Shown here piece after piece: positions 1 to 64,000 of a stretch of 64,000 nucleotides of DNA. The DNA comes from a virus. The stretch covers positions 64,001 to 128,000 of the IMG/VR virus record IMGVR_UViG_3300044716_000883; one strand, given 5' to 3'. The stretch's first letter is position 1; each line of letters opens with the position of its first letter. A model generated the notes under the pieces. That model worked only from the letters and a program-made list of their open reading frames with translations. It did no database searches and was not told the DNA's origin. Position numbers and translations under genes: made by a program.

Positions 1-2
1 AA

Positions 3-338
3 TCTGATGAGGAACAAATGTCATTATATGAAAATGATAAGAATATTGAGAGTATGCTGGATGGTAATACATTCATGGATCAATATATTAGGTATATAGA
101 CAAATATCTGTTTAAACTGTTCCCTAAAAAACAAGATGCTCAAACAGCAGATGCTATTGTTGAATTATTCCGCAAACGCGAAACATTAGAAATATTCAAT
201 AAAAAAGCATTATACATTTATATACGCGAAATCACCGACGTATCTACTCCTCAGATTACTAAAATAATTAAAAAACTTAAATTAATATACGTTCAGCTAT
301 ATAATGAATATTACGAGCACGGACATATAAAGATTTAG
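3..338 (+). CDS. C-terminal part of a conserved phage protein, possibly a late-transcription sigma-factor-like protein (5' truncated)
   Basis: The frame is open to the window edge upstream of the ATG at 18. The helical C-terminus (IFNKKALYIYIRE..TPQITKIIKKL) resembles, from memory, sigma-like proteins that precede baseplate clusters in large phages. Confidence 0.3.
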   Translation, partial: SDEEQMSLYENDKNIESMLDGNTFMDQYIRYIDKYLFKLFPKKQDAQTADAIVELFRKRETLEIFNKKALYIYIREITDVSTPQITKIIKKLKLIYVQLYNEYYEHGHIKI

Positions 339-344
339 TTATTT

Positions 345-352
345 ATATTTAT
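345..352 (+). promoter_or_regulatory. ATATTTAT motif, candidate phage late promoter (first of at least 19 intergenic copies)
   Basis: Exact copies at 345, 3170, 6425, 12320, 17764, 20301, 23708, 26504, 27703, 28680, 34378, 36193, 36553, 38152, 40059, 44066, 47198, 47905 and 52717. All lie at gene boundaries, mostly just upstream of structural or head-cargo genes. Confidence 0.6.
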
Positions 353-366
353 TGATAAACGCATTT

Positions 367-750
367 ATGGCAAATTTTGATGACGTGACAGTATTCGGTA
401 GCACGTCTCTATCGGATCTGTTCAAACAAATACACAAGAATAATAAAGACATCGACAAACAAATCGGTGATTTTATTGATACTATGAAACCAATGGCGAC
501 AGCTAACGCGGGTTCTGCAACAATGTTAATGCCTACTGTCAAGGATTTAATTGATGTTAACGTAAAAAATAACGAACAGCTAATTAAAATGGCAGCTATT
601 GCGCAACGTGCAGCAACTGTTAGTAATAATTCGAATAACGAGCTTATTGATATGAGTGAGATTGAAGCTTTGTTGGCTGAACAGAAAGAAGTTCAAGAAC
701 AAGGAAAAAAACTATTAGAACAAGCACCTGTTGTTGCAATAAATAACTAA
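367..750 (+). CDS. Hypothetical helical protein
   Basis: ORF. The ATG at 367 follows the ATATTTAT motif, so the ORF-track start at 352 is unlikely. Confidence 0.6.
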   Translation: MANFDDVTVFGSTSLSDLFKQIHKNNKDIDKQIGDFIDTMKPMATANAGSATMLMPTVKDLIDVNVKNNEQLIKMAAIAQRAATVSNNSNNELIDMSEIEALLAEQKEVQEQGKKLLEQAPVVAINN

Positions 751-751
751 T

Positions 752-1921
752 ATGAAGTATACTATTGGATCAGCAAACTCTTTTAAAGGATTTGGAAATA
801 ATAATTTCTCAAATATTCCACCTCCAACTACTGGTAGAGTATATGGTGTTGTTACAACTAAAGATACACCTACAAAAGCAATGTTTGAAAAAGTAGGTGG
901 ATTTAATGCTATTGGTACTGTTTTTTATCTTAGTTACAATGAATCAATTGGTATTGCTGGACGTACAGATGATGCTTTTTTAGATGATTGTAATATTGCT
1001 AAACCATTATCATCTCAAATAGCAAATTATCCTGTATTAGGTGAATTAGTTAATATTTTAAACTTACCATCCTCAGATACTCAACAATCACCTTCTTCTA
1101 CTTTTCCATACTATACTCTTATAAATTTATGGAATAGTGTTCAACAAAATGCCCAACCAGCAAACTATGATGCTAATTTAGGAGTTACATTTGTTGAAAA
1201 CTCAAACATTAGATCACTACTACCTTTTGAAGGTGATTATATAATACAAGGTAGACAAGGTGGATCTATAAGATTTAGTTCTACAACAAAATTACATAGT
1301 GATTCGAATGAATGGAGTAGCATAGGAAATGAAGATAGCCCTATTACAATAGTAACAAACGGACTTAAATTTGATCCTAAGAAAAATTATTATGTTGAAC
1401 AAATAAATAAAGATGACTCTTCACTTTATCTAACATCAACACAACAATTACCATTACAAACAGATAAAACAGGAGTATTAAATCCACTTACTAATCCTAT
1501 TGATCCATCAAAATACTTTAATTCTCAAGCTATTTTAAATAGTGATAGAATTGTTTTAAATTCTAAGAAGGATGAAGTAATGTTGTTTGCTAAAACAAAT
1601 ATTGAGATAAGTACTAAAAATATTATTAACTTAAATGCTGATGATAGAGTACATCTTAATGGAGGGAAAGTTTTTTTAGGTACTGTAAATAATCAATTGC
1701 CAACTGAAAATATAGTATTGGGTGGTAAATTACACGATTTATTACTTAATCTGATGGATTCACTACATGAATTCGGAACTGGCCTTTCAAGTGTTGTTGG
1801 TAGTCCTGAAGGAACACCAGCTACCGATATAATAACTGCTGCTAGGGGTTTATGTACTTCAATTGATAGAATTGAAAAGGATTTAGAAGGAATTTTATCA
1901 CAACAAAACTTTACAGCGTAA
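752..1921 (+). CDS. Baseplate hub/central spike protein (gp5/VgrG-like OB-fold N-terminus)
   Basis: OB-fold-like motif YPVLGELV; EGDYIIQGRQGGSIRF; beta-repeat C-terminus (QAILNSDRIVLNSKKDEV); position upstream of gp25- and gp6-like genes. Confidence 0.55.
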   Translation: MKYTIGSANSFKGFGNNNFSNIPPPTTGRVYGVVTTKDTPTKAMFEKVGGFNAIGTVFYLSYNESIGIAGRTDDAFLDDCNIAKPLSSQIANYPVLGELVNILNLPSSDTQQSPSSTFPYYTLINLWNSVQQNAQPANYDANLGVTFVENSNIRSLLPFEGDYIIQGRQGGSIRFSSTTKLHSDSNEWSSIGNEDSPITIVTNGLKFDPKKNYYVEQINKDDSSLYLTSTQQLPLQTDKTGVLNPLTNPIDPSKYFNSQAILNSDRIVLNSKKDEVMLFAKTNIEISTKNIINLNADDRVHLNGGKVFLGTVNNQLPTENIVLGGKLHDLLLNLMDSLHEFGTGLSSVVGSPEGTPATDIITAARGLCTSIDRIEKDLEGILSQQNFTA

Positions 1922-3168
1922 TGGCAAATAATTTAAATGTAGGATCTGTAGTTTCTCCTGATGTTTTAAAAACAATATCTGCATCAACAGCAATTAAAAC
2001 TTTTGGTGATCAGTTAAAGGATAAAGCTAAAGAAAAAGTTGTAGCTGTTATTAGAGATAAAGCTGGAGAATTAGCATCTAATCTTGAACAAGTAATTAAA
2101 GATGAATACCAAGCTGGAATTGATCATAATAATGAATTAAAAAGACTAGAAACATTATATCAGCAAGGACAAATTCCTACTAAAGAAGAATATGATAAAG
2201 CTGTTTTAGCAGAAAATGAGGCTTATAAAAAACAACAAGAATCTTTTGATCTTCAAAAGAAAAAAATAAACAAGGATATAAATGATATTAATCTAGATCC
2301 AGAAAAAAAAATAAAAGAAGATAGAAAAAAAAGAAAAGCACAAAGGCAAGAAAAACGAGCAAAAAATAAAGCTAGAGATACTCAAGCAAAAAGAGATCTT
2401 AATAAAAAAGTAATAAAAAATGCTAAAAAAACTTTAGCCCCTATTATAGGATTACAAATCGCTAATCAACTTTCTTCTATTATATCTCAAAGATCAAAAT
2501 TAGAAGAATTAGTAGATCAAGTAAATACTTATATTGATACAGCTAATACTCCTGAAACCACCACTATTGCTACTAATTTAAGAAATAATACTATTACTTT
2601 GATTAATAGCAGTATAGATAAATTACAAAATCTACAAACTATATTAAATCAGATAAATACATATCTAGCTATATTTAATGCTATTGTAACAGTATTATCT
2701 GCCATCCCAATACCAACCTCAGTACCTCCTGGTGTTGGTATTCCCGTTAATATAATTACTAGGATTGTTAATACTATTGAAAAAGCTAATAAATTAGTAT
2801 CTGCATTAAATGTGGTATTGGCTGTTGCTACAATAGCATTGGAAAATGAGGTAAATAAACTAAATGAATTAATACTAAAATTAAAAAATATTAATTTAGA
2901 TGGATTAAATAGTCAACAATTATCTGATCTTACTTCATCTATATATAATAATGTGGATCAATTTCCACCATATAAAGGATTTAAATTTAAAATTAAAGAA
3001 GAACAAAATCAAGCATTTGTTGTTAAAGGCAATAAACGCCGCTACGCAGTTGCGACTAATCGTGACGGTGTAGAGGTTTTAAAAAGCGATTTTTCATTTA
3101 CGCTAGATCCCAATGATCTAGTAGACCAATTGAAACTAATTATTGATCAACGAAATTTACAAGGATAA
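1921..3168 (+). CDS. Hypothetical coiled-coil protein with a K/R-rich segment and hydrophobic helices (baseplate-associated)
   Basis: 415-aa ORF coupled by TAATG; contains YLAIFNAIVTVLSAIPIP hydrophobic stretch. Confidence 0.5.
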   Translation: MANNLNVGSVVSPDVLKTISASTAIKTFGDQLKDKAKEKVVAVIRDKAGELASNLEQVIKDEYQAGIDHNNELKRLETLYQQGQIPTKEEYDKAVLAENEAYKKQQESFDLQKKKINKDINDINLDPEKKIKEDRKKRKAQRQEKRAKNKARDTQAKRDLNKKVIKNAKKTLAPIIGLQIANQLSSIISQRSKLEELVDQVNTYIDTANTPETTTIATNLRNNTITLINSSIDKLQNLQTILNQINTYLAIFNAIVTVLSAIPIPTSVPPGVGIPVNIITRIVNTIEKANKLVSALNVVLAVATIALENEVNKLNELILKLKNINLDGLNSQQLSDLTSSIYNNVDQFPPYKGFKFKIKEEQNQAFVVKGNKRRYAVATNRDGVEVLKSDFSFTLDPNDLVDQLKLIIDQRNLQG

Positions 3169-3181
3169 AATATTTATAATT

Positions 3182-3547
3182 ATGAACACTAAAGCATTTA
3201 AAAGACTAATTAAAGAAGCCGTAATCGATGCTATTCATGAAGAGTTACCATACATTCTTGAAGAGCACATGGCTAAACAAGAGAAAAAATCATTGCGTGA
3301 AAACAGAACAATGAGTTTTACTAGCGCCGATGTAATGACAGGAGCAGGCAACCCAGACGTTAGATCGTCACTTCGTAGTAAAATGGGTGAAGCATTTGGG
3401 TTTCAACAACCACAACAACAGTTAAAAGTAATTGATGCTGTTGATGAAGCTACAGGTGAAAGGGTAAATCCATTCGCTGCGTTTATTGCTGATGCTGCTG
3501 CTAACATGACATCAATGGATAAATCAGGATTAAGAAATTTAGATTAA
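3182..3547 (+). CDS. Hypothetical protein with a head-cargo-like leader (MNTKAFKRLIKE)
   Basis: ATG 5 nt after ATATTTAT; amphipathic leader ending IKE. Confidence 0.55.
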   Translation: MNTKAFKRLIKEAVIDAIHEELPYILEEHMAKQEKKSLRENRTMSFTSADVMTGAGNPDVRSSLRSKMGEAFGFQQPQQQLKVIDAVDEATGERVNPFAAFIADAAANMTSMDKSGLRNLD

Positions 3548-3548
3548 T

Positions 3549-3962
3549 ATGCCACTACCTCAAACAATACGTGTAAATCCGTTAGATTTACGTAAAAATA
3601 TTGCTATTGGGGTATCGCTACCTTTTAAAGGACCTTTTACAAGTACTTTTACTACTAAGGATCAAATTAAATCTAATTTAATCAATCTTTTACTTACTAA
3701 TAAAGGTGAAAGAATAATGAATCCTACTTTTGGATGTGATATAAAAAAACAATTATTTCAAAATATTACTACTGAATTACAACAAAAAATTATAGATATT
3801 ATTGTAGAAGCTGTTAGTATATTCATGCCTGAAATACAAGTTGGATTAATAGAAGTAGTTCCAAATACTGATTATAATCAAATAAATATAACAATATACT
3901 ATAAAATTATAATATCTAACACCCCAGGCCAAGTAACAATTCAATTTGAAACACTTAGATAA
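3549..3962 (+). CDS. gp25: Baseplate wedge protein, gp25/lysozyme-like family
   Basis: QIKSNLINLLLTNKGERIMNPTFGCDI is the gp25-family signature. Confidence 0.85.
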   Translation: MPLPQTIRVNPLDLRKNIAIGVSLPFKGPFTSTFTTKDQIKSNLINLLLTNKGERIMNPTFGCDIKKQLFQNITTELQQKIIDIIVEAVSIFMPEIQVGLIEVVPNTDYNQINITIYYKIIISNTPGQVTIQFETLR

Positions 3963-3964
3963 AA

Positions 3965-5788
3965 ATGACAAACGAAGATAAAAATATATCATATTTAAAT
4001 AAAGATTTTGGTTCCTTTAAAGCAGAATTACAACAATACGCCAAAACTTATTTTCCAACAACTTATAATGACTTTACAGAAGCCACACCAGGTAATATGT
4101 TTATTGAAATGGCATCTTACGTTGGTGATGTTATGTCATTTTATTTAGATACTCAAGTACAAGAAAATTTCTTATTATACGCTAAAGAAAAAGAAAATTT
4201 ATATGCACAAGCATATGTAATGGGTTATCGCCCTAAAGCATCTTATGCTTCAAATACTACTGTTGATATATATCAATTGGTTCCTTCTATTACTAATGGT
4301 GGTGTTACAACTCCGGATTATGCTACTTATGGAATTATAGTCCCAACAAATACATCACTCACCTCAACAACAAACGGAACTAAATTTTTAACTACACAAC
4401 AAGTTGATTTTACAGACACTGGTAGTACTGAAATTACTTTTGTAGACTCTAACTATTATCTACTCAAAAAATCAGTTCCTGCTATATCAGCAGAAATAAA
4501 AGAAACTACAATTAATGTAGGTACAAATCAAAAATTTGCTACTACAACTATTACTGACGATAATATATTACAAATATTAAATGTTACTGGTAGTATGGGT
4601 AATCAGTGGTATGAAGTTCCTTATTTAGCACAATCATCTATTTTTCAACAAATAGCTAATCCATCATACAATACCGATCAGGTTCCCTATTTATTGCAAT
4701 TACAAAGAGCCCCTAGACGTTTTGTTTCTAGAATATTATCAGACAATACCTTACAATTAGAATTTGGAGCTGGTTTATCTATAAATAAAACTGATACTCA
4801 AATAATTCCAACTCCATCTAATATTCAAGCGGGTATTGTACCTGGTATTTCATTATTAACAAATAATTACAATGAAGCTGGTACTTTCTTTACTCAAGAA
4901 TATGGTTTAGTACCTAATGGTGATTTAATAGTAAAGTATTTAGTTGGTGGTGGTATTACATCAAATGTACCTGCTAATGATTTAACTACTATAGATACAA
5001 CAGGTGTAACATTTCCTGGTGGTGGTGGGGCTTTAAATGCTACTGTATTGCAAAGTATAGTATCATCAAATCCAAATCCATCTTCGGGTGGGAGAAATGG
5101 AGATACAGTTGATGAAATTAGACAAAACGCTTTATATGCTTATTCAACTCAATTAAGAGCTGTAACTAAAGATGATTATATAGTAAGAGCAATGTCAATG
5201 CCTGCTGATTATGGTACTGTAGCTAAAGCATATATTTCACAAGATTTAAATACAAATCCTCAAGAAACGGTAGCCTACACAAGTCCCTTTAATCCACTAG
5301 CTTTAGATCTATATATTTTATCATATAATAGTGATAAACAATTAACTACAGCAGTACCAACATTAAAACAAAATTTAGTAACTTATCTTAATCAATATAG
5401 AATGGTTACTGATGCTATTAATATTAAAGATGCATATTATATCAATATTGGACTTAACTTTGATATTATTATATTGAGTGGATATTCTAATAAAGATGTA
5501 ATAACTAATTGTATAACTACATTAAAAGACCATTTTAATACAGATAAATGGCAAATTAACCAACCAATTATCATTTCAGATATTACTTCTAAATTATTAC
5601 AAGTTAAAGGCGTTCAATCTGTAGTTAAGTTAGAAATAACAAACAAACAAGGAGGAAATTATTCTCAATACGGATATGATATTGCTGGGGCTACTAAAAG
5701 TGGAAATATTTACCCTTCATTAGATCCAGCTATATTTGAAATTAGATTCCCTGATGTTGATATACAAGGTAGAGTAGTAGTAAGTTAA
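3965..5788 (+). CDS. gp6: Baseplate wedge subunit (gp6/baseplate J-like)
   Basis: KDFGSFKAELQQYAKTYFP..YNDF..GNMFIEMASYVGD, YLVGGG..SNV, RAVTKDDY; follows the gp25-like gene. Confidence 0.8.
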   Translation: MTNEDKNISYLNKDFGSFKAELQQYAKTYFPTTYNDFTEATPGNMFIEMASYVGDVMSFYLDTQVQENFLLYAKEKENLYAQAYVMGYRPKASYASNTTVDIYQLVPSITNGGVTTPDYATYGIIVPTNTSLTSTTNGTKFLTTQQVDFTDTGSTEITFVDSNYYLLKKSVPAISAEIKETTINVGTNQKFATTTITDDNILQILNVTGSMGNQWYEVPYLAQSSIFQQIANPSYNTDQVPYLLQLQRAPRRFVSRILSDNTLQLEFGAGLSINKTDTQIIPTPSNIQAGIVPGISLLTNNYNEAGTFFTQEYGLVPNGDLIVKYLVGGGITSNVPANDLTTIDTTGVTFPGGGGALNATVLQSIVSSNPNPSSGGRNGDTVDEIRQNALYAYSTQLRAVTKDDYIVRAMSMPADYGTVAKAYISQDLNTNPQETVAYTSPFNPLALDLYILSYNSDKQLTTAVPTLKQNLVTYLNQYRMVTDAINIKDAYYINIGLNFDIIILSGYSNKDVITNCITTLKDHFNTDKWQINQPIIISDITSKLLQVKGVQSVVKLEITNKQGGNYSQYGYDIAGATKSGNIYPSLDPAIFEIRFPDVDIQGRVVVS

Positions 5789-5807
5789 AAATTAAAAATA
5801 ATAAAGT

Positions 5808-6407
5808 ATGAATTTAGACAAATTAAAAGGACATATTCCTGACAAAGTAATTGAACAAATCCCTGGTGTTATAGAAAAATTCCAAATTAACACTCCACTA
5901 CGCTTAGCTCACTTTTTAGCTCAATGTGGTCATGAATCAGGTGGTTTTCGTTTAACAAAAGAAAATTTAAATTACTCAGCTAAAGGTTTAATGGGTATTT
6001 TTAAAAAATATTTCCCAAATGAAGCATTAGCAAATCAATACGCTCGTAAGCCTGAAAAGATTGCTAATAAAGTATATGGTAATAGAATGGGTAATGGCCC
6101 TGAAACATCTGGTGATGGTGCTAAGTACTGCGGCCGTGGTTATATCCAGTTAACTGGTAAAGACAATTATACCGCATTTGGTAAATCAATCAACGAAGAT
6201 ATTGCATCTAACCCAACAGTAGTAGCAGAGAAATATGCTCTATTATCAGCTGCTTGGTTTTTTAGTAAAAATGGTTTACATAAATTAGCTGATGGTGGTG
6301 CAACTGACGCAGTTGTTACACAAATTACTAAACGTGTTAATGGTGGTACTATTGGTTTAGCTGATAGAATCAAACATTTTAAAGAATATCACGCATTGTT
6401 AGCATAA
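5808..6407 (+). CDS. Glycoside hydrolase family 19 endolysin
   Basis: RLAHFLAQCGHESGGF, ENLNYS, GRGYIQLTGKDNY, ITKRVNGG.IGLADR. Confidence 0.9.
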   Translation: MNLDKLKGHIPDKVIEQIPGVIEKFQINTPLRLAHFLAQCGHESGGFRLTKENLNYSAKGLMGIFKKYFPNEALANQYARKPEKIANKVYGNRMGNGPETSGDGAKYCGRGYIQLTGKDNYTAFGKSINEDIASNPTVVAEKYALLSAAWFFSKNGLHKLADGGATDAVVTQITKRVNGGTIGLADRIKHFKEYHALLA

Positions 6408-6450
6408 CAAAATTATATACTGCCATATTTATATGTAGTAATTACTAATT

Positions 6451-7548
6451 ATGGCGGTATATAAAATTTTTCCTGAAAAAAGTGCTACTATATATTCATT
6501 CTACCCAACATTAAACACGGGTATTGATGAAATATTGGAAATTAGTACTTTCGAATCTATAAATGGTACTAATGAAGTATCACGGGTATTAATTAAATTC
6601 CCAACAGATCAAATAAACGATACAATCCAGAATAAAGTATCTGGTAAGACTTATGATGCTTATCTTAAAGGATACTTAGCTAATGCTTCTGAAATTCCTT
6701 TAAATTATACTCTATTTTCCCATCCTGTAGCTGCTAATTGGAATCAAGGCACTGGGAGGTTAAGCAATGTTCCAACAACAACAGACGGAGTAGGTTGGAA
6801 ATACACAGATCAATCAGGAAGTATAGTATGGACTAATGGTACATTTTCTAGTGGCATAACAGGATCTTATACTGGGTCTGATATAGGTGGTGGTACTTGG
6901 TATACCGCTTCATCTTATCAATCAACTCAATCGTTTACTAACATTTCAACTAAAGACATTGAAATGAAAGTAACAAATACTGTAGCTGCATGGTATGGTA
7001 TTGCAATACCTAATCATGGTTTTATTTTAAAACATAGCAGCTCATTAGAATTTACTACTACTTCTAAATTTGAAACTAAATACTTCTCAGCAAATACACA
7101 TACTATTTATCCTCCGTGTCTGGAAATTAGATGGGATGATTTTTCATATAGTACAGGTTCATTAACAGTAGTAACGTCTAGTTATTTTGCCGCTGTTATA
7201 AACAACAACAAAGCAGAATATCAACAAGACTCAATTCAACGTTTTAGAGTTGCTGTTAGGGGATTATATGTTCCAACAGCATTTAGAACTATATTAAGTT
7301 ATGGCAATACACATGCTTTACCTACTTCTTCATATTGGGCAATAAAAGATTTGGATACTGAAGAAATGGTCGTAGATTACGATACATCATATACTAAGAT
7401 CAGTTGTGATAGTGTTAGTAATTATTTTGATGTATACATGAATGGTTTAGAACCAGAACGTTACTATAAATTACTTATTAAAACAATCCTCCCAACTAAG
7501 GAAGTAATAGTAGCTGATAAAGATTATATTTTTAAAGTTGTAAGATAA
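6451..7548 (+). CDS. Putative virion structural protein (beta-rich)
   Basis: S/T/G-rich 365-aa ORF in the baseplate cluster, with ATATTTAT upstream. Confidence 0.5.
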   Translation: MAVYKIFPEKSATIYSFYPTLNTGIDEILEISTFESINGTNEVSRVLIKFPTDQINDTIQNKVSGKTYDAYLKGYLANASEIPLNYTLFSHPVAANWNQGTGRLSNVPTTTDGVGWKYTDQSGSIVWTNGTFSSGITGSYTGSDIGGGTWYTASSYQSTQSFTNISTKDIEMKVTNTVAAWYGIAIPNHGFILKHSSSLEFTTTSKFETKYFSANTHTIYPPCLEIRWDDFSYSTGSLTVVTSSYFAAVINNNKAEYQQDSIQRFRVAVRGLYVPTAFRTILSYGNTHALPTSSYWAIKDLDTEEMVVDYDTSYTKISCDSVSNYFDVYMNGLEPERYYKLLIKTILPTKEVIVADKDYIFKVVR

Positions 7549-7880
7549 TGTCTCAAATACCAGTACAGAAAACTGTATTTAATAAGGATAGTTATGGCAG
7601 AGTAATTGACACTCAATTTAGTCAATTATTAAACCAAACTGTAGAAGAAACTGATACTTTTACAGTGGATGATTTCTTTCAACTGTATGAAGATTTATTT
7701 TATCAAATTCCTAAAGAAGGAGATACTAATTCTCATAGATATATTTTACAACGTGAGGCTGATTATTTAGGTGTTAGTATTAGTCAAGATGATATTCAAG
7801 CATTATTAAATGAAATTACATCATTAAGACAACAAGTACTTGAATCACAACAAACAATAAACGAATTGACTAAGAGATAA
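7548..7880 (+). CDS. Hypothetical protein with C-terminal coiled coil
   Basis: Coupled ORF (TAATG at both ends). Confidence 0.55.
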   Translation: MSQIPVQKTVFNKDSYGRVIDTQFSQLLNQTVEETDTFTVDDFFQLYEDLFYQIPKEGDTNSHRYILQREADYLGVSISQDDIQALLNEITSLRQQVLESQQTINELTKR

Positions 7881-10800
7881 TGGCAGATAATATTAAAATA
7901 GTAGGAAACATATTAAGCGAACAGCAGGTACCTCGTTATGATGCTGCTGATGTTAATTTACTTGCTACTCAAACAATCCAAGAAGATTTTGGTTTAACTA
8001 ATGATTATATTGAATATTTTGTTTATGATGCTGGTGAGAATTTATTAAATACAAATTATACTTATAGAGATTTTAAAGCACCATCTACATCATATGTTAA
8101 TCCAAAAAATAATGGATTACCTATTATTGAGATTGATCCCGTTAAAGATTTACAAAATTTAGGTTATAGATCTGGGGAATTTAGAGTTCAATATAATTTA
8201 TTTACTAATAAAATTTCAAATTCTGATGCTGAATTATTCTTAAAAGAAATATCAGCAGACAGAACTGAATTAAGAGTAGGATCTACTATTTTAACTAATG
8301 AACAAATTGAAAGTGGATCTTTAGAACTTATAAATGAATATACTAATTCTCCTTATTTTGTAGATTATCTTTTAAATTTTAGTAATAATACTCAAGTAGT
8401 AGTAGTAAACGTTGCTCTTAATAAGGTAGAAAGTGGATATGAAATACTATTTAAATTATACCACCCACTCCCAGACAATATTCAAGAAAAAAGTACATTG
8501 TGGGTAGTACAGGAAAAATCAAATCCTTACTCTTTTGATATTAATTTAGATACACTAATAATTCAGGCTCCCGGTCCTAAACTAAGAGGTCCTAATTTTA
8601 ATATTGATATTCCAAACCAAAACAACATTGCTACATCATATCAAAATTATACTAGTTTAGTTAATAGTATTCAAAATGTATCTACATCTTCATATCAACA
8701 ATTATTAAGTCTAATTACATCACAAAGTATTGATATAAATGTAGACTATACTAACTTTACAAATTTTTCATTTTTTGGTTCTGCTAAACAGAGAGTTATT
8801 AATTTTTATGGTAAAGTAAAACAAATAGAAGATTATAATAACCTTATAGTTAGTTACATACCTAATGTTTCTACTATTGGTAATTTAGCTTTAGAAATAT
8901 CATCATCTAAAAACGCAATTAACACCATTATATCTCAGTTTGATGGATATGAACAATACTTATATTTTGAATCAAGTTCATACGCATGGCCCAAAACTAC
9001 TACTACTACTCCTTATGCTTTAGCAACAACAGCATCTGCTCAAACATGGTATAGTGCTCTTACAGGTAGTGCTGAGGTTTATGATGAAAATAACCAAAAT
9101 AATTTATCATTTACTTTACCTTCATTTATTAAAGATGATGAAGATAATGATCCATATATTACATTCCTTAATATGGTTGGTCATTATTTTGATAATATTT
9201 GGATTTTCTTACAAGCAATAACTGATATTAATCTAGCAAATAACAACCTAGAAAAAGGCGTTTCTAAGGATTTAGTATACAATGTACTACAATCATTGGG
9301 AGTAAAATTATACAACCAATACGGCGATTCAAACAATATTAATTTTTTAGTTGGTGTGAGTGGTAGTTCTAATTGGGATAATAACTTTACCTCAACTGGT
9401 TCTTATTTAAATGCAATACCACGTAAGGATTTACTTGCTGAATCTTATAAAAGAATTTATCATAACTTACCTCTATTATTAAAAACAAAAGGTACAGCTT
9501 ATGGTTTACAAACATTAGTTTCTACTTTTGGTATTACTGGTAGTGTATTACAAATAAAAGAATATGGTGGGGATATTAAATCAGGGTTATTAGATGAATT
9601 TAACAATGATAAAATTAGAATTGTATCTAATACCGTTACTGGTAGTGTGTTATCTCCATTTATTAGTTTACAACAGCAACCTACATCATCAACCCAATTT
9701 AGAACAAATGATTTACATTATGTAGATATATCATTTTCACCACAAGATAAAATTGATATATTTACTTCTGCTTCTATAGCTGTAGCATCACCAACTTGGA
9801 GTTTAGATGATTTTATTGGTGACCCTAGATTTCAATATAACCAGATTTATCCTACATTAGAAACTGAGCGTACAATTTATTTATCTCCACTAACGGCCTC
9901 TATAGTACCCTATACTGGTTCTTTAGCTAGTGGATCAATTGGGGCTACTGACTATAATAGCTTTATTCGTTTAATTCAGTTTTTTGATAATTCATTATTT
10001 AAAATGTTGAAAGATTATGTTCCCGCAAGAACAAGTCTATCAACAGGTATTACTATTAGTTCTCCTATTTTAGAGAGAAACAAATGGGTTTTCGCAAATC
10101 CATCTTCTACCTCTGAAATTGAGGTAGAGGATGGTACTATCAATGGTCCTTCTATTCAAACAGAATATACTGATCTTTATCAAGGTATTAATTATGATAA
10201 TAAGGTAGCTTATTATGATGGTAATTTAACTGGAAGTGGAATTAATGTTCATAGTTATTTTGTTAGTGGAAATATAAATCCTTATTTATCCAATATAGCT
10301 GTTTGGAATGCTCAAAATCCAATATCTGAAAGTATTGATTTAAATAAATTTGCTCATTCTGATTATAATGTAATGTTAAATAATGTTTCTAAAAGTTTAA
10401 CATCACGTAATAGACAAGATATTGAATATATTTTTGGTACAACACAAAGCATCATATCACCAGTTGAATTACAAGACTCATACGAATCTTTAAAAACCCA
10501 CCAACTATCAAGATATGATGGTGTTAAAATATCTAGTTTAAAATATAATACTTACACTAGTGCTTCATCAACTTATGAAGGTGATACTTCATTTGGTAAA
10601 ACAGCTACAATAGATAAAAACGTAGTTAAATTAGGTCTATTTTCTGAAATAACAGAAAATGTATATTTACCAAAACGTAACAATGCTATATTAAAATATT
10701 TAGTGGATATTGATGGTAATTTAACTGAACTTAACCTTCGCAATACACATTGGGAAGAAATTCAAAATACCTTTATAGCAGGAGATACAGGAAGTATATC

Positions 10801-12289
10801 CCAATTCAACAACCAGCTATATTCTAATCAAAAGACTACGGATGGTGAAAAAATAATTTATAGCAGTGGATATAGTTATTCTCCACTATTATATTTTTCT
10901 ACATGTTCATCTGATCCTAAATTATCTTTCCAAAATCAAGGAAACCAATCAGCTTACTTAGCTACAGCTCAAAACTTAAGCTCATCTTTCTTTGTAAGCG
11001 GAAGTCCAATACTAGGATTCCCAGTAACAATGAGTGCAGGTATTGGAGGAACTAATGCTGTTGTTAATATATTTAACAATGCAATCAATACACCTTCTAC
11101 ACCAGTACAGTATTACTACCCAGGAGCTTTAAATCATGTACCTACATACTCAGCTCAAGAAACAGGACAATATAGAGTAAATGCTTCTGTGGGTATGAAT
11201 ATTACTATGGCTGATGGTGCTCATGCTACTTGGAGTTTAGAAATGTATAAAAATGGCACTTTAGCAGCTAGTTCAACTCAACAAATGTATTTTGGGAATG
11301 TAATAGGGGATTGTTTCGGGTATGATGTTACAAACAATACTCCATCTACCAACTTTGTTATTAGTTATCCCTTATGTGCTGATGGAACAACACAAAACAT
11401 AAGCCTACCCCCAGGCACTACTGTTCCTATATGCTCTAGGTCATACCCTATAGTAAGAAGAAGTTCTGGAGACCCAGCAAGTCCTGCAGAAGTTACTGTA
11501 TTAAATGTTCTTACACCATGTGATACTTACACAGTTTCTGTGGGAACTACTCAAAATGTAAACTTTAATATTGATAAAGGAACTAATAATACTGATTATA
11601 TTTCTCTTACAGGTGGAACAGGATTAACTGGGGATAAATTATATTTCCAATTAAGACTATTAGGTATAAGTAGCGACAACTATACTGCTTCTCTTACTCC
11701 TAGTAATTTATCTGTTGGATCTTTAGCACTAAGTACTGGATATTCTGTTACAAACTGCCCTTATATAACCGGTTCAACTTCTACTTCAATTACATTTACT
11801 AATTCATTATCTAATTTTTACAATGGTGGGTACTTATTCACACCAAACCCAGTATCCGGTTCTAAAAACAGTTTATATGGAACTTATTTCGATGTAGATT
11901 ATACATTTGATCCTAAAGAAAACGATATAGTTGTTTTACATTTATCTGATAGTAGTGTTTTAGAATATGTTATTAGTAAATTAAGTGTAAATCCAACAAC
12001 AAATGAATTAACATTGCATTTTAATGAAGAGTTATCATTATCAACTATATATGATTTAACAAATAATAATTATAGAAGATTTTTATTACTATCAAGAAGA
12101 AAAGATGAAACTAACGTTGTATTAAACTTTGTTAGACGTAATGGTAAATCATCAAATGGGTTCTTAATACCTGAAAATATTAGTCAAACCGTATTGAACA
12201 ATATTGATGTAATAACTAAAGAAGTAAAGCAAAAAATACTTGGAGATCAACCAATAATTAATGACCTTAATGGTGGAACTTTTCCTTAA
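7880..12289 (+). CDS. Large baseplate wedge-like structural protein (1469 aa)
   Basis: Context; the LPLLLKTKGTAYGLQTLVSTFG segment resembles the gp7/P2-gpI-like tail domain; the distal half is beta-rich. Confidence 0.5.
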   Translation: MADNIKIVGNILSEQQVPRYDAADVNLLATQTIQEDFGLTNDYIEYFVYDAGENLLNTNYTYRDFKAPSTSYVNPKNNGLPIIEIDPVKDLQNLGYRSGEFRVQYNLFTNKISNSDAELFLKEISADRTELRVGSTILTNEQIESGSLELINEYTNSPYFVDYLLNFSNNTQVVVVNVALNKVESGYEILFKLYHPLPDNIQEKSTLWVVQEKSNPYSFDINLDTLIIQAPGPKLRGPNFNIDIPNQNNIATSYQNYTSLVNSIQNVSTSSYQQLLSLITSQSIDINVDYTNFTNFSFFGSAKQRVINFYGKVKQIEDYNNLIVSYIPNVSTIGNLALEISSSKNAINTIISQFDGYEQYLYFESSSYAWPKTTTTTPYALATTASAQTWYSALTGSAEVYDENNQNNLSFTLPSFIKDDEDNDPYITFLNMVGHYFDNIWIFLQAITDINLANNNLEKGVSKDLVYNVLQSLGVKLYNQYGDSNNINFLVGVSGSSNWDNNFTSTGSYLNAIPRKDLLAESYKRIYHNLPLLLKTKGTAYGLQTLVSTFGITGSVLQIKEYGGDIKSGLLDEFNNDKIRIVSNTVTGSVLSPFISLQQQPTSSTQFRTNDLHYVDISFSPQDKIDIFTSASIAVASPTWSLDDFIGDPRFQYNQIYPTLETERTIYLSPLTASIVPYTGSLASGSIGATDYNSFIRLIQFFDNSLFKMLKDYVPARTSLSTGITISSPILERNKWVFANPSSTSEIEVEDGTINGPSIQTEYTDLYQGINYDNKVAYYDGNLTGSGINVHSYFVSGNINPYLSNIAVWNAQNPISESIDLNKFAHSDYNVMLNNVSKSLTSRNRQDIEYIFGTTQSIISPVELQDSYESLKTHQLSRYDGVKISSLKYNTYTSASSTYEGDTSFGKTATIDKNVVKLGLFSEITENVYLPKRNNAILKYLVDIDGNLTELNLRNTHWEEIQNTFIAGDTGSISQFNNQLYSNQKTTDGEKIIYSSGYSYSPLLYFSTCSSDPKLSFQNQGNQSAYLATAQNLSSSFFVSGSPILGFPVTMSAGIGGTNAVVNIFNNAINTPSTPVQYYYPGALNHVPTYSAQETGQYRVNASVGMNITMADGAHATWSLEMYKNGTLAASSTQQMYFGNVIGDCFGYDVTNNTPSTNFVISYPLCADGTTQNISLPPGTTVPICSRSYPIVRRSSGDPASPAEVTVLNVLTPCDTYTVSVGTTQNVNFNIDKGTNNTDYISLTGGTGLTGDKLYFQLRLLGISSDNYTASLTPSNLSVGSLALSTGYSVTNCPYITGSTSTSITFTNSLSNFYNGGYLFTPNPVSGSKNSLYGTYFDVDYTFDPKENDIVVLHLSDSSVLEYVISKLSVNPTTNELTLHFNEELSLSTIYDLTNNNYRRFLLLSRRKDETNVVLNFVRRNGKSSNGFLIPENISQTVLNNIDVITKEVKQKILGDQPIINDLNGGTFP

Positions 12290-12350
12290 TAGTCCCTAAT
12301 AATAAAATTTTAATTTAACATATTTATTAGTATATACAACATAAAGAATT

Positions 12351-13013
12351 ATGGCAATTTTAAATCCTACGACAGTAACTGTAGATGCAATATTAACCAC
12401 GAAGGGCCGCGAATTATTGGCTCGTAACGACGGTTCATTCCAAATTACTCAATTCGCATTAGCTGATGATGAGATTGATTATACTTTGTATAACCCAAAT
12501 CACCCATCAGGATCTGCGTTCTATGGTGAAGCAATTGAAAACACTCCTGTGTTAGAAGCTTTCCCTAACGAATCACAAATTATGCGTTACAAATTAGTAA
12601 CTTTACCTCGTGGTACATCTAAATTACCAGTTATTAACTTAGGTTATAACAGTATTATATTACGTCAAGGTGCTTCATTAACAATTACTCCACAAACCTT
12701 AAATTATTTAGGTTCTACAAGTACATTTGAAGCAAATGGTTACACAGCTACAATTGCTGATTCTCGTTTAGTATCTTCATTTACAGGTACAGGTATTACT
12801 TCAACAACACCACCTGCAGGATTAAACACAACTACAGGAACTGTATTATCAGTAACTCAAATTGGTACTTCATTCACGTTAACAGGTACAACAATTAATA
12901 CATTATTTGGTTCTACTTTAACTTCATTAGCTACTACAATCACTGTGATTGGTAGAGATAGTGGTGCAAGAGTTACTATTCCTCTTAATATTCAAAAAGT
13001 ATCATCAATCTAA
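12351..13013 (+). CDS. Tail/baseplate structural protein (tail-collar fibre N-terminal-like)
   Basis: AILTTKGRELLA..FQITQFALAD resembles the N-terminus of tail-collar fibre proteins. Confidence 0.45.
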   Translation: MAILNPTTVTVDAILTTKGRELLARNDGSFQITQFALADDEIDYTLYNPNHPSGSAFYGEAIENTPVLEAFPNESQIMRYKLVTLPRGTSKLPVINLGYNSIILRQGASLTITPQTLNYLGSTSTFEANGYTATIADSRLVSSFTGTGITSTTPPAGLNTTTGTVLSVTQIGTSFTLTGTTINTLFGSTLTSLATTITVIGRDSGARVTIPLNIQKVSSI

Positions 13014-13021
13014 TTTAACAT

Positions 13022-14023
13022 ATGTCATTTTCAAGATATAACACCGAAGATTCAGTAATCAGTTCAGAAACCGTAGTTAGAGGTTTATGGGGTGGAGATA
13101 ATAATTCTCTATCTACATTTTTTACCCAAAGTGGATACACTGAATATTATCTAGATGTATACAATGGAGATCCTTCAATATCAGGTTCTTCAGTACAGTT
13201 TTCAATTCAATATGGTAACCTAAATGGATCTGGATCTAATTTAATTAATCCTAATATCCCATTAGGTGGATATACTCCATCTCGTGTAGTATATGGTGAA
13301 TATAGAAATTTAGTTTACGGAACTGAAACCACAAACTTTAGCTTTGATAATGGTGCAACAACCGCAAATGATATATTTGTAATTAATGTTGCTCGTTCTC
13401 GTTATAAAGAATCTTTATTACCTAGTTCATTTAATTTAACCTTAGGAAGTGGTAGTAATACAGTTAGATTAACTGATGATAGCGGAACTACAAGTTTAAC
13501 TCGTTTTATTGGTGAAAATAAAGTATATTATGTTATTAGCGGAAGTAATGGTAATGCATATACCCCAGCTGCTTCATCTTCATATTACGGAATGGTATTT
13601 CCTGATTTAGATATTATTGTATTAAATGCTTCTGCATCATCAACAGTATCTTTAACTAATGTATTTGCTCCATTAGCTCAAACTACATCTTCAGCTAATT
13701 ATAATGCCATTAAATTATATAATTCGATTGTTAGTGGATCTTCAACATTCCCTTTTCAATTAAAATCATCTGAAACTGTTTCTTCAAGATATTTCTTTAC
13801 AAGAGTAAAAAATAGTGAGTTTAACTATACTTCAAATCCATCTATTATAGATGCAAATGGCAACTTATTATACACAACTTTAATTAACAATCCTCAAACA
13901 TACGTTACAACAGTAGGTATGTATAATGATAATAATGAGTTGTTAGCAGTAGCTAAATTAAGTAAACCATTAACTAAAGACTTTACTAAAGAAGCTCTAA
14001 TTAGAATCAAACTAGACTATTAA
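13022..14023 (+). CDS. Tail/baseplate structural protein with C-terminal TVGMYNDNNELLAVAKL domain
   Basis: The C-terminal motif resembles tail-collar fibre domains; paralogous to 14027..15541 and 17776..18084. Confidence 0.5.
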   Translation: MSFSRYNTEDSVISSETVVRGLWGGDNNSLSTFFTQSGYTEYYLDVYNGDPSISGSSVQFSIQYGNLNGSGSNLINPNIPLGGYTPSRVVYGEYRNLVYGTETTNFSFDNGATTANDIFVINVARSRYKESLLPSSFNLTLGSGSNTVRLTDDSGTTSLTRFIGENKVYYVISGSNGNAYTPAASSSYYGMVFPDLDIIVLNASASSTVSLTNVFAPLAQTTSSANYNAIKLYNSIVSGSSTFPFQLKSSETVSSRYFFTRVKNSEFNYTSNPSIIDANGNLLYTTLINNPQTYVTTVGMYNDNNELLAVAKLSKPLTKDFTKEALIRIKLDY

Positions 14024-14026
14024 TGC

Positions 14027-15541
14027 ATGTCTTCATTCAAAAAGTTAAGCAAATCAGACGTTACAGTAGTACCTTACCATGCTAATAAGCAATGGATACT
14101 GGATTATTGCCCATACCCTACATCATCTGACTATTTAACTATTTATAAAGGCACAAACCTTACTGGGAGTTTTTCTTTAGATGACGATCCCGTTACTGAA
14201 AATCAATATGAAAGACTAGTCTATAATCAAATCAACCAGTTATTCTATCAAGATTATACTACTTCTTTAGATACTAGTTCGTTAATGCTTTCACTTAACA
14301 ACTACGAATCTGCATCGCAGCAAAGACCAACTTCATCTTATTTTGTATATAACGACAATAAGAATTTAATTACCCTCTTCCCTACAGGTACTATGGAAGG
14401 AATCCGTGTGTTAGCTGTTAATCAAGACATTTATGGTAATAAAGTATTACCAAACCACTTTATCTTATCTTCATCTGCATATTATGTAACTGATGATGGT
14501 TTTGGTAATTTATATGATACAAAATCTACAAAAAAGCATATTGGAAATATGTTTTATGCTCATGGAATAGGAATTATAACTGACCCAGATTATCAATTAA
14601 TGTTTCCTTTACCTCCATTAGCTAAAAATGATATTGCTTATTTTCTAAATACTGATTTTCCTAAAACTATCTCTCCATTAATTAATGACGATCCTAGAGG
14701 AGGAACATTAGTACCTAGTACTTTAACTTTATCTGGTAGTGCAGCTGATTTAGTATTTTGGACTAATAACGGTGATGGAACTGTTACTCTAAATTCATCA
14801 GTTGTCGGGACATATGTAATTTATTATACTGTGGAATCTAGTTATGATTGTGGTAATATTCCAAGTAATAAAGCTAAAATAGCAGTAAATGTAAGTATAA
14901 CATTAACACCAACCACAACAACTAGTACTTCTACATCTACATCAACAAGTACTTCGACGAGTACATCTACTTCAACATCGACATCAACAAGTACATCGAC
15001 ATCAACAAGTACATCTACTTCTACAAGTACTTCAACATCGACAAGTACTTCAACATCGACAAGTACTTCAACGAGTACTTCAACATCAACATCAACAAGT
15101 ACATCGACATCAACAAGTACTAGTACAACAACTAGTACAACAACTGCTCCTCCAATAATATTATCTATAGCTTATGTTGATGCAGCAGGAAATATAAGAT
15201 TAGAAGGAAATTCAGCAACTACTTTAACTGAAAATATTGAATTTCAAGTAATTAGAAGTGTTAGTCATGCTTATACATCACTAAATTGTGGAGCAGGGGA
15301 AATATCACAAAGTAATTTCTTTACAGCACAAACAACAACAATATTTTCTGGTAATACTACAGGACAAAGTGTTGATATATTCTCTACAGGAACTGTTCAA
15401 ACAACTAAAATAGATTCAGTAACAATACTTTGGTCAGATTCATCATCAACTGCCGTACCAAATAATAACACTACTGTCACATCACCAGTAACAGGAAAGA
15501 ATTATAAAATAACTAATATTGATACTTGTACTCCTATTTAA
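14027..15541 (+). CDS. Virion structural protein with Ig-like segment, mucin-like (Thr-Ser)n linker and distal beta domain
   Basis: The N-half aligns by eye with 13022..14023 (LPxxFxL..xTDD motif). Internal 78-residue T/S tract. It lacks the paralog's C-terminal domain. Confidence 0.6.
   Translation: MSSFKKLSKSDVTVVPYHANKQWILDYCPYPTSSDYLTIYKGTNLTGSFSLDDDPVTENQYERLVYNQINQLFYQDYTTSLDTSSLMLSLNNYESASQQRPTSSYFVYNDNKNLITLFPTGTMEGIRVLAVNQDIYGNKVLPNHFILSSSAYYVTDDGFGNLYDTKSTKKHIGNMFYAHGIGIITDPDYQLMFPLPPLAKNDIAYFLNTDFPKTISPLINDDPRGGTLVPSTLTLSGSAADLVFWTNNGDGTVTLNSSVVGTYVIYYTVESSYDCGNIPSNKAKIAVNVSITLTPTTTTSTSTSTSTSTSTSTSTSTSTSTSTSTSTSTSTSTSTSTSTSTSTSTSTSTSTSTSTSTSTSTSTSTSTTTSTTTAPPIILSIAYVDAAGNIRLEGNSATTLTENIEFQVIRSVSHAYTSLNCGAGEISQSNFFTAQTTTIFSGNTTGQSVDIFSTGTVQTTKIDSVTILWSDSSSTAVPNNNTTVTSPVTGKNYKITNIDTCTPI
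14912..15145 (+). repeat. In-frame low-complexity repeat encoding 78 consecutive Thr/Ser residues, mostly (TS)n
   Basis: Seen directly; mixed synonymous codons with recurring 18-bp units such as ACAAGTACTTCAACATCG. Confidence 0.95.
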
Positions 15542-15548
15542 TAAAAAA

Positions 15549-15580
15549 TTTGGAGTCATAAATTAGGATAATTATATTAT
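15549..15580 (+). promoter_or_regulatory. Bacteroidota-type sigma70 promoter candidate for the glycosylation cassette
   Basis: TTTG (15549) -N20- TATATTAT (15573), compared with consensus TTTG-N19-21-TAnnTTTG; imperfect -7 box. Confidence 0.4.
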
Positions 15581-15584
15581 AGTT

Positions 15585-16526
15585 ATGAAAAATTTACGTT
15601 ATATTTGCGTTCAACCTCGTCTGATATATTATGCCTGGCAAGTAGAAGTTATGATTAATAACTTTATTAAAAATGGAATCAGTGGTAATAATATTGATAT
15701 TCTAGTTGCTTGGAACTCCAATGACGATACTAATACCCCAGAAGTAATAGAAGCTTGGAATAAATTAGCTAATACATACAATTATGTTAGATTCTTCTTC
15801 TATGAAGATACTAGAGAAGATATGAATTATATTCCTTCTATTTACTTTAATATATTAAAACAACACATTAAGGCCCACCCAGAACTAATAGACCAACCTC
15901 TATTTTTACACGATTCTGATATCTTATTTACAAAACCAGTTGATTTTAGCAGTATGCTAAATGATAAAATTTGGTATTTAAGTGATACTGTTGGTTATAT
16001 TGGAACTCAATATGTTTTAACAAAAGGTGAAGATGTTTATAAAGGAATGTGTAATATAATAGGAATTGATCCTTTAATACCTAAACTATTAAATTCAAAT
16101 TCTGGGGGTGCTCAACATATTGTTAAAGGTTCTACTTATGAATATTGGGATAAAGTAGAAAAAGATTCAATTAGATTATATAGATGGTTTTGTGAACAAG
16201 AACCTTTATGGAAGGGTGAAGGATATCCAATTCAAAAGTGGACTGCAGGTATGTGGTCACTATTATGGAATGCTTGGTTATTTGGTAATGAAACTAAAGT
16301 AGATAAAAGATTAGATTTTTGTTGGGCAACTGACCCTATTAATGGATGGAATAATGTATCAATATTCCATAATGCTGGTGTGACAGAACATGGTAAGTTA
16401 TTTATGAAGGGTAATTATATTAATTCATATCCATATGGCATAGAAAACACGTTTGATTCTAATTTTTGTTCATATAACTATGTTAATGAAATTATAGAAA
16501 CTTCTAAAAAAACATGTTTAATATGA
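15585..16526 (+). CDS. GT-A fold glycosyltransferase, resembling peptidyl-Ser/Hyp O-glycosyltransferases (GT96/GT95-like)
   Basis: DxD motif FLHDSDILFTKP; later KWTAGMWSLLWNA and IFHNAG motifs. Family resemblance is from recalled motifs. Confidence 0.55.
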   Translation: MKNLRYICVQPRLIYYAWQVEVMINNFIKNGISGNNIDILVAWNSNDDTNTPEVIEAWNKLANTYNYVRFFFYEDTREDMNYIPSIYFNILKQHIKAHPELIDQPLFLHDSDILFTKPVDFSSMLNDKIWYLSDTVGYIGTQYVLTKGEDVYKGMCNIIGIDPLIPKLLNSNSGGAQHIVKGSTYEYWDKVEKDSIRLYRWFCEQEPLWKGEGYPIQKWTAGMWSLLWNAWLFGNETKVDKRLDFCWATDPINGWNNVSIFHNAGVTEHGKLFMKGNYINSYPYGIENTFDSNFCSYNYVNEIIETSKKTCLI

Positions 16527-17263
16527 TTTTACCAAAAATATCTTGTATATGTCCTACCTTTTCCAGGGCATATCTGTTGGAAGAAGCTCTTGAATCTTTC
16601 TTAAAACAAGATTACCAAGGAGAAAAAGAATTAATAATATATAATGATTTCTCCCAACAAGAATTTATATTTGAACACCCAGAAGTAAAAATAATTAACT
16701 CATTAGAAAGATCCCCTAATTTAGGACACAAATGGAATGTAACTTATAGTTATGCTACTGGAGAATATTTACTAACATGGGGGGATGATGATATTTACTT
16801 ACCAGGCAGAATAAGTAGAATGGTTAACAATTTAAATCAGTCTGATTTTTTATATGAAGGTCCATTTTATATACTCTACGGAGATGTTCTTTACAAAAAA
16901 CCAAATCAAACACAAGGAGCAAATATAGTTTCAAGAAAATTATTTGATGCAGTAGGAGGAGTACCAGAAAAAAATACAGGAGAAGATGCCGCTTTTAATA
17001 ATAGAATAGCAGAGTATTTAGGTAAACCCCTTGATGTTTGTAAAGATGAACCACAATTTCTATATAGGTGGTCATCACCAAGAAATCATATATCTCAATT
17101 TGGAGAAGATAAAGAAGGTGAAATCACCAGTTATCAAAGAATGTTAGAAGCAGCAAATATATACATTGAATCCGGTAAAGAGCCTAAAGGTACTTATCAT
17201 TTAAATCCTCATTGGAAATTAAATTGGGTAGAAGAGGTAAAAACTGCTACTTTAGAACCCTAA
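16523..17263 (+). CDS. Glycosyltransferase family 2
   Basis: ISCICPTFSR..LEEALESFLKQDY..IIYND, GEYLLTWGDDDIYLP.RI. Confidence 0.85.
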   Translation: MILPKISCICPTFSRAYLLEEALESFLKQDYQGEKELIIYNDFSQQEFIFEHPEVKIINSLERSPNLGHKWNVTYSYATGEYLLTWGDDDIYLPGRISRMVNNLNQSDFLYEGPFYILYGDVLYKKPNQTQGANIVSRKLFDAVGGVPEKNTGEDAAFNNRIAEYLGKPLDVCKDEPQFLYRWSSPRNHISQFGEDKEGEITSYQRMLEAANIYIESGKEPKGTYHLNPHWKLNWVEEVKTATLEP

Positions 17264-17272
17264 CTAAAAAAT

Positions 17273-17755
17273 ATGAACTACATTCACCCTACAGCTCTGG
17301 TTGAATCTAATGTAATAATTGAAGAAGATGTTTATATTGGACCTTATTGTATAATCGGATTTCCACCTGAATGGAAAAAAAGAGAAGACGAAGGTAAGGG
17401 TGTATTGATTAAAAAAGGAACTAGATTAACTGGATTTGTAACAGTAGATGCAGGTGCAGAAAGAAGAACTGAAATAGGTGAAAATTGCTATATAATGAAA
17501 TATGGTTATGTTGCTCATGATTGTATACTAGGAAATAATGTAACAATGAGTGCTGGCTCAAAATTAGCAGGCTTCTGCTATATTTCTGAAAATGTAAATC
17601 TAGGAATGGGAGTTGCTATCCATCAAAAATCAACAATACCCCCAGGAGTGATGATAGGAATGAATGGAGTAGTAACTAAACAAAGTAAATTATTACCTAA
17701 TCAAAAATATGTGGGTATACCTGTTAAACATATAGGAAGTAATGAAAGACATTAA
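17273..17755 (+). CDS. Hexapeptide-repeat (left-handed beta-helix) acyltransferase, LpxA/sugar O-acyltransferase-like
   Basis: IHPTALVESNVIIEEDVYIGPYCIIG, VAHDCILGNNV; no LpxA C-terminal helical domain. Confidence 0.8.
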   Translation: MNYIHPTALVESNVIIEEDVYIGPYCIIGFPPEWKKREDEGKGVLIKKGTRLTGFVTVDAGAERRTEIGENCYIMKYGYVAHDCILGNNVTMSAGSKLAGFCYISENVNLGMGVAIHQKSTIPPGVMIGMNGVVTKQSKLLPNQKYVGIPVKHIGSNERH

Positions 17756-17775
17756 AATTATAGATATTTATAACC

Positions 17776-18084
17776 ATGCCAGTAACACACACAGGACCAT
17801 TCACCATACTATTTAAAAATGAACATACCATCTACGAAAATGAAATTCGTTGTTTGGTAAAGGAAAGTGATTACAACTTATCATACAACCCAACATTAGT
17901 GTCAGGTAGCTATGAAAGTGGATCCTTAAAGAATTTTGCTACTGCTTCTACTTTCTATACTTACGCTACAACAATAGGTTTGTATGATGATGACAATCAA
18001 CTATTAGCTGTTGCTAAATTGGGTAAACCAATTATGATGTCACCTGATACAGATATGACGTTCGTAGTTAAGTATGATGAATAA
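17776..18084 (+). CDS. Stand-alone C-terminal domain of the 13022/14027 structural family
   Basis: YNLSYNPTL..YATTIGLYDDDNQLLAVAKLGKP matches FNYTSNPSI..YVTTVGMYNDNNELLAVAKLSKP of 13022..14023; has its own ATATTTAT at 17764. Confidence 0.7.
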   Translation: MPVTHTGPFTILFKNEHTIYENEIRCLVKESDYNLSYNPTLVSGSYESGSLKNFATASTFYTYATTIGLYDDDNQLLAVAKLGKPIMMSPDTDMTFVVKYDE

Positions 18085-18098
18085 AATAAATTTTAGTT

Positions 18099-18542
18099 AT
18101 GTTACAAACATCTAATCCTCTTTATGTTGAGGATTTAATAAATGATCCCAATTTTAATATTGATGACTACTGTGGTTATGTCTATATGACTTGTCATGAT
18201 TTAACAGGTCGTAGATACATTGGTAAAAAAGTATTTCATCACACCACTACTAAAAAATTAGGCAAGAAAGAACTAACTGAAATTCCAGTTACCAGAGGTA
18301 AACGCCCATCTAAAAAAACAGTAGTTAAGGAAAGTGATTGGAAAACATATTATGGTTCCAATACTGAAGTAAAGTCATTACCTAAAGACGAAATGACTCG
18401 TATCGTATTGCGTTTATGCAAAACAAAAAAAGAACTAACATACTACGAAACAAAATTCCTATTTGATTATAACGTGTTGGAAAATGACACTTATATGAAC
18501 GATAATATATTAGGTAAATTCTATCGAAAAGACTTGTTATAG
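18099..18542 (+). CDS. GIY-YIG family nuclease (Seg-like, short)
   Basis: GYVY..T...GRRYIGKK, WKTYYGS, ELTYYE, YMNDNILGKFY. Confidence 0.75.
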   Translation: MLQTSNPLYVEDLINDPNFNIDDYCGYVYMTCHDLTGRRYIGKKVFHHTTTKKLGKKELTEIPVTRGKRPSKKTVVKESDWKTYYGSNTEVKSLPKDEMTRIVLRLCKTKKELTYYETKFLFDYNVLENDTYMNDNILGKFYRKDLL

Positions 18543-18564
18543 GCAAAATAGAGTCGTACATTCG
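18534..18564 (+). promoter_or_regulatory. Bacteroidota-type promoter candidate with GGCAAAAT box, upstream of primase
   Basis: TTG (18534) -N20- TACATTCG (18557); GGCAAAAT at 18542. Confidence 0.5.
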
Positions 18565-18569
18565 AGGTT

Positions 18570-19520
18570 ATGGATAATACAGCTTTACTATTTCTAACTG
18601 AATCGGTGCTAGGCAAGGGACAATCTACAAGCAAAGGTAACTATGCTTTTAAGTGTCCATTCTGTACTCACCACAAAAATAAGATGGAAATTAGCATGCG
18701 CACAACGGAAAAGAAAGAAAATTTCTGGCATTGTTGGGTGTGTGGGGCTAAAGGCAAAACATTACTATCCTTATTCAAGAAAATCAAAGCACCAGCTGCT
18801 AAAATAGCAGAATTGAACATATTAGTAGTACCTAATAAAGCACATCAGCAAACTGAAAAAGGTGCTCTTGAACTACCTAAAGAGTTTATTGCGTTTGATG
18901 ATCACGAAAAATTTATAACTGATAGAGTTGCTCAAATCGAATCAAAACACGCTCTTAGATTTTTAAGAAGAAGAGGTATTACTGTAGACGATATTACAAA
19001 ATACAATATAGGCTTTTGTAAGGACGGAAAATACGGCGGTAGAGTAATTATACCATCATTTGATGAATTAGGAAAACTTAATTATTTTATAGCTAGAGAT
19101 TACAAAGACGAAGCTAGTCAAAAATATAAAAATCCTCCTGTTGCCTCTAAAGAGATTATAGGCTGGGAGTTATTCATAAATTGGGATGCACCAATTATAC
19201 TTGTTGAAGGTATTTTTGATGCTCTAACTATCAAACGAAACGTCATTCCTTTGTTTGGTAAGGTATTGCACGATAAACTAATGCAAAAGTTAGTTATGTC
19301 TTCTGTTAATAGAATTTATATTGCTTTAGACCAAGACGCAAGACGAGATGCTTTAAAACAAGCAGAAAAACTTATGTCATATGGTAAAGAAGTATACATG
19401 GTAGAATTAGAAGGTAAAGACGCTAATGAAATTGGTTTTGAAGCATTTTTAAACACAATTGAGCAAACACAACCACTGACATTTCAGAGTTTGCTTGAGA
19501 AAAAATTACAATTAATATGA
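18570..19520 (+). CDS. dnaG: DNA primase (zinc finger + TOPRIM)
   Basis: CPFC..H..WHCWVC zinc finger; GRVIIP; TOPRIM motifs LVEGIFDA and IALDQDA. Confidence 0.9.
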   Translation: MDNTALLFLTESVLGKGQSTSKGNYAFKCPFCTHHKNKMEISMRTTEKKENFWHCWVCGAKGKTLLSLFKKIKAPAAKIAELNILVVPNKAHQQTEKGALELPKEFIAFDDHEKFITDRVAQIESKHALRFLRRRGITVDDITKYNIGFCKDGKYGGRVIIPSFDELGKLNYFIARDYKDEASQKYKNPPVASKEIIGWELFINWDAPIILVEGIFDALTIKRNVIPLFGKVLHDKLMQKLVMSSVNRIYIALDQDARRDALKQAEKLMSYGKEVYMVELEGKDANEIGFEAFLNTIEQTQPLTFQSLLEKKLQLI

Positions 19521-20299
19521 TTGACAAAAATTCAAACATTATAAAAGATCCTAAAATCAAGCGTATTGTAGAATACAAAGAAGGGGATAAACAAGTAAAT
19601 GTTTTAGATTCTAGATTTTACAGACGTAAAGAAGAATATTACCCATCAGTAACATCTGTTTTAAATTATTTTCCTAAAAATCAATTCTTCCATTCTTGGT
19701 TGAAAGATGTAGGACATAACAGTGATATTATTGCTGCTAAAGCAGCTGGTGAAGGTACTCAAGTACATAATGCTGTAGATGCTTTCTTAAACGGACAAGA
19801 AATTACTTGGATTGATGAACACGGAAATGCTAAGTACAATTTAGATGTTTGGAGAATGATTTTACGTTTTGCTGATTTCTGGAATACACATAAACCAGAA
19901 TTAATTGCAACTGAATATCATTTATTCTCAGACGAACACAAATATGCTGGTACAGCGGATTTAGTTGTTAGATTATTTGATAACATTTGGTTATTAGATC
20001 TTAAGACATCAAATTCACTTCATACGAGCTATGATTTGCAATTAGCTGCTTATGCTCAAGCATGGAATGAAACACATGATGAGAAAGTAACTCACACAGG
20101 TATCTTATGGGTTAAAGCAAATACTCGTGGAGAAGGAAAGAATGGAAAGATACAGGGTAAAGGATGGGAATTAAAGTTCGTAAATGAAATTGATAAGAAC
20201 TTTGACATGTTTAAGAAAATATATGACATATACAAGTTAGAAAACCCTGATTTCAAGCCTATGACTGAATTATTACCCACATCAGTCAAAATTTCTTAA
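19517..20299 (+). CDS. PD-(D/E)XK exonuclease (Cas4/lambda-exonuclease-like)
   Basis: YPSVTSVL, GTQVH, EYHL, YAGTADLV, LLDLKTS, QLAAYA. Confidence 0.85.
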   Translation: MIDKNSNIIKDPKIKRIVEYKEGDKQVNVLDSRFYRRKEEYYPSVTSVLNYFPKNQFFHSWLKDVGHNSDIIAAKAAGEGTQVHNAVDAFLNGQEITWIDEHGNAKYNLDVWRMILRFADFWNTHKPELIATEYHLFSDEHKYAGTADLVVRLFDNIWLLDLKTSNSLHTSYDLQLAAYAQAWNETHDEKVTHTGILWVKANTRGEGKNGKIQGKGWELKFVNEIDKNFDMFKKIYDIYKLENPDFKPMTELLPTSVKIS

Positions 20300-20370
20300 T
20301 ATATTTATGCTTGAAAACCAAAAGTTTTTATATTGTTACACAAATATTACAAGATTGTAAATAACGATTT

Positions 20371-20402
20371 GAGCGGGGATATTGTCTCCGCTCTTTTTTT
20401 TT
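20371..20402 (+). terminator. Intrinsic-terminator-like hairpin 18 nt upstream of the TonB receptor start
   Basis: GAGCGGGGA-TATTG-TCTCCGCTC followed by T9. Confidence 0.75.
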
Positions 20403-20420
20403 AACCAAAACAAAACACAA

Positions 20421-23400
20421 ATGAAAAAAGCGATTTTATCGTTACTTCTTTCTGCACTATTTTTAGTGGGATTTGGTCAGGTTACCACATCCTCTATCTC
20501 TGGTGTTGTTAAGAATGAAAAGCAAGAAGTACTAGCAGGTACCGTTGTAGAAGCAATTCACGTTCCTACAGGTACAAAGTACAAGACCGTTGCAAACAAG
20601 AATGGTGTTTATGTGTTACCTGCTGTTAGAGTAGGTGGTCCATATGTAATCCATGCTTCGTTTGTAGGATTTAAAAAGAGTGAAGAAACAGATGTAAACG
20701 CTCAATTGGGTGTTACTACAAACGTTGACTTTGCTTTAGTGGATGAGAAATCAACTCTTAAAGAAGTAGTTGTGACTGGAACAAAATCTGTTTTATTTTC
20801 TAAAGAAAAAACAGGTGCTGCTCAACAATTTGGAAGAAGAGAATTAACTACTATTCCAATTACAGGTGCTAGAACAATTGATGGTATTACCAAGTACAAC
20901 CCATTTGGTAATGGTAACTCATTTGGCGCACAAGACTCTCGTTTGAACAACTTCACAATCGATGGTTCTCAATTTAACAACAACTTCGGTTTAGGTTCTT
21001 CAGCAGCAGCAGGTGGCCGTACAGGCGCTTCAGCAATTTCACTTGACGCGATTGATCAATTACAAGTTAACGTAGCACCATTTGACATTCGTCAATCTGG
21101 ATTTACAGGTGCTGGTATTAACGCTGTAACAAGATCAGGTACAAATGAAATTGAAGGATCCGTTTATCAAACACAACGTGATAATTCATCTCGTTATGTA
21201 GGTGATAACGCTAGAGGAACAAAAGTAACTGCATCTAAATTTGATGAAAAAGTACAAGGTTTTAGATTAGGTTTACCTGTTATTAAAAACAAATTATTTT
21301 TGTTTGGTAACTATGAAGGTATTACAAGAACTGAACCTGGTACAACTTGGATTTCAGCAGGATCACCACTTACAGGTACTCAAGTATCTCGTGTGAAATA
21401 TTCTGACATGGATGCTTTATCTAAATTCATGAAAGAAAAATTTGATTATACAACTGGTCCTTGGGAAGGTTACTCAAATCAGAATTCATCAAATAAATTT
21501 TTGATTCGTGCTGACTGGAATATTAACGACAAAAATAAATTAACTGCTCGTTATGTTCACCATAATTCATCTGCTGAAATTAACGTTTCAAACTCTCAAT
21601 CAGCAGGTGCTGGTAATAGAACAACTCAATTCAATGCTATGAGTTTCCAAAATAGTGGTTACATTATTATGGATAACACTCGTTCAGCAGTATTAGAATT
21701 GAACTCTAAAATCTCTAACACTTTACACAATAGTTTAATCGTTTCTTACGATAAGCAAATTGAAGATAGAGCTTATATGAGTAACATATTCCCAACTATT
21801 GATATCAGAGACGGTTCAGCAACTTACACTTCTGTAGGTTTCGATCCATTTACTCCAGATAACAAATTAGATTATTGGACACTTAATGTTACTAACAACT
21901 TAACTAAGTATTTAGGTAAACATACAGTAGTTGGTGGTTTTAACTTCCAACAATACCAATCTAATAACTTATTCTTCCCAGCATCTAATGGTGTTTATAT
22001 CTTCAATAGTTTGAATGACTTCTACACTGCCGCTAACCAATCATTAGCTAATGGTGGTCGTCCATCAACATTTGCTCCTGCTCGTTTCCAATTTAGATAC
22101 TCAGCATTACCTAGTGGAGCTGCACCAATGCAAACTTTAGAATCTTATAGAACCGATTTATATTTACAAGATGAATATAACGTAAATAAGAATTTAAAGT
22201 TAACTGCTGGTATTAGAGCAAATATTATTTCAATTAACAACACAGCATTAGAAAATAAAGCAGTAACTGCTATGACTTTTGCTAATGGTGAAAAATGGAA
22301 TACAGGTGTAATGCCTGAAACACAGTTATTATTCGAACCTCGTTTCGGATTTAACTGGGATGTAAAAGGTGAAAAGAAAACACAAGTTAGAGGTGGTACT
22401 GGTATTTTTACTGGTCGTCCTCCTTATGTATTCTTATCTAACCAAATTGGTAATACAGGTGTATTATCAGGATTTATTGATGTATCAGGTGCAGCAGCTG
22501 CTAATTATGGCTTTACTGCTAACCCAAATCAATACTTTATTCCTTCAACACCAACTTTACCATCTACATTTGATTTAGCTTTAACAGATGCTAATTATAA
22601 GTTTCCTCAAGTTTGGAAAAATAACTTAGCTGTTGATCAAAAATTACCTTGGTTAGGTTTAATTGCTAGTGTTGAATTATTATACAATAGAACTTTAAAT
22701 GCAGTTCATTATTACAACGCTAACTTAGATGCTCCTGTTGGTAAATTAGGTGGTGTTGATCAAAGACCACTTTATGCAGGTAATGATAACGGTGTTCGTG
22801 TAAACGATAACGTTTCAATGGCTGCAGTATTAACTAATAGAAATGGTGCCTTTAACAAATCAGCAACATTTAAATTAGAAAAACCAGCATCTAAAGGTAT
22901 TTGGGGTTATGTAGCTTATACAGCTGCAGACGCACAAGACTTTATGGACGCAGGTTCAATTGCTAGTGGTTCTTGGCAATCAGCATTATCAGTTAATGGT
23001 AATAATGATTTAGGTTTAACAACTTCATCATTTGTAGTTAGAAATCGTATCGTAGGTTTATTAGGATACCGTTTAGACTATGGTAAGAAATATGGTGGTG
23101 CTACTACATTCACATTAGGATATGTAGGTTCACAAAACAATCCATTCTCTTATATCGTAGCAGGTGACTTAAATGGTGACAGAGTAAATAATAATGATTT
23201 AGTATTTGTACCAAATAAAGCATCAGACATTCGTTTTGCATCTTTAACAGTAGGTACAACAGTTTATACTGAAGCTCAACAACAAGAAGCTTTTGATAAA
23301 TTCATTGATCAAGATCCTTACTTATCAACTCGCAGAGGTCAATATGCTGAAAGAAATGCAATTGCATTACCTTTCCTACATAGATTTGACTTATCAGTTG

Positions 23401-23693
23401 CTCAAGATTTCTTTGTAAAGATTAAAGGTAAGCGCAATGCTTTCCAAATTAGAGCTGATATCTTGAACTTTGGTAATATGTTAAATAATAATTGGGGTGT
23501 ATCTCAACGTGCAGGTGCTCCACAATTGTTGAACTTTGTAAGCCGCGACGCTGCAGGTGTTCCAACATACAGATTATCAACACAGAGAGATGCTACAAGT
23601 ACTTTCTTAGCAAGAGACACATATCAATTCAACTCATCAGTATTTGATGTATGGACTGCTCAATTAGGTATTCGTTACACTTTCGGTAAGTAA
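20421..23693 (+). CDS. TonB-dependent outer-membrane receptor, Oar-like, with N-terminal carboxypeptidase-regulatory-like domain
   Basis: Signal peptide MKKAILSLLLSALFLVGFG/Q; LKEVVVTG; plug motifs NNFTIDG..NN.FG, ISLDAIDQLQV.. PFDIRQSGFTGAGINAVTRSGTN; beta-barrel ending QLGIRYTFGK. Confidence 0.9.
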   Translation: MKKAILSLLLSALFLVGFGQVTTSSISGVVKNEKQEVLAGTVVEAIHVPTGTKYKTVANKNGVYVLPAVRVGGPYVIHASFVGFKKSEETDVNAQLGVTTNVDFALVDEKSTLKEVVVTGTKSVLFSKEKTGAAQQFGRRELTTIPITGARTIDGITKYNPFGNGNSFGAQDSRLNNFTIDGSQFNNNFGLGSSAAAGGRTGASAISLDAIDQLQVNVAPFDIRQSGFTGAGINAVTRSGTNEIEGSVYQTQRDNSSRYVGDNARGTKVTASKFDEKVQGFRLGLPVIKNKLFLFGNYEGITRTEPGTTWISAGSPLTGTQVSRVKYSDMDALSKFMKEKFDYTTGPWEGYSNQNSSNKFLIRADWNINDKNKLTARYVHHNSSAEINVSNSQSAGAGNRTTQFNAMSFQNSGYIIMDNTRSAVLELNSKISNTLHNSLIVSYDKQIEDRAYMSNIFPTIDIRDGSATYTSVGFDPFTPDNKLDYWTLNVTNNLTKYLGKHTVVGGFNFQQYQSNNLFFPASNGVYIFNSLNDFYTAANQSLANGGRPSTFAPARFQFRYSALPSGAAPMQTLESYRTDLYLQDEYNVNKNLKLTAGIRANIISINNTALENKAVTAMTFANGEKWNTGVMPETQLLFEPRFGFNWDVKGEKKTQVRGGTGIFTGRPPYVFLSNQIGNTGVLSGFIDVSGAAAANYGFTANPNQYFIPSTPTLPSTFDLALTDANYKFPQVWKNNLAVDQKLPWLGLIASVELLYNRTLNAVHYYNANLDAPVGKLGGVDQRPLYAGNDNGVRVNDNVSMAAVLTNRNGAFNKSATFKLEKPASKGIWGYVAYTAADAQDFMDAGSIASGSWQSALSVNGNNDLGLTTSSFVVRNRIVGLLGYRLDYGKKYGGATTFTLGYVGSQNNPFSYIVAGDLNGDRVNNNDLVFVPNKASDIRFASLTVGTTVYTEAQQQEAFDKFIDQDPYLSTRRGQYAERNAIALPFLHRFDLSVAQDFFVKIKGKRNAFQIRADILNFGNMLNNNWGVSQRAGAPQLLNFVSRDAAGVPTYRLSTQRDATSTFLARDTYQFNSSVFDVWTAQLGIRYTFGK

Positions 23694-23713
23694 CATTATA
23701 TTCCTGAATATTT

Positions 23714-23747
23714 ATAGGTGGCTTGGCTCGTCCAGGTCACCTATTTA
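23714..23747 (+). terminator. Hairpin after the TonB receptor gene, overlapped by ATATTTAT/TATTTAT motifs
   Basis: ATAGGTGGCTTGG-CTCGT-CCAGGTCACCTAT followed by TTT. Confidence 0.5.
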
Positions 23748-23756
23748 TATTCACGT

Positions 23757-24512
23757 ATGATCAAGTTATTAGATTTAATTAAGGAAATACAAGGTAAACC
23801 AAAAGCCATATTCCTAGCGGGTCCCGCTGGTTCTGGTAAAACGTTTACTTCTGCTCAAATAATACCGAAAAAACTAACGGTAGTTAATGTCGATGACACT
23901 TACGAAGAATTATTGAAAGCAGCAGGTTTAGGCACTAAAATCGCAGATTTCACGCAGGATCAATTGTCGCAAGCGGCTAAATTAATGGGTCAAGCTCAAA
24001 AGCAAACTAAGGAAAAATATGCACAATTAACTGGGGATAAACAAGACATTATTGTTGATGGTACAGGTGCAGCTAGTAAGCCTTTATTAAAGAAAAAACA
24101 AGAATTAGAAGCGTTAGGATACGATACAATGATGGTCATGATTTGGGTTTCACCTTACACATCATTAGAACGTAATGCTAGTCGCGATCGTGCATTGCAA
24201 CCATCTATTGTTTTAAGAACATGGGTTGGTGTAAATCAAAATATTGATACATACAGACAAGTATTTGGTGATAATTTTATTTTAATTAACAATGATCCAA
24301 ATGGTAAATTAGAATATGATCCTGCTTACGCTAAAGAGAAATTCTTTAAAACAGTTAAAGGTAGCGGTAAAGTTTATACACCAGATGAGAAAGCTAAACG
24401 TGATAAAGAAATAGCAGACTTAAATGCTAATCTACAACAACTAATACAATCAACACCAGAATTTACATCTATGGGTGATGCTAAATCTAAAATAAATAAT
24501 TTTATAAAGTAA
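23757..24512 (+). CDS. P-loop kinase (zeta-toxin/AAA_33-like) with MIKLLDLIKE leader
   Basis: Walker A AGPAGSGKT, VNVDD, IIVDGTG, LERNASRDR; the in-frame ATG at 23757 follows the motif. Confidence 0.7.
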   Translation: MIKLLDLIKEIQGKPKAIFLAGPAGSGKTFTSAQIIPKKLTVVNVDDTYEELLKAAGLGTKIADFTQDQLSQAAKLMGQAQKQTKEKYAQLTGDKQDIIVDGTGAASKPLLKKKQELEALGYDTMMVMIWVSPYTSLERNASRDRALQPSIVLRTWVGVNQNIDTYRQVFGDNFILINNDPNGKLEYDPAYAKEKFFKTVKGSGKVYTPDEKAKRDKEIADLNANLQQLIQSTPEFTSMGDAKSKINNFIK

Positions 24513-25450
24513 TGAATTTAGGACAATATCTAGTACAACAACTGTTAGAAGCAGAACAAACAACAATTGCTTTGTTTCCTGGTGCTTTTAAACCACCACA
24601 TAAAGGTCACTTTGCTGTAGTTAAAAAATTATTAGAAAATGCTGATCAAGTAACTGTACTAATATCACCTAAAACACGTGAAGGTATTACTGCAGATGAA
24701 AGTGTTGCTGTATGGGAATTATATAAAACATTATTAGATGGTTCTGTTGAAATAAGAGTTGCAGCAGAAAATCCAGTTAGAGAAACATACGACGTAATTA
24801 AAAACAATCCTGATACTAATTTTATAGTAGCATTCGGTAAAAACGATGCTGACAGATTTAAACAAATGGGTAAAAACCCAAATGCAAAAGTATTTGATGC
24901 TGGTAATTTTGATGGTGCAAACGCAACTGGATTAAGAGCAGCATTATTAGCTAATAATGAAGACGCAATTAAAGAATACCTCCCAGAAGGTATTGATATA
25001 GCTGATTTCTTAATGGCTTTAAGTAAAACTAAAAAAGAGGAACCGCCAGTAGAAGAACCTGAAGCTGCTCCTTTAAAAGAAAGTAAGTTAAACGAAAGCG
25101 AAACTGCAACCATTGAAGAATTTATAAAATATGCTATTAAAAACTTGGGAATTCAAAATCCCCCCCGTAACTTATCCTTATCATACGATACAAATAAAGC
25201 AAAGGAAATGAGGAGTTTTGGATATTTTAGCCCAAATGATAATAAAATATGGGTTTATTGCGGAAATAGAAACATGGCTGACATTTTGAGAACGCTAGCG
25301 CATGAACTAGTACACCGCAAGCAAGATGAGGATGGAAGAATAAGCTACGAAAGTGGCAAAACTGGAAGCGACATTGAAAATGAAGCAAACGCTAAAGCGG
25401 GAGTATTACTACGCGACTTTGGCAAACAACATGAGGAAATTTATCAATAG
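24512..25450 (+). CDS. HxGH nucleotidyltransferase (cytidylyltransferase-like) fused to a C-terminal HExxH zincin-like domain
   Basis: FPGAFKPPHKGH at the N-terminus; LRTLAHELVHRKQ and ENEANAKAG at the C-terminus. Confidence 0.75.
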   Translation: MNLGQYLVQQLLEAEQTTIALFPGAFKPPHKGHFAVVKKLLENADQVTVLISPKTREGITADESVAVWELYKTLLDGSVEIRVAAENPVRETYDVIKNNPDTNFIVAFGKNDADRFKQMGKNPNAKVFDAGNFDGANATGLRAALLANNEDAIKEYLPEGIDIADFLMALSKTKKEEPPVEEPEAAPLKESKLNESETATIEEFIKYAIKNLGIQNPPRNLSLSYDTNKAKEMRSFGYFSPNDNKIWVYCGNRNMADILRTLAHELVHRKQDEDGRISYESGKTGSDIENEANAKAGVLLRDFGKQHEEIYQ

Positions 25451-25452
25451 TT

Positions 25453-25920
25453 ATGTATACAATTTACTGTGACATGGACGGTGTCCTTGTCGATTTTGAA
25501 AAAGGTTATTATGACGCCACAGGCGCTCATACAAAACAATTTGCTAAAGGCGATAACAATTTTTGGGAGCCTATAGACGCTAAAGGTCCATCTTTTTGGG
25601 CTAATTTACCCTGGATGCCTGATGGGCAAGAATTATGGCGTTATATTAAAAAATATAAGCCAAATATTTTATCCTCTCCATCACGTAGTTCAACATCTAA
25701 AGTAGGTAAAGAAGCATGGTTAAAAATGCATCTACAAAACAGCTACAAAAAAGCATATTTCTACCCAAGAAATCAAAAACAATTATTCTCAGATGTAAAT
25801 AGAATATTGATTGATGATTTACCAAATACCATTGAAGAATGGAATGCTAAAGGAGGTACAGGTATATTACACACCTCAGCAGCCAATACAATAAAGGAAC
25901 TTAAAAAATTAGGGTTATAA
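25453..25920 (+). CDS. HAD-family 5'(3')-deoxyribonucleotidase-like phosphatase
   Basis: YCDMDGVLVDF, ILSSP, GKEAW, ILIDD..NTIEEWNAKGG. Confidence 0.85.
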   Translation: MYTIYCDMDGVLVDFEKGYYDATGAHTKQFAKGDNNFWEPIDAKGPSFWANLPWMPDGQELWRYIKKYKPNILSSPSRSSTSKVGKEAWLKMHLQNSYKKAYFYPRNQKQLFSDVNRILIDDLPNTIEEWNAKGGTGILHTSAANTIKELKKLGL

Positions 25921-26504
25921 TGGAAGAATCAAAACTACAACGGGAGTTTAATCAACGCGACGTTCAACGTATGCGTAATATCATTACTAAAGATTATAAC
26001 GCTAAAACCACTACTCAAATTGGTTATTCTAAATCTCAAACAGAACATAAAGAAGGTGATGTTTGGGAAGAAGGTGGTAAACAATGGACTTTAAAAAATG
26101 GTATTAAACAAACCATAACTCGTTTTGATGAATTAAAAAAAGTAATATCGTTACCATTAGCATGTCCTAAATGCAGTAAGGCTATGCAGTCAACTACGTT
26201 GAATAAAAAGATGTGGCCTATACATAAAATGTGTTTTGATTGCGTTGTTAAAATGGAAACTGACCTAAAACGTACAGGGAAATATGAAGAATATGCACGT
26301 AATATAGTTAATCGTGGCGCTACAACATACATTAAAGATTTAGAAGACGCTTTACTAGAATTAGCATTATACGAAGACAACGAAAGTTTTGTAACTGAAG
26401 CGGGAGATGTTGAAAAATGGACTGGTAAAGGTATAAATAAAGAGAAACTCACCCAAGATATACAGGAACACATACAAGAAATCAAGGATCAAATTAAAGA
26501 TTAA
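25920..26504 (+). CDS. Hypothetical protein with CxxC..CxxC zinc ribbon
   Basis: CPKC...CFDC. Confidence 0.6.
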   Translation: MEESKLQREFNQRDVQRMRNIITKDYNAKTTTQIGYSKSQTEHKEGDVWEEGGKQWTLKNGIKQTITRFDELKKVISLPLACPKCSKAMQSTTLNKKMWPIHKMCFDCVVKMETDLKRTGKYEEYARNIVNRGATTYIKDLEDALLELALYEDNESFVTEAGDVEKWTGKGINKEKLTQDIQEHIQEIKDQIKD

Positions 26505-26538
26505 TATTTATAGCCATAAACTACTATAAATTTCTTTA

Positions 26539-26817
26539 ATGGAGAATATATATTCCGTTGTTATTACAGCAATTACCGTATTAGGAGGCACAACAGCGTT
26601 TCGTTTTTATGAAAAACGCGCTATGCGTAAAGAACGTGATGATGAATTTATCCGTCATGACTGCAAAGACCGCATCACAAAATTAGAAGCATTATTAGAA
26701 AGATCATCTCGAGAAAAAGATGAGATGCGCCAACAGATTTTAGATTTAGTATCTGAGGTTGCTTCATTACGTACCGAAATTAAATACCTAACCGATAGAC
26801 GCACTGGAGGCATATGA
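26539..26817 (+). CDS. Single-TM plus coiled-coil protein (holin-like candidate)
   Basis: N-terminal hydrophobic helix IYSVVITAITVLGG followed by a heptad coiled coil; ATATTTAT upstream. Confidence 0.4.
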   Translation: MENIYSVVITAITVLGGTTAFRFYEKRAMRKERDDEFIRHDCKDRITKLEALLERSSREKDEMRQQILDLVSEVASLRTEIKYLTDRRTGGI

Positions 26818-27044
26818 TAAAGCTATCAGAACTTATCCTTAAAGAAGGACCAGCCGAATACCCATCAAATCACAAACCAGGAATGCGCGTAACTAAAGGC
26901 GGTTCAATGTGTGCTAATTGTGAATATCATGAAGATGAAGGTAATTTATGTAATAACAAATATTGGTTAAAATGGCACGATGGTGATGCAAATATTCCTT
27001 ACCCTGCTAATGAATATTGTTGCAACTGGTGGCATGAAGAATAA
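26814..27044 (+). CDS. Small Cys-rich protein with MIKLSELILKE leader
   Basis: CANC..C..YCCNWW. Confidence 0.55.
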   Translation: MIKLSELILKEGPAEYPSNHKPGMRVTKGGSMCANCEYHEDEGNLCNNKYWLKWHDGDANIPYPANEYCCNWWHEE

Positions 27045-27047
27045 ATT

Positions 27048-27698
27048 ATGATATACTACTCAGAATATGATTTAGTCTTTATTACTATTCTTAAGAATGG
27101 TACTAATGCCTTTGAAAAACTATTTACATATGTTATGGGTAAAGAGCCTGAACCATTATTTTTTACAAGGCAACCAACAATTCATATGACTGTTGTTAGA
27201 AATCCATATGAAAGATTATTAACACAGTTTTATCACGCAAATAGACAACAACTTTGGAAAGAATTTAAGTATACGGTACACCACCCTTTTTTTAGAAAGT
27301 GGGTTAAAGAAACCTATAGTAATGGTTATAATGGAGAGGATGGCCATTTATATACTCAATCCCAATTTTTACAATTTGCTGAAATTCAAATGGAATATAA
27401 AGTATTTAAAACAGAAGAATTTTCTGCACATGAATTATTCTTTTTTTTAAATTTAACAGAAGAACGTAAGGCTGAAATAGATAACGAATATTCAAAAATA
27501 ATAATTGAGTTAGAAACAAGCGCTCATCATGCTACTAATAGTATAAAACAAGGAGTCTGGCAGAGTTTTTATGATGCTGAAACTATTAAGATATGTAACA
27601 ATCATTATGCAGACGATTTTAAAGCATTTAACTACGAAATTATTAAACCTGAGGAATTTAAACCTATATATTTTGAATATAAAACTACCCTGATTTAG
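27048..27698 (+). CDS. Sulfotransferase family 2-like protein
   Basis: ITILKNGTNAF (PAPS loop-like), VVRNPYERL, HLYTQ, YADDFKAFNY. Confidence 0.7.
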   Translation: MIYYSEYDLVFITILKNGTNAFEKLFTYVMGKEPEPLFFTRQPTIHMTVVRNPYERLLTQFYHANRQQLWKEFKYTVHHPFFRKWVKETYSNGYNGEDGHLYTQSQFLQFAEIQMEYKVFKTEEFSAHELFFFLNLTEERKAEIDNEYSKIIIELETSAHHATNSIKQGVWQSFYDAETIKICNNHYADDFKAFNYEIIKPEEFKPIYFEYKTTLI

Positions 27699-27714
27699 TT
27701 AAATATTTATTATT

Positions 27715-28125
27715 ATGATCAAATTAACAGAAATATTAGACGAAATACTAACCGAAAAACTTTGCAAAAAGGGTAGGGCTTACTATAATCGTCGTAGAGC
27801 TGCTGGTGAAAAACCATCAGCTTACCTTTCTGGTCGTGCTGTTAAAGTGTGTAAGGGTTTAATGGAAGAAGATGATTTAGATATGCACGAATCGCTTCGT
27901 GATTGGTTTAAAAAAGAAGATTGGGTTCGTATTGATACAGCAGGCAACATAACTGGACCTTGTGGTACAATGAAAAAAGGTAATAAAACGACTCGTTGTT
28001 TACCTCGTGCTAAAGCAAACAGCTTATCTAAAGCTGAACGCGCTGCTACATCAAAGAAAAAAGCAGCATCTGATAAGCAATTTGTACCTAATACTAAAAA
28101 AGCAAAAGTAAAACTTAATAAGTAA
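27715..28125 (+). CDS. Basic Cys-containing protein with MIKLTEILDE leader (DUF5872-like)
   Basis: LRDWFKKEDWV..PCG..RCLPRAKA..LSKAER; DUF match is from memory. Confidence 0.5.
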   Translation: MIKLTEILDEILTEKLCKKGRAYYNRRRAAGEKPSAYLSGRAVKVCKGLMEEDDLDMHESLRDWFKKEDWVRIDTAGNITGPCGTMKKGNKTTRCLPRAKANSLSKAERAATSKKKAASDKQFVPNTKKAKVKLNK

Positions 28126-28129
28126 ACTA

Positions 28130-28666
28130 ATGAAAATATCAGAATTAAGACAATTAATTAAAGAAACCGTTGAAGAAGCATTCTTCATTGGTGAAGATGA
28201 TATCGATAATGTAGAGTGTAAAAAGTGTGGATGGAAATGGAAATTATCAAATGGTGGTGAAAATCCATATCTTTGCCACAAATGCGATTATGATAATAGT
28301 TATGCTTACAACGATAGTATAGACGAATACGACGTAGAAAATGCAGACGATATAAAAGAATTTGTTGAATTCATGCGTGAATATACACAGCAACTAAACG
28401 AAGCTGATTGTGACTGCCTATTAGAAGCTAAATATCAGGGCCGTACAGTGCCATTAGGTAAACCAATGCGCGGTGATTCTAAAAAATTCAAAGTATACGT
28501 TAAAAACCCTAAAACTGGCAAAGTAGTTAAAGTTAACTTCGGTGCTAAGGGAATGAATATTAAGAAAAACAACCCAGTAAGACGTAGAGCATTCAGGGCA
28601 AGACATAACTGCTCAAATCCAGGACCACGTACTAAAGCTAGATACTGGTCATGTAGAAAATGGTAG
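28130..28666 (+). CDS. Leader + zinc ribbon + basic RARHxC..ARYWSC domain (DUF5754-like)
   Basis: CKKC..CHKC; KKFKVYV..KVNFG..RRRAFRARHNC..KARYWSCRKW; DUF match is from memory. Confidence 0.55.
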   Translation: MKISELRQLIKETVEEAFFIGEDDIDNVECKKCGWKWKLSNGGENPYLCHKCDYDNSYAYNDSIDEYDVENADDIKEFVEFMREYTQQLNEADCDCLLEAKYQGRTVPLGKPMRGDSKKFKVYVKNPKTGKVVKVNFGAKGMNIKKNNPVRRRAFRARHNCSNPGPRTKARYWSCRKW

Positions 28667-28705
28667 TTCAAATTTTAACATATTTATACATATAAACACA
28701 ACAAA

Positions 28706-29548
28706 ATGAATATTACAGAAGTACGTAACGTCATCAAACAAGTTATTGCTGAAGCAATGAGTAAAGAAGGTGGCTTACCTAAAAGCGGTGGAAAATTAGT
28801 ACACCTTAAGAAAGAATTAGCTAGCTTAAAGAACATGAGAGAATCTTTAGGTCAATTACAAATCGCTGAAGGCGGTGAGCAATCATTCGTAGCTGAATAT
28901 GCACATATGCAAAAATTCGTTAACGAATTAGAAAAAATCAAAACTGCTCATGCTAAATTAGCTGAAATGTTAGACAATCAAATTTCTGAAGTTGAAGGTA
29001 AAGTTTCATCTGAGACTGAAAAGATCAAAGAAATGGTTGGTTTAATCGAAAAAGCACCTAAAGCTCCTAAGAAAGACGCTAAGAAAGCTCCTGCTAAAAA
29101 AGACGATAAAAAAGCAGAACCTAAAAAAGCTGAAAAGAAAGAAGAGCCTAAGGCTGACGACTCAAAAAAAAAAGCTAAAAAATTAGACGAAGCATCTTTC
29201 TCAAGTACTGATGTTAATGCTATTTTAAAAGCTGCTAGAGCTGCTGTTGAAGCAGGTAAAGAGGTAACTGTTGATGGTATTAAAATAGGAAAGGTAGTAT
29301 CTGGATTAGGAAGATTTATTCCTGCTGATGGTAGTCAATCTTTAAAAATTATGGATTACGTTGGTGAACCGGAAAAAATTGTAATTGATGGAGTACCTGC
29401 AGAATTAAAACCTTACGAACCAAAAAGCGAACCTCGAGTTGACACAAGGACTCCAGAAGAAAAAGCAAAAGCACAAGCTGCGTTTGATGACAGATATGGA
29501 CCAGGTGGAGGATACGATACAGCATTTGGAAGATACACAGGCGATTAA
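28706..29548 (+). CDS. Putative head-internal protein with coiled coil and Lys/Ala-rich linker
   Basis: Leader MNITEVRNVIKQVIAE; KKAPAKK linker; LDE site before a distal domain. Confidence 0.5.
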   Translation: MNITEVRNVIKQVIAEAMSKEGGLPKSGGKLVHLKKELASLKNMRESLGQLQIAEGGEQSFVAEYAHMQKFVNELEKIKTAHAKLAEMLDNQISEVEGKVSSETEKIKEMVGLIEKAPKAPKKDAKKAPAKKDDKKAEPKKAEKKEEPKADDSKKKAKKLDEASFSSTDVNAILKAARAAVEAGKEVTVDGIKIGKVVSGLGRFIPADGSQSLKIMDYVGEPEKIVIDGVPAELKPYEPKSEPRVDTRTPEEKAKAQAAFDDRYGPGGGYDTAFGRYTGD

Positions 29549-29559
29549 TATAAATAAAA

Positions 29560-30000
29560 ATGATTAAATTACTTGACATATTAGCCGAACGCGATTTATC
29601 CGCTAAGGAAGAAAAAATAGTTAAAGCATTAAAGAAAACAGGGAAGTTTAAAAAGAACGACCCTGCTCTTTATGCTATTGCTGCTTCAAAAGCTGAAGGA
29701 TTAGATCCAGTAGGCAAAGAAGATGACGACATCAACAACGATGGTAAGGTAGATAAGACAGATAAATACTTAGCTAATCGTCGTAAAGCAGTAGCTGCTA
29801 ATATTAAAGAAGGTGATCATGAAGTATCTATGGCTGTATCTAGTCTAGAAGCAATTGCAGAAGCAATTATCGAATTAAGACAAAAACTTGGCAATACTGA
29901 ACGTAATATTCCAGGATGGATTCAAGACCACATTGCTAAAGCAGAAAACTACATTGAGCAAGCAGCTCAAGGTTTTCACGAACTAAAACATAATGGATAA
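29560..30000 (+). CDS. Putative head-internal protein with MIKLLDILAE leader and EF-hand/dockerin-like DxNxDGxVD motif
   Basis: DDDINNDGKVDKTDKYLANRRKAV. Confidence 0.55.
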   Translation: MIKLLDILAERDLSAKEEKIVKALKKTGKFKKNDPALYAIAASKAEGLDPVGKEDDDINNDGKVDKTDKYLANRRKAVAANIKEGDHEVSMAVSSLEAIAEAIIELRQKLGNTERNIPGWIQDHIAKAENYIEQAAQGFHELKHNG

Positions 30001-30514
30001 AAAATTAATATTAGAAAAATACATTAAAGTAGCTGTTCGTAAAGCACTTCAAGAAGAAGAAGCTAGACAACAGAAAGCTACTAAAGCGATGTATCTAGTA
30101 TATCGTTTTCCTGGTTTAAAAAAAATAATGGAAGACTTAATGTCTCCATCTTTTGGTCGCTTCATCACAGATGTTGCTGTTGTAGCTCCAAAACCAACAA
30201 CATTCTCAGCTAAATTAATTAACGAACAAGATTTCGGAATTATATACAATGGTAAAGGTAAATTTACCGTTAAAGTAGCAGGTAAAAAATACAACGTCCA
30301 AAATTTAGGTGAATTAGAAAGAGCTCAACAAGCAATAGCTGATTTATTAGAATTAAACTACGCTATTGATGAAAAAGTAGCAGGCGGAGCTGAAGCTCCA
30401 GCTGCAGATGCAGGTGCTGAAGCATTTAGTGCAGCCGCAGCCGCTCCAGCAGGTGAAACACCAGCAGAAACTCCAGCAGAAGAAGAAACTCCTGAAGAAA
30501 CCCCAGCAGCATAA
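29993..30514 (+). CDS. Hypothetical protein with acidic Ala/Pro/Glu-rich tail
   Basis: ORF; tail ETPAETPAEEETPEETPAA. Confidence 0.55.
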   Translation: MDKKLILEKYIKVAVRKALQEEEARQQKATKAMYLVYRFPGLKKIMEDLMSPSFGRFITDVAVVAPKPTTFSAKLINEQDFGIIYNGKGKFTVKVAGKKYNVQNLGELERAQQAIADLLELNYAIDEKVAGGAEAPAADAGAEAFSAAAAAPAGETPAETPAEEETPEETPAA

Positions 30515-31650
30515 TGACAGTTATAGATAAAATATTACGTGAATGGTCATTTAGATGCCATGATGGGATTGTTGATATCAACGATCCTATTAAACTGTCT
30601 ATATTAAATGAAATACTTGGTTTTAATTTAGATGAAGTGAGACAACCATATGAATCTTTAACAGGAGCAGCTAAAGAAGAAGCTGATAAGTTAATTGAAT
30701 TATTTAACTTAACTAAAGACAATATTCAAAAACAGACCTCTAAAAGAATAATAATTTTATCTGATATACCTAGAAATGAAGTTTTTAAGAAATTACAAGA
30801 TTTAGGATATAAACAAGATAGAACTATTTCTGGCTCATCAGCAGGTGGATTTATAACACCAGAAGGTATAGAAATTATAGTTAAATCTGAGACATCTTCT
30901 AAAATAGGTGGCGCTGGAGTAGGTAATGAAAGATTTTTTGTAGATGCAATAAATAACCTTATTCAAGAAAGTGATGGTTCTGTTACTGTTACTATCAACG
31001 GTGGTGGTAAAACTTTAAAATATGCTAACATAACTGAAGCCAAACATGTTGGTAAAGAAGGTGAGAAAAAAGGATGGAAAGCAGATGCTTTATTAATAGC
31101 AGGAAATGAAACATATCCAATTTCTTTAAAAGAAGATGGTCCATTCCGTTGGGCTAGTGCTATGGGAGATCTTAAAGATCTTTACACAACACTACTTACT
31201 AAAGCTAGTAAAGATGAAATACCAAATCTTCAATTAAAAACAGACCCTGAAAATCCTAGGGTACTTCAGATGTATAATCCTAGAACAAATTCACCTTATG
31301 GTAGAATATTTGTAACAGATGTACCTCAATTAACTCAAGCAGAAAATATAAATAAAATTATTTTTGGAGCTGATAATGCTATTGTTGTACAGCGAACCTT
31401 TACTGAATCTGATTTTGCACTGACTGGAAATACTATAAATGTAACTGCTACTAAAATTATTACATCAATTGAAGATTTAAGTCCTGAAGATTATCCTATA
31501 GTAGAATTTGAACGTAATGCTTCAAAAGCAACTCAAACAAGTGGATTAACAGGTAGGGGTATTATAATAAGAATATCACCTAAAGGAAGAATGGATAAAG
31601 CAGGATCTAAAGCTAATAATTTAATATTAAACTATAACGATATAATGTAA
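30514..31650 (+). CDS. Putative restriction-endonuclease-fold (PD-(D/E)XK) nuclease with cleavable N-terminal leader
   Basis: GVGNERF, KADALL..PISLKE catalytic-like pattern; leader ending LNE..NLDE. Confidence 0.5.
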   Translation: MTVIDKILREWSFRCHDGIVDINDPIKLSILNEILGFNLDEVRQPYESLTGAAKEEADKLIELFNLTKDNIQKQTSKRIIILSDIPRNEVFKKLQDLGYKQDRTISGSSAGGFITPEGIEIIVKSETSSKIGGAGVGNERFFVDAINNLIQESDGSVTVTINGGGKTLKYANITEAKHVGKEGEKKGWKADALLIAGNETYPISLKEDGPFRWASAMGDLKDLYTTLLTKASKDEIPNLQLKTDPENPRVLQMYNPRTNSPYGRIFVTDVPQLTQAENINKIIFGADNAIVVQRTFTESDFALTGNTINVTATKIITSIEDLSPEDYPIVEFERNASKATQTSGLTGRGIIIRISPKGRMDKAGSKANNLILNYNDIM

Positions 31651-31653
31651 AAT

Positions 31654-31914
31654 ATGGAACAATTTAACCCATCAGACAAAATAACACTAGACGTACCTTT
31701 ATTTATCCGTCTATTAGAATATGCTCGCGAAGACGCTAAAACCGATATGGATTTACACAATGTAGCTGAAAAAGCAATCGTAGCAAGTGAAACTGGAAAG
31801 ACATTAACTATGGCTGACTATGATGGTTTAGTAGCGGGTAATAGTGAAGATCAAGAAATGAACGAAATAAAAAGAATGATTGAGTTAGCTAACATCAAGT
31901 CTTTCTTTAACTAA
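31654..31914 (+). CDS. Small conserved phage protein with C-terminal MNEIKRMIELANI motif
   Basis: ITLDVPLFIRLLEYAREDA..DLH..AE. Confidence 0.55.
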   Translation: MEQFNPSDKITLDVPLFIRLLEYAREDAKTDMDLHNVAEKAIVASETGKTLTMADYDGLVAGNSEDQEMNEIKRMIELANIKSFFN

Positions 31915-31994
31915 CATATAGACAGATTCACATTCTGTCGCATTAAATGATATTATATAGTTGTGGTGCACCTAAAAAGTGTGCCACCTTCTAT

Positions 31995-32025
31995 TTTGAA
32001 AGGGCAAAATTTTTTATTATATTTA
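31995..32025 (+). promoter_or_regulatory. Bacteroidota-type promoter candidate with GGCAAAAT box
   Basis: TTTG (31995) -N19- TATATTTA (32018); GGCAAAAT at 32002. Confidence 0.55.
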
Positions 32026-32047
32026 CATGTTTAATTTAATTTAATTT

Positions 32048-33352
32048 ATGAATAAGAAAATCGTAATTGTAGGAGCAGGTGTAGCAGGTATTAATGCCGC
32101 TACCAAATTAGTAGATAATGGCTATCCTGGTGAGCTAATCACTATTATAGACAAAGGTAATGACCCAATTAACCGCTTACCTGAAGAGGTAATGACGGGG
32201 ATGCTTGGTGCTGGTGGATGGAGTGATGGAAAATTAACATACCATACCTCAATTGGTGGCCAGCTAGCTAAGTACTGTGGTGAAGAAAAAGCCATGGAGT
32301 TAATGAAACAAGTAGTAGATAACTTTACTCGTTTCCACCCCACCCCAGAAGAAATATTCATGTCTGATCCTCAAGAGGAACCTGAATTTATTAAACCATA
32401 CTTTGGTTTGAGAATGTTTCCTGTATGGCATATTGGATCTAATTTCTTGCATGAAATTGCTAAAAACTGGTATCAATATTTAGTTGATAAAGGTGTTGAT
32501 TTCAAATGGAATTTTGAGGTTTATAGTATTGATTTTGAAAATAATAGTATAAATGCTATTAAACGTAGCGAAGAAGCAGATCCATTAGAAGCATTCATTT
32601 CATATGATGAACTAATATTTGCAGTAGGTAAATCGGGTATTAACTTTGCTCAATCATTATCAGACAAATATGAATTTCCAACTGAACCCAAATCAGTACA
32701 AATTGGAGTTCGATTTGAAGCACCACAGAAGTACTTCCAAAAATTAATAGATGTATCGTACGACTTTAAACTATACCAGAAATTTGATAACGTATCTTTA
32801 CGTTCGTTCTGTACTAATAATAATGCAGCTTATGTTGCTGTGGAAGAGACTTATGGGGATGTAAGTTACAATGGTCACGCTAAAAAAGGTGAAGAATTTA
32901 GAAACGATATGACTAACTTTGGTATTCTGATGGAAATTAAGGGTATTGAAGATCCATTTGCTTGGAGTAGAGATGTAGTACAAAAACTACAAATTGACAA
33001 TACAGGATTATATTACTCACCATCTCGTAAACCAGCTCTTACATCTGAAGGAGTAACAGTAAGTGCTACCCAAATTGACTCATTAGAATTATTTAAGGAA
33101 GTAATGGGTGAATATGCTGATTATGTTATTAATTTTATTGATGATATGAATAAAGTGTTTGAATTTAATGATGATTGGGGAATGTATATTCCTGAAGTAA
33201 AATACTTATCACCTGAACCCTTAGTAAACTACGAAGATTTATCATTAACAGGATACTCAAATGCACACTTTGCTGGTGATGCTCTATCAGCTAGAGGTAT
33301 TACAGTATCAGGTGCACACGGAATTTATATTGCAGAAAATTTAATAAAATAA
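32048..33352 (+). CDS. FAD-dependent oxidoreductase/dehydrogenase
   Basis: IVIVGAGVAG Rossmann motif, GMLGAGGWSDGKL, AVGKSG, FCTN, FAGD...RGI. Confidence 0.85.
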   Translation: MNKKIVIVGAGVAGINAATKLVDNGYPGELITIIDKGNDPINRLPEEVMTGMLGAGGWSDGKLTYHTSIGGQLAKYCGEEKAMELMKQVVDNFTRFHPTPEEIFMSDPQEEPEFIKPYFGLRMFPVWHIGSNFLHEIAKNWYQYLVDKGVDFKWNFEVYSIDFENNSINAIKRSEEADPLEAFISYDELIFAVGKSGINFAQSLSDKYEFPTEPKSVQIGVRFEAPQKYFQKLIDVSYDFKLYQKFDNVSLRSFCTNNNAAYVAVEETYGDVSYNGHAKKGEEFRNDMTNFGILMEIKGIEDPFAWSRDVVQKLQIDNTGLYYSPSRKPALTSEGVTVSATQIDSLELFKEVMGEYADYVINFIDDMNKVFEFNDDWGMYIPEVKYLSPEPLVNYEDLSLTGYSNAHFAGDALSARGITVSGAHGIYIAENLIK

Positions 33353-33353
33353 T

Positions 33354-33590
33354 ATGTCAGAAACAAAAAAATTAAAAACACAAGACGGATCAATAGTATA
33401 TTATTGGGAAGGTAAAATGCATAATTGGGATGGACCAGCATATATCCCCCAGGGTAACAAACGTGCATCTGAATATTGGTTATTCGGAATAAAATATTCT
33501 AAAGACCAATGGGAAGATAGAAAGAAAGATGTTAATGGACAACCATTTTACAAAACAGCAGCTGGTAAAGCAGCAGGTGCTAGAGTTTAA
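33354..33590 (+). CDS. Small hypothetical protein (HNWDGPA repeat type)
   Basis: GKMHNWDGPAY..EYWLFG. Confidence 0.6.
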   Translation: MSETKKLKTQDGSIVYYWEGKMHNWDGPAYIPQGNKRASEYWLFGIKYSKDQWEDRKKDVNGQPFYKTAAGKAAGARV

Positions 33591-33617
33591 GCAAAATAAA
33601 GGTTATAAATTCAATAC

Positions 33618-33863
33618 ATGAGTAGAGGAAGACCAGCAGTAATAGAAACAGTAGAGCCACCACGTAAATATACTCGTGTATTTGAAGATGAATTTACCGT
33701 TGAAACATGGACATACGATTTAAATAAATTTCATGGTCCTATTAACGTTGATATTAAATATAAGGCGGGTGCTGAAAAGGCTATTAAACAACAAATAAAG
33801 CAAGCTAAGCAGGAGAAAAAGACAGCACGTCAAATGAAAAAAATAAACGAACGAAACAAATGA
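33618..33863 (+). CDS. Small basic hypothetical protein
   Basis: ORF; GCAAAAT box upstream at 33591. Confidence 0.55.
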   Translation: MSRGRPAVIETVEPPRKYTRVFEDEFTVETWTYDLNKFHGPINVDIKYKAGAEKAIKQQIKQAKQEKKTARQMKKINERNK

Positions 33864-34378
33864 GAATAGGATTAGCAGGTACAATGTCTGTAGGTAAAAC
33901 TACATTAGCAAAAGCATTAGGTGAATTAGATCAATTTAAAGATCATAATGTACAAACTGAGCGTAGTAAATACTTACGTGATTTAGGCATTCCATTAAAT
34001 ACAGATTCTACATTAAATGGTCAATTTGTATTTTTAGCAGAACGTGCTACTGAATTATTATATCCAAATATAATTACAGACAGAACAATATGGGATGTTT
34101 GTGCATTTACATTCTCAGCTAAATCAATTGATTGGTTTGCTAAACGTTCATTTGTTGAAGCTGCTATGATGCTTCGTGAACAATATGATGTAGTATTTTA
34201 TGTATCGCCTGAAGGCGTACCTATTGAAGATAATGGTGTACGTACTATTGATGCTGAATATCGTAATAAAATCGATTGGGCTATTCGTGAGTCATTAGAA
34301 GAATATAAACCTAATAAATTAGTATATATCAAAGGTACAACAGAGGAACGTATTGCTACAATTTTACAAAACCTATAA
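33860..34378 (+). CDS. P-loop nucleoside/nucleotide kinase (AAA_28/NadR-kinase-like)
   Basis: GTMSVGKTTL, TERS, ITDRTIWD, YDVVFY, IEDNGVR. Confidence 0.75.
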   Translation: MRIGLAGTMSVGKTTLAKALGELDQFKDHNVQTERSKYLRDLGIPLNTDSTLNGQFVFLAERATELLYPNIITDRTIWDVCAFTFSAKSIDWFAKRSFVEAAMMLREQYDVVFYVSPEGVPIEDNGVRTIDAEYRNKIDWAIRESLEEYKPNKLVYIKGTTEERIATILQNL

Positions 34379-34403
34379 TATTTATATGCACAACAATAAC
34401 AAA

Positions 34404-35441
34404 ATGAAAGTAACAGAACTACAAGAAATTATTCGTAACGTTATTAAAGAGGCGTTAAATGAAGATCAAGCTGCTGACAAAGCAGCACAGGACGCTGAAA
34501 AAGCATCTGTACAGAAGCAAATAGCTGCCCTTAATAAAAAGAAATCAGAACTAAATACAAACAAACCATCTGCAGAAGATAAACCAGCGCACGATGCTGA
34601 AAGACTTGCTGTGGATAAAAAACTTCAAGCTTTAAATAAAAAAACACAAAAATTAAATAAACCAGGCATTTCAGCACTTGAATTAGATGAAATGGCAAAC
34701 GTATCAGTACGTTATCAATTAGCTGGTGATATTAATGCTGATGATTTTAAAGGTAAGAAAAATAGAATTATTACTGCTATGAAAGCCACAGGCGAACCTA
34801 TGGCAAAAATCGACGTAGCTGGTGAATTAGGATACGACAAACAAAATCCAATCAACTCTGATTTCATGGAACTTGTAGCTTCAGGTGTTATTGAACCAGC
34901 AGGTGAACAAAAAGCTCCACGTTTAACTCGTCCTGCATCTGATAAACCAAAGGGTGGTGAAGGTGAAGAAGATTTTGTTACTGGTGATTTAAGCGATGAA
35001 GAAGTAGATGCTATGTTTGCTAAAGCAAAAGCATCAGGTGATGATGAACCAGAAATTGGTGATATTGAAAAAGCAGATGTATCTGCTGCTAAAATGTCAG
35101 ATGCTGATTACGAAGCATTTATGAAAGTTTCTGATTTAGAAAATCGTTTAGCTTCTACAAAATCAAACATTTTAAAGTTAAAGAAAAGTAAAGGTGCTGC
35201 TGGTGATATTAGTGATAAACCATCAACTGAATTAGTACGTTTACGTGATTTAAAAGCATCATTAGAAAAACGTATTGATGATTTAGTAGCTGGATCTGAA
35301 TATTTACAAAAACGTCAAACCAAACTTACTGGTAAAGAATATACAAAACAACCACCAGAAGAAATTAACATTGCAGACGAAGAACCATTAGACGAGTGGA
35401 CTATGAATAGAATGCAATACTATGCAGGTATTAAAAAATAA
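34404..35441 (+). CDS. Putative head-internal protein with leader and C-terminal RMQYYAGIKK
   Basis: MKVTELQEIIRNVIKEALNE; internal LDE sites; ATATTTAT at 34378. Confidence 0.55.
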   Translation: MKVTELQEIIRNVIKEALNEDQAADKAAQDAEKASVQKQIAALNKKKSELNTNKPSAEDKPAHDAERLAVDKKLQALNKKTQKLNKPGISALELDEMANVSVRYQLAGDINADDFKGKKNRIITAMKATGEPMAKIDVAGELGYDKQNPINSDFMELVASGVIEPAGEQKAPRLTRPASDKPKGGEGEEDFVTGDLSDEEVDAMFAKAKASGDDEPEIGDIEKADVSAAKMSDADYEAFMKVSDLENRLASTKSNILKLKKSKGAAGDISDKPSTELVRLRDLKASLEKRIDDLVAGSEYLQKRQTKLTGKEYTKQPPEEINIADEEPLDEWTMNRMQYYAGIKK

Positions 35442-35445
35442 AAAT

Positions 35446-36138
35446 ATGTCAAAATTAAAAAAAGCATTACCTATTATTTTATTTGCTGTAATAGCAATAT
35501 TAATCGGTAGTGTATTATTTGAAAAGTGTAATAACAATGTTGAGCATAAAGCATTTTTATCTCAAATGGATAGTCTACACAAGGTAAATGATTCATTATT
35601 TGCTGAAATTGCTAAAGATGATGCTGAAATTGATTCTTTAGATTTAGTAGCTGTTGAATTACAATATAAAGTAGATCATCAAAAAGCTAAAGTTAAAACT
35701 ATTGTTGAGTATATTGAAGTAGAAAAAAACAACATTGATGGTTTTTCTAATCCTGAACTAGTAAGCTCATTTAACAATCGTTACCCAGCAGATACAATTA
35801 CTAACCCATTATTAGTAGCACAACCAGTATTAGTTAGCGCTGCTAAGGATTTAGTAGAATTAGATGGTGCTAAACAAATCATTGTACTTAAAGATAGCTC
35901 TATCAATACACTGGAAGCAAAAGTAACTGTTAAAGATAGTGTTATTGGAAAATATGCTAATAAAGAACTTAACTACAAAAATATTATCCTGAATAAAGAT
36001 AAAGAAATTACAGGATGGGAAGGACAATATCAAAAACTAGAATTACAATACAACAAGTTAAAAGTAAAATCTAAATTCCAACGCATAGGAAGCTATGTAG
36101 TAATTGGTGGATTAGCTTACTTGATGTTAGTAAAATAA
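35446..36138 (+). CDS. Coiled-coil protein with hydrophobic segments at both ends (spanin-like candidate)
   Basis: N-terminal hydrophobic helix followed by Cys; long coiled coil; C-terminal IGSYVVIGGLAYLMLV. Confidence 0.4.
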   Translation: MSKLKKALPIILFAVIAILIGSVLFEKCNNNVEHKAFLSQMDSLHKVNDSLFAEIAKDDAEIDSLDLVAVELQYKVDHQKAKVKTIVEYIEVEKNNIDGFSNPELVSSFNNRYPADTITNPLLVAQPVLVSAAKDLVELDGAKQIIVLKDSSINTLEAKVTVKDSVIGKYANKELNYKNIILNKDKEITGWEGQYQKLELQYNKLKVKSKFQRIGSYVVIGGLAYLMLVK

Positions 36139-36153
36139 CGACCCCACGCCCCC

Positions 36154-36207
36154 ACATAATTAGGCCTATTCGCAAGAATGGGCCTTCTTTATATATTTAT
36201 TATCATG
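36154..36207 (+). repeat. Copy 1 of a 54-bp terminator + ATATTTAT + ATG cassette
   Basis: ACATAATTAGGCCTATTC-GCAA-GAATGGGCCTTCTTTATATATTTATTATCATG. Confidence 0.85.
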
Positions 36208-36498
36208 AAACAGCAAATCAACGAAACTACAAGAATGCAGCAATTAGCTGGTATTCTTACTGAAGCGGCACCAGCAATGCCACCAGTACCTGGCCAAAAA
36301 CCTCAAATGCCTCCTGTTCCTGGTAAGTCATCCTCTGCCCCTTTAGATGATAAAAGAAAAGAAAAAGCAGCAGAAGCCTTTTTCCAAGCTAACGTAGAAT
36401 TGACAACATTAAAAAATAATAAACTTCTTAGTGATAGTGAAATTAAAACCTTAGAAGATCTTCTAGGTAAAGCTATAAATGCAATAAATAGTAAATAA
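36205..36498 (+). CDS. Small Pro-rich protein with INE..RMQQLAGILTE leader
   Basis: ATG 5 nt after ATATTTAT; the ORF-track start at 36178 lies inside the terminator. Confidence 0.6.
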   Translation: MKQQINETTRMQQLAGILTEAAPAMPPVPGQKPQMPPVPGKSSSAPLDDKRKEKAAEAFFQANVELTTLKNNKLLSDSEIKTLEDLLGKAINAINSK

Positions 36499-36513
36499 AT
36501 CTTCACTACCCAT

Positions 36514-36567
36514 ACATAACTAGGCCTGTCCGCAAGGACGGGCCTTTTTTATATATTTATATACATG
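36514..36567 (+). repeat. Copy 2 of the 54-bp terminator + ATATTTAT + ATG cassette (360 bp downstream)
   Basis: ACATAACTAGGCCTGTCC-GCAA-GGACGGGCCTTTTTTATATATTTATATACATG. Confidence 0.85.
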
Positions 36568-38148
36568 AGTCAAGCGAATATTAAAGAAATAATCAAACAG
36601 GAATACATTAAATGTGCCACAGATCCTGTCCATTTTTTCCGCAAATACTGCTACATTACTCACCCAATCAAAGGTAGAGTTCTATTTCATCTATATCCAT
36701 TCCAAGAGGATGTTTTAAATGATTTTAGAAGTAACAGGTTTTGTATTATCAATAAATCAAGACAGTTAGGTATCTCAACACTATCAGCTGGATTTGCTTT
36801 ATGGACAATGCTATTTAATAAGGATAAAACCGTGTTATGTATTGCAACAAAGCAAGAAACAGCTAAAGGAATGGTGGATAAGGTACAATTTATGTACAAC
36901 AACTTACCTTCTTGGTTAAGAGGTAATCAAAAACCACTATCTGATAACAAATTATCACTAAAATTAGCCAATAACTCTCAGATTGTTGCTACATCAGCCG
37001 CATCAGATGCAGGTAGATCTTACGCAGTTTCGTTACTGCTTATAGATGAGGCCGCGTTCATTGAAGGAATTGATAAAATCTATACGAGTATCAAACCTAC
37101 TATTGCAACAGGTGGAGGAATCATTTCATTATCATCTCCAAATGGTGTTGGTAACTGGTTTCACAAAATGTATACTGAAGCTGAAATAGGAAGAAATGAT
37201 TTCAAAGCAATCAAACTAAAATGGGATTTACACCCTGATAGAACTGGTGATTGGGAAGCAACAGAAAGAACAAACATGTCACCTCGTGAGTTTGCTCAAG
37301 AGTATGACTGTGACTTCTTAGGTTCTGGTAATTCAGTAATTGAACCTGATTTATTATCATTTTATGAAGAAACTTTTATACAAGAGCCTGTTGAACGCCG
37401 TTTTATGGGTGGTGATTTTTGGATCTGGGCTTACCCTGATTATACTAAGCAGTATTTGGTCTGTGCCGACGTTGCTCGTGGGGATGGTTCGGACTACTCG
37501 GCGTTCCATATCATCGATGCTACAACGTGTGAACAAGTGGCAGAATACAAATCCCAAGTTGATACTCGTACTTTTGGGAACATGCTTGTGTCTGTTGCTA
37601 CTGAGTATAATAATGCTCTACTTGTGGTTGAAAATGCTAATATCGGTTGGGATGTCGTTAATACGATTATAGAAAAAGGATATCCTAAATTATATTACTC
37701 ACCTCGTGCTTATGGTGAAATGCAGATGGATAAATGGATGGATAAAATGGATAAAGATCAAACCGTCCCTGGATTCACCACATCAGCAAAAACAAGACCA
37801 CTTGTTATCTCAAAGATGGAGTCGTATATTCGAGAGAAAGTATTCATCTTTCACTCAAAACGTTTACTAGAAGAGCTACGTGTGTTTATATGGCAACATG
37901 GTAAAGCACAAGCTCAAAACGGATATAATGATGACTTGGTAATGGCATTAGGAATGGGATTATTTACTCGTGATACTGCAATGAAATTCTATGAACAGGG
38001 AATGGATTTGAATAGAGCAATGGTTTCAAACATTACCAGAACAACATATGGTTATACAGGACCTGTACTACCTGGTGGCACTCAAAACCCATATATGGTT
38101 GATAATGGTCATGGACAATTCGAAGATATAACATGGGTGTTAGGTTGA
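36565..38148 (+). CDS. terL: Terminase large subunit (T4 gp17-like)
   Basis: KSRQLGIST (Walker A), LLLIDEAAF (Walker B), SSPNG, nuclease motifs ADVARG and DDLVMA. Confidence 0.95.
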   Translation: MSQANIKEIIKQEYIKCATDPVHFFRKYCYITHPIKGRVLFHLYPFQEDVLNDFRSNRFCIINKSRQLGISTLSAGFALWTMLFNKDKTVLCIATKQETAKGMVDKVQFMYNNLPSWLRGNQKPLSDNKLSLKLANNSQIVATSAASDAGRSYAVSLLLIDEAAFIEGIDKIYTSIKPTIATGGGIISLSSPNGVGNWFHKMYTEAEIGRNDFKAIKLKWDLHPDRTGDWEATERTNMSPREFAQEYDCDFLGSGNSVIEPDLLSFYEETFIQEPVERRFMGGDFWIWAYPDYTKQYLVCADVARGDGSDYSAFHIIDATTCEQVAEYKSQVDTRTFGNMLVSVATEYNNALLVVENANIGWDVVNTIIEKGYPKLYYSPRAYGEMQMDKWMDKMDKDQTVPGFTTSAKTRPLVISKMESYIREKVFIFHSKRLLEELRVFIWQHGKAQAQNGYNDDLVMALGMGLFTRDTAMKFYEQGMDLNRAMVSNITRTTYGYTGPVLPGGTQNPYMVDNGHGQFEDITWVLG

Positions 38149-38179
38149 TAAATATTTATTGATACAATAAAACAAAATA

Positions 38180-40054
38180 ATGGCAGAACAACAACCAGGT
38201 TTGTTTGGTAGGCTTACACGTTTATTCAGTACAGATGTCATCATCAGAAATGTTGGTGGTAATCAATTAAAAACTATAGACGTTGATAGAATCCAAGCCT
38301 ACGGTAACGTAAAGACAAACGCATTAATAGATAGATTTACTAAGTTGCATAGATACGGAGCTAACATGCCGTACAACCCAACAATGAACTATCAAACATT
38401 GCGTATTCAGTTATATACTGACTACGAAGCAATGGATACAGAATCAATTATCGCTTCAGCATTAGATATTATTGCTGATGAATCTACATTAAAAAATGAG
38501 GCTGGAGAGGTATTACAAATTAGAAGCGCTGACGAAAACGTTCAACGTATTCTTTATAATTTATTTTACGACGTATTAAATATTGAATTTAATTTATGGT
38601 TGTGGATTAGAAATATGTGTAAATATGGTGATTTTTATTTACATATGGAAGTAGCTGAAAAATTTGGTATTTACAATGTAACACCACTTTCAGTTTACGA
38701 TATGGTTCGCGAAGAAGGACAAGATCCTGAAAACCCATCTTACGTATGCTTCCGAATTGATCCAATGGTGATCGCGGCTGGGGGTATGAATAGTCGTGTT
38801 AAAGATAGAGATGGTAAGATCAAATTTGAAAACTATGAAATAGCGCATTTTAGGCTATTAACTGATGCTAACTATCTTCCTTACGGACGCTCGTTTATTG
38901 AGCCTGCCCGCAAAACTTACAAACAATATGTGCTGATGAAGGATGCAATGTTATTGCACCGCATCACACGCGCCCCCGAAAAACGCGTATTCACTGTAAA
39001 TGTTGGTAACATCCCACCTGCTGAAGTTGATAACTACATGCAGAAGATCATGCAAAAGATGAAGAAAACACCTTTTGTTGATCAACAAACAGGCGATTAC
39101 AATTTAAGATTTAACTTACAAAACATGATGGAGGATTTCTATCTTCCAACTCGTGGTAATGATACAGCAACTAAGATTGATACAATCAAAGGTTTAGAAT
39201 ACAACGCGATTGATGACGTGAATTTCTTAAGAGATGAAATGTTAGCTGCGCTTAAGGTACCTAAAGCATTCTTCGGATTTGAAAAAGATTTACAAGGTAA
39301 AGCTACATTAGCTGCTGAAGATATTCGCTTCGCTCGCACAGTTGAACGCATCCAACGTATTATCCTATCTGAGCTATACAAAATGGCATTAGTACATTTA
39401 TATGTACAAGGCTATGATGGTGAAGCATTATCAAATTTTGAATTATCACTTACTACCCCATCAGTAATCTACGAACAAGAAAAAGTAGCATTATGGAAGG
39501 AAAAGATTGATTTAGCTAAATCTATTCAAGATACAAATTTAATACCTTCAGATTGGATTTACGATTATATATTCCAGTTTAGTGAAGATCAATTTGATGA
39601 AATGCGTGATTTAGTACTTGAAGATAAAAAACGTGTCTTCAGATTAGCTCAAGTAGAGAACGAAGGTAACGACCCAGCTAAAACTGGTAAATCATTTGGT
39701 ACACCACACGATTTAGCATCAATGTATGGTAAAGGTAGATCAGGAATGAATGTAGATGGCACTGTACCTCCAGGCTATGACGAGAAACGTCCAGTTGGTC
39801 GTCCTCAAGAAAAAGCATCTATGATCAATACACAAAATGATCCATTAGGTAAAGATAGATTAGGTAGAAAAGATAACAACACCTTGTATACCGCTAATAT
39901 ACCTTCTGAAGAGGGTACACCAAAAGCTATGTTTGAATTTAAAAAGAACAAAAGCTTACTTGAAGGTATCAATATAGCTCGTAAAGAACTAGTAGTAGGA
40001 CCTGATCAGGAACCATCATTACTAGATGAAAAAAATATCAAGGACATACAATAA
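38180..40054 (+). CDS. gp20: Portal protein (T4 gp20-like)
   Basis: YGRSFIEPARK..KQ..LM.DAM..HRITRAPEKRVF.V.VGNIP, EDFYLPTRG, ALKVPK. Confidence 0.95.
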   Translation: MAEQQPGLFGRLTRLFSTDVIIRNVGGNQLKTIDVDRIQAYGNVKTNALIDRFTKLHRYGANMPYNPTMNYQTLRIQLYTDYEAMDTESIIASALDIIADESTLKNEAGEVLQIRSADENVQRILYNLFYDVLNIEFNLWLWIRNMCKYGDFYLHMEVAEKFGIYNVTPLSVYDMVREEGQDPENPSYVCFRIDPMVIAAGGMNSRVKDRDGKIKFENYEIAHFRLLTDANYLPYGRSFIEPARKTYKQYVLMKDAMLLHRITRAPEKRVFTVNVGNIPPAEVDNYMQKIMQKMKKTPFVDQQTGDYNLRFNLQNMMEDFYLPTRGNDTATKIDTIKGLEYNAIDDVNFLRDEMLAALKVPKAFFGFEKDLQGKATLAAEDIRFARTVERIQRIILSELYKMALVHLYVQGYDGEALSNFELSLTTPSVIYEQEKVALWKEKIDLAKSIQDTNLIPSDWIYDYIFQFSEDQFDEMRDLVLEDKKRVFRLAQVENEGNDPAKTGKSFGTPHDLASMYGKGRSGMNVDGTVPPGYDEKRPVGRPQEKASMINTQNDPLGKDRLGRKDNNTLYTANIPSEEGTPKAMFEFKKNKSLLEGINIARKELVVGPDQEPSLLDEKNIKDIQ

Positions 40055-40087
40055 TCACATATTTATAGGTAGTGCACACTATTCATT

Positions 40088-40942
40088 ATGAAAATTAAAC
40101 ACAGCAAATTCAAAAATACAGGAATATTATTCGAGCTATTGGTACGCCAAATTGCATCGGACACTGTATCTAATAAAGATTCAGCTGCTATTGGATTAGT
40201 TAAAAAATATTTTAGCAAATCAGAATTAGCTAAAGAATATAAATTGTATCAAGCGTTAATTACGCCGAAAAACTTAAGTGAAGCTAAAGCCGAGACGTTT
40301 ATCAACGCAACGCTTGAAGCTTCTTCTCGTTTAAACAAAACGAATTTACGTAAGGAAAAATACAATATTATTAAAGAAATTCGTGAATCTTATGATTTAG
40401 AAGAATTCTTTAAAGCAAAAATTAGCCATTACAAGCAATACGCTGCTGCATTCAATTTAATTGAAGCACATAATTCTCAAGAATTCACTGCTCCTCAGCA
40501 AATTATCGATAACAAAATTACATTACTTGAACATATCACTCGTAAAGAAGTTGATAAAGAAGGTGTTAAAGACCGTGTAATGGAAGAATATGGTGGTATG
40601 GACAAAGGTACTCGTATCTTAGCTTACCGTATGTTATTAGAAAAATTCAATAGCAAATACGCTACATTATCTGATACTCAGAAAACTGTATTAAAAGAAT
40701 TCATCAACAATATCACTAACACAACTAAATTACGTGATTTTGTTAATAAGAACTTTACAACTATTGCTGAAGAACTTACTCAAATCATTCCTACTGTAAC
40801 AGATAAAACAACTCAAATTAAATTATCTGAAGTAGTTACTTTATTGAAACCTTTAGACAAGACTCAAAACGTAAAAGACGAAAATATTATTTCGTTATTA
40901 CAATATCATCAATTAATTGAAGAATTAAAAGCTGTCAAATAA
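40088..40942 (+). CDS. Conserved helical protein between portal and protease (prohead-core candidate)
   Basis: Position; KHSKFKNTGILFELLVRQ N-terminus. Confidence 0.5.
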   Translation: MKIKHSKFKNTGILFELLVRQIASDTVSNKDSAAIGLVKKYFSKSELAKEYKLYQALITPKNLSEAKAETFINATLEASSRLNKTNLRKEKYNIIKEIRESYDLEEFFKAKISHYKQYAAAFNLIEAHNSQEFTAPQQIIDNKITLLEHITRKEVDKEGVKDRVMEEYGGMDKGTRILAYRMLLEKFNSKYATLSDTQKTVLKEFINNITNTTKLRDFVNKNFTTIAEELTQIIPTVTDKTTQIKLSEVVTLLKPLDKTQNVKDENIISLLQYHQLIEELKAVK

Positions 40943-41535
40943 TGGATCTACAGGAGTATATCAAACAGTTAGTACAGCAAGAATTAGACGAAATGTCTGT
41001 TTCTGGTGATGCTGGTGGTTATTTAGCTCCAAACGCATTTTCTAAAAAAGGCCAAGGTAAAAATGCAGCGACTAAATATGCTGAAAAAATGGGCTTTAAA
41101 TTAGTTAAAAATCCTTCAATGAATAATGAAAGTAACTACGATAAAGCTTCTCAAAAAGGTCAAGCAAGTGGTTATACAGCAGCTAGTCCTTATACCGCTG
41201 GTGGAATTAAAGGAGATGATTATTATAAAAAAGAAAGTATGAAAGAATCATTAATAGACATTATTGAGCAAGAATTACTTAACGAAGTAACATACGGTAA
41301 ATTTAAAAAAGATGTTAAGTTCAGAACTAAATCTGAACAATTACATAAGGCTATTCGTGAAGTAAAACGCAAATTACAAGAAATTGATCGTATTGTTGAA
41401 TATACGTCTCGCATGAAGCAAGAATTAAGTGAAGAAGGTGGTGTTAATTATTGGAAAGCAACACAAAAGAATGTTGCTACTATCTCAGAAATGGTAAATC
41501 AACTTAACAATAAAATTAAAAACTTGAACCAATAA
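40942..41535 (+). CDS. Putative prohead-core protein
   Basis: Leader MDLQEYIKQLVQQELDE; internal MKE and LNE sites. Confidence 0.5.
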   Translation: MDLQEYIKQLVQQELDEMSVSGDAGGYLAPNAFSKKGQGKNAATKYAEKMGFKLVKNPSMNNESNYDKASQKGQASGYTAASPYTAGGIKGDDYYKKESMKESLIDIIEQELLNEVTYGKFKKDVKFRTKSEQLHKAIREVKRKLQEIDRIVEYTSRMKQELSEEGGVNYWKATQKNVATISEMVNQLNNKIKNLNQ

Positions 41536-41657
41536 TGGCAAAAGCGGTAGGCAACAGCAACAAATTATCATTTGGTAAACGCAAAAACGGATCAGCAAAA
41601 AAATCATATAACAAACATACACCACGTCCAAAATCATATAGAGGTCAAGGTAGATAA
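41535..41657 (+). CDS. 40-aa basic peptide ending KSYRGQGR (not in the ORF track)
   Basis: MAKAVGNSNKLSFGKRKNGSAKKSYNKHTPRPKSYRGQGR; TAATG coupling; fills the intergenic gap. Confidence 0.7.
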   Translation: MAKAVGNSNKLSFGKRKNGSAKKSYNKHTPRPKSYRGQGR

Positions 41658-41668
41658 AACATATATAA

Positions 41669-43429
41669 ATGAAAAGTATAGCAAATCAATATCGTGATTT
41701 AACAGAAGGTAAAATGTCACAACAAAATTTCATGAGAAATTTACGTATGACTATGCCTCAATATGTAACTAACGTAACATCATTTGGTGATGCAGTTAAA
41801 ATACTTAAAAACAAAAGTATTATTGTTGAATCAGCAATTAAAGAAAATTTTGACTTTAATAAAGCAGCTATTGAATCTGCTACTGGCGATAAAATTAGTC
41901 ACACAGAAGAAGACGATTATGGTCAACCTATTTACTGGAGTACAAAAAATCCTAACGTAAATTACTATATTGGTAGTGACGAACAGATCATAAAATACGA
42001 TGGCGAAACTGGTGAAAGATATATAATTGGTGATTTAAGAAATTATGATGAACCATCAAATGATGATTACGAACCAGATACTGATGCTGATTACGAAGAA
42101 CCAAGAGATGATTTCGATATGGCTGGTGGTTATAACGACGGTGAATTTTGGGAAGGTCAAGGTGAAGGTGATGAAGATGCTATGTATGATGAAATGATCA
42201 AGAAAATTGAAGATGAATTAGCAGCAAGAGAAGCAGCTAATGCTCAATACGATTTAGGCGAAGAATTAAACGAAGCTGTTGGTAATTTTGAACTTAAAAA
42301 ATTAGCAAGAGAATTATATAGTGTTGCTAAAAGAGTAAATGGAGTAACAAGTGTAAAAATAGTTACATCTGATGTTAAAAATGCTGCCAGTGCTTTCCAA
42401 GCTGCCTCAAAGAAAGGAAATACTTATGCTGAAGATGCTGTGATGGTTGAATTATTTGTAAATGAAGCAGATTCATTTATTAGTATTATACTTAGTGGTT
42501 CAGCAAGATTTTTAAATCCTGTAGCTGGTGAAGTAAATAAACAAATACAAGCATTTATAAATAAAGACTACGCTAATCAATTAGAAACTCAATATGTTAA
42601 ACCTCCTAAAGACAATACTATGTTAGGAATTAACATTAGATTTATTAATAAGCCTTCAGGTGATGTAAAAGAAAGTGAAGAATTAAATGAAGCTAAAAAA
42701 CCAAATGTAGAAAAAATTGAAGATGAAAATCTTGAAGAAGTAACATTAGGTATCTTCATGGAACATGCTTGTTTCCCTGAAAAATCATACGAAGAAATTG
42801 AAAAAATCGTAAAGAAAAATGTTAAGAAAAATCCTAACTACTATACTAACTACAAGTTAACTGGTATTAGAGATTACGAATTAGAAACCATGGATTCTTC
42901 TAAGCCTGAAGATCATCAAATGAAGTTCTATACAGAAAAGACTGCAGTTGATACAGCTAGAGGAATGCAGAAAGTTAAAATGCCTAAAAAAGACGAAAAA
43001 AAAAAGTTAAAAGAAGCTAGATTTAATGTATTTGGTGAACCAAATGAGGTTGCTAAACAAGTAATGCAATTTGTAGATGGTAACGCTACATTAAAAGCTT
43101 TATCTGATGATATTCAAATTCAACAAACTAGTGACCCAAATGAAGCTCTTTTAAGATTTCAATATTGGGATGCCTTACCTGGTGAAGCAATTGAAAAATT
43201 AAAACTTCAATTTAATGTACAGCCAGATAATGATTTTGATGAAGATACTGGTGAAATTATATTTTATCGTTTAACACCATTACGTAGAGACTATGGTAAT
43301 AAAGATTTAGGTGCTTCATTTGAAAAAATGAAAAAAGAATTAGAAGAAATAGTGAATGAAGTAATAAATGAATATTACGATGGACGTGACAATTTAATTG
43401 ACCCATTAGCAGCAGAAGAAAATAACTAA
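41669..43429 (+). CDS. Large mosaic prohead-core/internal protein
   Basis: Directly upstream of the protease; segments separated by IKE, LNE, LNE and LKE sites. Confidence 0.55.
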   Translation: MKSIANQYRDLTEGKMSQQNFMRNLRMTMPQYVTNVTSFGDAVKILKNKSIIVESAIKENFDFNKAAIESATGDKISHTEEDDYGQPIYWSTKNPNVNYYIGSDEQIIKYDGETGERYIIGDLRNYDEPSNDDYEPDTDADYEEPRDDFDMAGGYNDGEFWEGQGEGDEDAMYDEMIKKIEDELAAREAANAQYDLGEELNEAVGNFELKKLARELYSVAKRVNGVTSVKIVTSDVKNAASAFQAASKKGNTYAEDAVMVELFVNEADSFISIILSGSARFLNPVAGEVNKQIQAFINKDYANQLETQYVKPPKDNTMLGINIRFINKPSGDVKESEELNEAKKPNVEKIEDENLEEVTLGIFMEHACFPEKSYEEIEKIVKKNVKKNPNYYTNYKLTGIRDYELETMDSSKPEDHQMKFYTEKTAVDTARGMQKVKMPKKDEKKKLKEARFNVFGEPNEVAKQVMQFVDGNATLKALSDDIQIQQTSDPNEALLRFQYWDALPGEAIEKLKLQFNVQPDNDFDEDTGEIIFYRLTPLRRDYGNKDLGASFEKMKKELEEIVNEVINEYYDGRDNLIDPLAAEENN

Positions 43430-43430
43430 T

Positions 43431-44039
43431 ATGAAAGCATTATTAATAGACCACACACCATTCCATATAGCTAAATTAACGCTATCAGAAGGTAAAAATG
43501 TACCTGGTGGAAGAATGCGTGTTAAAGGCAAATTACAAGAATCTGAAGTTAAAAATGGTAATGGTCGTGTTTATCCTAAAGAAGTATTACAACGTGAAGT
43601 TGAAAAATACATGGAAGGACCAATCAAAACCAATACTGCATTAGGTGAATTAGACCACCCAGAATCTACAATCGTTAACTTAAATAACGTATCACACAAC
43701 ATTAAAAAAGTTTGGTGGGAAGGTAATGATTTAATGGGTGAATTAGAATTATTAAATACACCAGCAGGTAAAATTGCACAAGAAATTATATCAGCAGGTA
43801 TTCCATTAGGTATTTCATCTCGTGGTATGGGTTCAGTACGTCAAATTGGCGAAACTGTAGAAGTACAAGACGATTTTGAATTATTATGTTGGGATCTTGT
43901 ATCAGTACCATCAACTCCTGGCGCTTATATGTCATTAGCTGAAGGTAAAAAAGCACAATCTGGTAAAGATTATAGTAAAGTAAATGGTTTAATTACCGAA
44001 ATTATCTGTAACGCAACAGGAGTTTGTCCTCTTTGCTAG
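43431..44039 (+). CDS. gp21: Prohead core protease (T4 gp21-like)
   Basis: KNGNGRVYP, ALGELDHP (catalytic His), GISSRGMGS (catalytic Ser), WDLVSVPSTPGA. Confidence 0.95.
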   Translation: MKALLIDHTPFHIAKLTLSEGKNVPGGRMRVKGKLQESEVKNGNGRVYPKEVLQREVEKYMEGPIKTNTALGELDHPESTIVNLNNVSHNIKKVWWEGNDLMGELELLNTPAGKIAQEIISAGIPLGISSRGMGSVRQIGETVEVQDDFELLCWDLVSVPSTPGAYMSLAEGKKAQSGKDYSKVNGLITEIICNATGVCPLC

Positions 44040-44071
44040 CAGTTCACGGTTTTCAATATCTACATATATTT

Positions 44072-44104
44072 ATGGGTAACCTAGAATGGGTTGCCCATCT
44101 TTTT
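44072..44104 (+). terminator. Hairpin with T-tract overlapping the ATATTTAT motif in the scaffold leader
   Basis: ATGGGTAAC-CTAGAATGG-GTTGCCCAT-CTTTTT. Confidence 0.5.
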
Positions 44105-44184
44105 GCAACTCGGGTATTACTAAACCCCACATTAAGATTCCTAATAATCTTATTTCCGTAATCAAATTTAAGGAGAAAAAACAA

Positions 44185-45291
44185 ATGAGTAACAAAGACT
44201 TATTCAAAGAGGCTATCGCCGACGCTAAAGCCGTTCGCGAAGCAGCGTTAGCAAACGCAAAGGTCGCTCTTGAAGAAGCTTTAGCTCCAAAACTTCAATC
44301 TATGTTAGCTGCAAAGTTACAAGAAATGGAGTCTGAAGAAGCTGAAGATCTTGACGAAGTAGACCACAGCTCTGACAGTCACTCAACAGATGACATCTGG
44401 CATACCCGCGCTCACGCTGCAGGTCAAGCTGATGCAATTGGTGAAGCTGAAGATGCTGAGTTAGAAGAAGATTTCGATTTATCTGAAATCTTAGCTGAAT
44501 TAAGTGATGAAAAAGAACTTGACGAAGCAAAAGATGAAGATGAAATGAATGAAGCTAAAGACGAAGAAAAAATGGATGAAGCTAAAGAAGAATCTGAAGA
44601 AGAAGAAGAAGACGAAGAGTCTGAAGAAGAATCTGAAGAAGAAGAAGCTGAAGGCGACAAAATCACTGACTTAACTGTTGATGAACTAAAAGACATTATC
44701 AAAGACATCATCTCTGCTGAATTAGAAGCTGAAGAAATGGAAACACCAGAAGACGAAGCTGGCGAAGAAGGTGGCGAAGAAATGGATATGGGCATGGACA
44801 TGGGCGGTGAAGAAGTTGATGGTGAAGAAGAAATCGCTATTGACGAAGAAATCGATTTAGAAGAATTATTAGCTGAATTAGATTCTTTAGAAGAAGCTGA
44901 CGACGACAAAGACGACATGTATGAAGCTAAAGAAGACAAAGAAGAAATGGAAGAAGCATTAGCTACTATCCAAACTCTAAGAAACGAGTTAAACGAAGTA
45001 AACTTATTAAACGCTAAGTTACTTTATGTTAACAAAGTATTCAAAGCTAAAAACTTAACTGAATCACAAAAATTAAAAGTAATTGCTCAATTCGATAAAG
45101 CAACTACTGCACAAGAAGCAAAAACTATTTTTGAATCAATGAATAATGCTATTGCACAATCTGCAAAGAAAAGCACAATCAAAGAATCATTAGGATTCGC
45201 TTCAAAAGCTGCTGGTATGGCTCCACAAAAACAAATCGTACAAGTTGACGAAACTGTTTCTAGATGGCAAATGTTAGCAGGTATTAAATAA
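44185..45291 (+). CDS. gp22: Prohead scaffold protein (T4 gp22-like)
   Basis: Between protease and MCP; very acidic with many [LM]xE sites; C-terminus RWQMLAGIK; start after AAGGAG at 44185. Confidence 0.8.
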   Translation: MSNKDLFKEAIADAKAVREAALANAKVALEEALAPKLQSMLAAKLQEMESEEAEDLDEVDHSSDSHSTDDIWHTRAHAAGQADAIGEAEDAELEEDFDLSEILAELSDEKELDEAKDEDEMNEAKDEEKMDEAKEESEEEEEDEESEEESEEEEAEGDKITDLTVDELKDIIKDIISAELEAEEMETPEDEAGEEGGEEMDMGMDMGGEEVDGEEEIAIDEEIDLEELLAELDSLEEADDDKDDMYEAKEDKEEMEEALATIQTLRNELNEVNLLNAKLLYVNKVFKAKNLTESQKLKVIAQFDKATTAQEAKTIFESMNNAIAQSAKKSTIKESLGFASKAAGMAPQKQIVQVDETVSRWQMLAGIK

Positions 45292-45325
45292 ACAAATATT
45301 TTTTAAAAACAAATCTCGTTTAAAA

Positions 45326-46912
45326 ATGAACGTACAACAATTATTAGAGAGCTCTAACCAATACAAGAGTATTATGGAAGACTCTAAAAAATTGTCTGCT
45401 AAGTGGGAAAAATCAGGCCTTTTAGAAGGTATGAAATCTACTTCAGACAAGAACACAATGGCTATGCTATTGGAAAACCAAGCTAAGCAGTTAGTAACTG
45501 AAGCTTCTCAAACTGGTACTCAATCAGCTGGTGCTGGTGCATATTCTGGTGAAAGCTGGAATGGTGTTGCATTACCATTAGTTCGCCGCGTATTCGGTGA
45601 AATCGCTGCTAAAGAATTCGTTAGCGTACAACCAATGAACTTACCTTCAGGTCTTGTATTCTATCTTGATTTCAAATACGGTACAACTAACCAACCTTTA
45701 ACTGCTGGTGGTTCTTTATATGGTGCTAATGCATCTTCAAACGTAACTGATATTGCTTCAGCTTCATTATATGGTGCTGGTAAGTTCGGTTACTCAATCA
45801 ACCAATACACTGCATCTGTTACTGCAACTACATCTTCAGCTACTTGGGCTGACTTTAACTTAGATTCAGCTTACTCAGCTTCTGCTGCTGCTGGTCAGTT
45901 CGTTAAAGTAAACGTTGCTTTACCTAGTAACCATGATTCTAAAGGTGTTCGCGCTTTCGTTATCACTTCAGGTTCATTCATTACTGTAGGTAACAACTTA
46001 CAAGCTTTCACAACTGTATCTAACAATACAGCTTCTTTCGTAATTACAGGTTCATCTGTAGGTGTTGCTGCTCCAGCTGTAACATTATTCTACGATGTAC
46101 AACCTACAGATATCTCTCGTGGTGATTTCGAAGACGGCTCTACTAAAGTAGGTGCTCCTACAACTATCGCTATCCCAGAAATTAACGTACAGTTAAAATC
46201 TGAAGCAATCGTTGCTAAGACTCGTAAGTTAAAAGCACAATGGACTCCAGAATTCGCTCAAGATTTAAACGCTTACCATAGTGTTGATGCTGAAGCTGAA
46301 TTAACTGGTATCTTATCTCAGTACATTTCTATGGAAATTGATCTTGAGATCTTAGATATGTTAATCCAAAACGCTTTCACAGTTGACCAATGGTCAGCAG
46401 TTAACAACCAAGCTTTATCAGCTGCAGGTGTTGCTACTAACTTAGGTTACTACAATACTCAAGGTGGTTGGTTCCAAACTTTAGGTACAAAATTACAAAA
46501 AGTATCTAACACAATCCATCAGTTAACTTTAAGAGGTGGTGCTAATTTCTTAGTTACTTCTCCTACAGTTGCTACTATCTTAGAATCTATCCCTGGATTC
46601 GCTGCAGATGGTGATGGTGAGAAAATGGAATTCAACTTTGGTATCCAAAAGGTTGGTTCTTTAAACAGTCGTTATAAGGTTTACAAAAACCCTTACATGA
46701 CTGAGAACGTAATCTTAATGGGTTACAAAGGTGCTCAATTCTTAGAATGTGGTGCTGTATTTGCTCCTTACGTTCCATTGATCATGACTCCATTATTATA
46801 CGATCCGGCTACATTTACTCCACGTAAAGGTCTTATGACTCGTTACGCGAAGAAAATGATCCGTCCTGACTACTATGGTAAGATCAATGTTGCTGGTTTA
46901 AATACTCTTTAA
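45326..46912 (+). CDS. gp23: Major capsid protein (T4 gp23-like)
   Basis: PLVRRVF..IA.EFVSVQPMNLPSGLVFYLDF, AKTRKLKAQWTPEFAQDLNAYH, FAPYVPL, GLMTRYA. Confidence 0.97.
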   Translation: MNVQQLLESSNQYKSIMEDSKKLSAKWEKSGLLEGMKSTSDKNTMAMLLENQAKQLVTEASQTGTQSAGAGAYSGESWNGVALPLVRRVFGEIAAKEFVSVQPMNLPSGLVFYLDFKYGTTNQPLTAGGSLYGANASSNVTDIASASLYGAGKFGYSINQYTASVTATTSSATWADFNLDSAYSASAAAGQFVKVNVALPSNHDSKGVRAFVITSGSFITVGNNLQAFTTVSNNTASFVITGSSVGVAAPAVTLFYDVQPTDISRGDFEDGSTKVGAPTTIAIPEINVQLKSEAIVAKTRKLKAQWTPEFAQDLNAYHSVDAEAELTGILSQYISMEIDLEILDMLIQNAFTVDQWSAVNNQALSAAGVATNLGYYNTQGGWFQTLGTKLQKVSNTIHQLTLRGGANFLVTSPTVATILESIPGFAADGDGEKMEFNFGIQKVGSLNSRYKVYKNPYMTENVILMGYKGAQFLECGAVFAPYVPLIMTPLLYDPATFTPRKGLMTRYAKKMIRPDYYGKINVAGLNTL

Positions 46913-46953
46913 TCCAATAACTTCCCCCCTATAGTCTCAGTATTATAGGTCTG

Positions 46954-46985
46954 GTGCCTAACCCCGTAAGGTTAGGCACTTTTTT
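46954..46985 (+). terminator. Intrinsic terminator after the MCP gene
   Basis: GTGCCTAACC-CCGTAA-GGTTAGGCAC followed by T6. Confidence 0.9.
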
Positions 46986-47052
46986 GCATATGTATACACG
47001 GTACCAACCAAATGCGCGTTTTGCATTTTTTCACCAAAACCCCATTTGAAAC

Positions 47053-47160
47053 ATGGAGCATTTAGCATTCATGCTACACTGGCACTTTTTGTTAGGCGTA
47101 GTAGTTGGTGTAGTGGCAGGCCCACACATCAAAAAATTGGTTTCTAAATTTAAAAAATAA
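47053..47160 (+). CDS. 35-aa single-pass membrane peptide (not in the ORF track)
   Basis: MEHLAFMLHWHFLLGVVVGVVAGPHIKKLVSKFKK: hydrophobic helix plus basic tail. Confidence 0.5.
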   Translation: MEHLAFMLHWHFLLGVVVGVVAGPHIKKLVSKFKK

Positions 47161-47167
47161 ACCAAAT

Positions 47168-47194
47168 GGCCCTCAAGAAATTGAGGGTCTTTTT
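47168..47194 (+). terminator. Intrinsic terminator with GAAA tetraloop
   Basis: GGCCCTCAA-GAAA-TTGAGGGTC-TTTTT. Confidence 0.85.
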
Positions 47195-47225
47195 GTTATA
47201 TTTATATATAACCAAATATAGTTAC

Positions 47226-47894
47226 ATGAAGGAGCCTAATCGCGAGAGAAAAACTGAAATTAAGTCTATAAACGCTCTACAATTAAACGAAGAGCAAAAA
47301 GAGGCAAAAAGATTAATAATTGAAAACCAAGTAGTGGTTATAACGGGTAGAGCAGGAAGTGGTAAGTCATTAGTATGTGCTCAAGCAGCCCTAGATTTTC
47401 TTAAGAAAAAACAAGTTGAGTGTATTTACAATACACGTGCCGCTGTGGAAGTTGGTAAGTCATTAGGATTCTTACCTGGTGATATCAATGGTAAATTTGA
47501 CCCATACATGGAGGCATTACTAGAAAACCTAAACAAATGCTGCTCAGATAAAAAAGAAGTAACTAAACTAGTAGAGGATGGTAAAGTAAAAGCACTACCA
47601 GTCCAGTTCATCCGTGGTAAAACAATTGACGATATTCTGATAGTCGAGGAGGCACAAAACCTAACTAAAGGTGAGATGCTAGCCATATTGACCCGTCTGG
47701 GGAAAACTGGTAAGATTGTTATTAACGGCGACAATGAACAAACCGATATCAACTCCAAAACAGGCGAAATCAACGGCTTAAGTTACGTTATCGAATTATC
47801 CAAAAAACTTGAGGAAATCAAGTGGATTAAGCTGAAGGAGAACCACCGTTCCGATTTAGTAGGTAAGATACTCGAATTTGAATATGGAAAGTAA
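47226..47894 (+). CDS. phoH: PhoH-like ATPase
   Basis: GRAGSGKS, TRAAVE, GFLPGDI..KFDPY, FIRGKT, EEAQN, LTRLG, GDNEQTD, HRS. Confidence 0.93.
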   Translation: MKEPNRERKTEIKSINALQLNEEQKEAKRLIIENQVVVITGRAGSGKSLVCAQAALDFLKKKQVECIYNTRAAVEVGKSLGFLPGDINGKFDPYMEALLENLNKCCSDKKEVTKLVEDGKVKALPVQFIRGKTIDDILIVEEAQNLTKGEMLAILTRLGKTGKIVINGDNEQTDINSKTGEINGLSYVIELSKKLEEIKWIKLKENHRSDLVGKILEFEYGK

Positions 47895-47951
47895 TAACTA
47901 GCCAATATTTATACGTGTTAAATACTACTTAAACAATAAGGAACTCACAAT

Positions 47952-49946
47952 ATGGCAAAAATTGCTCAAAACATTAAAAATCTATATGACGTATATAGTG
48001 GTGATTCTTTTAGATTTTTACCAATCATTGCTGGCAACACTCCATTTGGATATTACGACAATGATACAGAATTTGTAAGAGATGCCAGAAGTGTATGTGG
48101 TTTTGTTGCTATCCATTTAGGAATTGGTGGATTAAAAAAAACACCTATAAACGCTGTCAGTGACATGACAGTACTTGCTACTTTTGAAGAAGCAGTTACC
48201 ACTTATGGTAACATGGTTTACCAATACAAAATTAGAGATAACTATATTAATATGGAAGGTGGTGATACATTACCTTTCATGAATAATACTACCACATTTG
48301 TTGTTAGTGATGATATTAATTCTCCTGTAAGTTGGTCTGCAGCTAGAAATGCAACCTGGAAAGAAATTGAATATGATGTTGCATATTCTCAATCAATTGT
48401 AGATAGTGAAATTTTTGTTATATCATCATCAGTATCTGATTACATTGCTCCTGATTTTGATTATATTAAATCATTTGGTTTTACATCTCCTTATTCTAGT
48501 TCATTATATGGTTTTTTAGATTTAAACCAATATAATAATAACCAATTTAATAGAATTGGTGGACCAACTGTCAGAACTCCTTATTATAATGTTAATAGTG
48601 GATCTTATGATTTTAGTAGCTACACAGCTGCTAATAGTGTGTTTTCAATCACAGGTAGTAATACAGTTAAAATACAATTTAAAATAACAGCATCAACTGA
48701 AACAGATACTGCAACTATATTTTATATTCCAACGGGTAGTACATCAGCTCTTACAGCACAAAATATTGCTAATAAAATAACAAATGTTTCTCTTGGAACT
48801 TTTGGTACAGCAGTAGCAGTAACAACCGGATCTACACCTACAACATTATCATTTACTTCATCCTTATCTCTTAATTACAATATTGCTAATTATAAAGTAA
48901 ATAATACAACAATATTTTCAAATGTAACATCAGGGTCTAATTTTGAAATAACAGAAGGTAATACCTATGTTTATTATTTTCCAACCGATCCTTTAATACA
49001 AGGTGGATCTAATGTATTTGGCACTGACCCAATCCCTACAACATACATCCAATCAAACCTAAACCCAGCATTAAACGATAAAATAATAAGTAATAACTTT
49101 ACTACTATAACATCCGTTATTGCTGATGGTTATGGTGCTGAAGCTGAAGTTGGTGGTAGTTATGATGTTAAAAAAGGGAAATTAGATGTAAAAGCTGGTA
49201 CTCAAGATTATGATTTAAATGCTTGGGCTGCTGTTTCTGCATCATTAAGCGGAAGTGGAGATAGAATTGAAATTAGAAGAATATTTCACGAACAATCACC
49301 TGCAATTGCTCGTTATTTTGATCCATATGCGGGTACAGGTACTGGTATTCAATCATTACTTGAAACATTTGGGTTTGGTCAATTTTCTCCTGGTATTAAT
49401 TTCTTACTAATGCCTATATCGTTTGATGCTATGAAGCTTCAAGCAATTGAATTAAATGATCAAATCAGAAAATCAGGATATTCATTTGATTTAGTAAATA
49501 ATCAATTAAAAATATTCCCTATCCCCGATAGAGATATGAATTATTACTTTGAATATGTTACTATAAGTCAAAAGAATGAAATCATTAGAGACACCAGACC
49601 TAATATTATTGCTGATGTAATGAGTGTTCCTTATAGAAATCCAATCTATATGAACATTAATACTGTTGGTAGAATGTGGATTTTTAAATACACAGCTGCA
49701 TTATGCAAAGAAATAGAAGGTGAATCAGTTTCAAAAATTGATGCTGGTACACCACCACAAACACCTTACTATAAAGGTGGTGAACTAATAGCATCTGCTA
49801 GAACAGAAAAAGAAAATCTAATTAACGAATTAAAGGAAATGTTGAATGAAACATCTCGTAGAAATCAACTAGAAAGAAAACAACTAGAATCACAATATCT
49901 ACGTGATACATTACAACAAGTACCTTTACCAATCTATATATTGTAA
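47952..49946 (+). CDS. Neck/head-tail adaptor protein (gp13-like) with a large central insertion
   Basis: FEEAVTTYGNMV at the N-terminus; YTAALCKEIEG..G.EL..AR.EKE.LI.EL at the C-terminus; position after the MCP. Confidence 0.55.
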   Translation: MAKIAQNIKNLYDVYSGDSFRFLPIIAGNTPFGYYDNDTEFVRDARSVCGFVAIHLGIGGLKKTPINAVSDMTVLATFEEAVTTYGNMVYQYKIRDNYINMEGGDTLPFMNNTTTFVVSDDINSPVSWSAARNATWKEIEYDVAYSQSIVDSEIFVISSSVSDYIAPDFDYIKSFGFTSPYSSSLYGFLDLNQYNNNQFNRIGGPTVRTPYYNVNSGSYDFSSYTAANSVFSITGSNTVKIQFKITASTETDTATIFYIPTGSTSALTAQNIANKITNVSLGTFGTAVAVTTGSTPTTLSFTSSLSLNYNIANYKVNNTTIFSNVTSGSNFEITEGNTYVYYFPTDPLIQGGSNVFGTDPIPTTYIQSNLNPALNDKIISNNFTTITSVIADGYGAEAEVGGSYDVKKGKLDVKAGTQDYDLNAWAAVSASLSGSGDRIEIRRIFHEQSPAIARYFDPYAGTGTGIQSLLETFGFGQFSPGINFLLMPISFDAMKLQAIELNDQIRKSGYSFDLVNNQLKIFPIPDRDMNYYFEYVTISQKNEIIRDTRPNIIADVMSVPYRNPIYMNINTVGRMWIFKYTAALCKEIEGESVSKIDAGTPPQTPYYKGGELIASARTEKENLINELKEMLNETSRRNQLERKQLESQYLRDTLQQVPLPIYIL

Positions 49947-50572
49947 TGAGATTATCATATTACCCTATATTACAATATGGACCTAATGATAAAAGGAAAA
50001 TTGGTCAAGGCCAAACCACAAAAATAGATGATGATATTGTTTTAGATCCCCCAGATCTGGGAGGAACTGGAACCGGAGCCCTAGACCCACCAATTTTATC
50101 CTCATCCTATGACCCAGGCCCTGGAAGTTCAGGCACTGTGCCTACACCACAAGCTGATAGAATATTACTTGGAGTAGTTCAGTATTATAAAATTGATTTG
50201 TATAACACTAAATCAAATCTTTATGGTGAATCAACTGAAAAGTGGTATTACCCCCCATATACTATAAACTGTAACATTGAAAGAAGTGATATTACTTTTA
50301 CAGACACTGAATATGGAGTTGATGAAAATCAAACAATAAATGTATTTGTTACAACAGATGAACTATATAAAAATAACATTACACCAGAAGTTGGAGATAT
50401 ATTTGTAGATGCAGGAAGATACTTTGAAGTAAATGGAGTAAATAAAATACTTACTCCTGATCAGCTTGGAGGATTCCAAACAAACGGATCACCAGTATAT
50501 GTTATAGACTATGTTATAACTGGATATTTAACAAGAACAAGCAAATTAAACTTAGTAAAATATAGCTCATAA
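49946..50572 (+). CDS. Neck/head-closure protein (gp14-like)
   Basis: YYKIDL..SNLYGES, PEVGDIF...YFEV; position. Confidence 0.55.
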   Translation: MRLSYYPILQYGPNDKRKIGQGQTTKIDDDIVLDPPDLGGTGTGALDPPILSSSYDPGPGSSGTVPTPQADRILLGVVQYYKIDLYNTKSNLYGESTEKWYYPPYTINCNIERSDITFTDTEYGVDENQTINVFVTTDELYKNNITPEVGDIFVDAGRYFEVNGVNKILTPDQLGGFQTNGSPVYVIDYVITGYLTRTSKLNLVKYSS

Positions 50573-50913
50573 TGGGATTATTAGGTAAAATATTATTAAA
50601 CGAAGGTATAACCATTTTTAAATGTGATATTCTTGTAAAAACAGCTGCCGATCAAAACAAGGTAGAAATTTACAATGAAATTAGAGCATTAGAAAATGTT
50701 GTGGTTGTTACTATTGAGCAAAGTGATTTCTTAAATAGAAAAGCAACTCCACAACACGAATATTCTTTATTAAAATTAAAGTATATTGGTAGAGGTGATG
50801 CTAAAACATCAATTAAACAAATTGGTATTGATGCTGTAACTAAAAATAGAATACCGGGATTATTGCAATTTATTCCTCGTTATGACACAATTGTTAAAGT
50901 AGGATCTTATTAA
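50572..50913 (+). CDS. Hypothetical protein with MGLLGKILLNE leader
   Basis: Coupled ORF. Confidence 0.55.
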   Translation: MGLLGKILLNEGITIFKCDILVKTAADQNKVEIYNEIRALENVVVVTIEQSDFLNRKATPQHEYSLLKLKYIGRGDAKTSIKQIGIDAVTKNRIPGLLQFIPRYDTIVKVGSY

Positions 50914-50922
50914 AAATAGTAA

Positions 50923-52176
50923 ATGAGAGATAGAAAACCCATACCTAAAAACCAATCTGAAATCACTCAGGCTGCCTTAAATGATGCTTATCTTACTTCA
51001 CGAGGTAAACCAACTATTGACTCTGCTACTCAAAGACACGAGAATAGAGCGTTACAAACTACTCGTAAAACTGATAAGGTAAAAGATATTTCTATTGGTT
51101 TAAAGGATATTGATTACGCTATCAAGTATTATTTTGATAATATCATTAAACCAACAGTAGTACAGGACGGACAAAAAATGGATGTTCCCATTAAATATGC
51201 TTCTCCTGAACGTTGGAAATCAGTACAACAAGATGGATACTATAGAGATACTAATGGTAAATTAGTACTGCCCATTATTATATATAAAAGAGATAATGTT
51301 GAAAAAAACCGTAGTTTAGGTAATAAAATAGATGGTAATGCCGCATCACTATTTCAAGTATTTGAAACTAGATACAACCAAAGAAACCAATACGATAAAT
51401 TTTCTATTTTAAATAATAGAATTCCATCAAAACAATACTATGTTTCTGTTGTACCTGATTATGTAACAATTACTTATTCTGTTTCTATATTTACAAACTA
51501 TGTAGAACAAAACAATAAAATTATTGAAGCAATAGAATTTGCTTCTGATTCATATTGGGGTGATGAAAATAAATGGCATTTTAGAACAACATTAGATAGT
51601 TTCTCTACTACAAACATTATTAACAGCGGTGAAGATAAAGCAGCAGTAACTACTGTTACTTTAAAAGTAAACGGATATTTAATTGCTGATAGTGTTAATA
51701 GTGCTTTAGCAAATACTAATATGCATTATTCACCAGCTCAAGTTGTATTTGGTTTAGAAACTACCCCAGATCTAAAGACTATTTCTCCTAAAACTCAAAT
51801 GCCTGAGAGTAATAGTGCTAGATCAACTTCATTTATTGGAGATGGAGTTAGTATAAGAAATACTATTGTTACTGGTGCCGCTCTTGCTGACTTAACATAT
51901 CTTAACACTAATAAAGCATTACTAGCTACATCAATTACGGCCCCTAATATTATTAATATCGCTGGAGCTAGTATCCTAGACCCCGCTCTTTCATCATCAT
52001 TACCAGCAACAACCATAAATAATTTTATTATTTACGCAAACGGAGTATTAATACCTTCTAGTTTAGCAACACTTGTTCCTTATAGTGGTGGTGTATCTAT
52101 TCAAATCAATATAGCAGCATTAGGATATCCACTACAACCTGATTATCAAGTAATAGTAATAGGTAAATTTCAATAA
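50923..52176 (+). CDS. Tail terminator/sheath stabiliser (gp15-like) with extra C-terminal domain
   Basis: VPIKYASPERW, LPII, PDYVTITYSV.IFT..VEQ.NKIIE. Confidence 0.65.
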   Translation: MRDRKPIPKNQSEITQAALNDAYLTSRGKPTIDSATQRHENRALQTTRKTDKVKDISIGLKDIDYAIKYYFDNIIKPTVVQDGQKMDVPIKYASPERWKSVQQDGYYRDTNGKLVLPIIIYKRDNVEKNRSLGNKIDGNAASLFQVFETRYNQRNQYDKFSILNNRIPSKQYYVSVVPDYVTITYSVSIFTNYVEQNNKIIEAIEFASDSYWGDENKWHFRTTLDSFSTTNIINSGEDKAAVTTVTLKVNGYLIADSVNSALANTNMHYSPAQVVFGLETTPDLKTISPKTQMPESNSARSTSFIGDGVSIRNTIVTGAALADLTYLNTNKALLATSITAPNIINIAGASILDPALSSSLPATTINNFIIYANGVLIPSSLATLVPYSGGVSIQINIAALGYPLQPDYQVIVIGKFQ

Positions 52177-52177
52177 A

Positions 52178-52507
52178 ATGGTAAGTAATAATGTATTAAA
52201 TTTTAATAGCTTCTTTGATACTGATATTCTTTCTTATGTGAATACTAACATAACTAAGACAGCAGATATTGTAACAGCACCAAACAAAGCTATTTTTACT
52301 GGCGCTAGTATACTTTTAGCACCTTCTATTTTACCACCAACATCTATTAGCAATTTTAATTTTTTTATTAACACTCAACATATTCCTTCATCCCAAGTTA
52401 CATTAGCATCTTATGTAGATCGTATAGAAATTACATTTGATACAAATCAAGTAGGTTTTACATTACTACCTAGCGATGAAGTAATAGCAATTGGTAAATT
52501 TCAATAA
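52178..52507 (+). CDS. Stand-alone paralog of the C-terminal domain of 50923..52176
   Basis: Both contain GASIL..LP.T.I.NF...N...IPSS and end V(I/V)xIGKFQ. Confidence 0.7.
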   Translation: MVSNNVLNFNSFFDTDILSYVNTNITKTADIVTAPNKAIFTGASILLAPSILPPTSISNFNFFINTQHIPSSQVTLASYVDRIEITFDTNQVGFTLLPSDEVIAIGKFQ

Positions 52508-52509
52508 CA

Positions 52510-52713
52510 ATGGCATTAATTAGATTAGAACAAATATTATTACCTTTGCGCTACGATAGTGGAAGTGGTGTACTAGAACTTAAAGCGGATGCTGCTAAAA
52601 CTGCTAGCTTTACTGAATTTAGAGTAAGCGGCTCCATTGTATCTTCAGGCTCAGTTTATATTGTACAATCAGGCTCACTAGAAGGTAATCCAGTGGACGG
52701 GGGGTCATTCTAG
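52510..52713 (+). CDS. Small structural protein ending DGGSF
   Basis: ORF; a similar C-terminus (NGGTFP) ends the 7880..12289 protein. Confidence 0.5.
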   Translation: MALIRLEQILLPLRYDSGSGVLELKADAAKTASFTEFRVSGSIVSSGSVYIVQSGSLEGNPVDGGSF

Positions 52714-52782
52714 GTCATATTTATATGCGACTTATATAAGTCGTAGAATCCCGGTATATACCATTAAATAGGATCCATAGAT

Positions 52783-55700
52783 ATGGCAGTAAACATTAAA
52801 TTAAAACGCAGTGCCGTTCCTGGCAACGTTCCTGACACCTCTCAGTTAGAGTTAGGTGAAATAGCTCTTAATACCCACGACGGTAAAGCTTTCTTTAAAC
52901 AAGACGTTAATGGACTACAATCCATTGTAGAATTAGCTTCTTTTACTAGTGGCTCATCAGTCGCTTCAGCATCTTACGCTGCTTACGCTGATTATGCTGC
53001 TAATGCGGGGACCGCCAATACTGCTTCTTATGTTAATAACGCCATATCTTCTTCATTTGCCACAACAGCATCGTATGCTCCTGGATCAGATACAGCCACA
53101 AGTGCTTCTTATGCTGCAACAGCATCATCTGCTAACAATTTTTTAGTAAGAGGTACATTAACTGCTCAAACTATTGTTGCTCAATACATTACCTCTTCAA
53201 CAAGTTTTATTACAGGTTCTACTAAGTTTGGATCAATAATTTCAAATACTCATGAATTTACGGGTAGCATTAGTGTTAGTGGATCATTAGGAATAAATGG
53301 GATTGATTACGGAACAACATCAGCCTCTTTTGATACTCGTATTAATAATAATAGTTCAAGTATAGCAATACTTAGTGCTTCTCTTTTAGGAGAAACCGCA
53401 GCTATTTTTACTATTCTTTCTGGTCAAAGTAGTAGCATAAGTTCTTTAAGTTCTTCATTTTTAGCTTTTAGCAGTTCATATAATACAGGATCATTTAGTG
53501 GTTCCTTTAGTGGTTCCTTGTTTGGAAGTGCTAGTTGGGCTCTAGATGCTGTTGATACTATAAATGCTCCTAGATATACTTTAACATCTTCATTTCAAAA
53601 CTTTACACAATCTTATTATAGTGACAGTGCTTCTGTTAGTACAAGAGTAACAAATTTAGAACAATTTAGCTCTAGCTTAGATGCAACATTCGCAACGGAT
53701 GCTCAATTAAACGATGCTACTGCTTCATTAAGTGGATCTATATCATATCTAAGCGCTAGTTTCTTAATTGATAGTGCCTCATTCAATACTCGTATTAATA
53801 ATAACAGTTCAAGCATTGATTTATTAAGTGGAAGCTATTTGGCTTCAAGTTCATCGTTTGACACTCGCATTATCAATAATAGTTCAAGCATTGGTTTGTT
53901 GAGCGGTAGTTACTTAGCATCCTCCTCTTCATTTGACACTCGCATTATCAACAATAGCTCAAGTATTGCTTTATTAAGTGGTAGTTATTTAGCTGATTCT
54001 TCGTCATTTGATACCCGTATCTTAAACAATAGTTCAAGCATCGGTTTACTAAGCGGAAGTTACTTAGCTTCAAGTGCATCGTTTGACACTCGTATTATTA
54101 ATAACAGTTCTAGCATCGGTTTATTGAGTGGTAGCTATTTGGCTTCAAGTGCATCATTTGACACTCGTATTATTAATAATAGTTCAAGCATTGCTTTATT
54201 AAGTGGCTCTTACTTATCAGATAGTGCCTCTTTCAACACTCGTATTAACAATAATAGCTCTAGTATTGGGTTGTTAAGCGGTAGCTATTTAGCTTCAAGT
54301 GCTTCATTCGATACAAGAATACTTAACAACAGCAGCTCCATTGGATCTCTATCAGGCAGTTTCTTAAGTGTTAGTTCTTCTAACTCAACTAGAATATCTA
54401 ATCTAGAACAATTTAGCTCATCATTAGATACAATATTTGCTACTGATGCTGATTTAAATGCCTTAAGTTCTAGTTTCAATACATTCTCTAGCTCAATTAA
54501 TAGTTGGACTGGTTCTTCAACTTCACAATTTGGAGGTACAGCATCTTATTCTAACACTTCTATAAGTGCTTCTTATGCTGCAACAGCATCCTCAGCAGAT
54601 AACTTTTTAGTAAGAGGAACTCTTACAGCACAAACAATTATAGCCCAATATATTACTTCATCAGTTGAATTTGTAACTGGATCTACACATTTTGGAACAA
54701 CAATTGATAACACACATCAATTTACAGGTAGTGTTAGTATTAGTGGTTCATTAGGAATAAATGGTATTGACTATGCTTCAACATCAGCTTCATTTGATAC
54801 AAGAATATTAAACAATAGTAGTTCTATTGGTTTACTAAGCGGAAGCTACTTGGCTTCTTCTTCATCATTCGATACTCGTATTATCAATAATAGTAGCAGT
54901 ATCGGTCTTTTAAGTGGTAGTTATTTGGCTAGTTCTGCGTCATTTGACACTAGAATTTTAAATAACAGCTCTAGCATTGGTTTGCTAAGCGGCAGTTACT
55001 TAGCTTCAAGCGCATCCTTTGACACTCGTATCTTGAACAATAGTTCAAGTATTGGTTTGCTAAGCGGCAGTTACTTAGCTGATAGTGCTTCATTCGATAC
55101 AAGAATACTTAATAATAGTTCAAGTATAGGGTCTCTATCAGGTAGTTTCTTAAGCGTTAGTTCTTCTAACTCAATAAGAATAACAGACTTAGAAGCATTT
55201 AGTTCATCATTAGATGCAACGTATGCAACTGATGCTCAATTAAATGCAGCTACTGCTTCATTAAGTAGCTCAATAGCAATATTATCTTCTTCATATACTT
55301 CTTTTAGCAGTTCATTCTCTACAGGTTCCTTTACTGGTTCTTTCAATGGAGATTTTACAGGATCATTAAATAATCTACAAGGTACAGCTAGACATATTCC
55401 ATTCTTTAGTTCATCTCAAGTATTGGATGATAGTTCAATATATCAAGTTGGTAATGAAAGTGTTGCTATTAATCAAAATGCTGTTACGTCAGCAGCTCCT
55501 GAAGCATTATATGTTTGGCAACCAAATACATCTTCATTCAATGTAATTAGTGGTAAAGGTAATCTAGATAACTACCTACAATTAAACATCCAGAATACCA
55601 ATCAAGGATCTACAGCATCATCTGACATTGTAGCTACAGCAAATAACGGTAACGAATTTAGTAACTACATTAATATGGGTATCAACAGTGAAAACTTTAG

Positions 55701-58700
55701 TGGTTTTCTTGGTGGGCCTAATGATGCTTATTTATTTTCTACTGGTAGTGAGTTTCATATTGGTAATATCACCCCAGGTAAACACTTAGGTTTCTTTGTA
55801 GGTGGTGGAGATGTAGATACAGGTAATAAATTTGCTTTATATCCTACAAACCAACACCAAATGACTGGTTCATTAGATGTAAGTGGTAGTGTAAAAGCAT
55901 TTTCATTTACTGGTTCTTTATTTGGAACTGCTAGTTGGGCTAATAATGCTATAACAGCATCTTATGCTTTAAATGCTATAAGTGCTTCATTTGCATCAAG
56001 TGGTTTAGGAGTATTTAGTGGATCATTTAGTGGATCATTCTTCGGTAATGGAGGTGGTTTAACAAATATACCTGCTTCAAGCGTTGTAGGATTAAATTTA
56101 TCTCAAATTTCTTCTGGTAGTGTAACTGCTTCTGTAGACCCAGCTTATGGATTTAAAGTAAACAGCAACACAACTATTTCAGGTTCAACCCAAATAACTG
56201 GATCTTTAGGTGTAACAGGATCTGTTAGTATAGCAGGAACAGGTACAGTATTATCCGCTAATGTAGATACAATCGTATTTACAGGTTCATTTGCTCAATC
56301 AGGATCAGTAACAGTAAACGGTAATATTACTTCTACTGGTACTATTACAGCTCAAACATTAAATGTTCAAACTATAACATCATCTGTTAGTTTTATAACA
56401 GGATCATCTAAGTTTGGATCAATAATTTCAAATACACATCAATTTACGGGTAGTATTTTAGTGAGTGGATCTTTAGCTGTTAATGATTCTAACGTTATTT
56501 TAACTAACCAGACATCATCAATGTCTGTGCTAAGTGCTTCATTTGCATCAACCGCATCATATGTTACTTTAGCTCAAACTGCATCATATATTACTTTAGC
56601 TCAAACATCATCTTATGTAACATTAGCTCAAACAGCTTCATACGTAGCAAATGCTCAAACTGCATCTTATGTATTAAATGCTGTAAGTGCTTCATATGCA
56701 TCAAATGCAGATTTACTAGATGGTAAAGACAGTACTATATTTGCAACTACAGGTTCAAATACATTTATAGGCACTCAAATAGTAACTGGAAGTTTATTTA
56801 CTAGTGGATCAAATTCATTAGTAGGAAACACTATATTAGATGGTACTATTGGAATTAACGGAAACTCAACTTTAACAGGTTCATTCCTAGTATCAGGTTC
56901 TACTACTCAAATAGGAAATAATACCCTAATAGGTAATACCTCATTAACAGGCTCATTTAAAATATCAGGTAGCGAGACTGTTACAGGATATATTCAATTT
57001 GAACCTGTAACAACAAACATTGATACATCAATATCTGCTTCATATATTTTTGTAAGTGGATCTACAAAGGACTTATATTTTAGCCAAAATAGTGCTGGAT
57101 ATAGTAATGTAACTCGTTTACGTTGGTTAGAAGGTAATTTATATACTGGTCTATTAAATGGTGGTTTAATTACTACTCAATCTTCTACTGTTTATCAAAT
57201 TGGTAGTGGTAGTGGTATTATTGTAGATTTAAACGCATCATTAAATGATAATCCATACCCAACAATCCAATACTTAAGTTGGGGAAATCTATCAGCTAGT
57301 ATTGCTCCTTTAACAGCATCATATCAACAAGCATTTGTTGGTATTGATTCATCAAACAACATTTACGCTCAAGGAATACCTTTTAGTAATGGTCAGTTTG
57401 ATACTATAATAAACATTGGTAACGTATTATTCCAAAACCAATCTACAATTAATGGTGTTAAAACTCAACCTTCTGTAGCTTATGGTTTTGAACAACAACA
57501 AAATGTATTTAATAGAGCATTCGGACCATTAAAATTATCAGGATATACTTTAGCACCTAGTGGATCTAGTACACGCGGTTTATTAGTAGGAAGTGGTACA
57601 GCTTATTCTCCAGGATCTAACTACGTTATAGATCCAAATGAACCTTATTACACAACTGATTCTGGTACTAGTGTATCAAAAATATTTAGATATTACCAAT
57701 CAGGATCTAGTTGGGTTTATTTAACAAACGCAGGTGCTGGATATACAGCAATTGATCCAACTCAATATTCTAATAATGGTACTTTATCAGGTGTAGCTAA
57801 TGGTGAATGGTCAATCCAACGTGTATTTTGGTTCCCTAACTCCGTTACAAAAGCTATAGTAGTTTATTATGGTAATACAGTATTTGCAACTGAAGCAGAA
57901 GCTATTGCTAATATCAACATAGAATCATTTGTTGAAGCACCTAATACCGCAGCTAACGCTATATATTTAGGTAGTATTGTAATTAAAGGAAATGGTGTGT
58001 TTACTGCACCTACCGAATTTACAATAGTACCTGGAGGCTTATTTAGACAAGTAGGAGGAACTGGTGGTGGTGGTTCGGTAATCACACAAACTCTATCAGG
58101 TTTATCTGATGTATTAATATCAGGCCCTACAAGTGGTCAAGCTTTAGTGTATGATTCTACAGCGGCTAAATGGGAAAATAAATCATTTATTAGTGCTTCT
58201 ATCTCAGGAAATGCTGCAACCGCAACAACTGCATCATACGCAGCAAACGTTCCTGAAACAGCATCTTATGCACTATCTGCCAACTCAGCTTCATACGCTA
58301 TAACGGCTTCATATGTTAGTCCTTACACCGAGATACTTTCAGCATCGTTTGCAACAACAGCGTCATATGTTAGTCCTTATACGACGATAATTTCATCTTC
58401 GTTTGCAACAACAGCATCATTTGCTTCAACTGTTAATTACGATAACCTTATAAGATCAGCTTCATTTGCTGAAACCGCTTCATACGTTAGTCCGTATACA
58501 ACAATAATTTCATCGTCATTCGCAACTACCGCCTCATACGTTAGTCCGTATACAGAAATATTTTCAGCATCGTTTGCAACAACAGCATCATATGCTTCAA
58601 CTGTTAACTATGACAATCTTATAAGATCGGCTTCGTTTGCTGAAACAGCGTCATATGTTAGTCCTTATACAATAATACTATCATCTTCGTTTGCTGAAAC

Positions 58701-59892
58701 AGCGTCATATGTTAGTCCTTACACAGAAATAATATCGTCATCATTTGCTACTACAGCATCATATGCTTCAAATATCAATTATGATAATCTTATAAGATCG
58801 GCTTCATTTGCTGAAACAGCTTCATTTGCCTCAACATCTTCATATTCAAATAATATAGTAGGCGCTGCAAATTACATTCCTAAATTTACTGGAGGTAATA
58901 CTTTAAGTAGCAGTATAATGTATGAAAATGCTAGTGGTATTGGTATTAATAATATTTCTCCATCCCATAAATTACAAGTAAGTGGAGATGCTGCTGTAGC
59001 CAACACCAACAGTACTTTAAATACAACTAAATATGCTTTATTATCTGGACTTCAATTAACATCCACGGGTACAGAATCAAACCAATATGCTAATGTTGGT
59101 GTGTATGGAGCATTAGGATTTTCAGCAACATCATCAACTTTTACTCCATCAGATAAATCGTTTACAAGTGCAGTCTTAGGTCAATTTGGTAAAAGTGGAA
59201 ATGGAAATATTTCTGGTAAAGTATCTTCATTTGCTTCTGCATTTGATCTTGCAGGTGGTGGTAACGTAACAACAATGGCTGGATTTAGAGCTTATGCTCC
59301 TCTTCAATCATTTGCTTTACCATCATTTACAGGTACTATAACAAACTACATTGGTTTATTAGTAGATGATATTACAGGAACTACGGATGTAGATTCTCAA
59401 ATCACTAACAAATATGGTATTTTCCAATCAGGATCTCTTGATAAAAACTACTTTGCAGGTTCAACAACATTCGCAGGTGGTGTTACCGGATCTTTACTTG
59501 GAACTGCAACCACTGCTTCATACGCAGCAACTGCATCATTTTCACAAAACCTAACAGTAGGAAGTTCATTAACTATTGATCAAACATTAACTGATTATGC
59601 TACAGTAGCATCATCAACTGTTGGATCAAATAACCTATTTACTCAAACTGTTGGTTCTTATACATCAGCATTCTTTAAATACACCGTATCAAATGGTGGT
59701 AACACAAGAGCTGGTGAAGTAATAGCAGCTTGGAATGGTACTACAGCAGAATTTACAGATTTCTCAACAGTAGATATAGGTAATACTACAGCAGTAACTG
59801 CTTCAATATCAATAGTATCAGGACAAGTACAATTCAACGTTCAAACTAACAGTTCAGGATGGAGAATTAAATCATTAGCAACATTCATGTAA
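52783..59892 (+). CDS. Giant Ser/Thr-rich tail fibre (2369 aa) with internal repeats
   Basis: N-terminal IKLKRS.VPG.VP...L.LGEIALNT.DGK.F fibre-attachment motif; tandem repeat arrays; position after tail genes. Confidence 0.8.
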   Translation: MAVNIKLKRSAVPGNVPDTSQLELGEIALNTHDGKAFFKQDVNGLQSIVELASFTSGSSVASASYAAYADYAANAGTANTASYVNNAISSSFATTASYAPGSDTATSASYAATASSANNFLVRGTLTAQTIVAQYITSSTSFITGSTKFGSIISNTHEFTGSISVSGSLGINGIDYGTTSASFDTRINNNSSSIAILSASLLGETAAIFTILSGQSSSISSLSSSFLAFSSSYNTGSFSGSFSGSLFGSASWALDAVDTINAPRYTLTSSFQNFTQSYYSDSASVSTRVTNLEQFSSSLDATFATDAQLNDATASLSGSISYLSASFLIDSASFNTRINNNSSSIDLLSGSYLASSSSFDTRIINNSSSIGLLSGSYLASSSSFDTRIINNSSSIALLSGSYLADSSSFDTRILNNSSSIGLLSGSYLASSASFDTRIINNSSSIGLLSGSYLASSASFDTRIINNSSSIALLSGSYLSDSASFNTRINNNSSSIGLLSGSYLASSASFDTRILNNSSSIGSLSGSFLSVSSSNSTRISNLEQFSSSLDTIFATDADLNALSSSFNTFSSSINSWTGSSTSQFGGTASYSNTSISASYAATASSADNFLVRGTLTAQTIIAQYITSSVEFVTGSTHFGTTIDNTHQFTGSVSISGSLGINGIDYASTSASFDTRILNNSSSIGLLSGSYLASSSSFDTRIINNSSSIGLLSGSYLASSASFDTRILNNSSSIGLLSGSYLASSASFDTRILNNSSSIGLLSGSYLADSASFDTRILNNSSSIGSLSGSFLSVSSSNSIRITDLEAFSSSLDATYATDAQLNAATASLSSSIAILSSSYTSFSSSFSTGSFTGSFNGDFTGSLNNLQGTARHIPFFSSSQVLDDSSIYQVGNESVAINQNAVTSAAPEALYVWQPNTSSFNVISGKGNLDNYLQLNIQNTNQGSTASSDIVATANNGNEFSNYINMGINSENFSGFLGGPNDAYLFSTGSEFHIGNITPGKHLGFFVGGGDVDTGNKFALYPTNQHQMTGSLDVSGSVKAFSFTGSLFGTASWANNAITASYALNAISASFASSGLGVFSGSFSGSFFGNGGGLTNIPASSVVGLNLSQISSGSVTASVDPAYGFKVNSNTTISGSTQITGSLGVTGSVSIAGTGTVLSANVDTIVFTGSFAQSGSVTVNGNITSTGTITAQTLNVQTITSSVSFITGSSKFGSIISNTHQFTGSILVSGSLAVNDSNVILTNQTSSMSVLSASFASTASYVTLAQTASYITLAQTSSYVTLAQTASYVANAQTASYVLNAVSASYASNADLLDGKDSTIFATTGSNTFIGTQIVTGSLFTSGSNSLVGNTILDGTIGINGNSTLTGSFLVSGSTTQIGNNTLIGNTSLTGSFKISGSETVTGYIQFEPVTTNIDTSISASYIFVSGSTKDLYFSQNSAGYSNVTRLRWLEGNLYTGLLNGGLITTQSSTVYQIGSGSGIIVDLNASLNDNPYPTIQYLSWGNLSASIAPLTASYQQAFVGIDSSNNIYAQGIPFSNGQFDTIINIGNVLFQNQSTINGVKTQPSVAYGFEQQQNVFNRAFGPLKLSGYTLAPSGSSTRGLLVGSGTAYSPGSNYVIDPNEPYYTTDSGTSVSKIFRYYQSGSSWVYLTNAGAGYTAIDPTQYSNNGTLSGVANGEWSIQRVFWFPNSVTKAIVVYYGNTVFATEAEAIANINIESFVEAPNTAANAIYLGSIVIKGNGVFTAPTEFTIVPGGLFRQVGGTGGGGSVITQTLSGLSDVLISGPTSGQALVYDSTAAKWENKSFISASISGNAATATTASYAANVPETASYALSANSASYAITASYVSPYTEILSASFATTASYVSPYTTIISSSFATTASFASTVNYDNLIRSASFAETASYVSPYTTIISSSFATTASYVSPYTEIFSASFATTASYASTVNYDNLIRSASFAETASYVSPYTIILSSSFAETASYVSPYTEIISSSFATTASYASNINYDNLIRSASFAETASFASTSSYSNNIVGAANYIPKFTGGNTLSSSIMYENASGIGINNISPSHKLQVSGDAAVANTNSTLNTTKYALLSGLQLTSTGTESNQYANVGVYGALGFSATSSTFTPSDKSFTSAVLGQFGKSGNGNISGKVSSFASAFDLAGGGNVTTMAGFRAYAPLQSFALPSFTGTITNYIGLLVDDITGTTDVDSQITNKYGIFQSGSLDKNYFAGSTTFAGGVTGSLLGTATTASYAATASFSQNLTVGSSLTIDQTLTDYATVASSTVGSNNLFTQTVGSYTSAFFKYTVSNGGNTRAGEVIAAWNGTTAEFTDFSTVDIGNTTAVTASISIVSGQVQFNVQTNSSGWRIKSLATFM
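53773..54372 (+). repeat. 8 x 75-bp (25-aa) repeat SASFDTRIxNNSSSIGLLSGSYLAS
   Basis: Counted from the translation and DNA. Confidence 0.95.
54784..55158 (+). repeat. 5 x 75-bp (25-aa) repeat, second array
   Basis: Same unit as the first array. Confidence 0.95.
58306..58818 (+). repeat. Higher-order repeat (A-A-B) x3; A = 18 aa ASYVSPYTxIxSxSFAxT, B = 21 aa ASxASxxNYDNLIRSASFAET
   Basis: Read from the translation. Confidence 0.9.
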
Positions 59893-59906
59893 TAAAAATA
59901 AAAATT

Positions 59907-60083
59907 ATGTATATAGTACAAATGCAATTCATCCCAGGAAACGATCAAATTTGGGTAGAAAAATTAAACCCAACTGATCCTATCTATCAGTATGATAATG
60001 AAGCTGAAGCACAAGCTAAAGCAACTGAATTACAAAATGCGGATGAAACTGGTAGAAAATATCGTGTTGTCCAATTAAACTAA
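59907..60083 (+). CDS. 58-aa protein after the fibre, possible fibre assembly/chaperone (not in the ORF track)
   Basis: MYIVQMQFIPGNDQIWVEKLNPTDPIYQYDNEAEAQAKATELQNADETGRKYRVVQLN; fills the gap. Confidence 0.6.
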   Translation: MYIVQMQFIPGNDQIWVEKLNPTDPIYQYDNEAEAQAKATELQNADETGRKYRVVQLN

Positions 60084-60095
60084 ATTAATTAAGTT

Positions 60096-61760
60096 ATGGC
60101 TCAAAAACACAGTCCTAGTATTGTTAAAGATGGTTTAATATTAAACCTAGATGCCGCTGACATATCATCATACAACGTTCCTTCTTTTGTTGAAGTATTA
60201 GTTGTAGCTGGTGGTGGTGGGGGAGGTATGGATATGGGAGGTGGTGGAGGTGGTGGTGGTGTTGTCTACACCCCCAAATATAATGTATCTAGAGGTGACT
60301 CAATCTCAGTAACAGTAGGAGCTGGAGGTTGGGGTGCTCCTGCGGGTGGAACAAATAGAGGAGATGGGGTCGGACCACAACCTGGTAGCCACCAATTTAC
60401 AGTCCCTGCAACTAATGGAGGTAACTCTGTTTTTGGAAATATAACAGCTGTTGGAGGTGGATATGGAGCAAGCTCTTATTATGGGTATCTTCCTGATTAT
60501 GGCTATGGAGCTTCTGGAGGATCAGGAGGTGGATGCTCAGCATATACCCACGGAGGCGAACGATACGTAGATACTAATGGAACACCAGGACAAGGATATC
60601 CTGGAGGTAATTCAGGTAATCCTTCTTCGGGAGGTGATGATCACTACTCTGGTGGTGGTGGTGGTGCTGGTGGTAGAGGAACTAGTGGTCCTAACCACTC
60701 CGGACCTAATGGCACTAGAGCAGATGGTGGGCCTGGGATAAGATATCCTCAAATGAGCCCTTTTTACTTTGCTGGTGGTGGTGGTGGATCCGGTTACTCT
60801 AGTACTCAAGGAGGTAATGGAGGTTTAGGTGGTGGTGGTGGTGGAGCTGCTGGTGGAAATGGCAACACTGTAGGGGCTGGGGATACTAACGGCATAAACG
60901 CAGGAGTTAATGGAGGTTTAGGTAATAACCAGCCAGGTGGAAATGCAGGTGCTAATACTGGAGGTGGAGGTGGTGGTGGATCACATTACAATTCAGGTAA
61001 TAAGGGTGGAAATGGAGGATCAGGTATAGTAATAGTACGTTATCCCGGAATTCAAGCCGCTACTGGTGGTACTATTGAAACTAAAGGTGGATATACTTAC
61101 CATACTTTTACAAGTAGTGGAACTTTTGCTGTTGTAGCAGGTGGCACTACTTGGACTAATATTAATAATCCATCATTAAATGCTTCTTTAGCTAATGGAA
61201 CTTCTTATAATTCTTCTAATAAAGGTAATATAATATTAGACGGAACAGATGACACTATATTAGCACCATCAATTAATTCTTTAGGAGCTATACCTAACCA
61301 TGCTTGGGAAATATGGGTAAAAAGTTCTGGTTTAGGTTCAGGCAAAAGTATTGGAGGTTTAATATGCCCTGATTACGGAATGATATCATACATTTCTGGA
61401 GATGGAAATGTAGCTTATTATTTATATAATACAGATGGCACATTTGGTTACCTAATGAGTTTAGGAACATCCGGAGTAAACTGTTTTGACAACAACTGGC
61501 ACCATATAGTATGTACAAGAAACATTAGTACAGCAGCAATTTATGTTGATGGTACCCTTAGAAATTCTACCTCAGGAGGAGGAACTTGGTCTGGATCAAC
61601 AGTTTGGAGTGGTATGAATACTCAAATAGGAAACAACCCAAACGATGCTTATTACAATCTAAAAGGAAATATTGGTTTAGCAAGAATATATAATAGATAT
61701 TTTACAGCACAAGACGTATTACAAAATTTTAACGCAAACAAAAAAAGATTCGGATTATAA
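60096..61760 (+). CDS. Adhesin/receptor-binding protein: glycine-rich domain inserted in a LamG/ConA-like module
   Basis: IVKDGLILNLDAAD..SY anchor; VEVLVVAGGGGGG..GGSGIVIVRY glycine-rich domain; LDGTDD..NNWHHIVCT..IYVDG..YNR LamG motifs. Confidence 0.8.
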   Translation: MAQKHSPSIVKDGLILNLDAADISSYNVPSFVEVLVVAGGGGGGMDMGGGGGGGGVVYTPKYNVSRGDSISVTVGAGGWGAPAGGTNRGDGVGPQPGSHQFTVPATNGGNSVFGNITAVGGGYGASSYYGYLPDYGYGASGGSGGGCSAYTHGGERYVDTNGTPGQGYPGGNSGNPSSGGDDHYSGGGGGAGGRGTSGPNHSGPNGTRADGGPGIRYPQMSPFYFAGGGGGSGYSSTQGGNGGLGGGGGGAAGGNGNTVGAGDTNGINAGVNGGLGNNQPGGNAGANTGGGGGGGSHYNSGNKGGNGGSGIVIVRYPGIQAATGGTIETKGGYTYHTFTSSGTFAVVAGGTTWTNINNPSLNASLANGTSYNSSNKGNIILDGTDDTILAPSINSLGAIPNHAWEIWVKSSGLGSGKSIGGLICPDYGMISYISGDGNVAYYLYNTDGTFGYLMSLGTSGVNCFDNNWHHIVCTRNISTAAIYVDGTLRNSTSGGGTWSGSTVWSGMNTQIGNNPNDAYYNLKGNIGLARIYNRYFTAQDVLQNFNANKKRFGL

Positions 61761-61761
61761 C

Positions 61762-63027
61762 ATGCCATCATCATCAGGATTTAGAAATACAGCTAAAGAT
61801 TCATTAGTATATGCAATGGATACTTACGATACTGGTAACTGTGTCACTCCATTAGGATGTGGAGGATTTAATAACAGTACCCAAGGTATTAAAAACATAT
61901 TAACAGGAGTTACAGCATTATTTCAAAATGGATTAAAAATATCAAATAGAACCTTCTACACCGCTTTTGGAATATCATACCCTGAAGGATCTTATGGTGG
62001 TGATGCTGCTAATAGAAACGGACTAACAGAAGGATTTAATGTACGAAGTGGTGGAAAAACATACGATGCCTCACGTTCACTTCATATGTGGGTTTGGAAT
62101 AATGATACCAATGCTTGGGTTCCTGATTCATATTTTAGAGGATTAAGATTGAATGGTCATTGTTATGATAACTACGGAGGTTATGGAGAATGGCAAAATG
62201 AATTAAATTATTTTAATGGTGATTATAATATTATAAAAAATGCATTTCCAAATTGTACTTTTATAATAGTTGGATCTCATGCTTGTTCAAATTTTGATTC
62301 TACTACTATTGCAAATTTAACAAGCTTAGGAGCACCAAATTCTACAATTAGTGGATGGACAAATAATGCTGAATGGCGCGAATTTGTTCTTGTAGGCAAA
62401 CCAGGATTAGGAAGTGGAAATGCATATGGGTGGGCGTATGAAAACTATTCTACCAACCCAGGCCAAGTAGCACATATGAATTTAAGTGTAAATCCAAAAT
62501 CATTAGGTATTATATCTTTTGATGGTACTGATGATTATTTTGATCTACCTACATCATCAATACCTACAGGCTACTTAATAACAATTGAATTAGTAACTAA
62601 AGGAATTAATTCATACCCAAATTCTTCTATAATAGCAGGTGGAACAGGAGGAAATCAGGATTTAAACATTCATTTACCTTGGGGTGATGGAAATTTATAT
62701 TGGGATGTTGGTAGACCTTTTAATAGAATTTATAAAGCAGTATCAGCTTCAGAACTTACTGGAGTTCATCATTGGGTATTTACTAAAAATGCCTCAACCG
62801 GTATCATGAATATTTATTTAGATGGAAGCTTATGGCATACTGGGGGTGGACAAACATCAACTATTCCAGCAATGGGTGTAGTAAATTTAGGAAGATATAA
62901 TATTGGTAACGGTGGATTATATTATTATAATGCATCTTTATCTGTATTAAATATATATAATAAGGATTTATCACCTTCAGAAATTCTTAGAAACTATAAT
63001 AGTTATAAAAGACGAAACTTAGTATAA
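61762..63027 (+). CDS. LamG/ConA-like receptor-binding protein with central insert
   Basis: DSLVYAMDTYD; FDGTDDY, HHWVFT, IYLDG, IYNKDLSPSEI..NY. Confidence 0.75.
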   Translation: MPSSSGFRNTAKDSLVYAMDTYDTGNCVTPLGCGGFNNSTQGIKNILTGVTALFQNGLKISNRTFYTAFGISYPEGSYGGDAANRNGLTEGFNVRSGGKTYDASRSLHMWVWNNDTNAWVPDSYFRGLRLNGHCYDNYGGYGEWQNELNYFNGDYNIIKNAFPNCTFIIVGSHACSNFDSTTIANLTSLGAPNSTISGWTNNAEWREFVLVGKPGLGSGNAYGWAYENYSTNPGQVAHMNLSVNPKSLGIISFDGTDDYFDLPTSSIPTGYLITIELVTKGINSYPNSSIIAGGTGGNQDLNIHLPWGDGNLYWDVGRPFNRIYKAVSASELTGVHHWVFTKNASTGIMNIYLDGSLWHTGGGQTSTIPAMGVVNLGRYNIGNGGLYYYNASLSVLNIYNKDLSPSEILRNYNSYKRRNLV

Positions 63028-64000
63028 TGGCAATAGAACAAGGATATAGTAAAATAGTAACACAAGGACTAAAATTCTCCTACGACACAGGTGATACTAG
63101 AAACTCATATACAGGACGCCCAACAGCCAATATATCAGCTGGTATTGGTATGAGTACATATAATAACGTTCCTGGTAGTGTATCATCTACTTTAACCGGT
63201 ACTGGAACCTATTATAGAGGTGCTGAAATAATAAGACAAGACCTAACAGCATTAGATGGAAGTGGAGCTAGTTGGTTAAGTGGAGGTAACAACCCAGGAA
63301 TTGGTGTTGTAACTGGTGGTGGTGGGGGTATTGGAGGTAGATATACAGGACATAGTATATTTTTTAAACCAACAGTTCCAACAACAAGTTGTCCTGTTTA
63401 TACCCATTATTCAAATATTGGAGGTTGGCAGTCAACCTGTGACTACGATGATATGGGAGACGGGTGGTTTAGAGCAAGAGTAATTTGGTACGCTGGATCA
63501 ACAGCATCAGATGGAAAATATTGGGCTATTAATCCTTTATCAACACCAACAGGCGCTACTGTAACAATATATTGGGCTGGACCTTTTAAAGAAGATTTAA
63601 ATGTAACTAACGTTTCCCAATATATTAATGGTACTAGATCATCAACACAAGGATTATTAGATGTAAGTGGAAAAGGAAATACCATGAGTCTATCAGATGT
63701 GTCTTTTGATAGTAGTGCCTTTCCACAAATAACATTTGATGGAACTAATGATTATATTGATATTAGTTCCTTTGCTCCTGGTAGTAATTCTACAGGTACT
63801 ATTTCTGCTATGGTATACCCACTACAAAACTCAGCAGATTCATATGTAATGGGAGTTGGTGGTAATACTACTTACGGCGCCAGTAGAGCTATTAGAGTAA
63901 ATGGTGGTTATTGGTCTACTGTATCTTATGGTAGCGGTACTGAAGACTTTAATAGTATTGTTGCTGCTCCTTTAAATACATGGCAACATGTAGCTTTTGT
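63027..64000 (+). CDS. Third LamG/ConA-like protein (3' truncated; not in the ORF track)
   Basis: MAIEQGYSKIVTQGLKFSYDTGDTRNSY...ITFDGTNDYI...NTWQHVAF, open to the window end; TAATG coupling. Confidence 0.75.
   Translation, partial: MAIEQGYSKIVTQGLKFSYDTGDTRNSYTGRPTANISAGIGMSTYNNVPGSVSSTLTGTGTYYRGAEIIRQDLTALDGSGASWLSGGNNPGIGVVTGGGGGIGGRYTGHSIFFKPTVPTTSCPVYTHYSNIGGWQSTCDYDDMGDGWFRARVIWYAGSTASDGKYWAINPLSTPTGATVTIYWAGPFKEDLNVTNVSQYINGTRSSTQGLLDVSGKGNTMSLSDVSFDSSAFPQITFDGTNDYIDISSFAPGSNSTGTISAMVYPLQNSADSYVMGVGGNTTYGASRAIRVNGGYWSTVSYGSGTEDFNSIVAAPLNTWQHVAF

Follow-up and report, generated by a model that had tools for sequence, protein, structure and literature searches.

The locus analysed here raises the question of whether a phage glycosylates a protein of its own particle, using enzymes encoded directly behind a long Thr/Ser tract. 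The window, which is the whole stretch of viral DNA analysed (64,000 nucleotides), belongs to a large, T4-like phage of Flavobacterium-type bacteria. Judged from its context, the locus is probably a phage-encoded protein O-glycosylation module located in a split virion gene. Its features are as follows.

13022..14023, + strand: unsplit 333-aa paralog of the split gene, aligning with both of its halves.
14027..14617, + strand: N fragment, ~197 aa, a conserved anchor domain, aligning with residues 1 to ~222 of the 327-aa gene of an unsplit relative (L005).
14618..14911, + strand: putative Ig-like segment (sub-threshold Pfam Big_9 match, E 0.045), common to 16 relatives and 92% identical in the related locus L002.
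14912..15145, + strand: Thr/Ser tract, the proposed O-glycosylation acceptor (residues 296-373, read directly from the translation).
15146..15541, + strand: distal domain, 131 aa, 59% identical in L002 only.
15585..16526, + strand: GT1, a soluble GT-A glycosyltransferase (phrog_4417, DxD) and proposed initiating peptide O-glycosyltransferase.
16514..17263, + strand: GT2-family glycosyltransferase, proposed to extend the glycan (PF00535, E 1.4e-12, 48.3 bits against a cut-off of 23.3).
17273..17755, + strand: hexapeptide (left-handed beta-helix) acyltransferase, proposed to acylate a sugar (PF00132, E 2.2e-19, 68.7 bits against a cut-off of 27).
17765..17772, + strand: TATTTATA box, 4 nt before the start codon of the C fragment, a putative functional element.
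17776..18084, + strand: C fragment, 102 aa, in its own ORF, aligning with residues ~223-327 of the unsplit L005 gene.
18099..18542, + strand: SegE-type GIY-YIG homing endonuclease (PF19835, E 6.6e-25), flanking the variable locus.

The tract is carried by a 504-aa ORF (14027-15541, + strand), in which the unbroken 78-residue run described in an earlier note on this DNA was confirmed: 78 consecutive codons encode nothing but Thr (43) and Ser (35). None of the 80 GT1-bearing loci sampled has a longer unbroken Thr/Ser run; the second longest is 51, and the median, for runs of at least 12, is 18. The mixed synonymous codons, from which selection on the protein rather than DNA slippage had been argued, are indeed present (Thr: ACA 28, ACT 12, ACG 2, ACC 1; Ser: AGT 13, TCA 11, TCG 6, TCT 5). 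The exclusion of expansion at the DNA level was too strong, since Tandem Repeats Finder detects a degenerate 18-nt period (8.1 copies, 80% matches) together with a 36-nt period, implying that unit duplication probably contributed to the tract. The Ig-like segment stands as a putative one, on the sub-threshold match and the conservation given above. A Pfam search with the distal domain gave no match, and the distal domains of relatives other than L002 are unrelated to it. In L002, the tract between the two conserved flanks is a different poly-Thr sequence. The NCBIfam 'ser_rich' match reaches only 21 bits against a cut-off of 650 and is compositional only.

The glycosylation cassette lies within a split structural gene, a point absent from the earlier note. 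Unsplit relatives have a single gene of ~330 aa where this phage has the N part and the C-fragment ORF, which are parted by a 3.2-kb insert comprising the Ig-like segment, the tract, the distal domain and the three enzymes. The N fragment aligns with 42 further unsplit relatives besides L005 and is 94% identical in L002, while the C fragment also aligns with the C-terminus of the 333-aa paralog, with which the split gene has the C-terminal motif GxYNDxNxLLAVAKL in common. This paralog is conserved in all relatives, adjoining a 220-aa gene in essentially all 84 loci. An ORF of ~100 aa corresponding to the C fragment ends the insert in 14 split loci, and homologs of the SegE-type endonuclease were found at the locus flank as 53 ORFs across the 84 loci. 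It should be noted that the TATTTATA octamer also precedes many further ORF starts of the window, at a distance of at most ~65 nt.

Regarding GT1, the sequence matches phrog_4417 over almost the entire profile (E 2.5e-67; residues 5-306 on positions 2-291 of 293), a family annotated as "unknown function", and homologs covering at least 80% of the query are present in 77 isolated phage records. D110-x-D112 is invariant in 34 sequences, and the motifs SGGAQ and HNxGV are invariant as well. GT1 has no Pfam match at E ≤ 0.01, and the 34 family members yield no consistent Pfam family, GT8 (PF01501) included, even at E ≤ 5; assignment to CAZy GT8 by sequence profile was rejected on this basis. The AF2 model (pLDDT 94.8) adopts a GT-A fold and is matched by 108 solved chains at Z ≥ 8, the top ones being glycosyltransferases: LgtC (Z 14.8, 241 residues aligned, rmsd 3.7), the Skp1 alpha-galactosyltransferase (6mw8, Z 14.5), glycogenin and the UGGT catalytic domain of GT24 (both Z 14.4), and an Anaerococcus GT8 protein (Z 13.5). 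GlyE (5gvv) follows at Z 13.3 over 220 residues and PBCV-1 A64R (2p6w) at Z 11.8, and Foldseek gave E 2.5e-7 and weaker among the matches listed. GT1 is predicted from the model to be a metal-dependent GT-A-fold glycosyltransferase, nearest in fold to GT8-type enzymes; the fold and DxD motif resemble those of the retaining enzymes LgtC, glycogenin and Skp1 alpha-galactosyltransferase, at an identity of only ~10%. Among its fold neighbours, glycogenin, the Skp1 galactosyltransferase, GlyE and A64R are cytoplasmic enzymes that glycosylate proteins.

The three genes behind the tract ORF are a DxD glycosyltransferase, a GT2 and a hexapeptide acyltransferase, exactly as had been read from the sequence beforehand. 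In five other contigs, the GT2 accompanies GT1 and the acyltransferase, at 92% identity. Across loci GT1 is what the cassettes have in common, and the genes that follow it encode different enzymes (GT2, GT6, Fringe-like, methyltransferases, acyltransferase), in keeping with a scheme of 'initiate, extend, decorate'; the neighbours and fusion partners of GT1 are other glycosyltransferases and methyltransferases. The acyltransferase also has sub-threshold LpxA and NeuD/PglB/VioB matches. Its identification as LpxA was rejected (96 bits against a cut-off of 226; 160 aa, covering profile positions 66-177 of 264), and its more distant homologs lie in clusters that resemble sugar-biosynthesis clusters by gene order alone. 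Elsewhere in the genome there is a 13-kb sugar-biosynthesis cluster; therefore the glycosyltransferases of the phage need not all serve the virion, and the cassette is not its whole sugar toolkit. No Glycos_transf_1 gene was found in the cassette, the two GT4 genes of the genome being ~60 kb away. An outer-membrane receptor gene is also present in the genome.

The relation between tract and enzyme was followed across 68 distinct metagenomic GT1 loci, a tract being scored where a 25-residue window held at least 80% Ser/Thr. A tract was found at position -1 of GT1 in 46 of 65 cases (71%) and at -2 in 12 of 62 (-1 versus -2, p = 6e-9), as against none of the 356 downstream genes at +1 to +6; about 20% of the GT1 loci have no poly-Thr at -1. 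These counts are not independent events, because most of the 80 metagenomic GT1 loci come from related Bacteroidota phages and clustering by sequence sorts the 46 tract proteins at -1 into about 10 groups, with 32 of them in a single group. Among the split-gene relatives, a pure tract and GT1 occur together in 6, GT1 only in 1, a tract only in 1 (a truncated locus) and neither in 19 (Fisher p = 1.6e-4), so that tract and GT1 do co-occur and the writer-substrate idea withstands the refutation proposed in the earlier note. Furthermore, the cassette and the neighbouring protein recombine independently. In a further related locus, L177, the same cassette (89-92% identical) stands next to an N fragment of 67% identity, whose poly-Thr tract is a different one. 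In L002, where the N fragment is 94% identical, GT1 is 56% identical and has other partner enzymes. Beyond the metagenomic loci, poly-Thr runs were present in all eight isolated GT1 phages examined (phages of Enterococcus, Lactococcus, Lactobacillus, Staphylococcus, Clostridium, Arcanobacterium and Chryseobacterium), on the major tail, capsid or -1 protein. Lactococcus phage 1706 and Enterococcus phage phiFL1A are examples of isolates with GT1. The module is confined neither to this phage nor to Bacteroidota phages: the pairing of enzyme and poly-Thr is widespread, including in long-sequenced Firmicutes phages, and no paper describing it was found in the literature. The recurrence of the phrog_4417 gene directly after Thr-run particle proteins in many unrelated phages indicates that this phage probably sugar-coats its stalk.

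The same data bear on the alternative that survives best, although it is unlikely, namely that the tract is an unmodified flexible or extended linker, that the enzymes act elsewhere, for instance on host envelope glycans (LPS, capsule, or receptor masking for superinfection exclusion), and that a recombination hot spot placed them here. Many split relatives (L004, L013, L034, L036 and others) do have S/T/P-rich linkers without GT1, and in the L042-type loci, found in at least 5 contigs, GT1 is flanked by a bare N fragment (176 aa) and by the C fragment, and a tract is absent. The hypervariability of the locus, with a homing endonuclease at its flank, agrees with such an explanation, as do the other sugar genes and the receptor gene of the genome. 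However, split loci without GT1 mostly have Pro-rich linkers of PTPS type or no such tract, Pro making up ~24-68% of the richest 25-residue S/T/P window, whereas the GT1-linked tracts are at least 85% Ser/Thr. The absence of tracts from the downstream genes also opposes it, and the strict -1 adjacency recurs in unrelated Firmicutes siphophages beside the major tail or capsid protein. Moreover, no hydrophobic or membrane segment or signal peptide was seen on GT1 or the other cassette enzymes; on the carrier protein, likewise, no membrane segment was seen.

Whether the carrier reaches the particle is the point on which a second alternative turns. T4 gp25-like and gp6-like baseplate genes lie upstream of the locus, and the nearest isolate, Flavobacterium phage immuto, has an unsplit homolog followed by annotated tail-fibre and tail-spike genes. 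Searches with the split protein (N and C parts) gave no match in Pfam or PHROG and only E > 0.1 with Foldseek against the PDB; the best VIA match was a weak one to a phi812 baseplate chain (Z 5.2), and BFVD returned uncharacterised phage proteins (E 4e-18) along with weak 'baseplate wedge' matches (E 0.04-0.08). The baseplate/collar family named in the earlier note thus keeps its synteny and finds no solved structure in the PDB search, and the writer-substrate module proposed there keeps its co-occurrence, -1 adjacency and fold support, with a carrier whose family is assignable by synteny only. This synteny suggests a putative baseplate/fibre-region protein. If the tract were glycosylated on a protein outside the particle (an assembly factor, a decoy or a released protein, with an N fragment that no longer assembles), the failure of structure searches to match a solved homolog and the splitting of the gene, after which a lone N fragment may not fold or dock, would be accounted for. 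Such a reading is nevertheless quite improbable: the C fragment is retained intact in 14 closed split loci and is 79-94% identical in the two relatives compared (L177, L002), which argues that the two-piece protein still functions. In relatives, this N fragment is found fused to proteins as large as fibres (800-1400 aa), and the proteins tagged in GT1-bearing isolates carry annotations as capsid, major tail or major structural protein. Glycosylation of phage DNA with an unrelated tract, which is brought to mind by the hydroxymethylcytosine that glycosyltransferases of T4-like phages classically glucosylate, is scarcely credible here, as the complete 179-kb genome has no gene of the thymidylate-synthase/dCMP-hydroxymethylase family, GT1 homologs of small temperate siphophages sit inside the head-tail gene block, and the partners to which GT1 is fused, or next to which it lies, are transferases that extend glycans.

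For the favoured reading, glycosylation of a virion stalk, the following process may be envisaged. The N fragment of the conserved baseplate/fibre-region gene would carry the Ig-like segment, the Thr/Ser stalk and the distal domain, and the displaced C fragment, made separately, would presumably re-associate with it. In the host cytoplasm, soluble GT1 would attach the first sugar to hydroxyl groups of Thr and Ser in the tract, as gene order and fold suggest. Judging by their families, the GT2 would then add a further sugar and the hexapeptide acyltransferase would acylate the sugar or the nucleotide donor. The outcome might be a stiff, hydrophilic, protease-resistant 'bottle-brush' stalk, by which the distal domain is held off the baseplate, or shielded.

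Protein glycosylation by phages has a precedent in mycobacteriophages, whose own glycosyltransferases are reported to glycosylate their structural proteins (Freeman et al. 2023, as cited for example in PMC12619734). The glycosyltransferase gene in this phage and in the GT1 isolates lies within or next to structural genes, and in Firmicutes GT1 phages the Thr tags are C-terminal on capsid and tail-tube proteins, which is also where the mycobacteriophage glycans are reported. In contrast, the candidate acceptor here is a long internal tract in a baseplate/fibre-region protein of a split gene, and the phrog_4417 family has no annotated function. On balance, we lean towards regarding phrog_4417 as a cross-phylum phage system, in which a short, portable poly-Thr/Ser 'glyco-tag' on capsid, tail-tube, fibre or baseplate proteins would be served by a dedicated cytoplasmic GT-A initiator and interchangeable extension and decoration enzymes, tag and writer moving here as a cassette into a split baseplate gene that neighbours a homing endonuclease gene. 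If so, each phage would obtain its own particle glycan through the interchangeable enzymes, and virion glycosylation would be common in Bacteroidota and Firmicutes phages rather than a mycobacteriophage speciality.

Comparable arrangements are known outside phages. In the serine-rich-repeat (SRR) glycoprotein systems of Gram-positive bacteria (GspB/Fap1/PsrP; GtfA-GtfB, GlyE), a dedicated enzyme, whose gene adjoins that of its substrate, starts cytoplasmic glycosylation of long Ser/Thr-rich repeats, and variable further transferases extend the glycan, as in the proposed module; the GT1 model also resembles GlyE, an enzyme of the pneumococcal SRR pathway. Unlike those systems, which use accessory Sec export, there is none here, and the substrate is a phage protein. 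A system of GtfA/GtfB type was rejected, GtfA being a GT-B enzyme (GT4) with a GtfB partner and GT1 being GT-A. Chlorovirus PBCV-1 A64R is similar to the proposal in being a virus-encoded cytoplasmic GT-A enzyme that glycosylates the capsid protein of its own virus, although the virus is eukaryotic and the structural resemblance to GT1 goes no further than the GT-A fold in general. The capsid glycans of PBCV-1 are N-linked in an atypical way, and no Thr/Ser tract is known to carry them. Finally, the plant and algal enzymes of GT95/GT96 (HPAT, SGT1) initiate the glycosylation of repetitive cell-wall proteins at Ser/Hyp, a role like that proposed for GT1. No GT95/GT96 chain is among the solved structural matches of the GT1 model, and PF23452 (HPAT) has no match in GT1, its 34 relatives or 9 distant homologs; the GT1 profile search covers the best 150 of 999 matches. 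In one language-model neighbour cluster (Atlas), PF23452 is found on 10% of the members, which constitutes a weak lead.

The carrier ORF encodes 78 consecutive Thr/Ser residues (residues 296-373 of 504), as the earlier note had described. The three genes that follow were read as a DxD glycosyltransferase (GT1), a GT2 and a hexapeptide acyltransferase, an assignment borne out by the DxD motif, PF00535 and PF00132, respectively.

Features of the split locus (window coordinates)
13022-14023, 333-aa gene, unsplit paralog of the split gene
14027-15541, carrier ORF, 504 aa
14618-17775, 3.2-kb insertion holding the Ig-like segment, tract, distal domain and three enzyme genes
14912-15145, Thr/Ser tract
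15585-16526, GT1; phrog_4417 "unknown function" (E 2.5e-67), without Pfam match
16514-17263, GT2 (PF00535)
17273-17755, hexapeptide acyltransferase (PF00132)
17776-18084, 102-aa ORF, C fragment
18099-18542 (+), SegE-type GIY-YIG endonuclease

Eight different codons are in use in the tract, consistent with the mixed codon usage from which selection on the protein, and not slippage, had been argued. Tandem Repeats Finder nonetheless detects repeat units of 18 nt (degenerate; 8.1 copies, 80% matches) and 36 nt in the tract DNA, so the tract probably arose by duplication of units that later drifted. Searches of the carrier against Pfam, PHROG and NCBIfam returned only a compositional "serine-rich" match; the Ig-like segment is putative, its match being sub-threshold. 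No hydrophobic segments were found in the carrier or the cassette proteins.

The association of GT1 with a Thr/Ser tract is backed by three independent lines, namely gene position, isolated phages and the split-gene family. Regarding position, 68 distinct GT1 loci from IMG/VR, a sample dominated by related phages, were scored for a 25-residue window in which Ser/Thr made up at least 80%. Tract genes occupied 46 of 65 positions immediately upstream of GT1 (-1), 12 of 62 at -2 and 6 of 57 at -3, and none of 356 at +1 to +6 downstream; the difference between -1 and -2 gave p = 6e-9. Shorter poly-Thr runs were present in six further -1 genes. Regarding isolates, which extend the sample to other host phyla, poly-Thr runs lie near the GT1 homolog in all eight phages examined.

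Poly-Thr runs in isolated phages with GT1 homologs
Enterococcus phiFL1A: gp50, major tail protein directly 5' of the GT1 homolog, C-terminal 22-residue Thr/Ser run; gp45, annotated only as conserved hypothetical and adjoining the scaffold gene, C-terminal TTTTTKP repeats
Lactobacillus Semele: 115-aa "major tail protein" with four TTTTTSTTTVKP units, directly 5' of the GT1 homolog
Lactococcus 1706 (locus L172, 468-2528 and 3238-3975): capsid/protease protein and "major structural protein" orf13, both C-termini T9-10-HHD
Lactococcus bIL285: orf50, C-terminus T9-RHD
Clostridium phiCTP1: run at the gp18 C-terminus
Staphylococcus vB-SscS-F1 (locus L170, 3203-3925): major tail protein ends T9-P-stop; poly-Thr run in a separately annotated ORF just 3'
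Arcanobacterium TPWB06 (locus L171, 3164-3926): major tail protein ends T9-P-stop; another frame crosses the stop into a long poly-Thr ORF
Chryseobacterium MA9V-3: 428-aa protein at -1 bears the run

The gp45 product of phiFL1A is probably the capsid protein, and the common T9-10-HHD or T9-RHD ending looks like a recognition tag. In both vB-SscS-F1 and TPWB06 the GT1 homolog directly follows the poly-Thr ORF; the frame crossing the stop in the latter and the downstream ORF in the former suggest a frameshifted, longer form of the tail tube that would bear the tag.

The third line of evidence comes from the split gene itself. In L005, a more distant relative, the gene is undivided (327 aa) and aligns along its whole length with two pieces in the window, residues 1 to ~197 of the carrier and the C fragment; this places the 3.2-kb insertion inside a structural gene. 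Through the conserved 220-aa neighbour gene 84 loci were retrieved, 69 of them informative, and the gene is unsplit in 42 and split in 27 of these. An insert can be as little as one small domain (L011) or as much as several fibre-sized ORFs (1,000-1,800 aa), and in 14 of the 27 split loci the insert ends with a retained C-fragment ORF of ~100 aa. Across the split relatives the tract and GT1 do co-occur: GT1 and a pure tract are found together in six, GT1 only in one (L042), the tract only in one (L063, where the locus ends right after the tract) and neither in 19 (p = 1.6e-4). Many split loci that lack GT1 have proline-rich PTPS or TPSVTPS linkers instead of the tract. Loci of the L042 type, in which GT1 is present without any tract, speak for an alternative in which the tract is an unmodified linker and the enzymes act on host glycans; this alternative is considered improbable. 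Another relative (L012, 11665-14106) joins the N fragment to an 813-aa protein containing DUF285 repeats (E 1e-114) and carries the Thr/Ser tract on a separate 331-aa ORF just 5' of GT1.

The pairing of GT1 with a tract survives recombination, as can be observed from two relatives compared with the window segment by segment.

Segment identities to the window in L177 and L002
GT1: L177 89%; L002 56%
GT2: L177 92%; L002 absent, GT6 in place
Acyltransferase: L177 92.5%; L002 absent, 208-aa ORF of unknown function in place
N fragment: L177 67%; L002 94%
Ig-like segment: L177 42%; L002 92%
C fragment: L177 79%; L002 94%
Tract: a different poly-Thr tract in each
Distal domain: L177 unrelated; L002 59%

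Within the cassette GT1 stays constant and its followers vary (a GT2-methyltransferase fusion, GT6, Fringe-like, GT2_2/GT7C, or none), which fits an initiator followed by lineage-specific extension and decoration. The SegE-type endonuclease directly flanks this hypervariable locus and recurs at that position in most relatives (L002-L085), with 53 ORFs counted over the 84 loci; such a homing endonuclease may drive turnover and cassette exchange at the split. In a model of the unsplit N+C protein (pLDDT 71.8), residues 214-219 form a helix and 228-247 a long strand, and the split point is predicted to lie in the loop that joins them. Neither Foldseek nor VIA returned a significant match of this model among solved structures, so the earlier assignment to a baseplate/collar family stays tentative; a PDB sequence search with the 333-aa paralog was likewise without match. 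That the 504-aa carrier is a non-virion protein is judged very improbable.

GT1 displays an invariant D110-x-D112 motif. Its AlphaFold2 model, built on 34 sequences (pLDDT 94.8, pTM 0.92), is predicted by Foldseek and VIA-align to adopt a GT-A fold, with matches to LgtC (Z 14.8, 241 aligned), Skp1 alpha-galactosyltransferase (Z 14.5), glycogenin and the UGGT catalytic domain (both Z 14.4), GlyE of the pneumococcal serine-rich-repeat pathway (Z 13.3) and PBCV-1 A64R (Z 11.8), all at ~10% sequence identity. By sequence, a PDB search was without match, Pfam gave no family for 34 relatives even at E <= 5, and a link to plant GT95 (HPAT) had no Pfam support across 44 sequences. A profile search of 1.84 billion proteins (E <= 0.001) yielded 999 clusters at 50% identity, and the best 150 of these 999 matches were all close family members without a bridge to named families. 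Fusion partners of GT1 comprise GT2, GT6, GT25 and GT32-type domains, methyltransferases and a radical-SAM/SPASM domain; examples are the 658-aa protein P0121 (radical-SAM/SPASM) and locus L150, 6001-8346 (two methyltransferase domains). Distant homologs of the acyltransferase occur without GT1 in clusters that resemble sugar-biosynthesis clusters by gene order, so its substrate may be a nucleotide sugar.

The proposal that these enzymes write a glycan on the tract is partly supported: gene position, isolates and co-variation in the split family favour it, while the glycan, the enzymatic activity and the location on the particle are what we infer. GT1, predicted to be a soluble, metal-dependent DxD enzyme, would transfer the first sugar from a nucleotide sugar onto tract Thr/Ser hydroxyls in the cytoplasm, either ahead of assembly or in the course of it. 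GT2 would then extend the glycan, and the acyltransferase would acylate it or its donor. An unusual amino-sugar donor could be supplied by a 13-kb sugar-biosynthesis cluster outside the window (L199, G000:C1:15620-28875, genome 15.6-28.9 kb), which encodes two GT4, two GT2, a DegT/DnrJ aminotransferase (E 1.5e-97), two NAD-dependent epimerase/dehydratases and a hexapeptide transferase. Dense glycosylation would turn the 78-residue tract into an extended, protease-resistant stalk holding the distal domain (131 aa) at a distance from the baseplate, and the C fragment, though translated on its own, presumably joins up with the N fragment again. Modification of phage DNA by the glycosyltransferases is unlikely and was set aside, since the genome has no gene of the PF00303 (thymidylate-synthase/dCMP-hydroxymethylase) family.

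Mycobacteriophage virion glycosylation, as cited in papers such as PMC12619734, is the closest described system, and the evidence partly supports regarding the module as a variant of phage virion glycosylation that stands out for the layout of its split-gene cassette and for its extreme tract. In mechanism, the nearest parallel is the serine-rich-repeat glycoprotein pathway of Gram-positive cocci; its initiator, however, is a GT-B enzyme, whereas GT1 is predicted to be GT-A. No paper was found on the GT1 family or on poly-Thr tag/enzyme pairing in phages; coverage of subscription journals was thin and a prior description is possible. If the interpretation is true, sugar-coating of phage particles is not confined to mycobacteriophages, and the enzyme behind it belongs to a large family (some 1,000 clusters at 50% identity) that is annotated only as "hypothetical" and has members in much-studied dairy, enterococcal and staphylococcal phages. 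Capsid and tail glycans could then alter adsorption, stability, immune recognition and phage-therapy pharmacology, and a soluble enzyme that recognises a short Thr tag would offer a simple means of glycosylating proteins in the cytoplasm. The window adds an unusual architecture, a structural gene cut by a display-plus-enzyme cassette with both halves kept and a homing endonuclease adjoining.

The window covers bases 64,001-128,000 of an IMG/VR virus record (179,381 bp, direct terminal repeats) that is rated complete. Matches to T4 gp25-like and gp6-like baseplate wedge families lie upstream of the locus, and among isolates Flavobacterium phage vB_FspM_immuto is nearest, with homologs of the 220-aa (67% identical) and 333-aa (47%) proteins; the description as a T4-like Bacteroidota phage is therefore reasonable. 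In immuto, annotated tail-fibre and tail-spike genes come after these homologs, a protein search gave no GT1 match and the whole genome lacks a T3-x-T4 codon run. In the window, the T4 late-promoter motif TATAAATA showed no overall enrichment (21 found, 17.9 expected), and a sigma-70 and terminator scan was uninformative. The octamer TATTTATA, overall no commoner than chance, stands up to ~65 nt 5' of many ORF starts, including the orphan C fragment, and may be a phage promoter element.

Further features of the window
17765-17772, 340, 6426, 23709, 26505, 28681, 36554, 40060, 47906, 52718 (+), octamer TATTTATA
20382-23693 (+), full-length 1,103-aa outer-membrane receptor-like gene between replication genes and the next block (Pfam OMP_b-brl_4, E 2.7e-46; CarboxypepD_reg, E 2.7e-15)
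52783-59892 (+), 2,369-aa ORF with several 54-, 75- and 171-nt tandem-repeat families, probably a long fibre

The same receptor-like gene begins at the same place in a relative (L003). The only other poly-Thr run of the genome, 16 residues (TTTSTTTTTTTTS), is located outside the window in a 236-aa ORF (L200, G000:C1:5535-6245), two genes after a 572-aa GT25-domain protein (3272-4990), and the two may form a second writer-substrate pair.

Follow-up and report, generated by a model that had tools for sequence, protein, structure and literature searches.

Why do otherwise unrelated proteins in a T4-like phage begin with nearly the same few residues? The question arises in a window of 64,000 nucleotides (positions 64,001 to 128,000 of the IMG/VR record IMGVR_UViG_3300044716_000883), part of a 179-kb T4-like phage of Flavobacterium-type bacteria whose genome has 33% GC. 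The capsid targeting sequence of T4 is the textbook example of a portable peptide address for the inside of a virus head, and delivery applications already make use of it; to our knowledge, targeting of this type has been characterised only in T4 and its close relatives. A sequence-only reading of the window had proposed that a comparable tag loads a dozen or more proteins, enzymes among them, into the head. As judged from sequence comparison, some ten unrelated proteins, of which two or more are enzymes, begin with short, swappable leaders that end in a predicted head-protease cut site. By analogy with the internal proteins of T4, these proteins are probably loaded into the capsid.

Leader classes in the genome

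The N-termini on which the proposal was built (23757, 26814, 27715, 29560, 28130, 24512 and others) are all present at those coordinates, and their leaders fall into several classes. Class A leaders (10 to 11 residues, MIKL type) head four unrelated proteins, at 23757, 26814, 27715 and 29560, and longer, amphipathic class B leaders head three, at 28130, 28706 and 34404. A single protein here, at 36205, carries a class C leader. The genes of the block are listed below with their leaders and profile scores.

23757..24512, + strand: Zeta-toxin/polynucleotide-kinase-like P-loop kinase (Pfam Zeta_toxin 8.8e-10, AAA_33); class A leader in the first 10 codons, 23757-23786 (14.4 bits)
24512..25450, + strand: cytidylyltransferase-like nucleotidyltransferase (PF01467); 13-residue leader of a separate class, 24512-24550
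25453..25920, + strand: NT5C/HAD nucleotidase (PF06941); leaderless here
26814..27044, + strand: Cys-rich protein of 76 aa; class A leader, 26814-26846 (8.3 bits)
27715..28125, + strand: basic protein of 136 aa with a weak DUF5872 match; class A leader, 27715-27744 (18.8 bits)
28130..28666, + strand: protein of 178 aa; class B amphipathic leader, 28130-28165 (HMM B 13.8 bits, family alignment)
28706..29548, + strand: protein of 280 aa with a Lys/Ala/Pro-rich tract; class B leader, 28706-28753, ending Ile-Ala-Glu (HMM B 10.1 bits)
29560..30000, + strand: protein of 146 aa; class A leader, 29560-29589 (20.4 bits)
29993..30514, + strand: protein of 173 aa that may begin with a long helical module (HMM B just 1.3 bits)
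34404..35441, + strand: protein of 345 aa; 20-residue class B leader, 34404-34463
36205..36498, + strand: protein of 97 aa; class C leader, 36205-36264, with ATATTTAT 5 nt upstream

The near-identity of leaders on unrelated proteins is borne out for the four class A genes, whose bodies are dissimilar at E 0.01; with the first 22 residues removed, the leader-bearing proteins as a whole show no mutual similarity at that threshold. The proteins at 24512 and 28130, which had been placed in the same set, do carry leaders but not of this class: the nucleotidyltransferase has a fourth type, distinct from A, B and C, and 28130 belongs to class B. Enzymes are indeed tagged, as the kinase and the nucleotidyltransferase show, but several in the block are leader-free (NT5C, a sulfotransferase, an FAD oxidoreductase and an AAA_28 kinase). 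We take 34404 as the likely start of its gene because the ATATTTAT motif overlaps the upstream ATG.

Longer amphipathic variants had also been suggested at 28706, 29993, 34404, 3182, 40942, 41669 and 50572. Those at 28706 and 34404 stand as class B, and that at 40942, described with the head genes below, is a conserved leader. Nothing marks 3182 and 50572 as leaders, because their first 40 residues are evenly conserved (in 80 and 22 relatives, respectively) with no module boundary. The evidence decides neither way for 29993, whose ORF call in some relatives starts no earlier than an internal Met at about residue 32, or for 41669. The robust count of leader proteins in the genome is therefore 9 to 11, somewhat short of the dozen or more first proposed.

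Among 48 homologues of the kinase, with identities as low as 28%, no exception to M1, L4 or E10 occurs, and L8 is nearly invariant. In a structure model of this protein, residues 2-11 form a leader helix (pLDDT 54, against 86-98 in the body) that is predicted not to pack onto the kinase fold, which is itself similar to the zeta/PezT, AvrRxo1 and Pnkp kinases. The leader of the 26814 family is retained in diverged relatives, with one variant that has no Glu at positions 9 to 11, and the 28706 leader is conserved in 15 distinct relatives. The leader of the 24512 type is kept in some relatives; others do without it and begin directly at the Rossmann strand.

Conservation at the peptide level

The leaders are genuine and far above chance. 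When the first 10 residues of all called proteins of at least 40 aa were compared all against all, 13 pairs scored at least 25, against about 1 in two controls; signal peptides, members of the MIKL set and the two proteins 28130 and 28706 made up the top-scoring pairs. A class A profile built from relatives only and scanned over this genome ranks the four class A proteins above every other N-terminus (the next at 6.6 bits) and above all 749 internal-Met controls (best 5.8 bits). The class B profile is informative for families and noisy within this genome, where it gives 12.8 bits to a C-terminal segment of 41669, a score between those of 28130 and 28706.

Likeness of this kind might come from AT-rich gene-start composition, translation-start constraints or a common DNA cassette. 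Starts with MIK are frequent (10 of 248 genes) in this low-GC genome, and the upstream-plus-start DNA string of 23757 recurs at two small genes outside the block. However, the conservation of class A is at the level of the peptide, because the four genes differ at synonymous codon positions and their upstream DNA is unrelated. In relatives, the choice among synonymous codons over 105 distinct leader DNAs mostly matches that of the genome at large, with exceptions at Asp6 and Ile7. Residues 6 to 10 are, moreover, specific to the set, and the controls never attain the observed scores. We consider an origin in composition or a cassette scarcely credible.

Head protease, scaffold and capsid protein

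The leader genes lie directly upstream of the terminase, portal and protease genes. Four features of the head module bear on their interpretation.

40942..41535, + strand: head-module protein encoded between portal and protease, where T4 has gp67/gp68; 17-residue leader ending Leu-Asp-Glu
43431..44039, + strand: prohead protease of the T4 gp21 family (PF03420, Peptidase_S77, 9.3e-33; PDB 5JBL, 3.6e-19)
44185..45291, + strand: acidic scaffold protein; its last 10 residues (45259-45288) bear the class C motif
45326..46912, + strand: major capsid protein, gp23 type; predicted maturation cut after Val-Thr-Glu59 (45494-45502)

The leader at 40942 is conserved across 32 relatives. The protease, already proposed to be gp21-like, has its catalytic residues intact: in alignment with T4 gp21, His76 (in a DHP motif) and the Ser of an SSRG motif are invariant, and at the level of sequence it is a true gp21-family enzyme. 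The capsid protein is 61.7% identical to that of Flavobacterium phage immuto, a cultured relative that grows on Flavobacterium sp. LMO8. Aligned with T4 gp23, its Glu59|Ala60 falls on Leu-Thr-Glu65|Ala66, and gp23 is cut after residue 65 (PMC9958956). A BLAST search of this genome found no gp24-like capsid paralogue. A head-module protein of immuto (L001:38356) that looked by eye like a carrier of a class B leader scored only 1.9 bits and was set aside, and PHROGs offered no functional names for head-module or leader proteins.

Class C ties the leaders to this module. The scaffold tail is the same in immuto, in Mel-JY01 (also a cultured relative) and in 14 relatives; in this phage, immuto and Mel-JY01 (3 of 3) the class C motif in the tail is preceded by hydrophobic-x-Glu, and the motif is terminal in 56 of its 58 occurrences. 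On this sequence evidence the class C leader appears to be a copy of the scaffold's C-terminal tail, a relation that is new here. It therefore probably binds the same partner as that tail.

Two further points concern the setting of the leader genes. The ATATTTAT motif is common to leader genes and structural genes and occurs in the presumed early region too; as a mark of late timing of the leader genes it was rejected, being no commoner upstream of them than of their neighbours. Additionally, peptide-tailoring enzymes encoded elsewhere in the genome raise the idea that a modifying enzyme recognises the leader, following RiPP-like logic. The leaders end in a protease motif and cluster beside head genes, however, and one class equals the scaffold tail, so we regard a RiPP-like role as very improbable.

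Modularity in related phages

A survey of 158 related phage loci strongly supports the claim that the tag is modular. Class A occurs on 192 proteins of 33 body families, class B on 92 proteins of 11 families, and the class C motif stands at the N-terminus of 38 proteins of 26 families. At a threshold of at least 14 bits, the class A matrix matches 180 places in about 0.5 million residues, of which 177 are N-termini and 3 are internal. In five complete relatives, the leader DNA pattern has 14 matches on the gene strand, 0 on the other strand and 0 in a reversed control. Of 133 leader genes, 118 are preceded by an in-frame stop no more than 15 codons away. A search for near-identical DNA with the leader block against the phage collection gave 0 matches.

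Leaders also move independently of the proteins they head. Relatives of 27715 carry the same body behind a leader of class A in some cases and of class B in others, with the switch directly after Glu, and one deletion variant of this family retains the leader; five relatives of 29560 are without about 45 residues directly after the leader and keep the leader itself. Judged across relatives, the NT5C enzyme appears to gain or lose a leader, being found with a class A leader of its own or fused behind the kinase or the nucleotidyltransferase.

In these comparisons the module boundary appears always to fall directly after hydrophobic-x-Glu. In class A, L4 is invariant, position 7 is Ile or Leu, positions 4, 7 and 8 are hydrophobic and Glu stands at 10. 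Among 49 distinct class B leaders of the 34404 type from relatives, M1, L6, I14 and E20 are invariant; identity drops to about 0.2 past E20, and the bodies behind it are different. Leader ends and joints alike have Ile, Leu, Val or Met at P3. Hydrophobic-x-Glu is a common motif, at 2.2% of positions.

Tagged enzymes of related chemistry (kinase, nucleotidyltransferase and HAD phosphatase), fused together in relatives, could point elsewhere: to leaders that act as assembly or localisation tags of a cytoplasmic enzyme complex, maybe in nucleotide, NAD or RNA-repair metabolism, with no relation to the capsid and with Glu as merely part of an amphipathic helix. Short N-terminal amphipathic helices do load enzymes into bacterial microcompartments. 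Most tagged families, however, are small non-enzymatic proteins of many kinds; the boundary lies exactly at the protease motif, class C has its motif in common with the scaffold tail, and no compartment shell genes were noticed among the Pfam results looked at. Such a complex seems to us quite unlikely.

The same motif also joins the modules of fused polyproteins. [ILM]-x-Glu lies 4 to 9 residues before the NT5C domain in 10 of 10 upstream contexts, against a background of 0.18 for such a span, and the nucleotidyltransferase leader occurs within long polyproteins as well, with hydrophobic-x-Glu on both flanks. An N-terminal address role is impossible at that internal position. Together with the leaderless NT5C next to a tagged partner and the internal class A and class C copies at joints, this favours leaders that are propeptides or linkers removed by the head protease and not targeting signals, the cargo entering through other contacts or only some of it entering. 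On the other side, all but 3 of the 180 class A copies stand at an N-terminus, residue 4, a determinant of targeting and not of cutting in T4, is among the conserved positions, and class C equals the scaffold tail. We rate a role purely as removable linkers unlikely, though deserving of consideration. That the leaders are capsid-loading propeptides of a T4-type head-assembly system is the reading we favour, with moderate confidence.

Comparison with known systems

The closest parallel is the T4 capsid targeting sequence, carried by IPI, IPII, IPIII and Alt, with a 10-residue propeptide on gp24, and removed by gp21. It too is a short N-terminal peptide (about 10-20 residues) on unrelated proteins. 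In T4, gp21 cuts after L/I-x-E, and residues 4 and 7 of the tag matter for targeting and 8 and 10 for processing (PMC9026906). The leaders described here are likewise hydrophobic at 4 and 7 and end in L/I-x-Glu, the protease is of the gp21 family, and the head genes follow the same order of portal, core proteins, protease, scaffold and capsid protein. The likeness to the T4 tag is one of pattern only, because leader profiles score 0 bits or less against the IPI, IPII and IPIII tags and the gp24 propeptide, a comparison of low power with 10-residue peptides. A homology of class A to the gp24 propeptide, suggested by eye, was dropped on the same scores.

Unlike in T4, at least three leader classes coexist here, and in relatives they stand on dozens of families, P-loop kinases, nucleotidyltransferases and HAD phosphatases among them. 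Polyproteins here string several modules together with the same motif at the joints, the predicted capsid-protein cut has Val at P3, and the system as a whole is a prediction from sequence. In the giant phages phiKZ, 201phi2-1 and SPN3US, where head and ejection proteins lose propeptides, a diverged gp21 homologue cuts many of the head proteins after Glu, at an S/A/G-x-Glu motif; paralogues there have identical N-terminal residues, and propeptides are often longer than 100 residues, with several cut sites each (PMC9026906, PMC5694885). Here, by contrast, P3 is hydrophobic as in T4, not S, A or G, and leaders are 10 to 20 residues long.

Peptide-directed loading of shells is known more widely, from the C-terminal coat-binding tail of the P22 scaffold, the cargo-loading peptides of encapsulins and the N-terminal amphipathic encapsulation peptides of microcompartments. 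As there, a short terminal peptide would serve as a portable address to the shell interior; class C repeats the end of the scaffold protein, and the class B leader is an amphipathic helix some 20 residues long. We know of no maturation protease in those systems that removes the tag at a fixed motif. Our literature search (motif strings, Mel-JY01, immuto, capsid targeting outside T4) found no paper on these leaders, and no virion proteome for the lineage was found in the searchable literature.

A model for head loading

Genes beside the head module would be expressed together with the head genes, and during prohead assembly the short amphipathic leader of each product would dock on the scaffold core or on the inner shell surface. 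The gp21 protease of T4 acts within the assembled prohead. Its counterpart here would cut after the hydrophobic-x-Glu that ends each leader, as well as at the joints of fused polyproteins, leaving the mature proteins inside the head, from where they could exit with the DNA at infection. The lineage would use at least three interchangeable leader classes, of which class C would copy the scaffold's own C-terminal tail. We infer docking, cleavage, retention in the virion and injection from the analogy with T4, the aligned site in the capsid protein, the motif in common with the scaffold tail and the position beside the head genes.

More tentatively, the whole may amount to a plug-in cargo system, in which several interchangeable address peptides, one of them copying the capsid-binding tail of the scaffold, are combined with enzyme polyproteins that the head protease cuts at fixed joints. 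On that picture, the set of proteins packed in the capsid and delivered at infection would be readable from a genome; in this phage it would comprise the zeta/polynucleotide-kinase-like kinase, the nucleotidyltransferase and a HAD phosphatase. This broader picture is possible, and we hold it with less conviction than capsid loading itself.

Implications

If the leaders are capsid-loading propeptides, the logic known from T4 would be widespread in abundant freshwater Bacteroidota phages, with several address classes and enzyme cargo, and recognisable from sequence alone. Proteins that enter the cell at the onset of infection could be predicted in this way, for example counter-defence or repair enzymes, and the leaders would become new tags with which to load proteins into capsids. 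The identity of the class C leader with the scaffold tail additionally turns one address into a concrete, testable binding hypothesis.

Results

Without their short N-terminal leaders, the leader-bearing proteins of this phage are mutually unrelated. The genome (179,381 bp, G+C 33%), of which the window spans bases 64,001-128,000, has nearly every gene on the same strand. The N-termini quoted by the sequence-only reading are all present. Comparing called proteins of 40 amino acids or more by their first ten residues, without preselection, gave 13 pairs scoring at least 25; two controls gave about one such pair apiece. Signal peptides, the MIKL set and 28130 with 28706 were the groups that emerged (genes are named by their starts in the window). 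A profile of the MIKL type (class A), built from relatives only, found exactly four N-termini in the genome, those of 29560, 27715, 23757 and 26814 (20.4, 18.8, 14.4 and 8.3 bits, respectively), with the next-best N-terminus at 6.6 bits and the best of 749 internal-methionine sites at 5.8. Synonymous codons differ among these four leaders, and the DNA upstream of them is unrelated. Family searches assigned three leader-bearing proteins and gave no assignment for the others:

23757, zeta-toxin / polynucleotide-kinase-like P-loop kinase
24512, cytidylyltransferase-like enzyme
27715, basic DUF5872-like protein

A dozen or more cargo genes, enzymes included, had been proposed; the firm count is nine to eleven proteins, and the larger number did not hold. 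Two of these are recognisable enzymes, and several enzymes in the leader block (window about 23757-36498) carry no leader. Genes 3182 and 50572, also proposed, were discarded because comparison with 80 and 22 relatives, respectively, revealed no module boundary; 41669 and 29993 stay undecided as leader genes. A Lys/Ala/Pro-rich tract in the 28706 protein (window 29080-29200) resembles histone H1 tails and would suit a DNA-bound internal protein.

Three leader classes recur in the fetched loci of relatives, of which 80 were anchored on terminase (85-98% identity) and 78 on the nucleotidyltransferase (31-93%). Class A (10-11 residues) is found there on 192 proteins of 33 body families (the body being the protein after its leader), class B (some 20 residues forming an amphipathic helix) on 92 proteins of 11 families, and class C (an Arg-x-Gln-x-Leu-Ala-Gly-Ile core with an Ile/Leu-x-Glu end) on 38 proteins of 26 families; a fourth, separate leader is carried by the nucleotidyltransferase. 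Class A sites scoring at least 14 bits number 177 at N-termini versus 3 internally, and of 133 genes with a class A leader, 118 have an in-frame stop just upstream. Five complete relatives (161-183 kb) contain 14 matches to the leader DNA pattern on the gene strand, most in or near the corresponding block, and zero on the other strand or in a reversed control. At leader positions, the choice among synonymous codons mostly tracks the genome-wide pattern, and thus selection acts on the peptide.

Leader and body meet at a sharp boundary. The 34404 family offers 49 distinct class B leaders; M1, L6, I14 and E20 are invariant in them, and right after E20 pairwise identity falls to about 0.2 as quite different bodies start. 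Among 48 kinases with identity down to 28%, M1, L4 and E10 are invariant, as are G27 and K28 of the P-loop, and I2, K3 and L8 are nearly so. The 27715-family body is headed by class A in some phages and by class B in others, with the switch exactly after the Glu, and variants of the 29560 and 27715 families have lost at least 45 body residues and retained the leader. This phage encodes the NT5C nucleotidase (25453) without a leader; relatives either give it a class A leader or fuse it behind the kinase or nucleotidyltransferase, and Ile/Leu/Met-x-Glu lies 4 to 9 residues ahead of its domain in 10 of 10 different upstream contexts (chance in one such window, 0.18). Polyproteins of up to 1358 residues hold the nucleotidyltransferase leader internally, bracketed by two hydrophobic-x-Glu motifs. 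Thus, we conclude that hydrophobic-x-Glu is the joint for module gain, loss, swap, fusion and splitting.

Directly downstream of the leader block lies the head-gene module:

36565, terminase, first in order
38180, portal, followed by three small or medium genes
43431, protease, between those genes and the scaffold
44185, acidic scaffold, between protease and capsid protein
45326-46912, major capsid protein

This terminase-portal-protease-scaffold-capsid order agrees with T4 gp20, gp67, gp68, gp21, gp22, gp23. The capsid protein shares 61.7% identity with its homologue in Flavobacterium phage vB_FspM_immuto, 51.5% with that of Microcystis phage Mel-JY01, 39% with Rhodothermus phage RM378 and about 27% with T4-type phages. 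Additionally, Pfam places the protease in PF03420 (Peptidase_S77, E 9.3e-33); it matches the solved structure of T4 gp21 (5JBL) and keeps the His and Ser invariant with it.

The 586-aa protein just ahead of the protease ends in a class B-like helix (window 43330-43429, 12.8 bits) that may be a C-terminal propeptide, by analogy with T4 Alt and gp21. The cultured relative Mel-JY01 has a ribosomal protein S21 gene between protease and scaffold (L162:11185-11412). Between an exonuclease gene and the leader block lies a gene for a 1090-aa TonB-dependent-receptor-like outer-membrane barrel (window 20421-23693) with a signal peptide, PF25183 (2.5e-46) and a CarboxypepD_reg domain.

The scaffold itself provides a new point, as its extreme C-terminus carries the class C motif in this phage, immuto and Mel-JY01, each with hydrophobic-x-Glu a few residues upstream, and in every one of the 14 relatives with a captured scaffold end. 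The 58 occurrences in relatives comprise 41 N-terminal, 15 C-terminal and 2 internal sites. The protease would sever the motif-bearing peptide from its protein at leader and scaffold tail alike, which suggests a common binding partner for class C cargo and the scaffold tail. One relative's 147-aa protein (L072:17026 region) bears the motif at its C-terminus and not its N-terminus, so tagging may occur from either end of a protein.

Upstream DNA was also surveyed. The motif ATATTTAT occurs 53 times in the whole genome, with 32 copies no more than 25 nt 5' of a start codon, and is likely a structural-gene promoter element because terminase, portal, scaffold, sheath, tube, baseplate and other structural genes follow it (for example, window 36553, 38152, 40059 and 44066). 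It also precedes leader genes 27715, 28706, 34404 and 36205, and 23757 at 42 nt; leader genes are not richer in it than neighbouring genes. Before the window, at genome 50,500-58,100, many small genes have a near-identical GTTATAAAATTAA..GTT just 5' of ATG, a possible early promoter or start-region cassette. A further string, TATATTCACGT(C) then ATGATnAAnTTA, is common to 23757 (window 23740-23768) and a pair of small paralogous genes that lie outside the block:

genome 60,096-60,125, first copy
genome 60,595-60,624, second copy

Discussion

The closest known system is the T4 capsid targeting sequence with gp21, which cleaves after L/I-x-Glu; the T4 tag has 10 residues, with targeting dependent on residues 4 and 7 and processing on 8 and 10 (PMC9026906). 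Class A resembles it in having Leu4, Ile/Leu7, Leu/Ile8 and Glu10. Processing removes 10 N-terminal residues from T4 gp24 and 65 from gp23 (PMC9958956). When the capsid protein is aligned with gp23 (T4 sequences from the T4 record), Glu65|Ala66 falls on Val-Thr-Glu59|Ala60, and both columns are invariant, immuto included. However, our leader profiles give the T4 tag and gp24 propeptide no score. In giant phages many head proteins are processed, at S/A/G-x-Glu. Our literature search found no description of these leaders, polyprotein joints or scaffold-tail copy in this lineage.

In the AlphaFold model of kinase 23757 (mean pLDDT 90), the leader is a helix (residues 2-11, pLDDT 54) that a short linker separates from the first strand, so it is appended to the kinase fold and does not belong to it. 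In relatives, the P-loop kinase is fused to the HAD phosphatase domain (L115:5867-7102, L103:5870-7201; compare window 24512-25920), in a kinase-then-phosphatase order that recalls T4 polynucleotide kinase/phosphatase. Towards its C-terminus (window 25200-25450), the 24512 protein has a His-Glu-x-x-His motif outside Pfam coverage; this region may be a small metallopeptidase-like domain.

Reviews describe T-even internal proteins as diverse except for the tag, and suggest that it may be a general protein-loading route for T4-like phages (PMC3012670, PMC9026906). The likeness to T4 is one of pattern: the leader system looks as if it works in a T4-like way, with packaging, cleavage and injection predicted. 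Pnkp kinase domains are among the structural matches of the kinase model (TM 0.66-0.72), and the cargo may include nucleic-acid end-repair enzymes.
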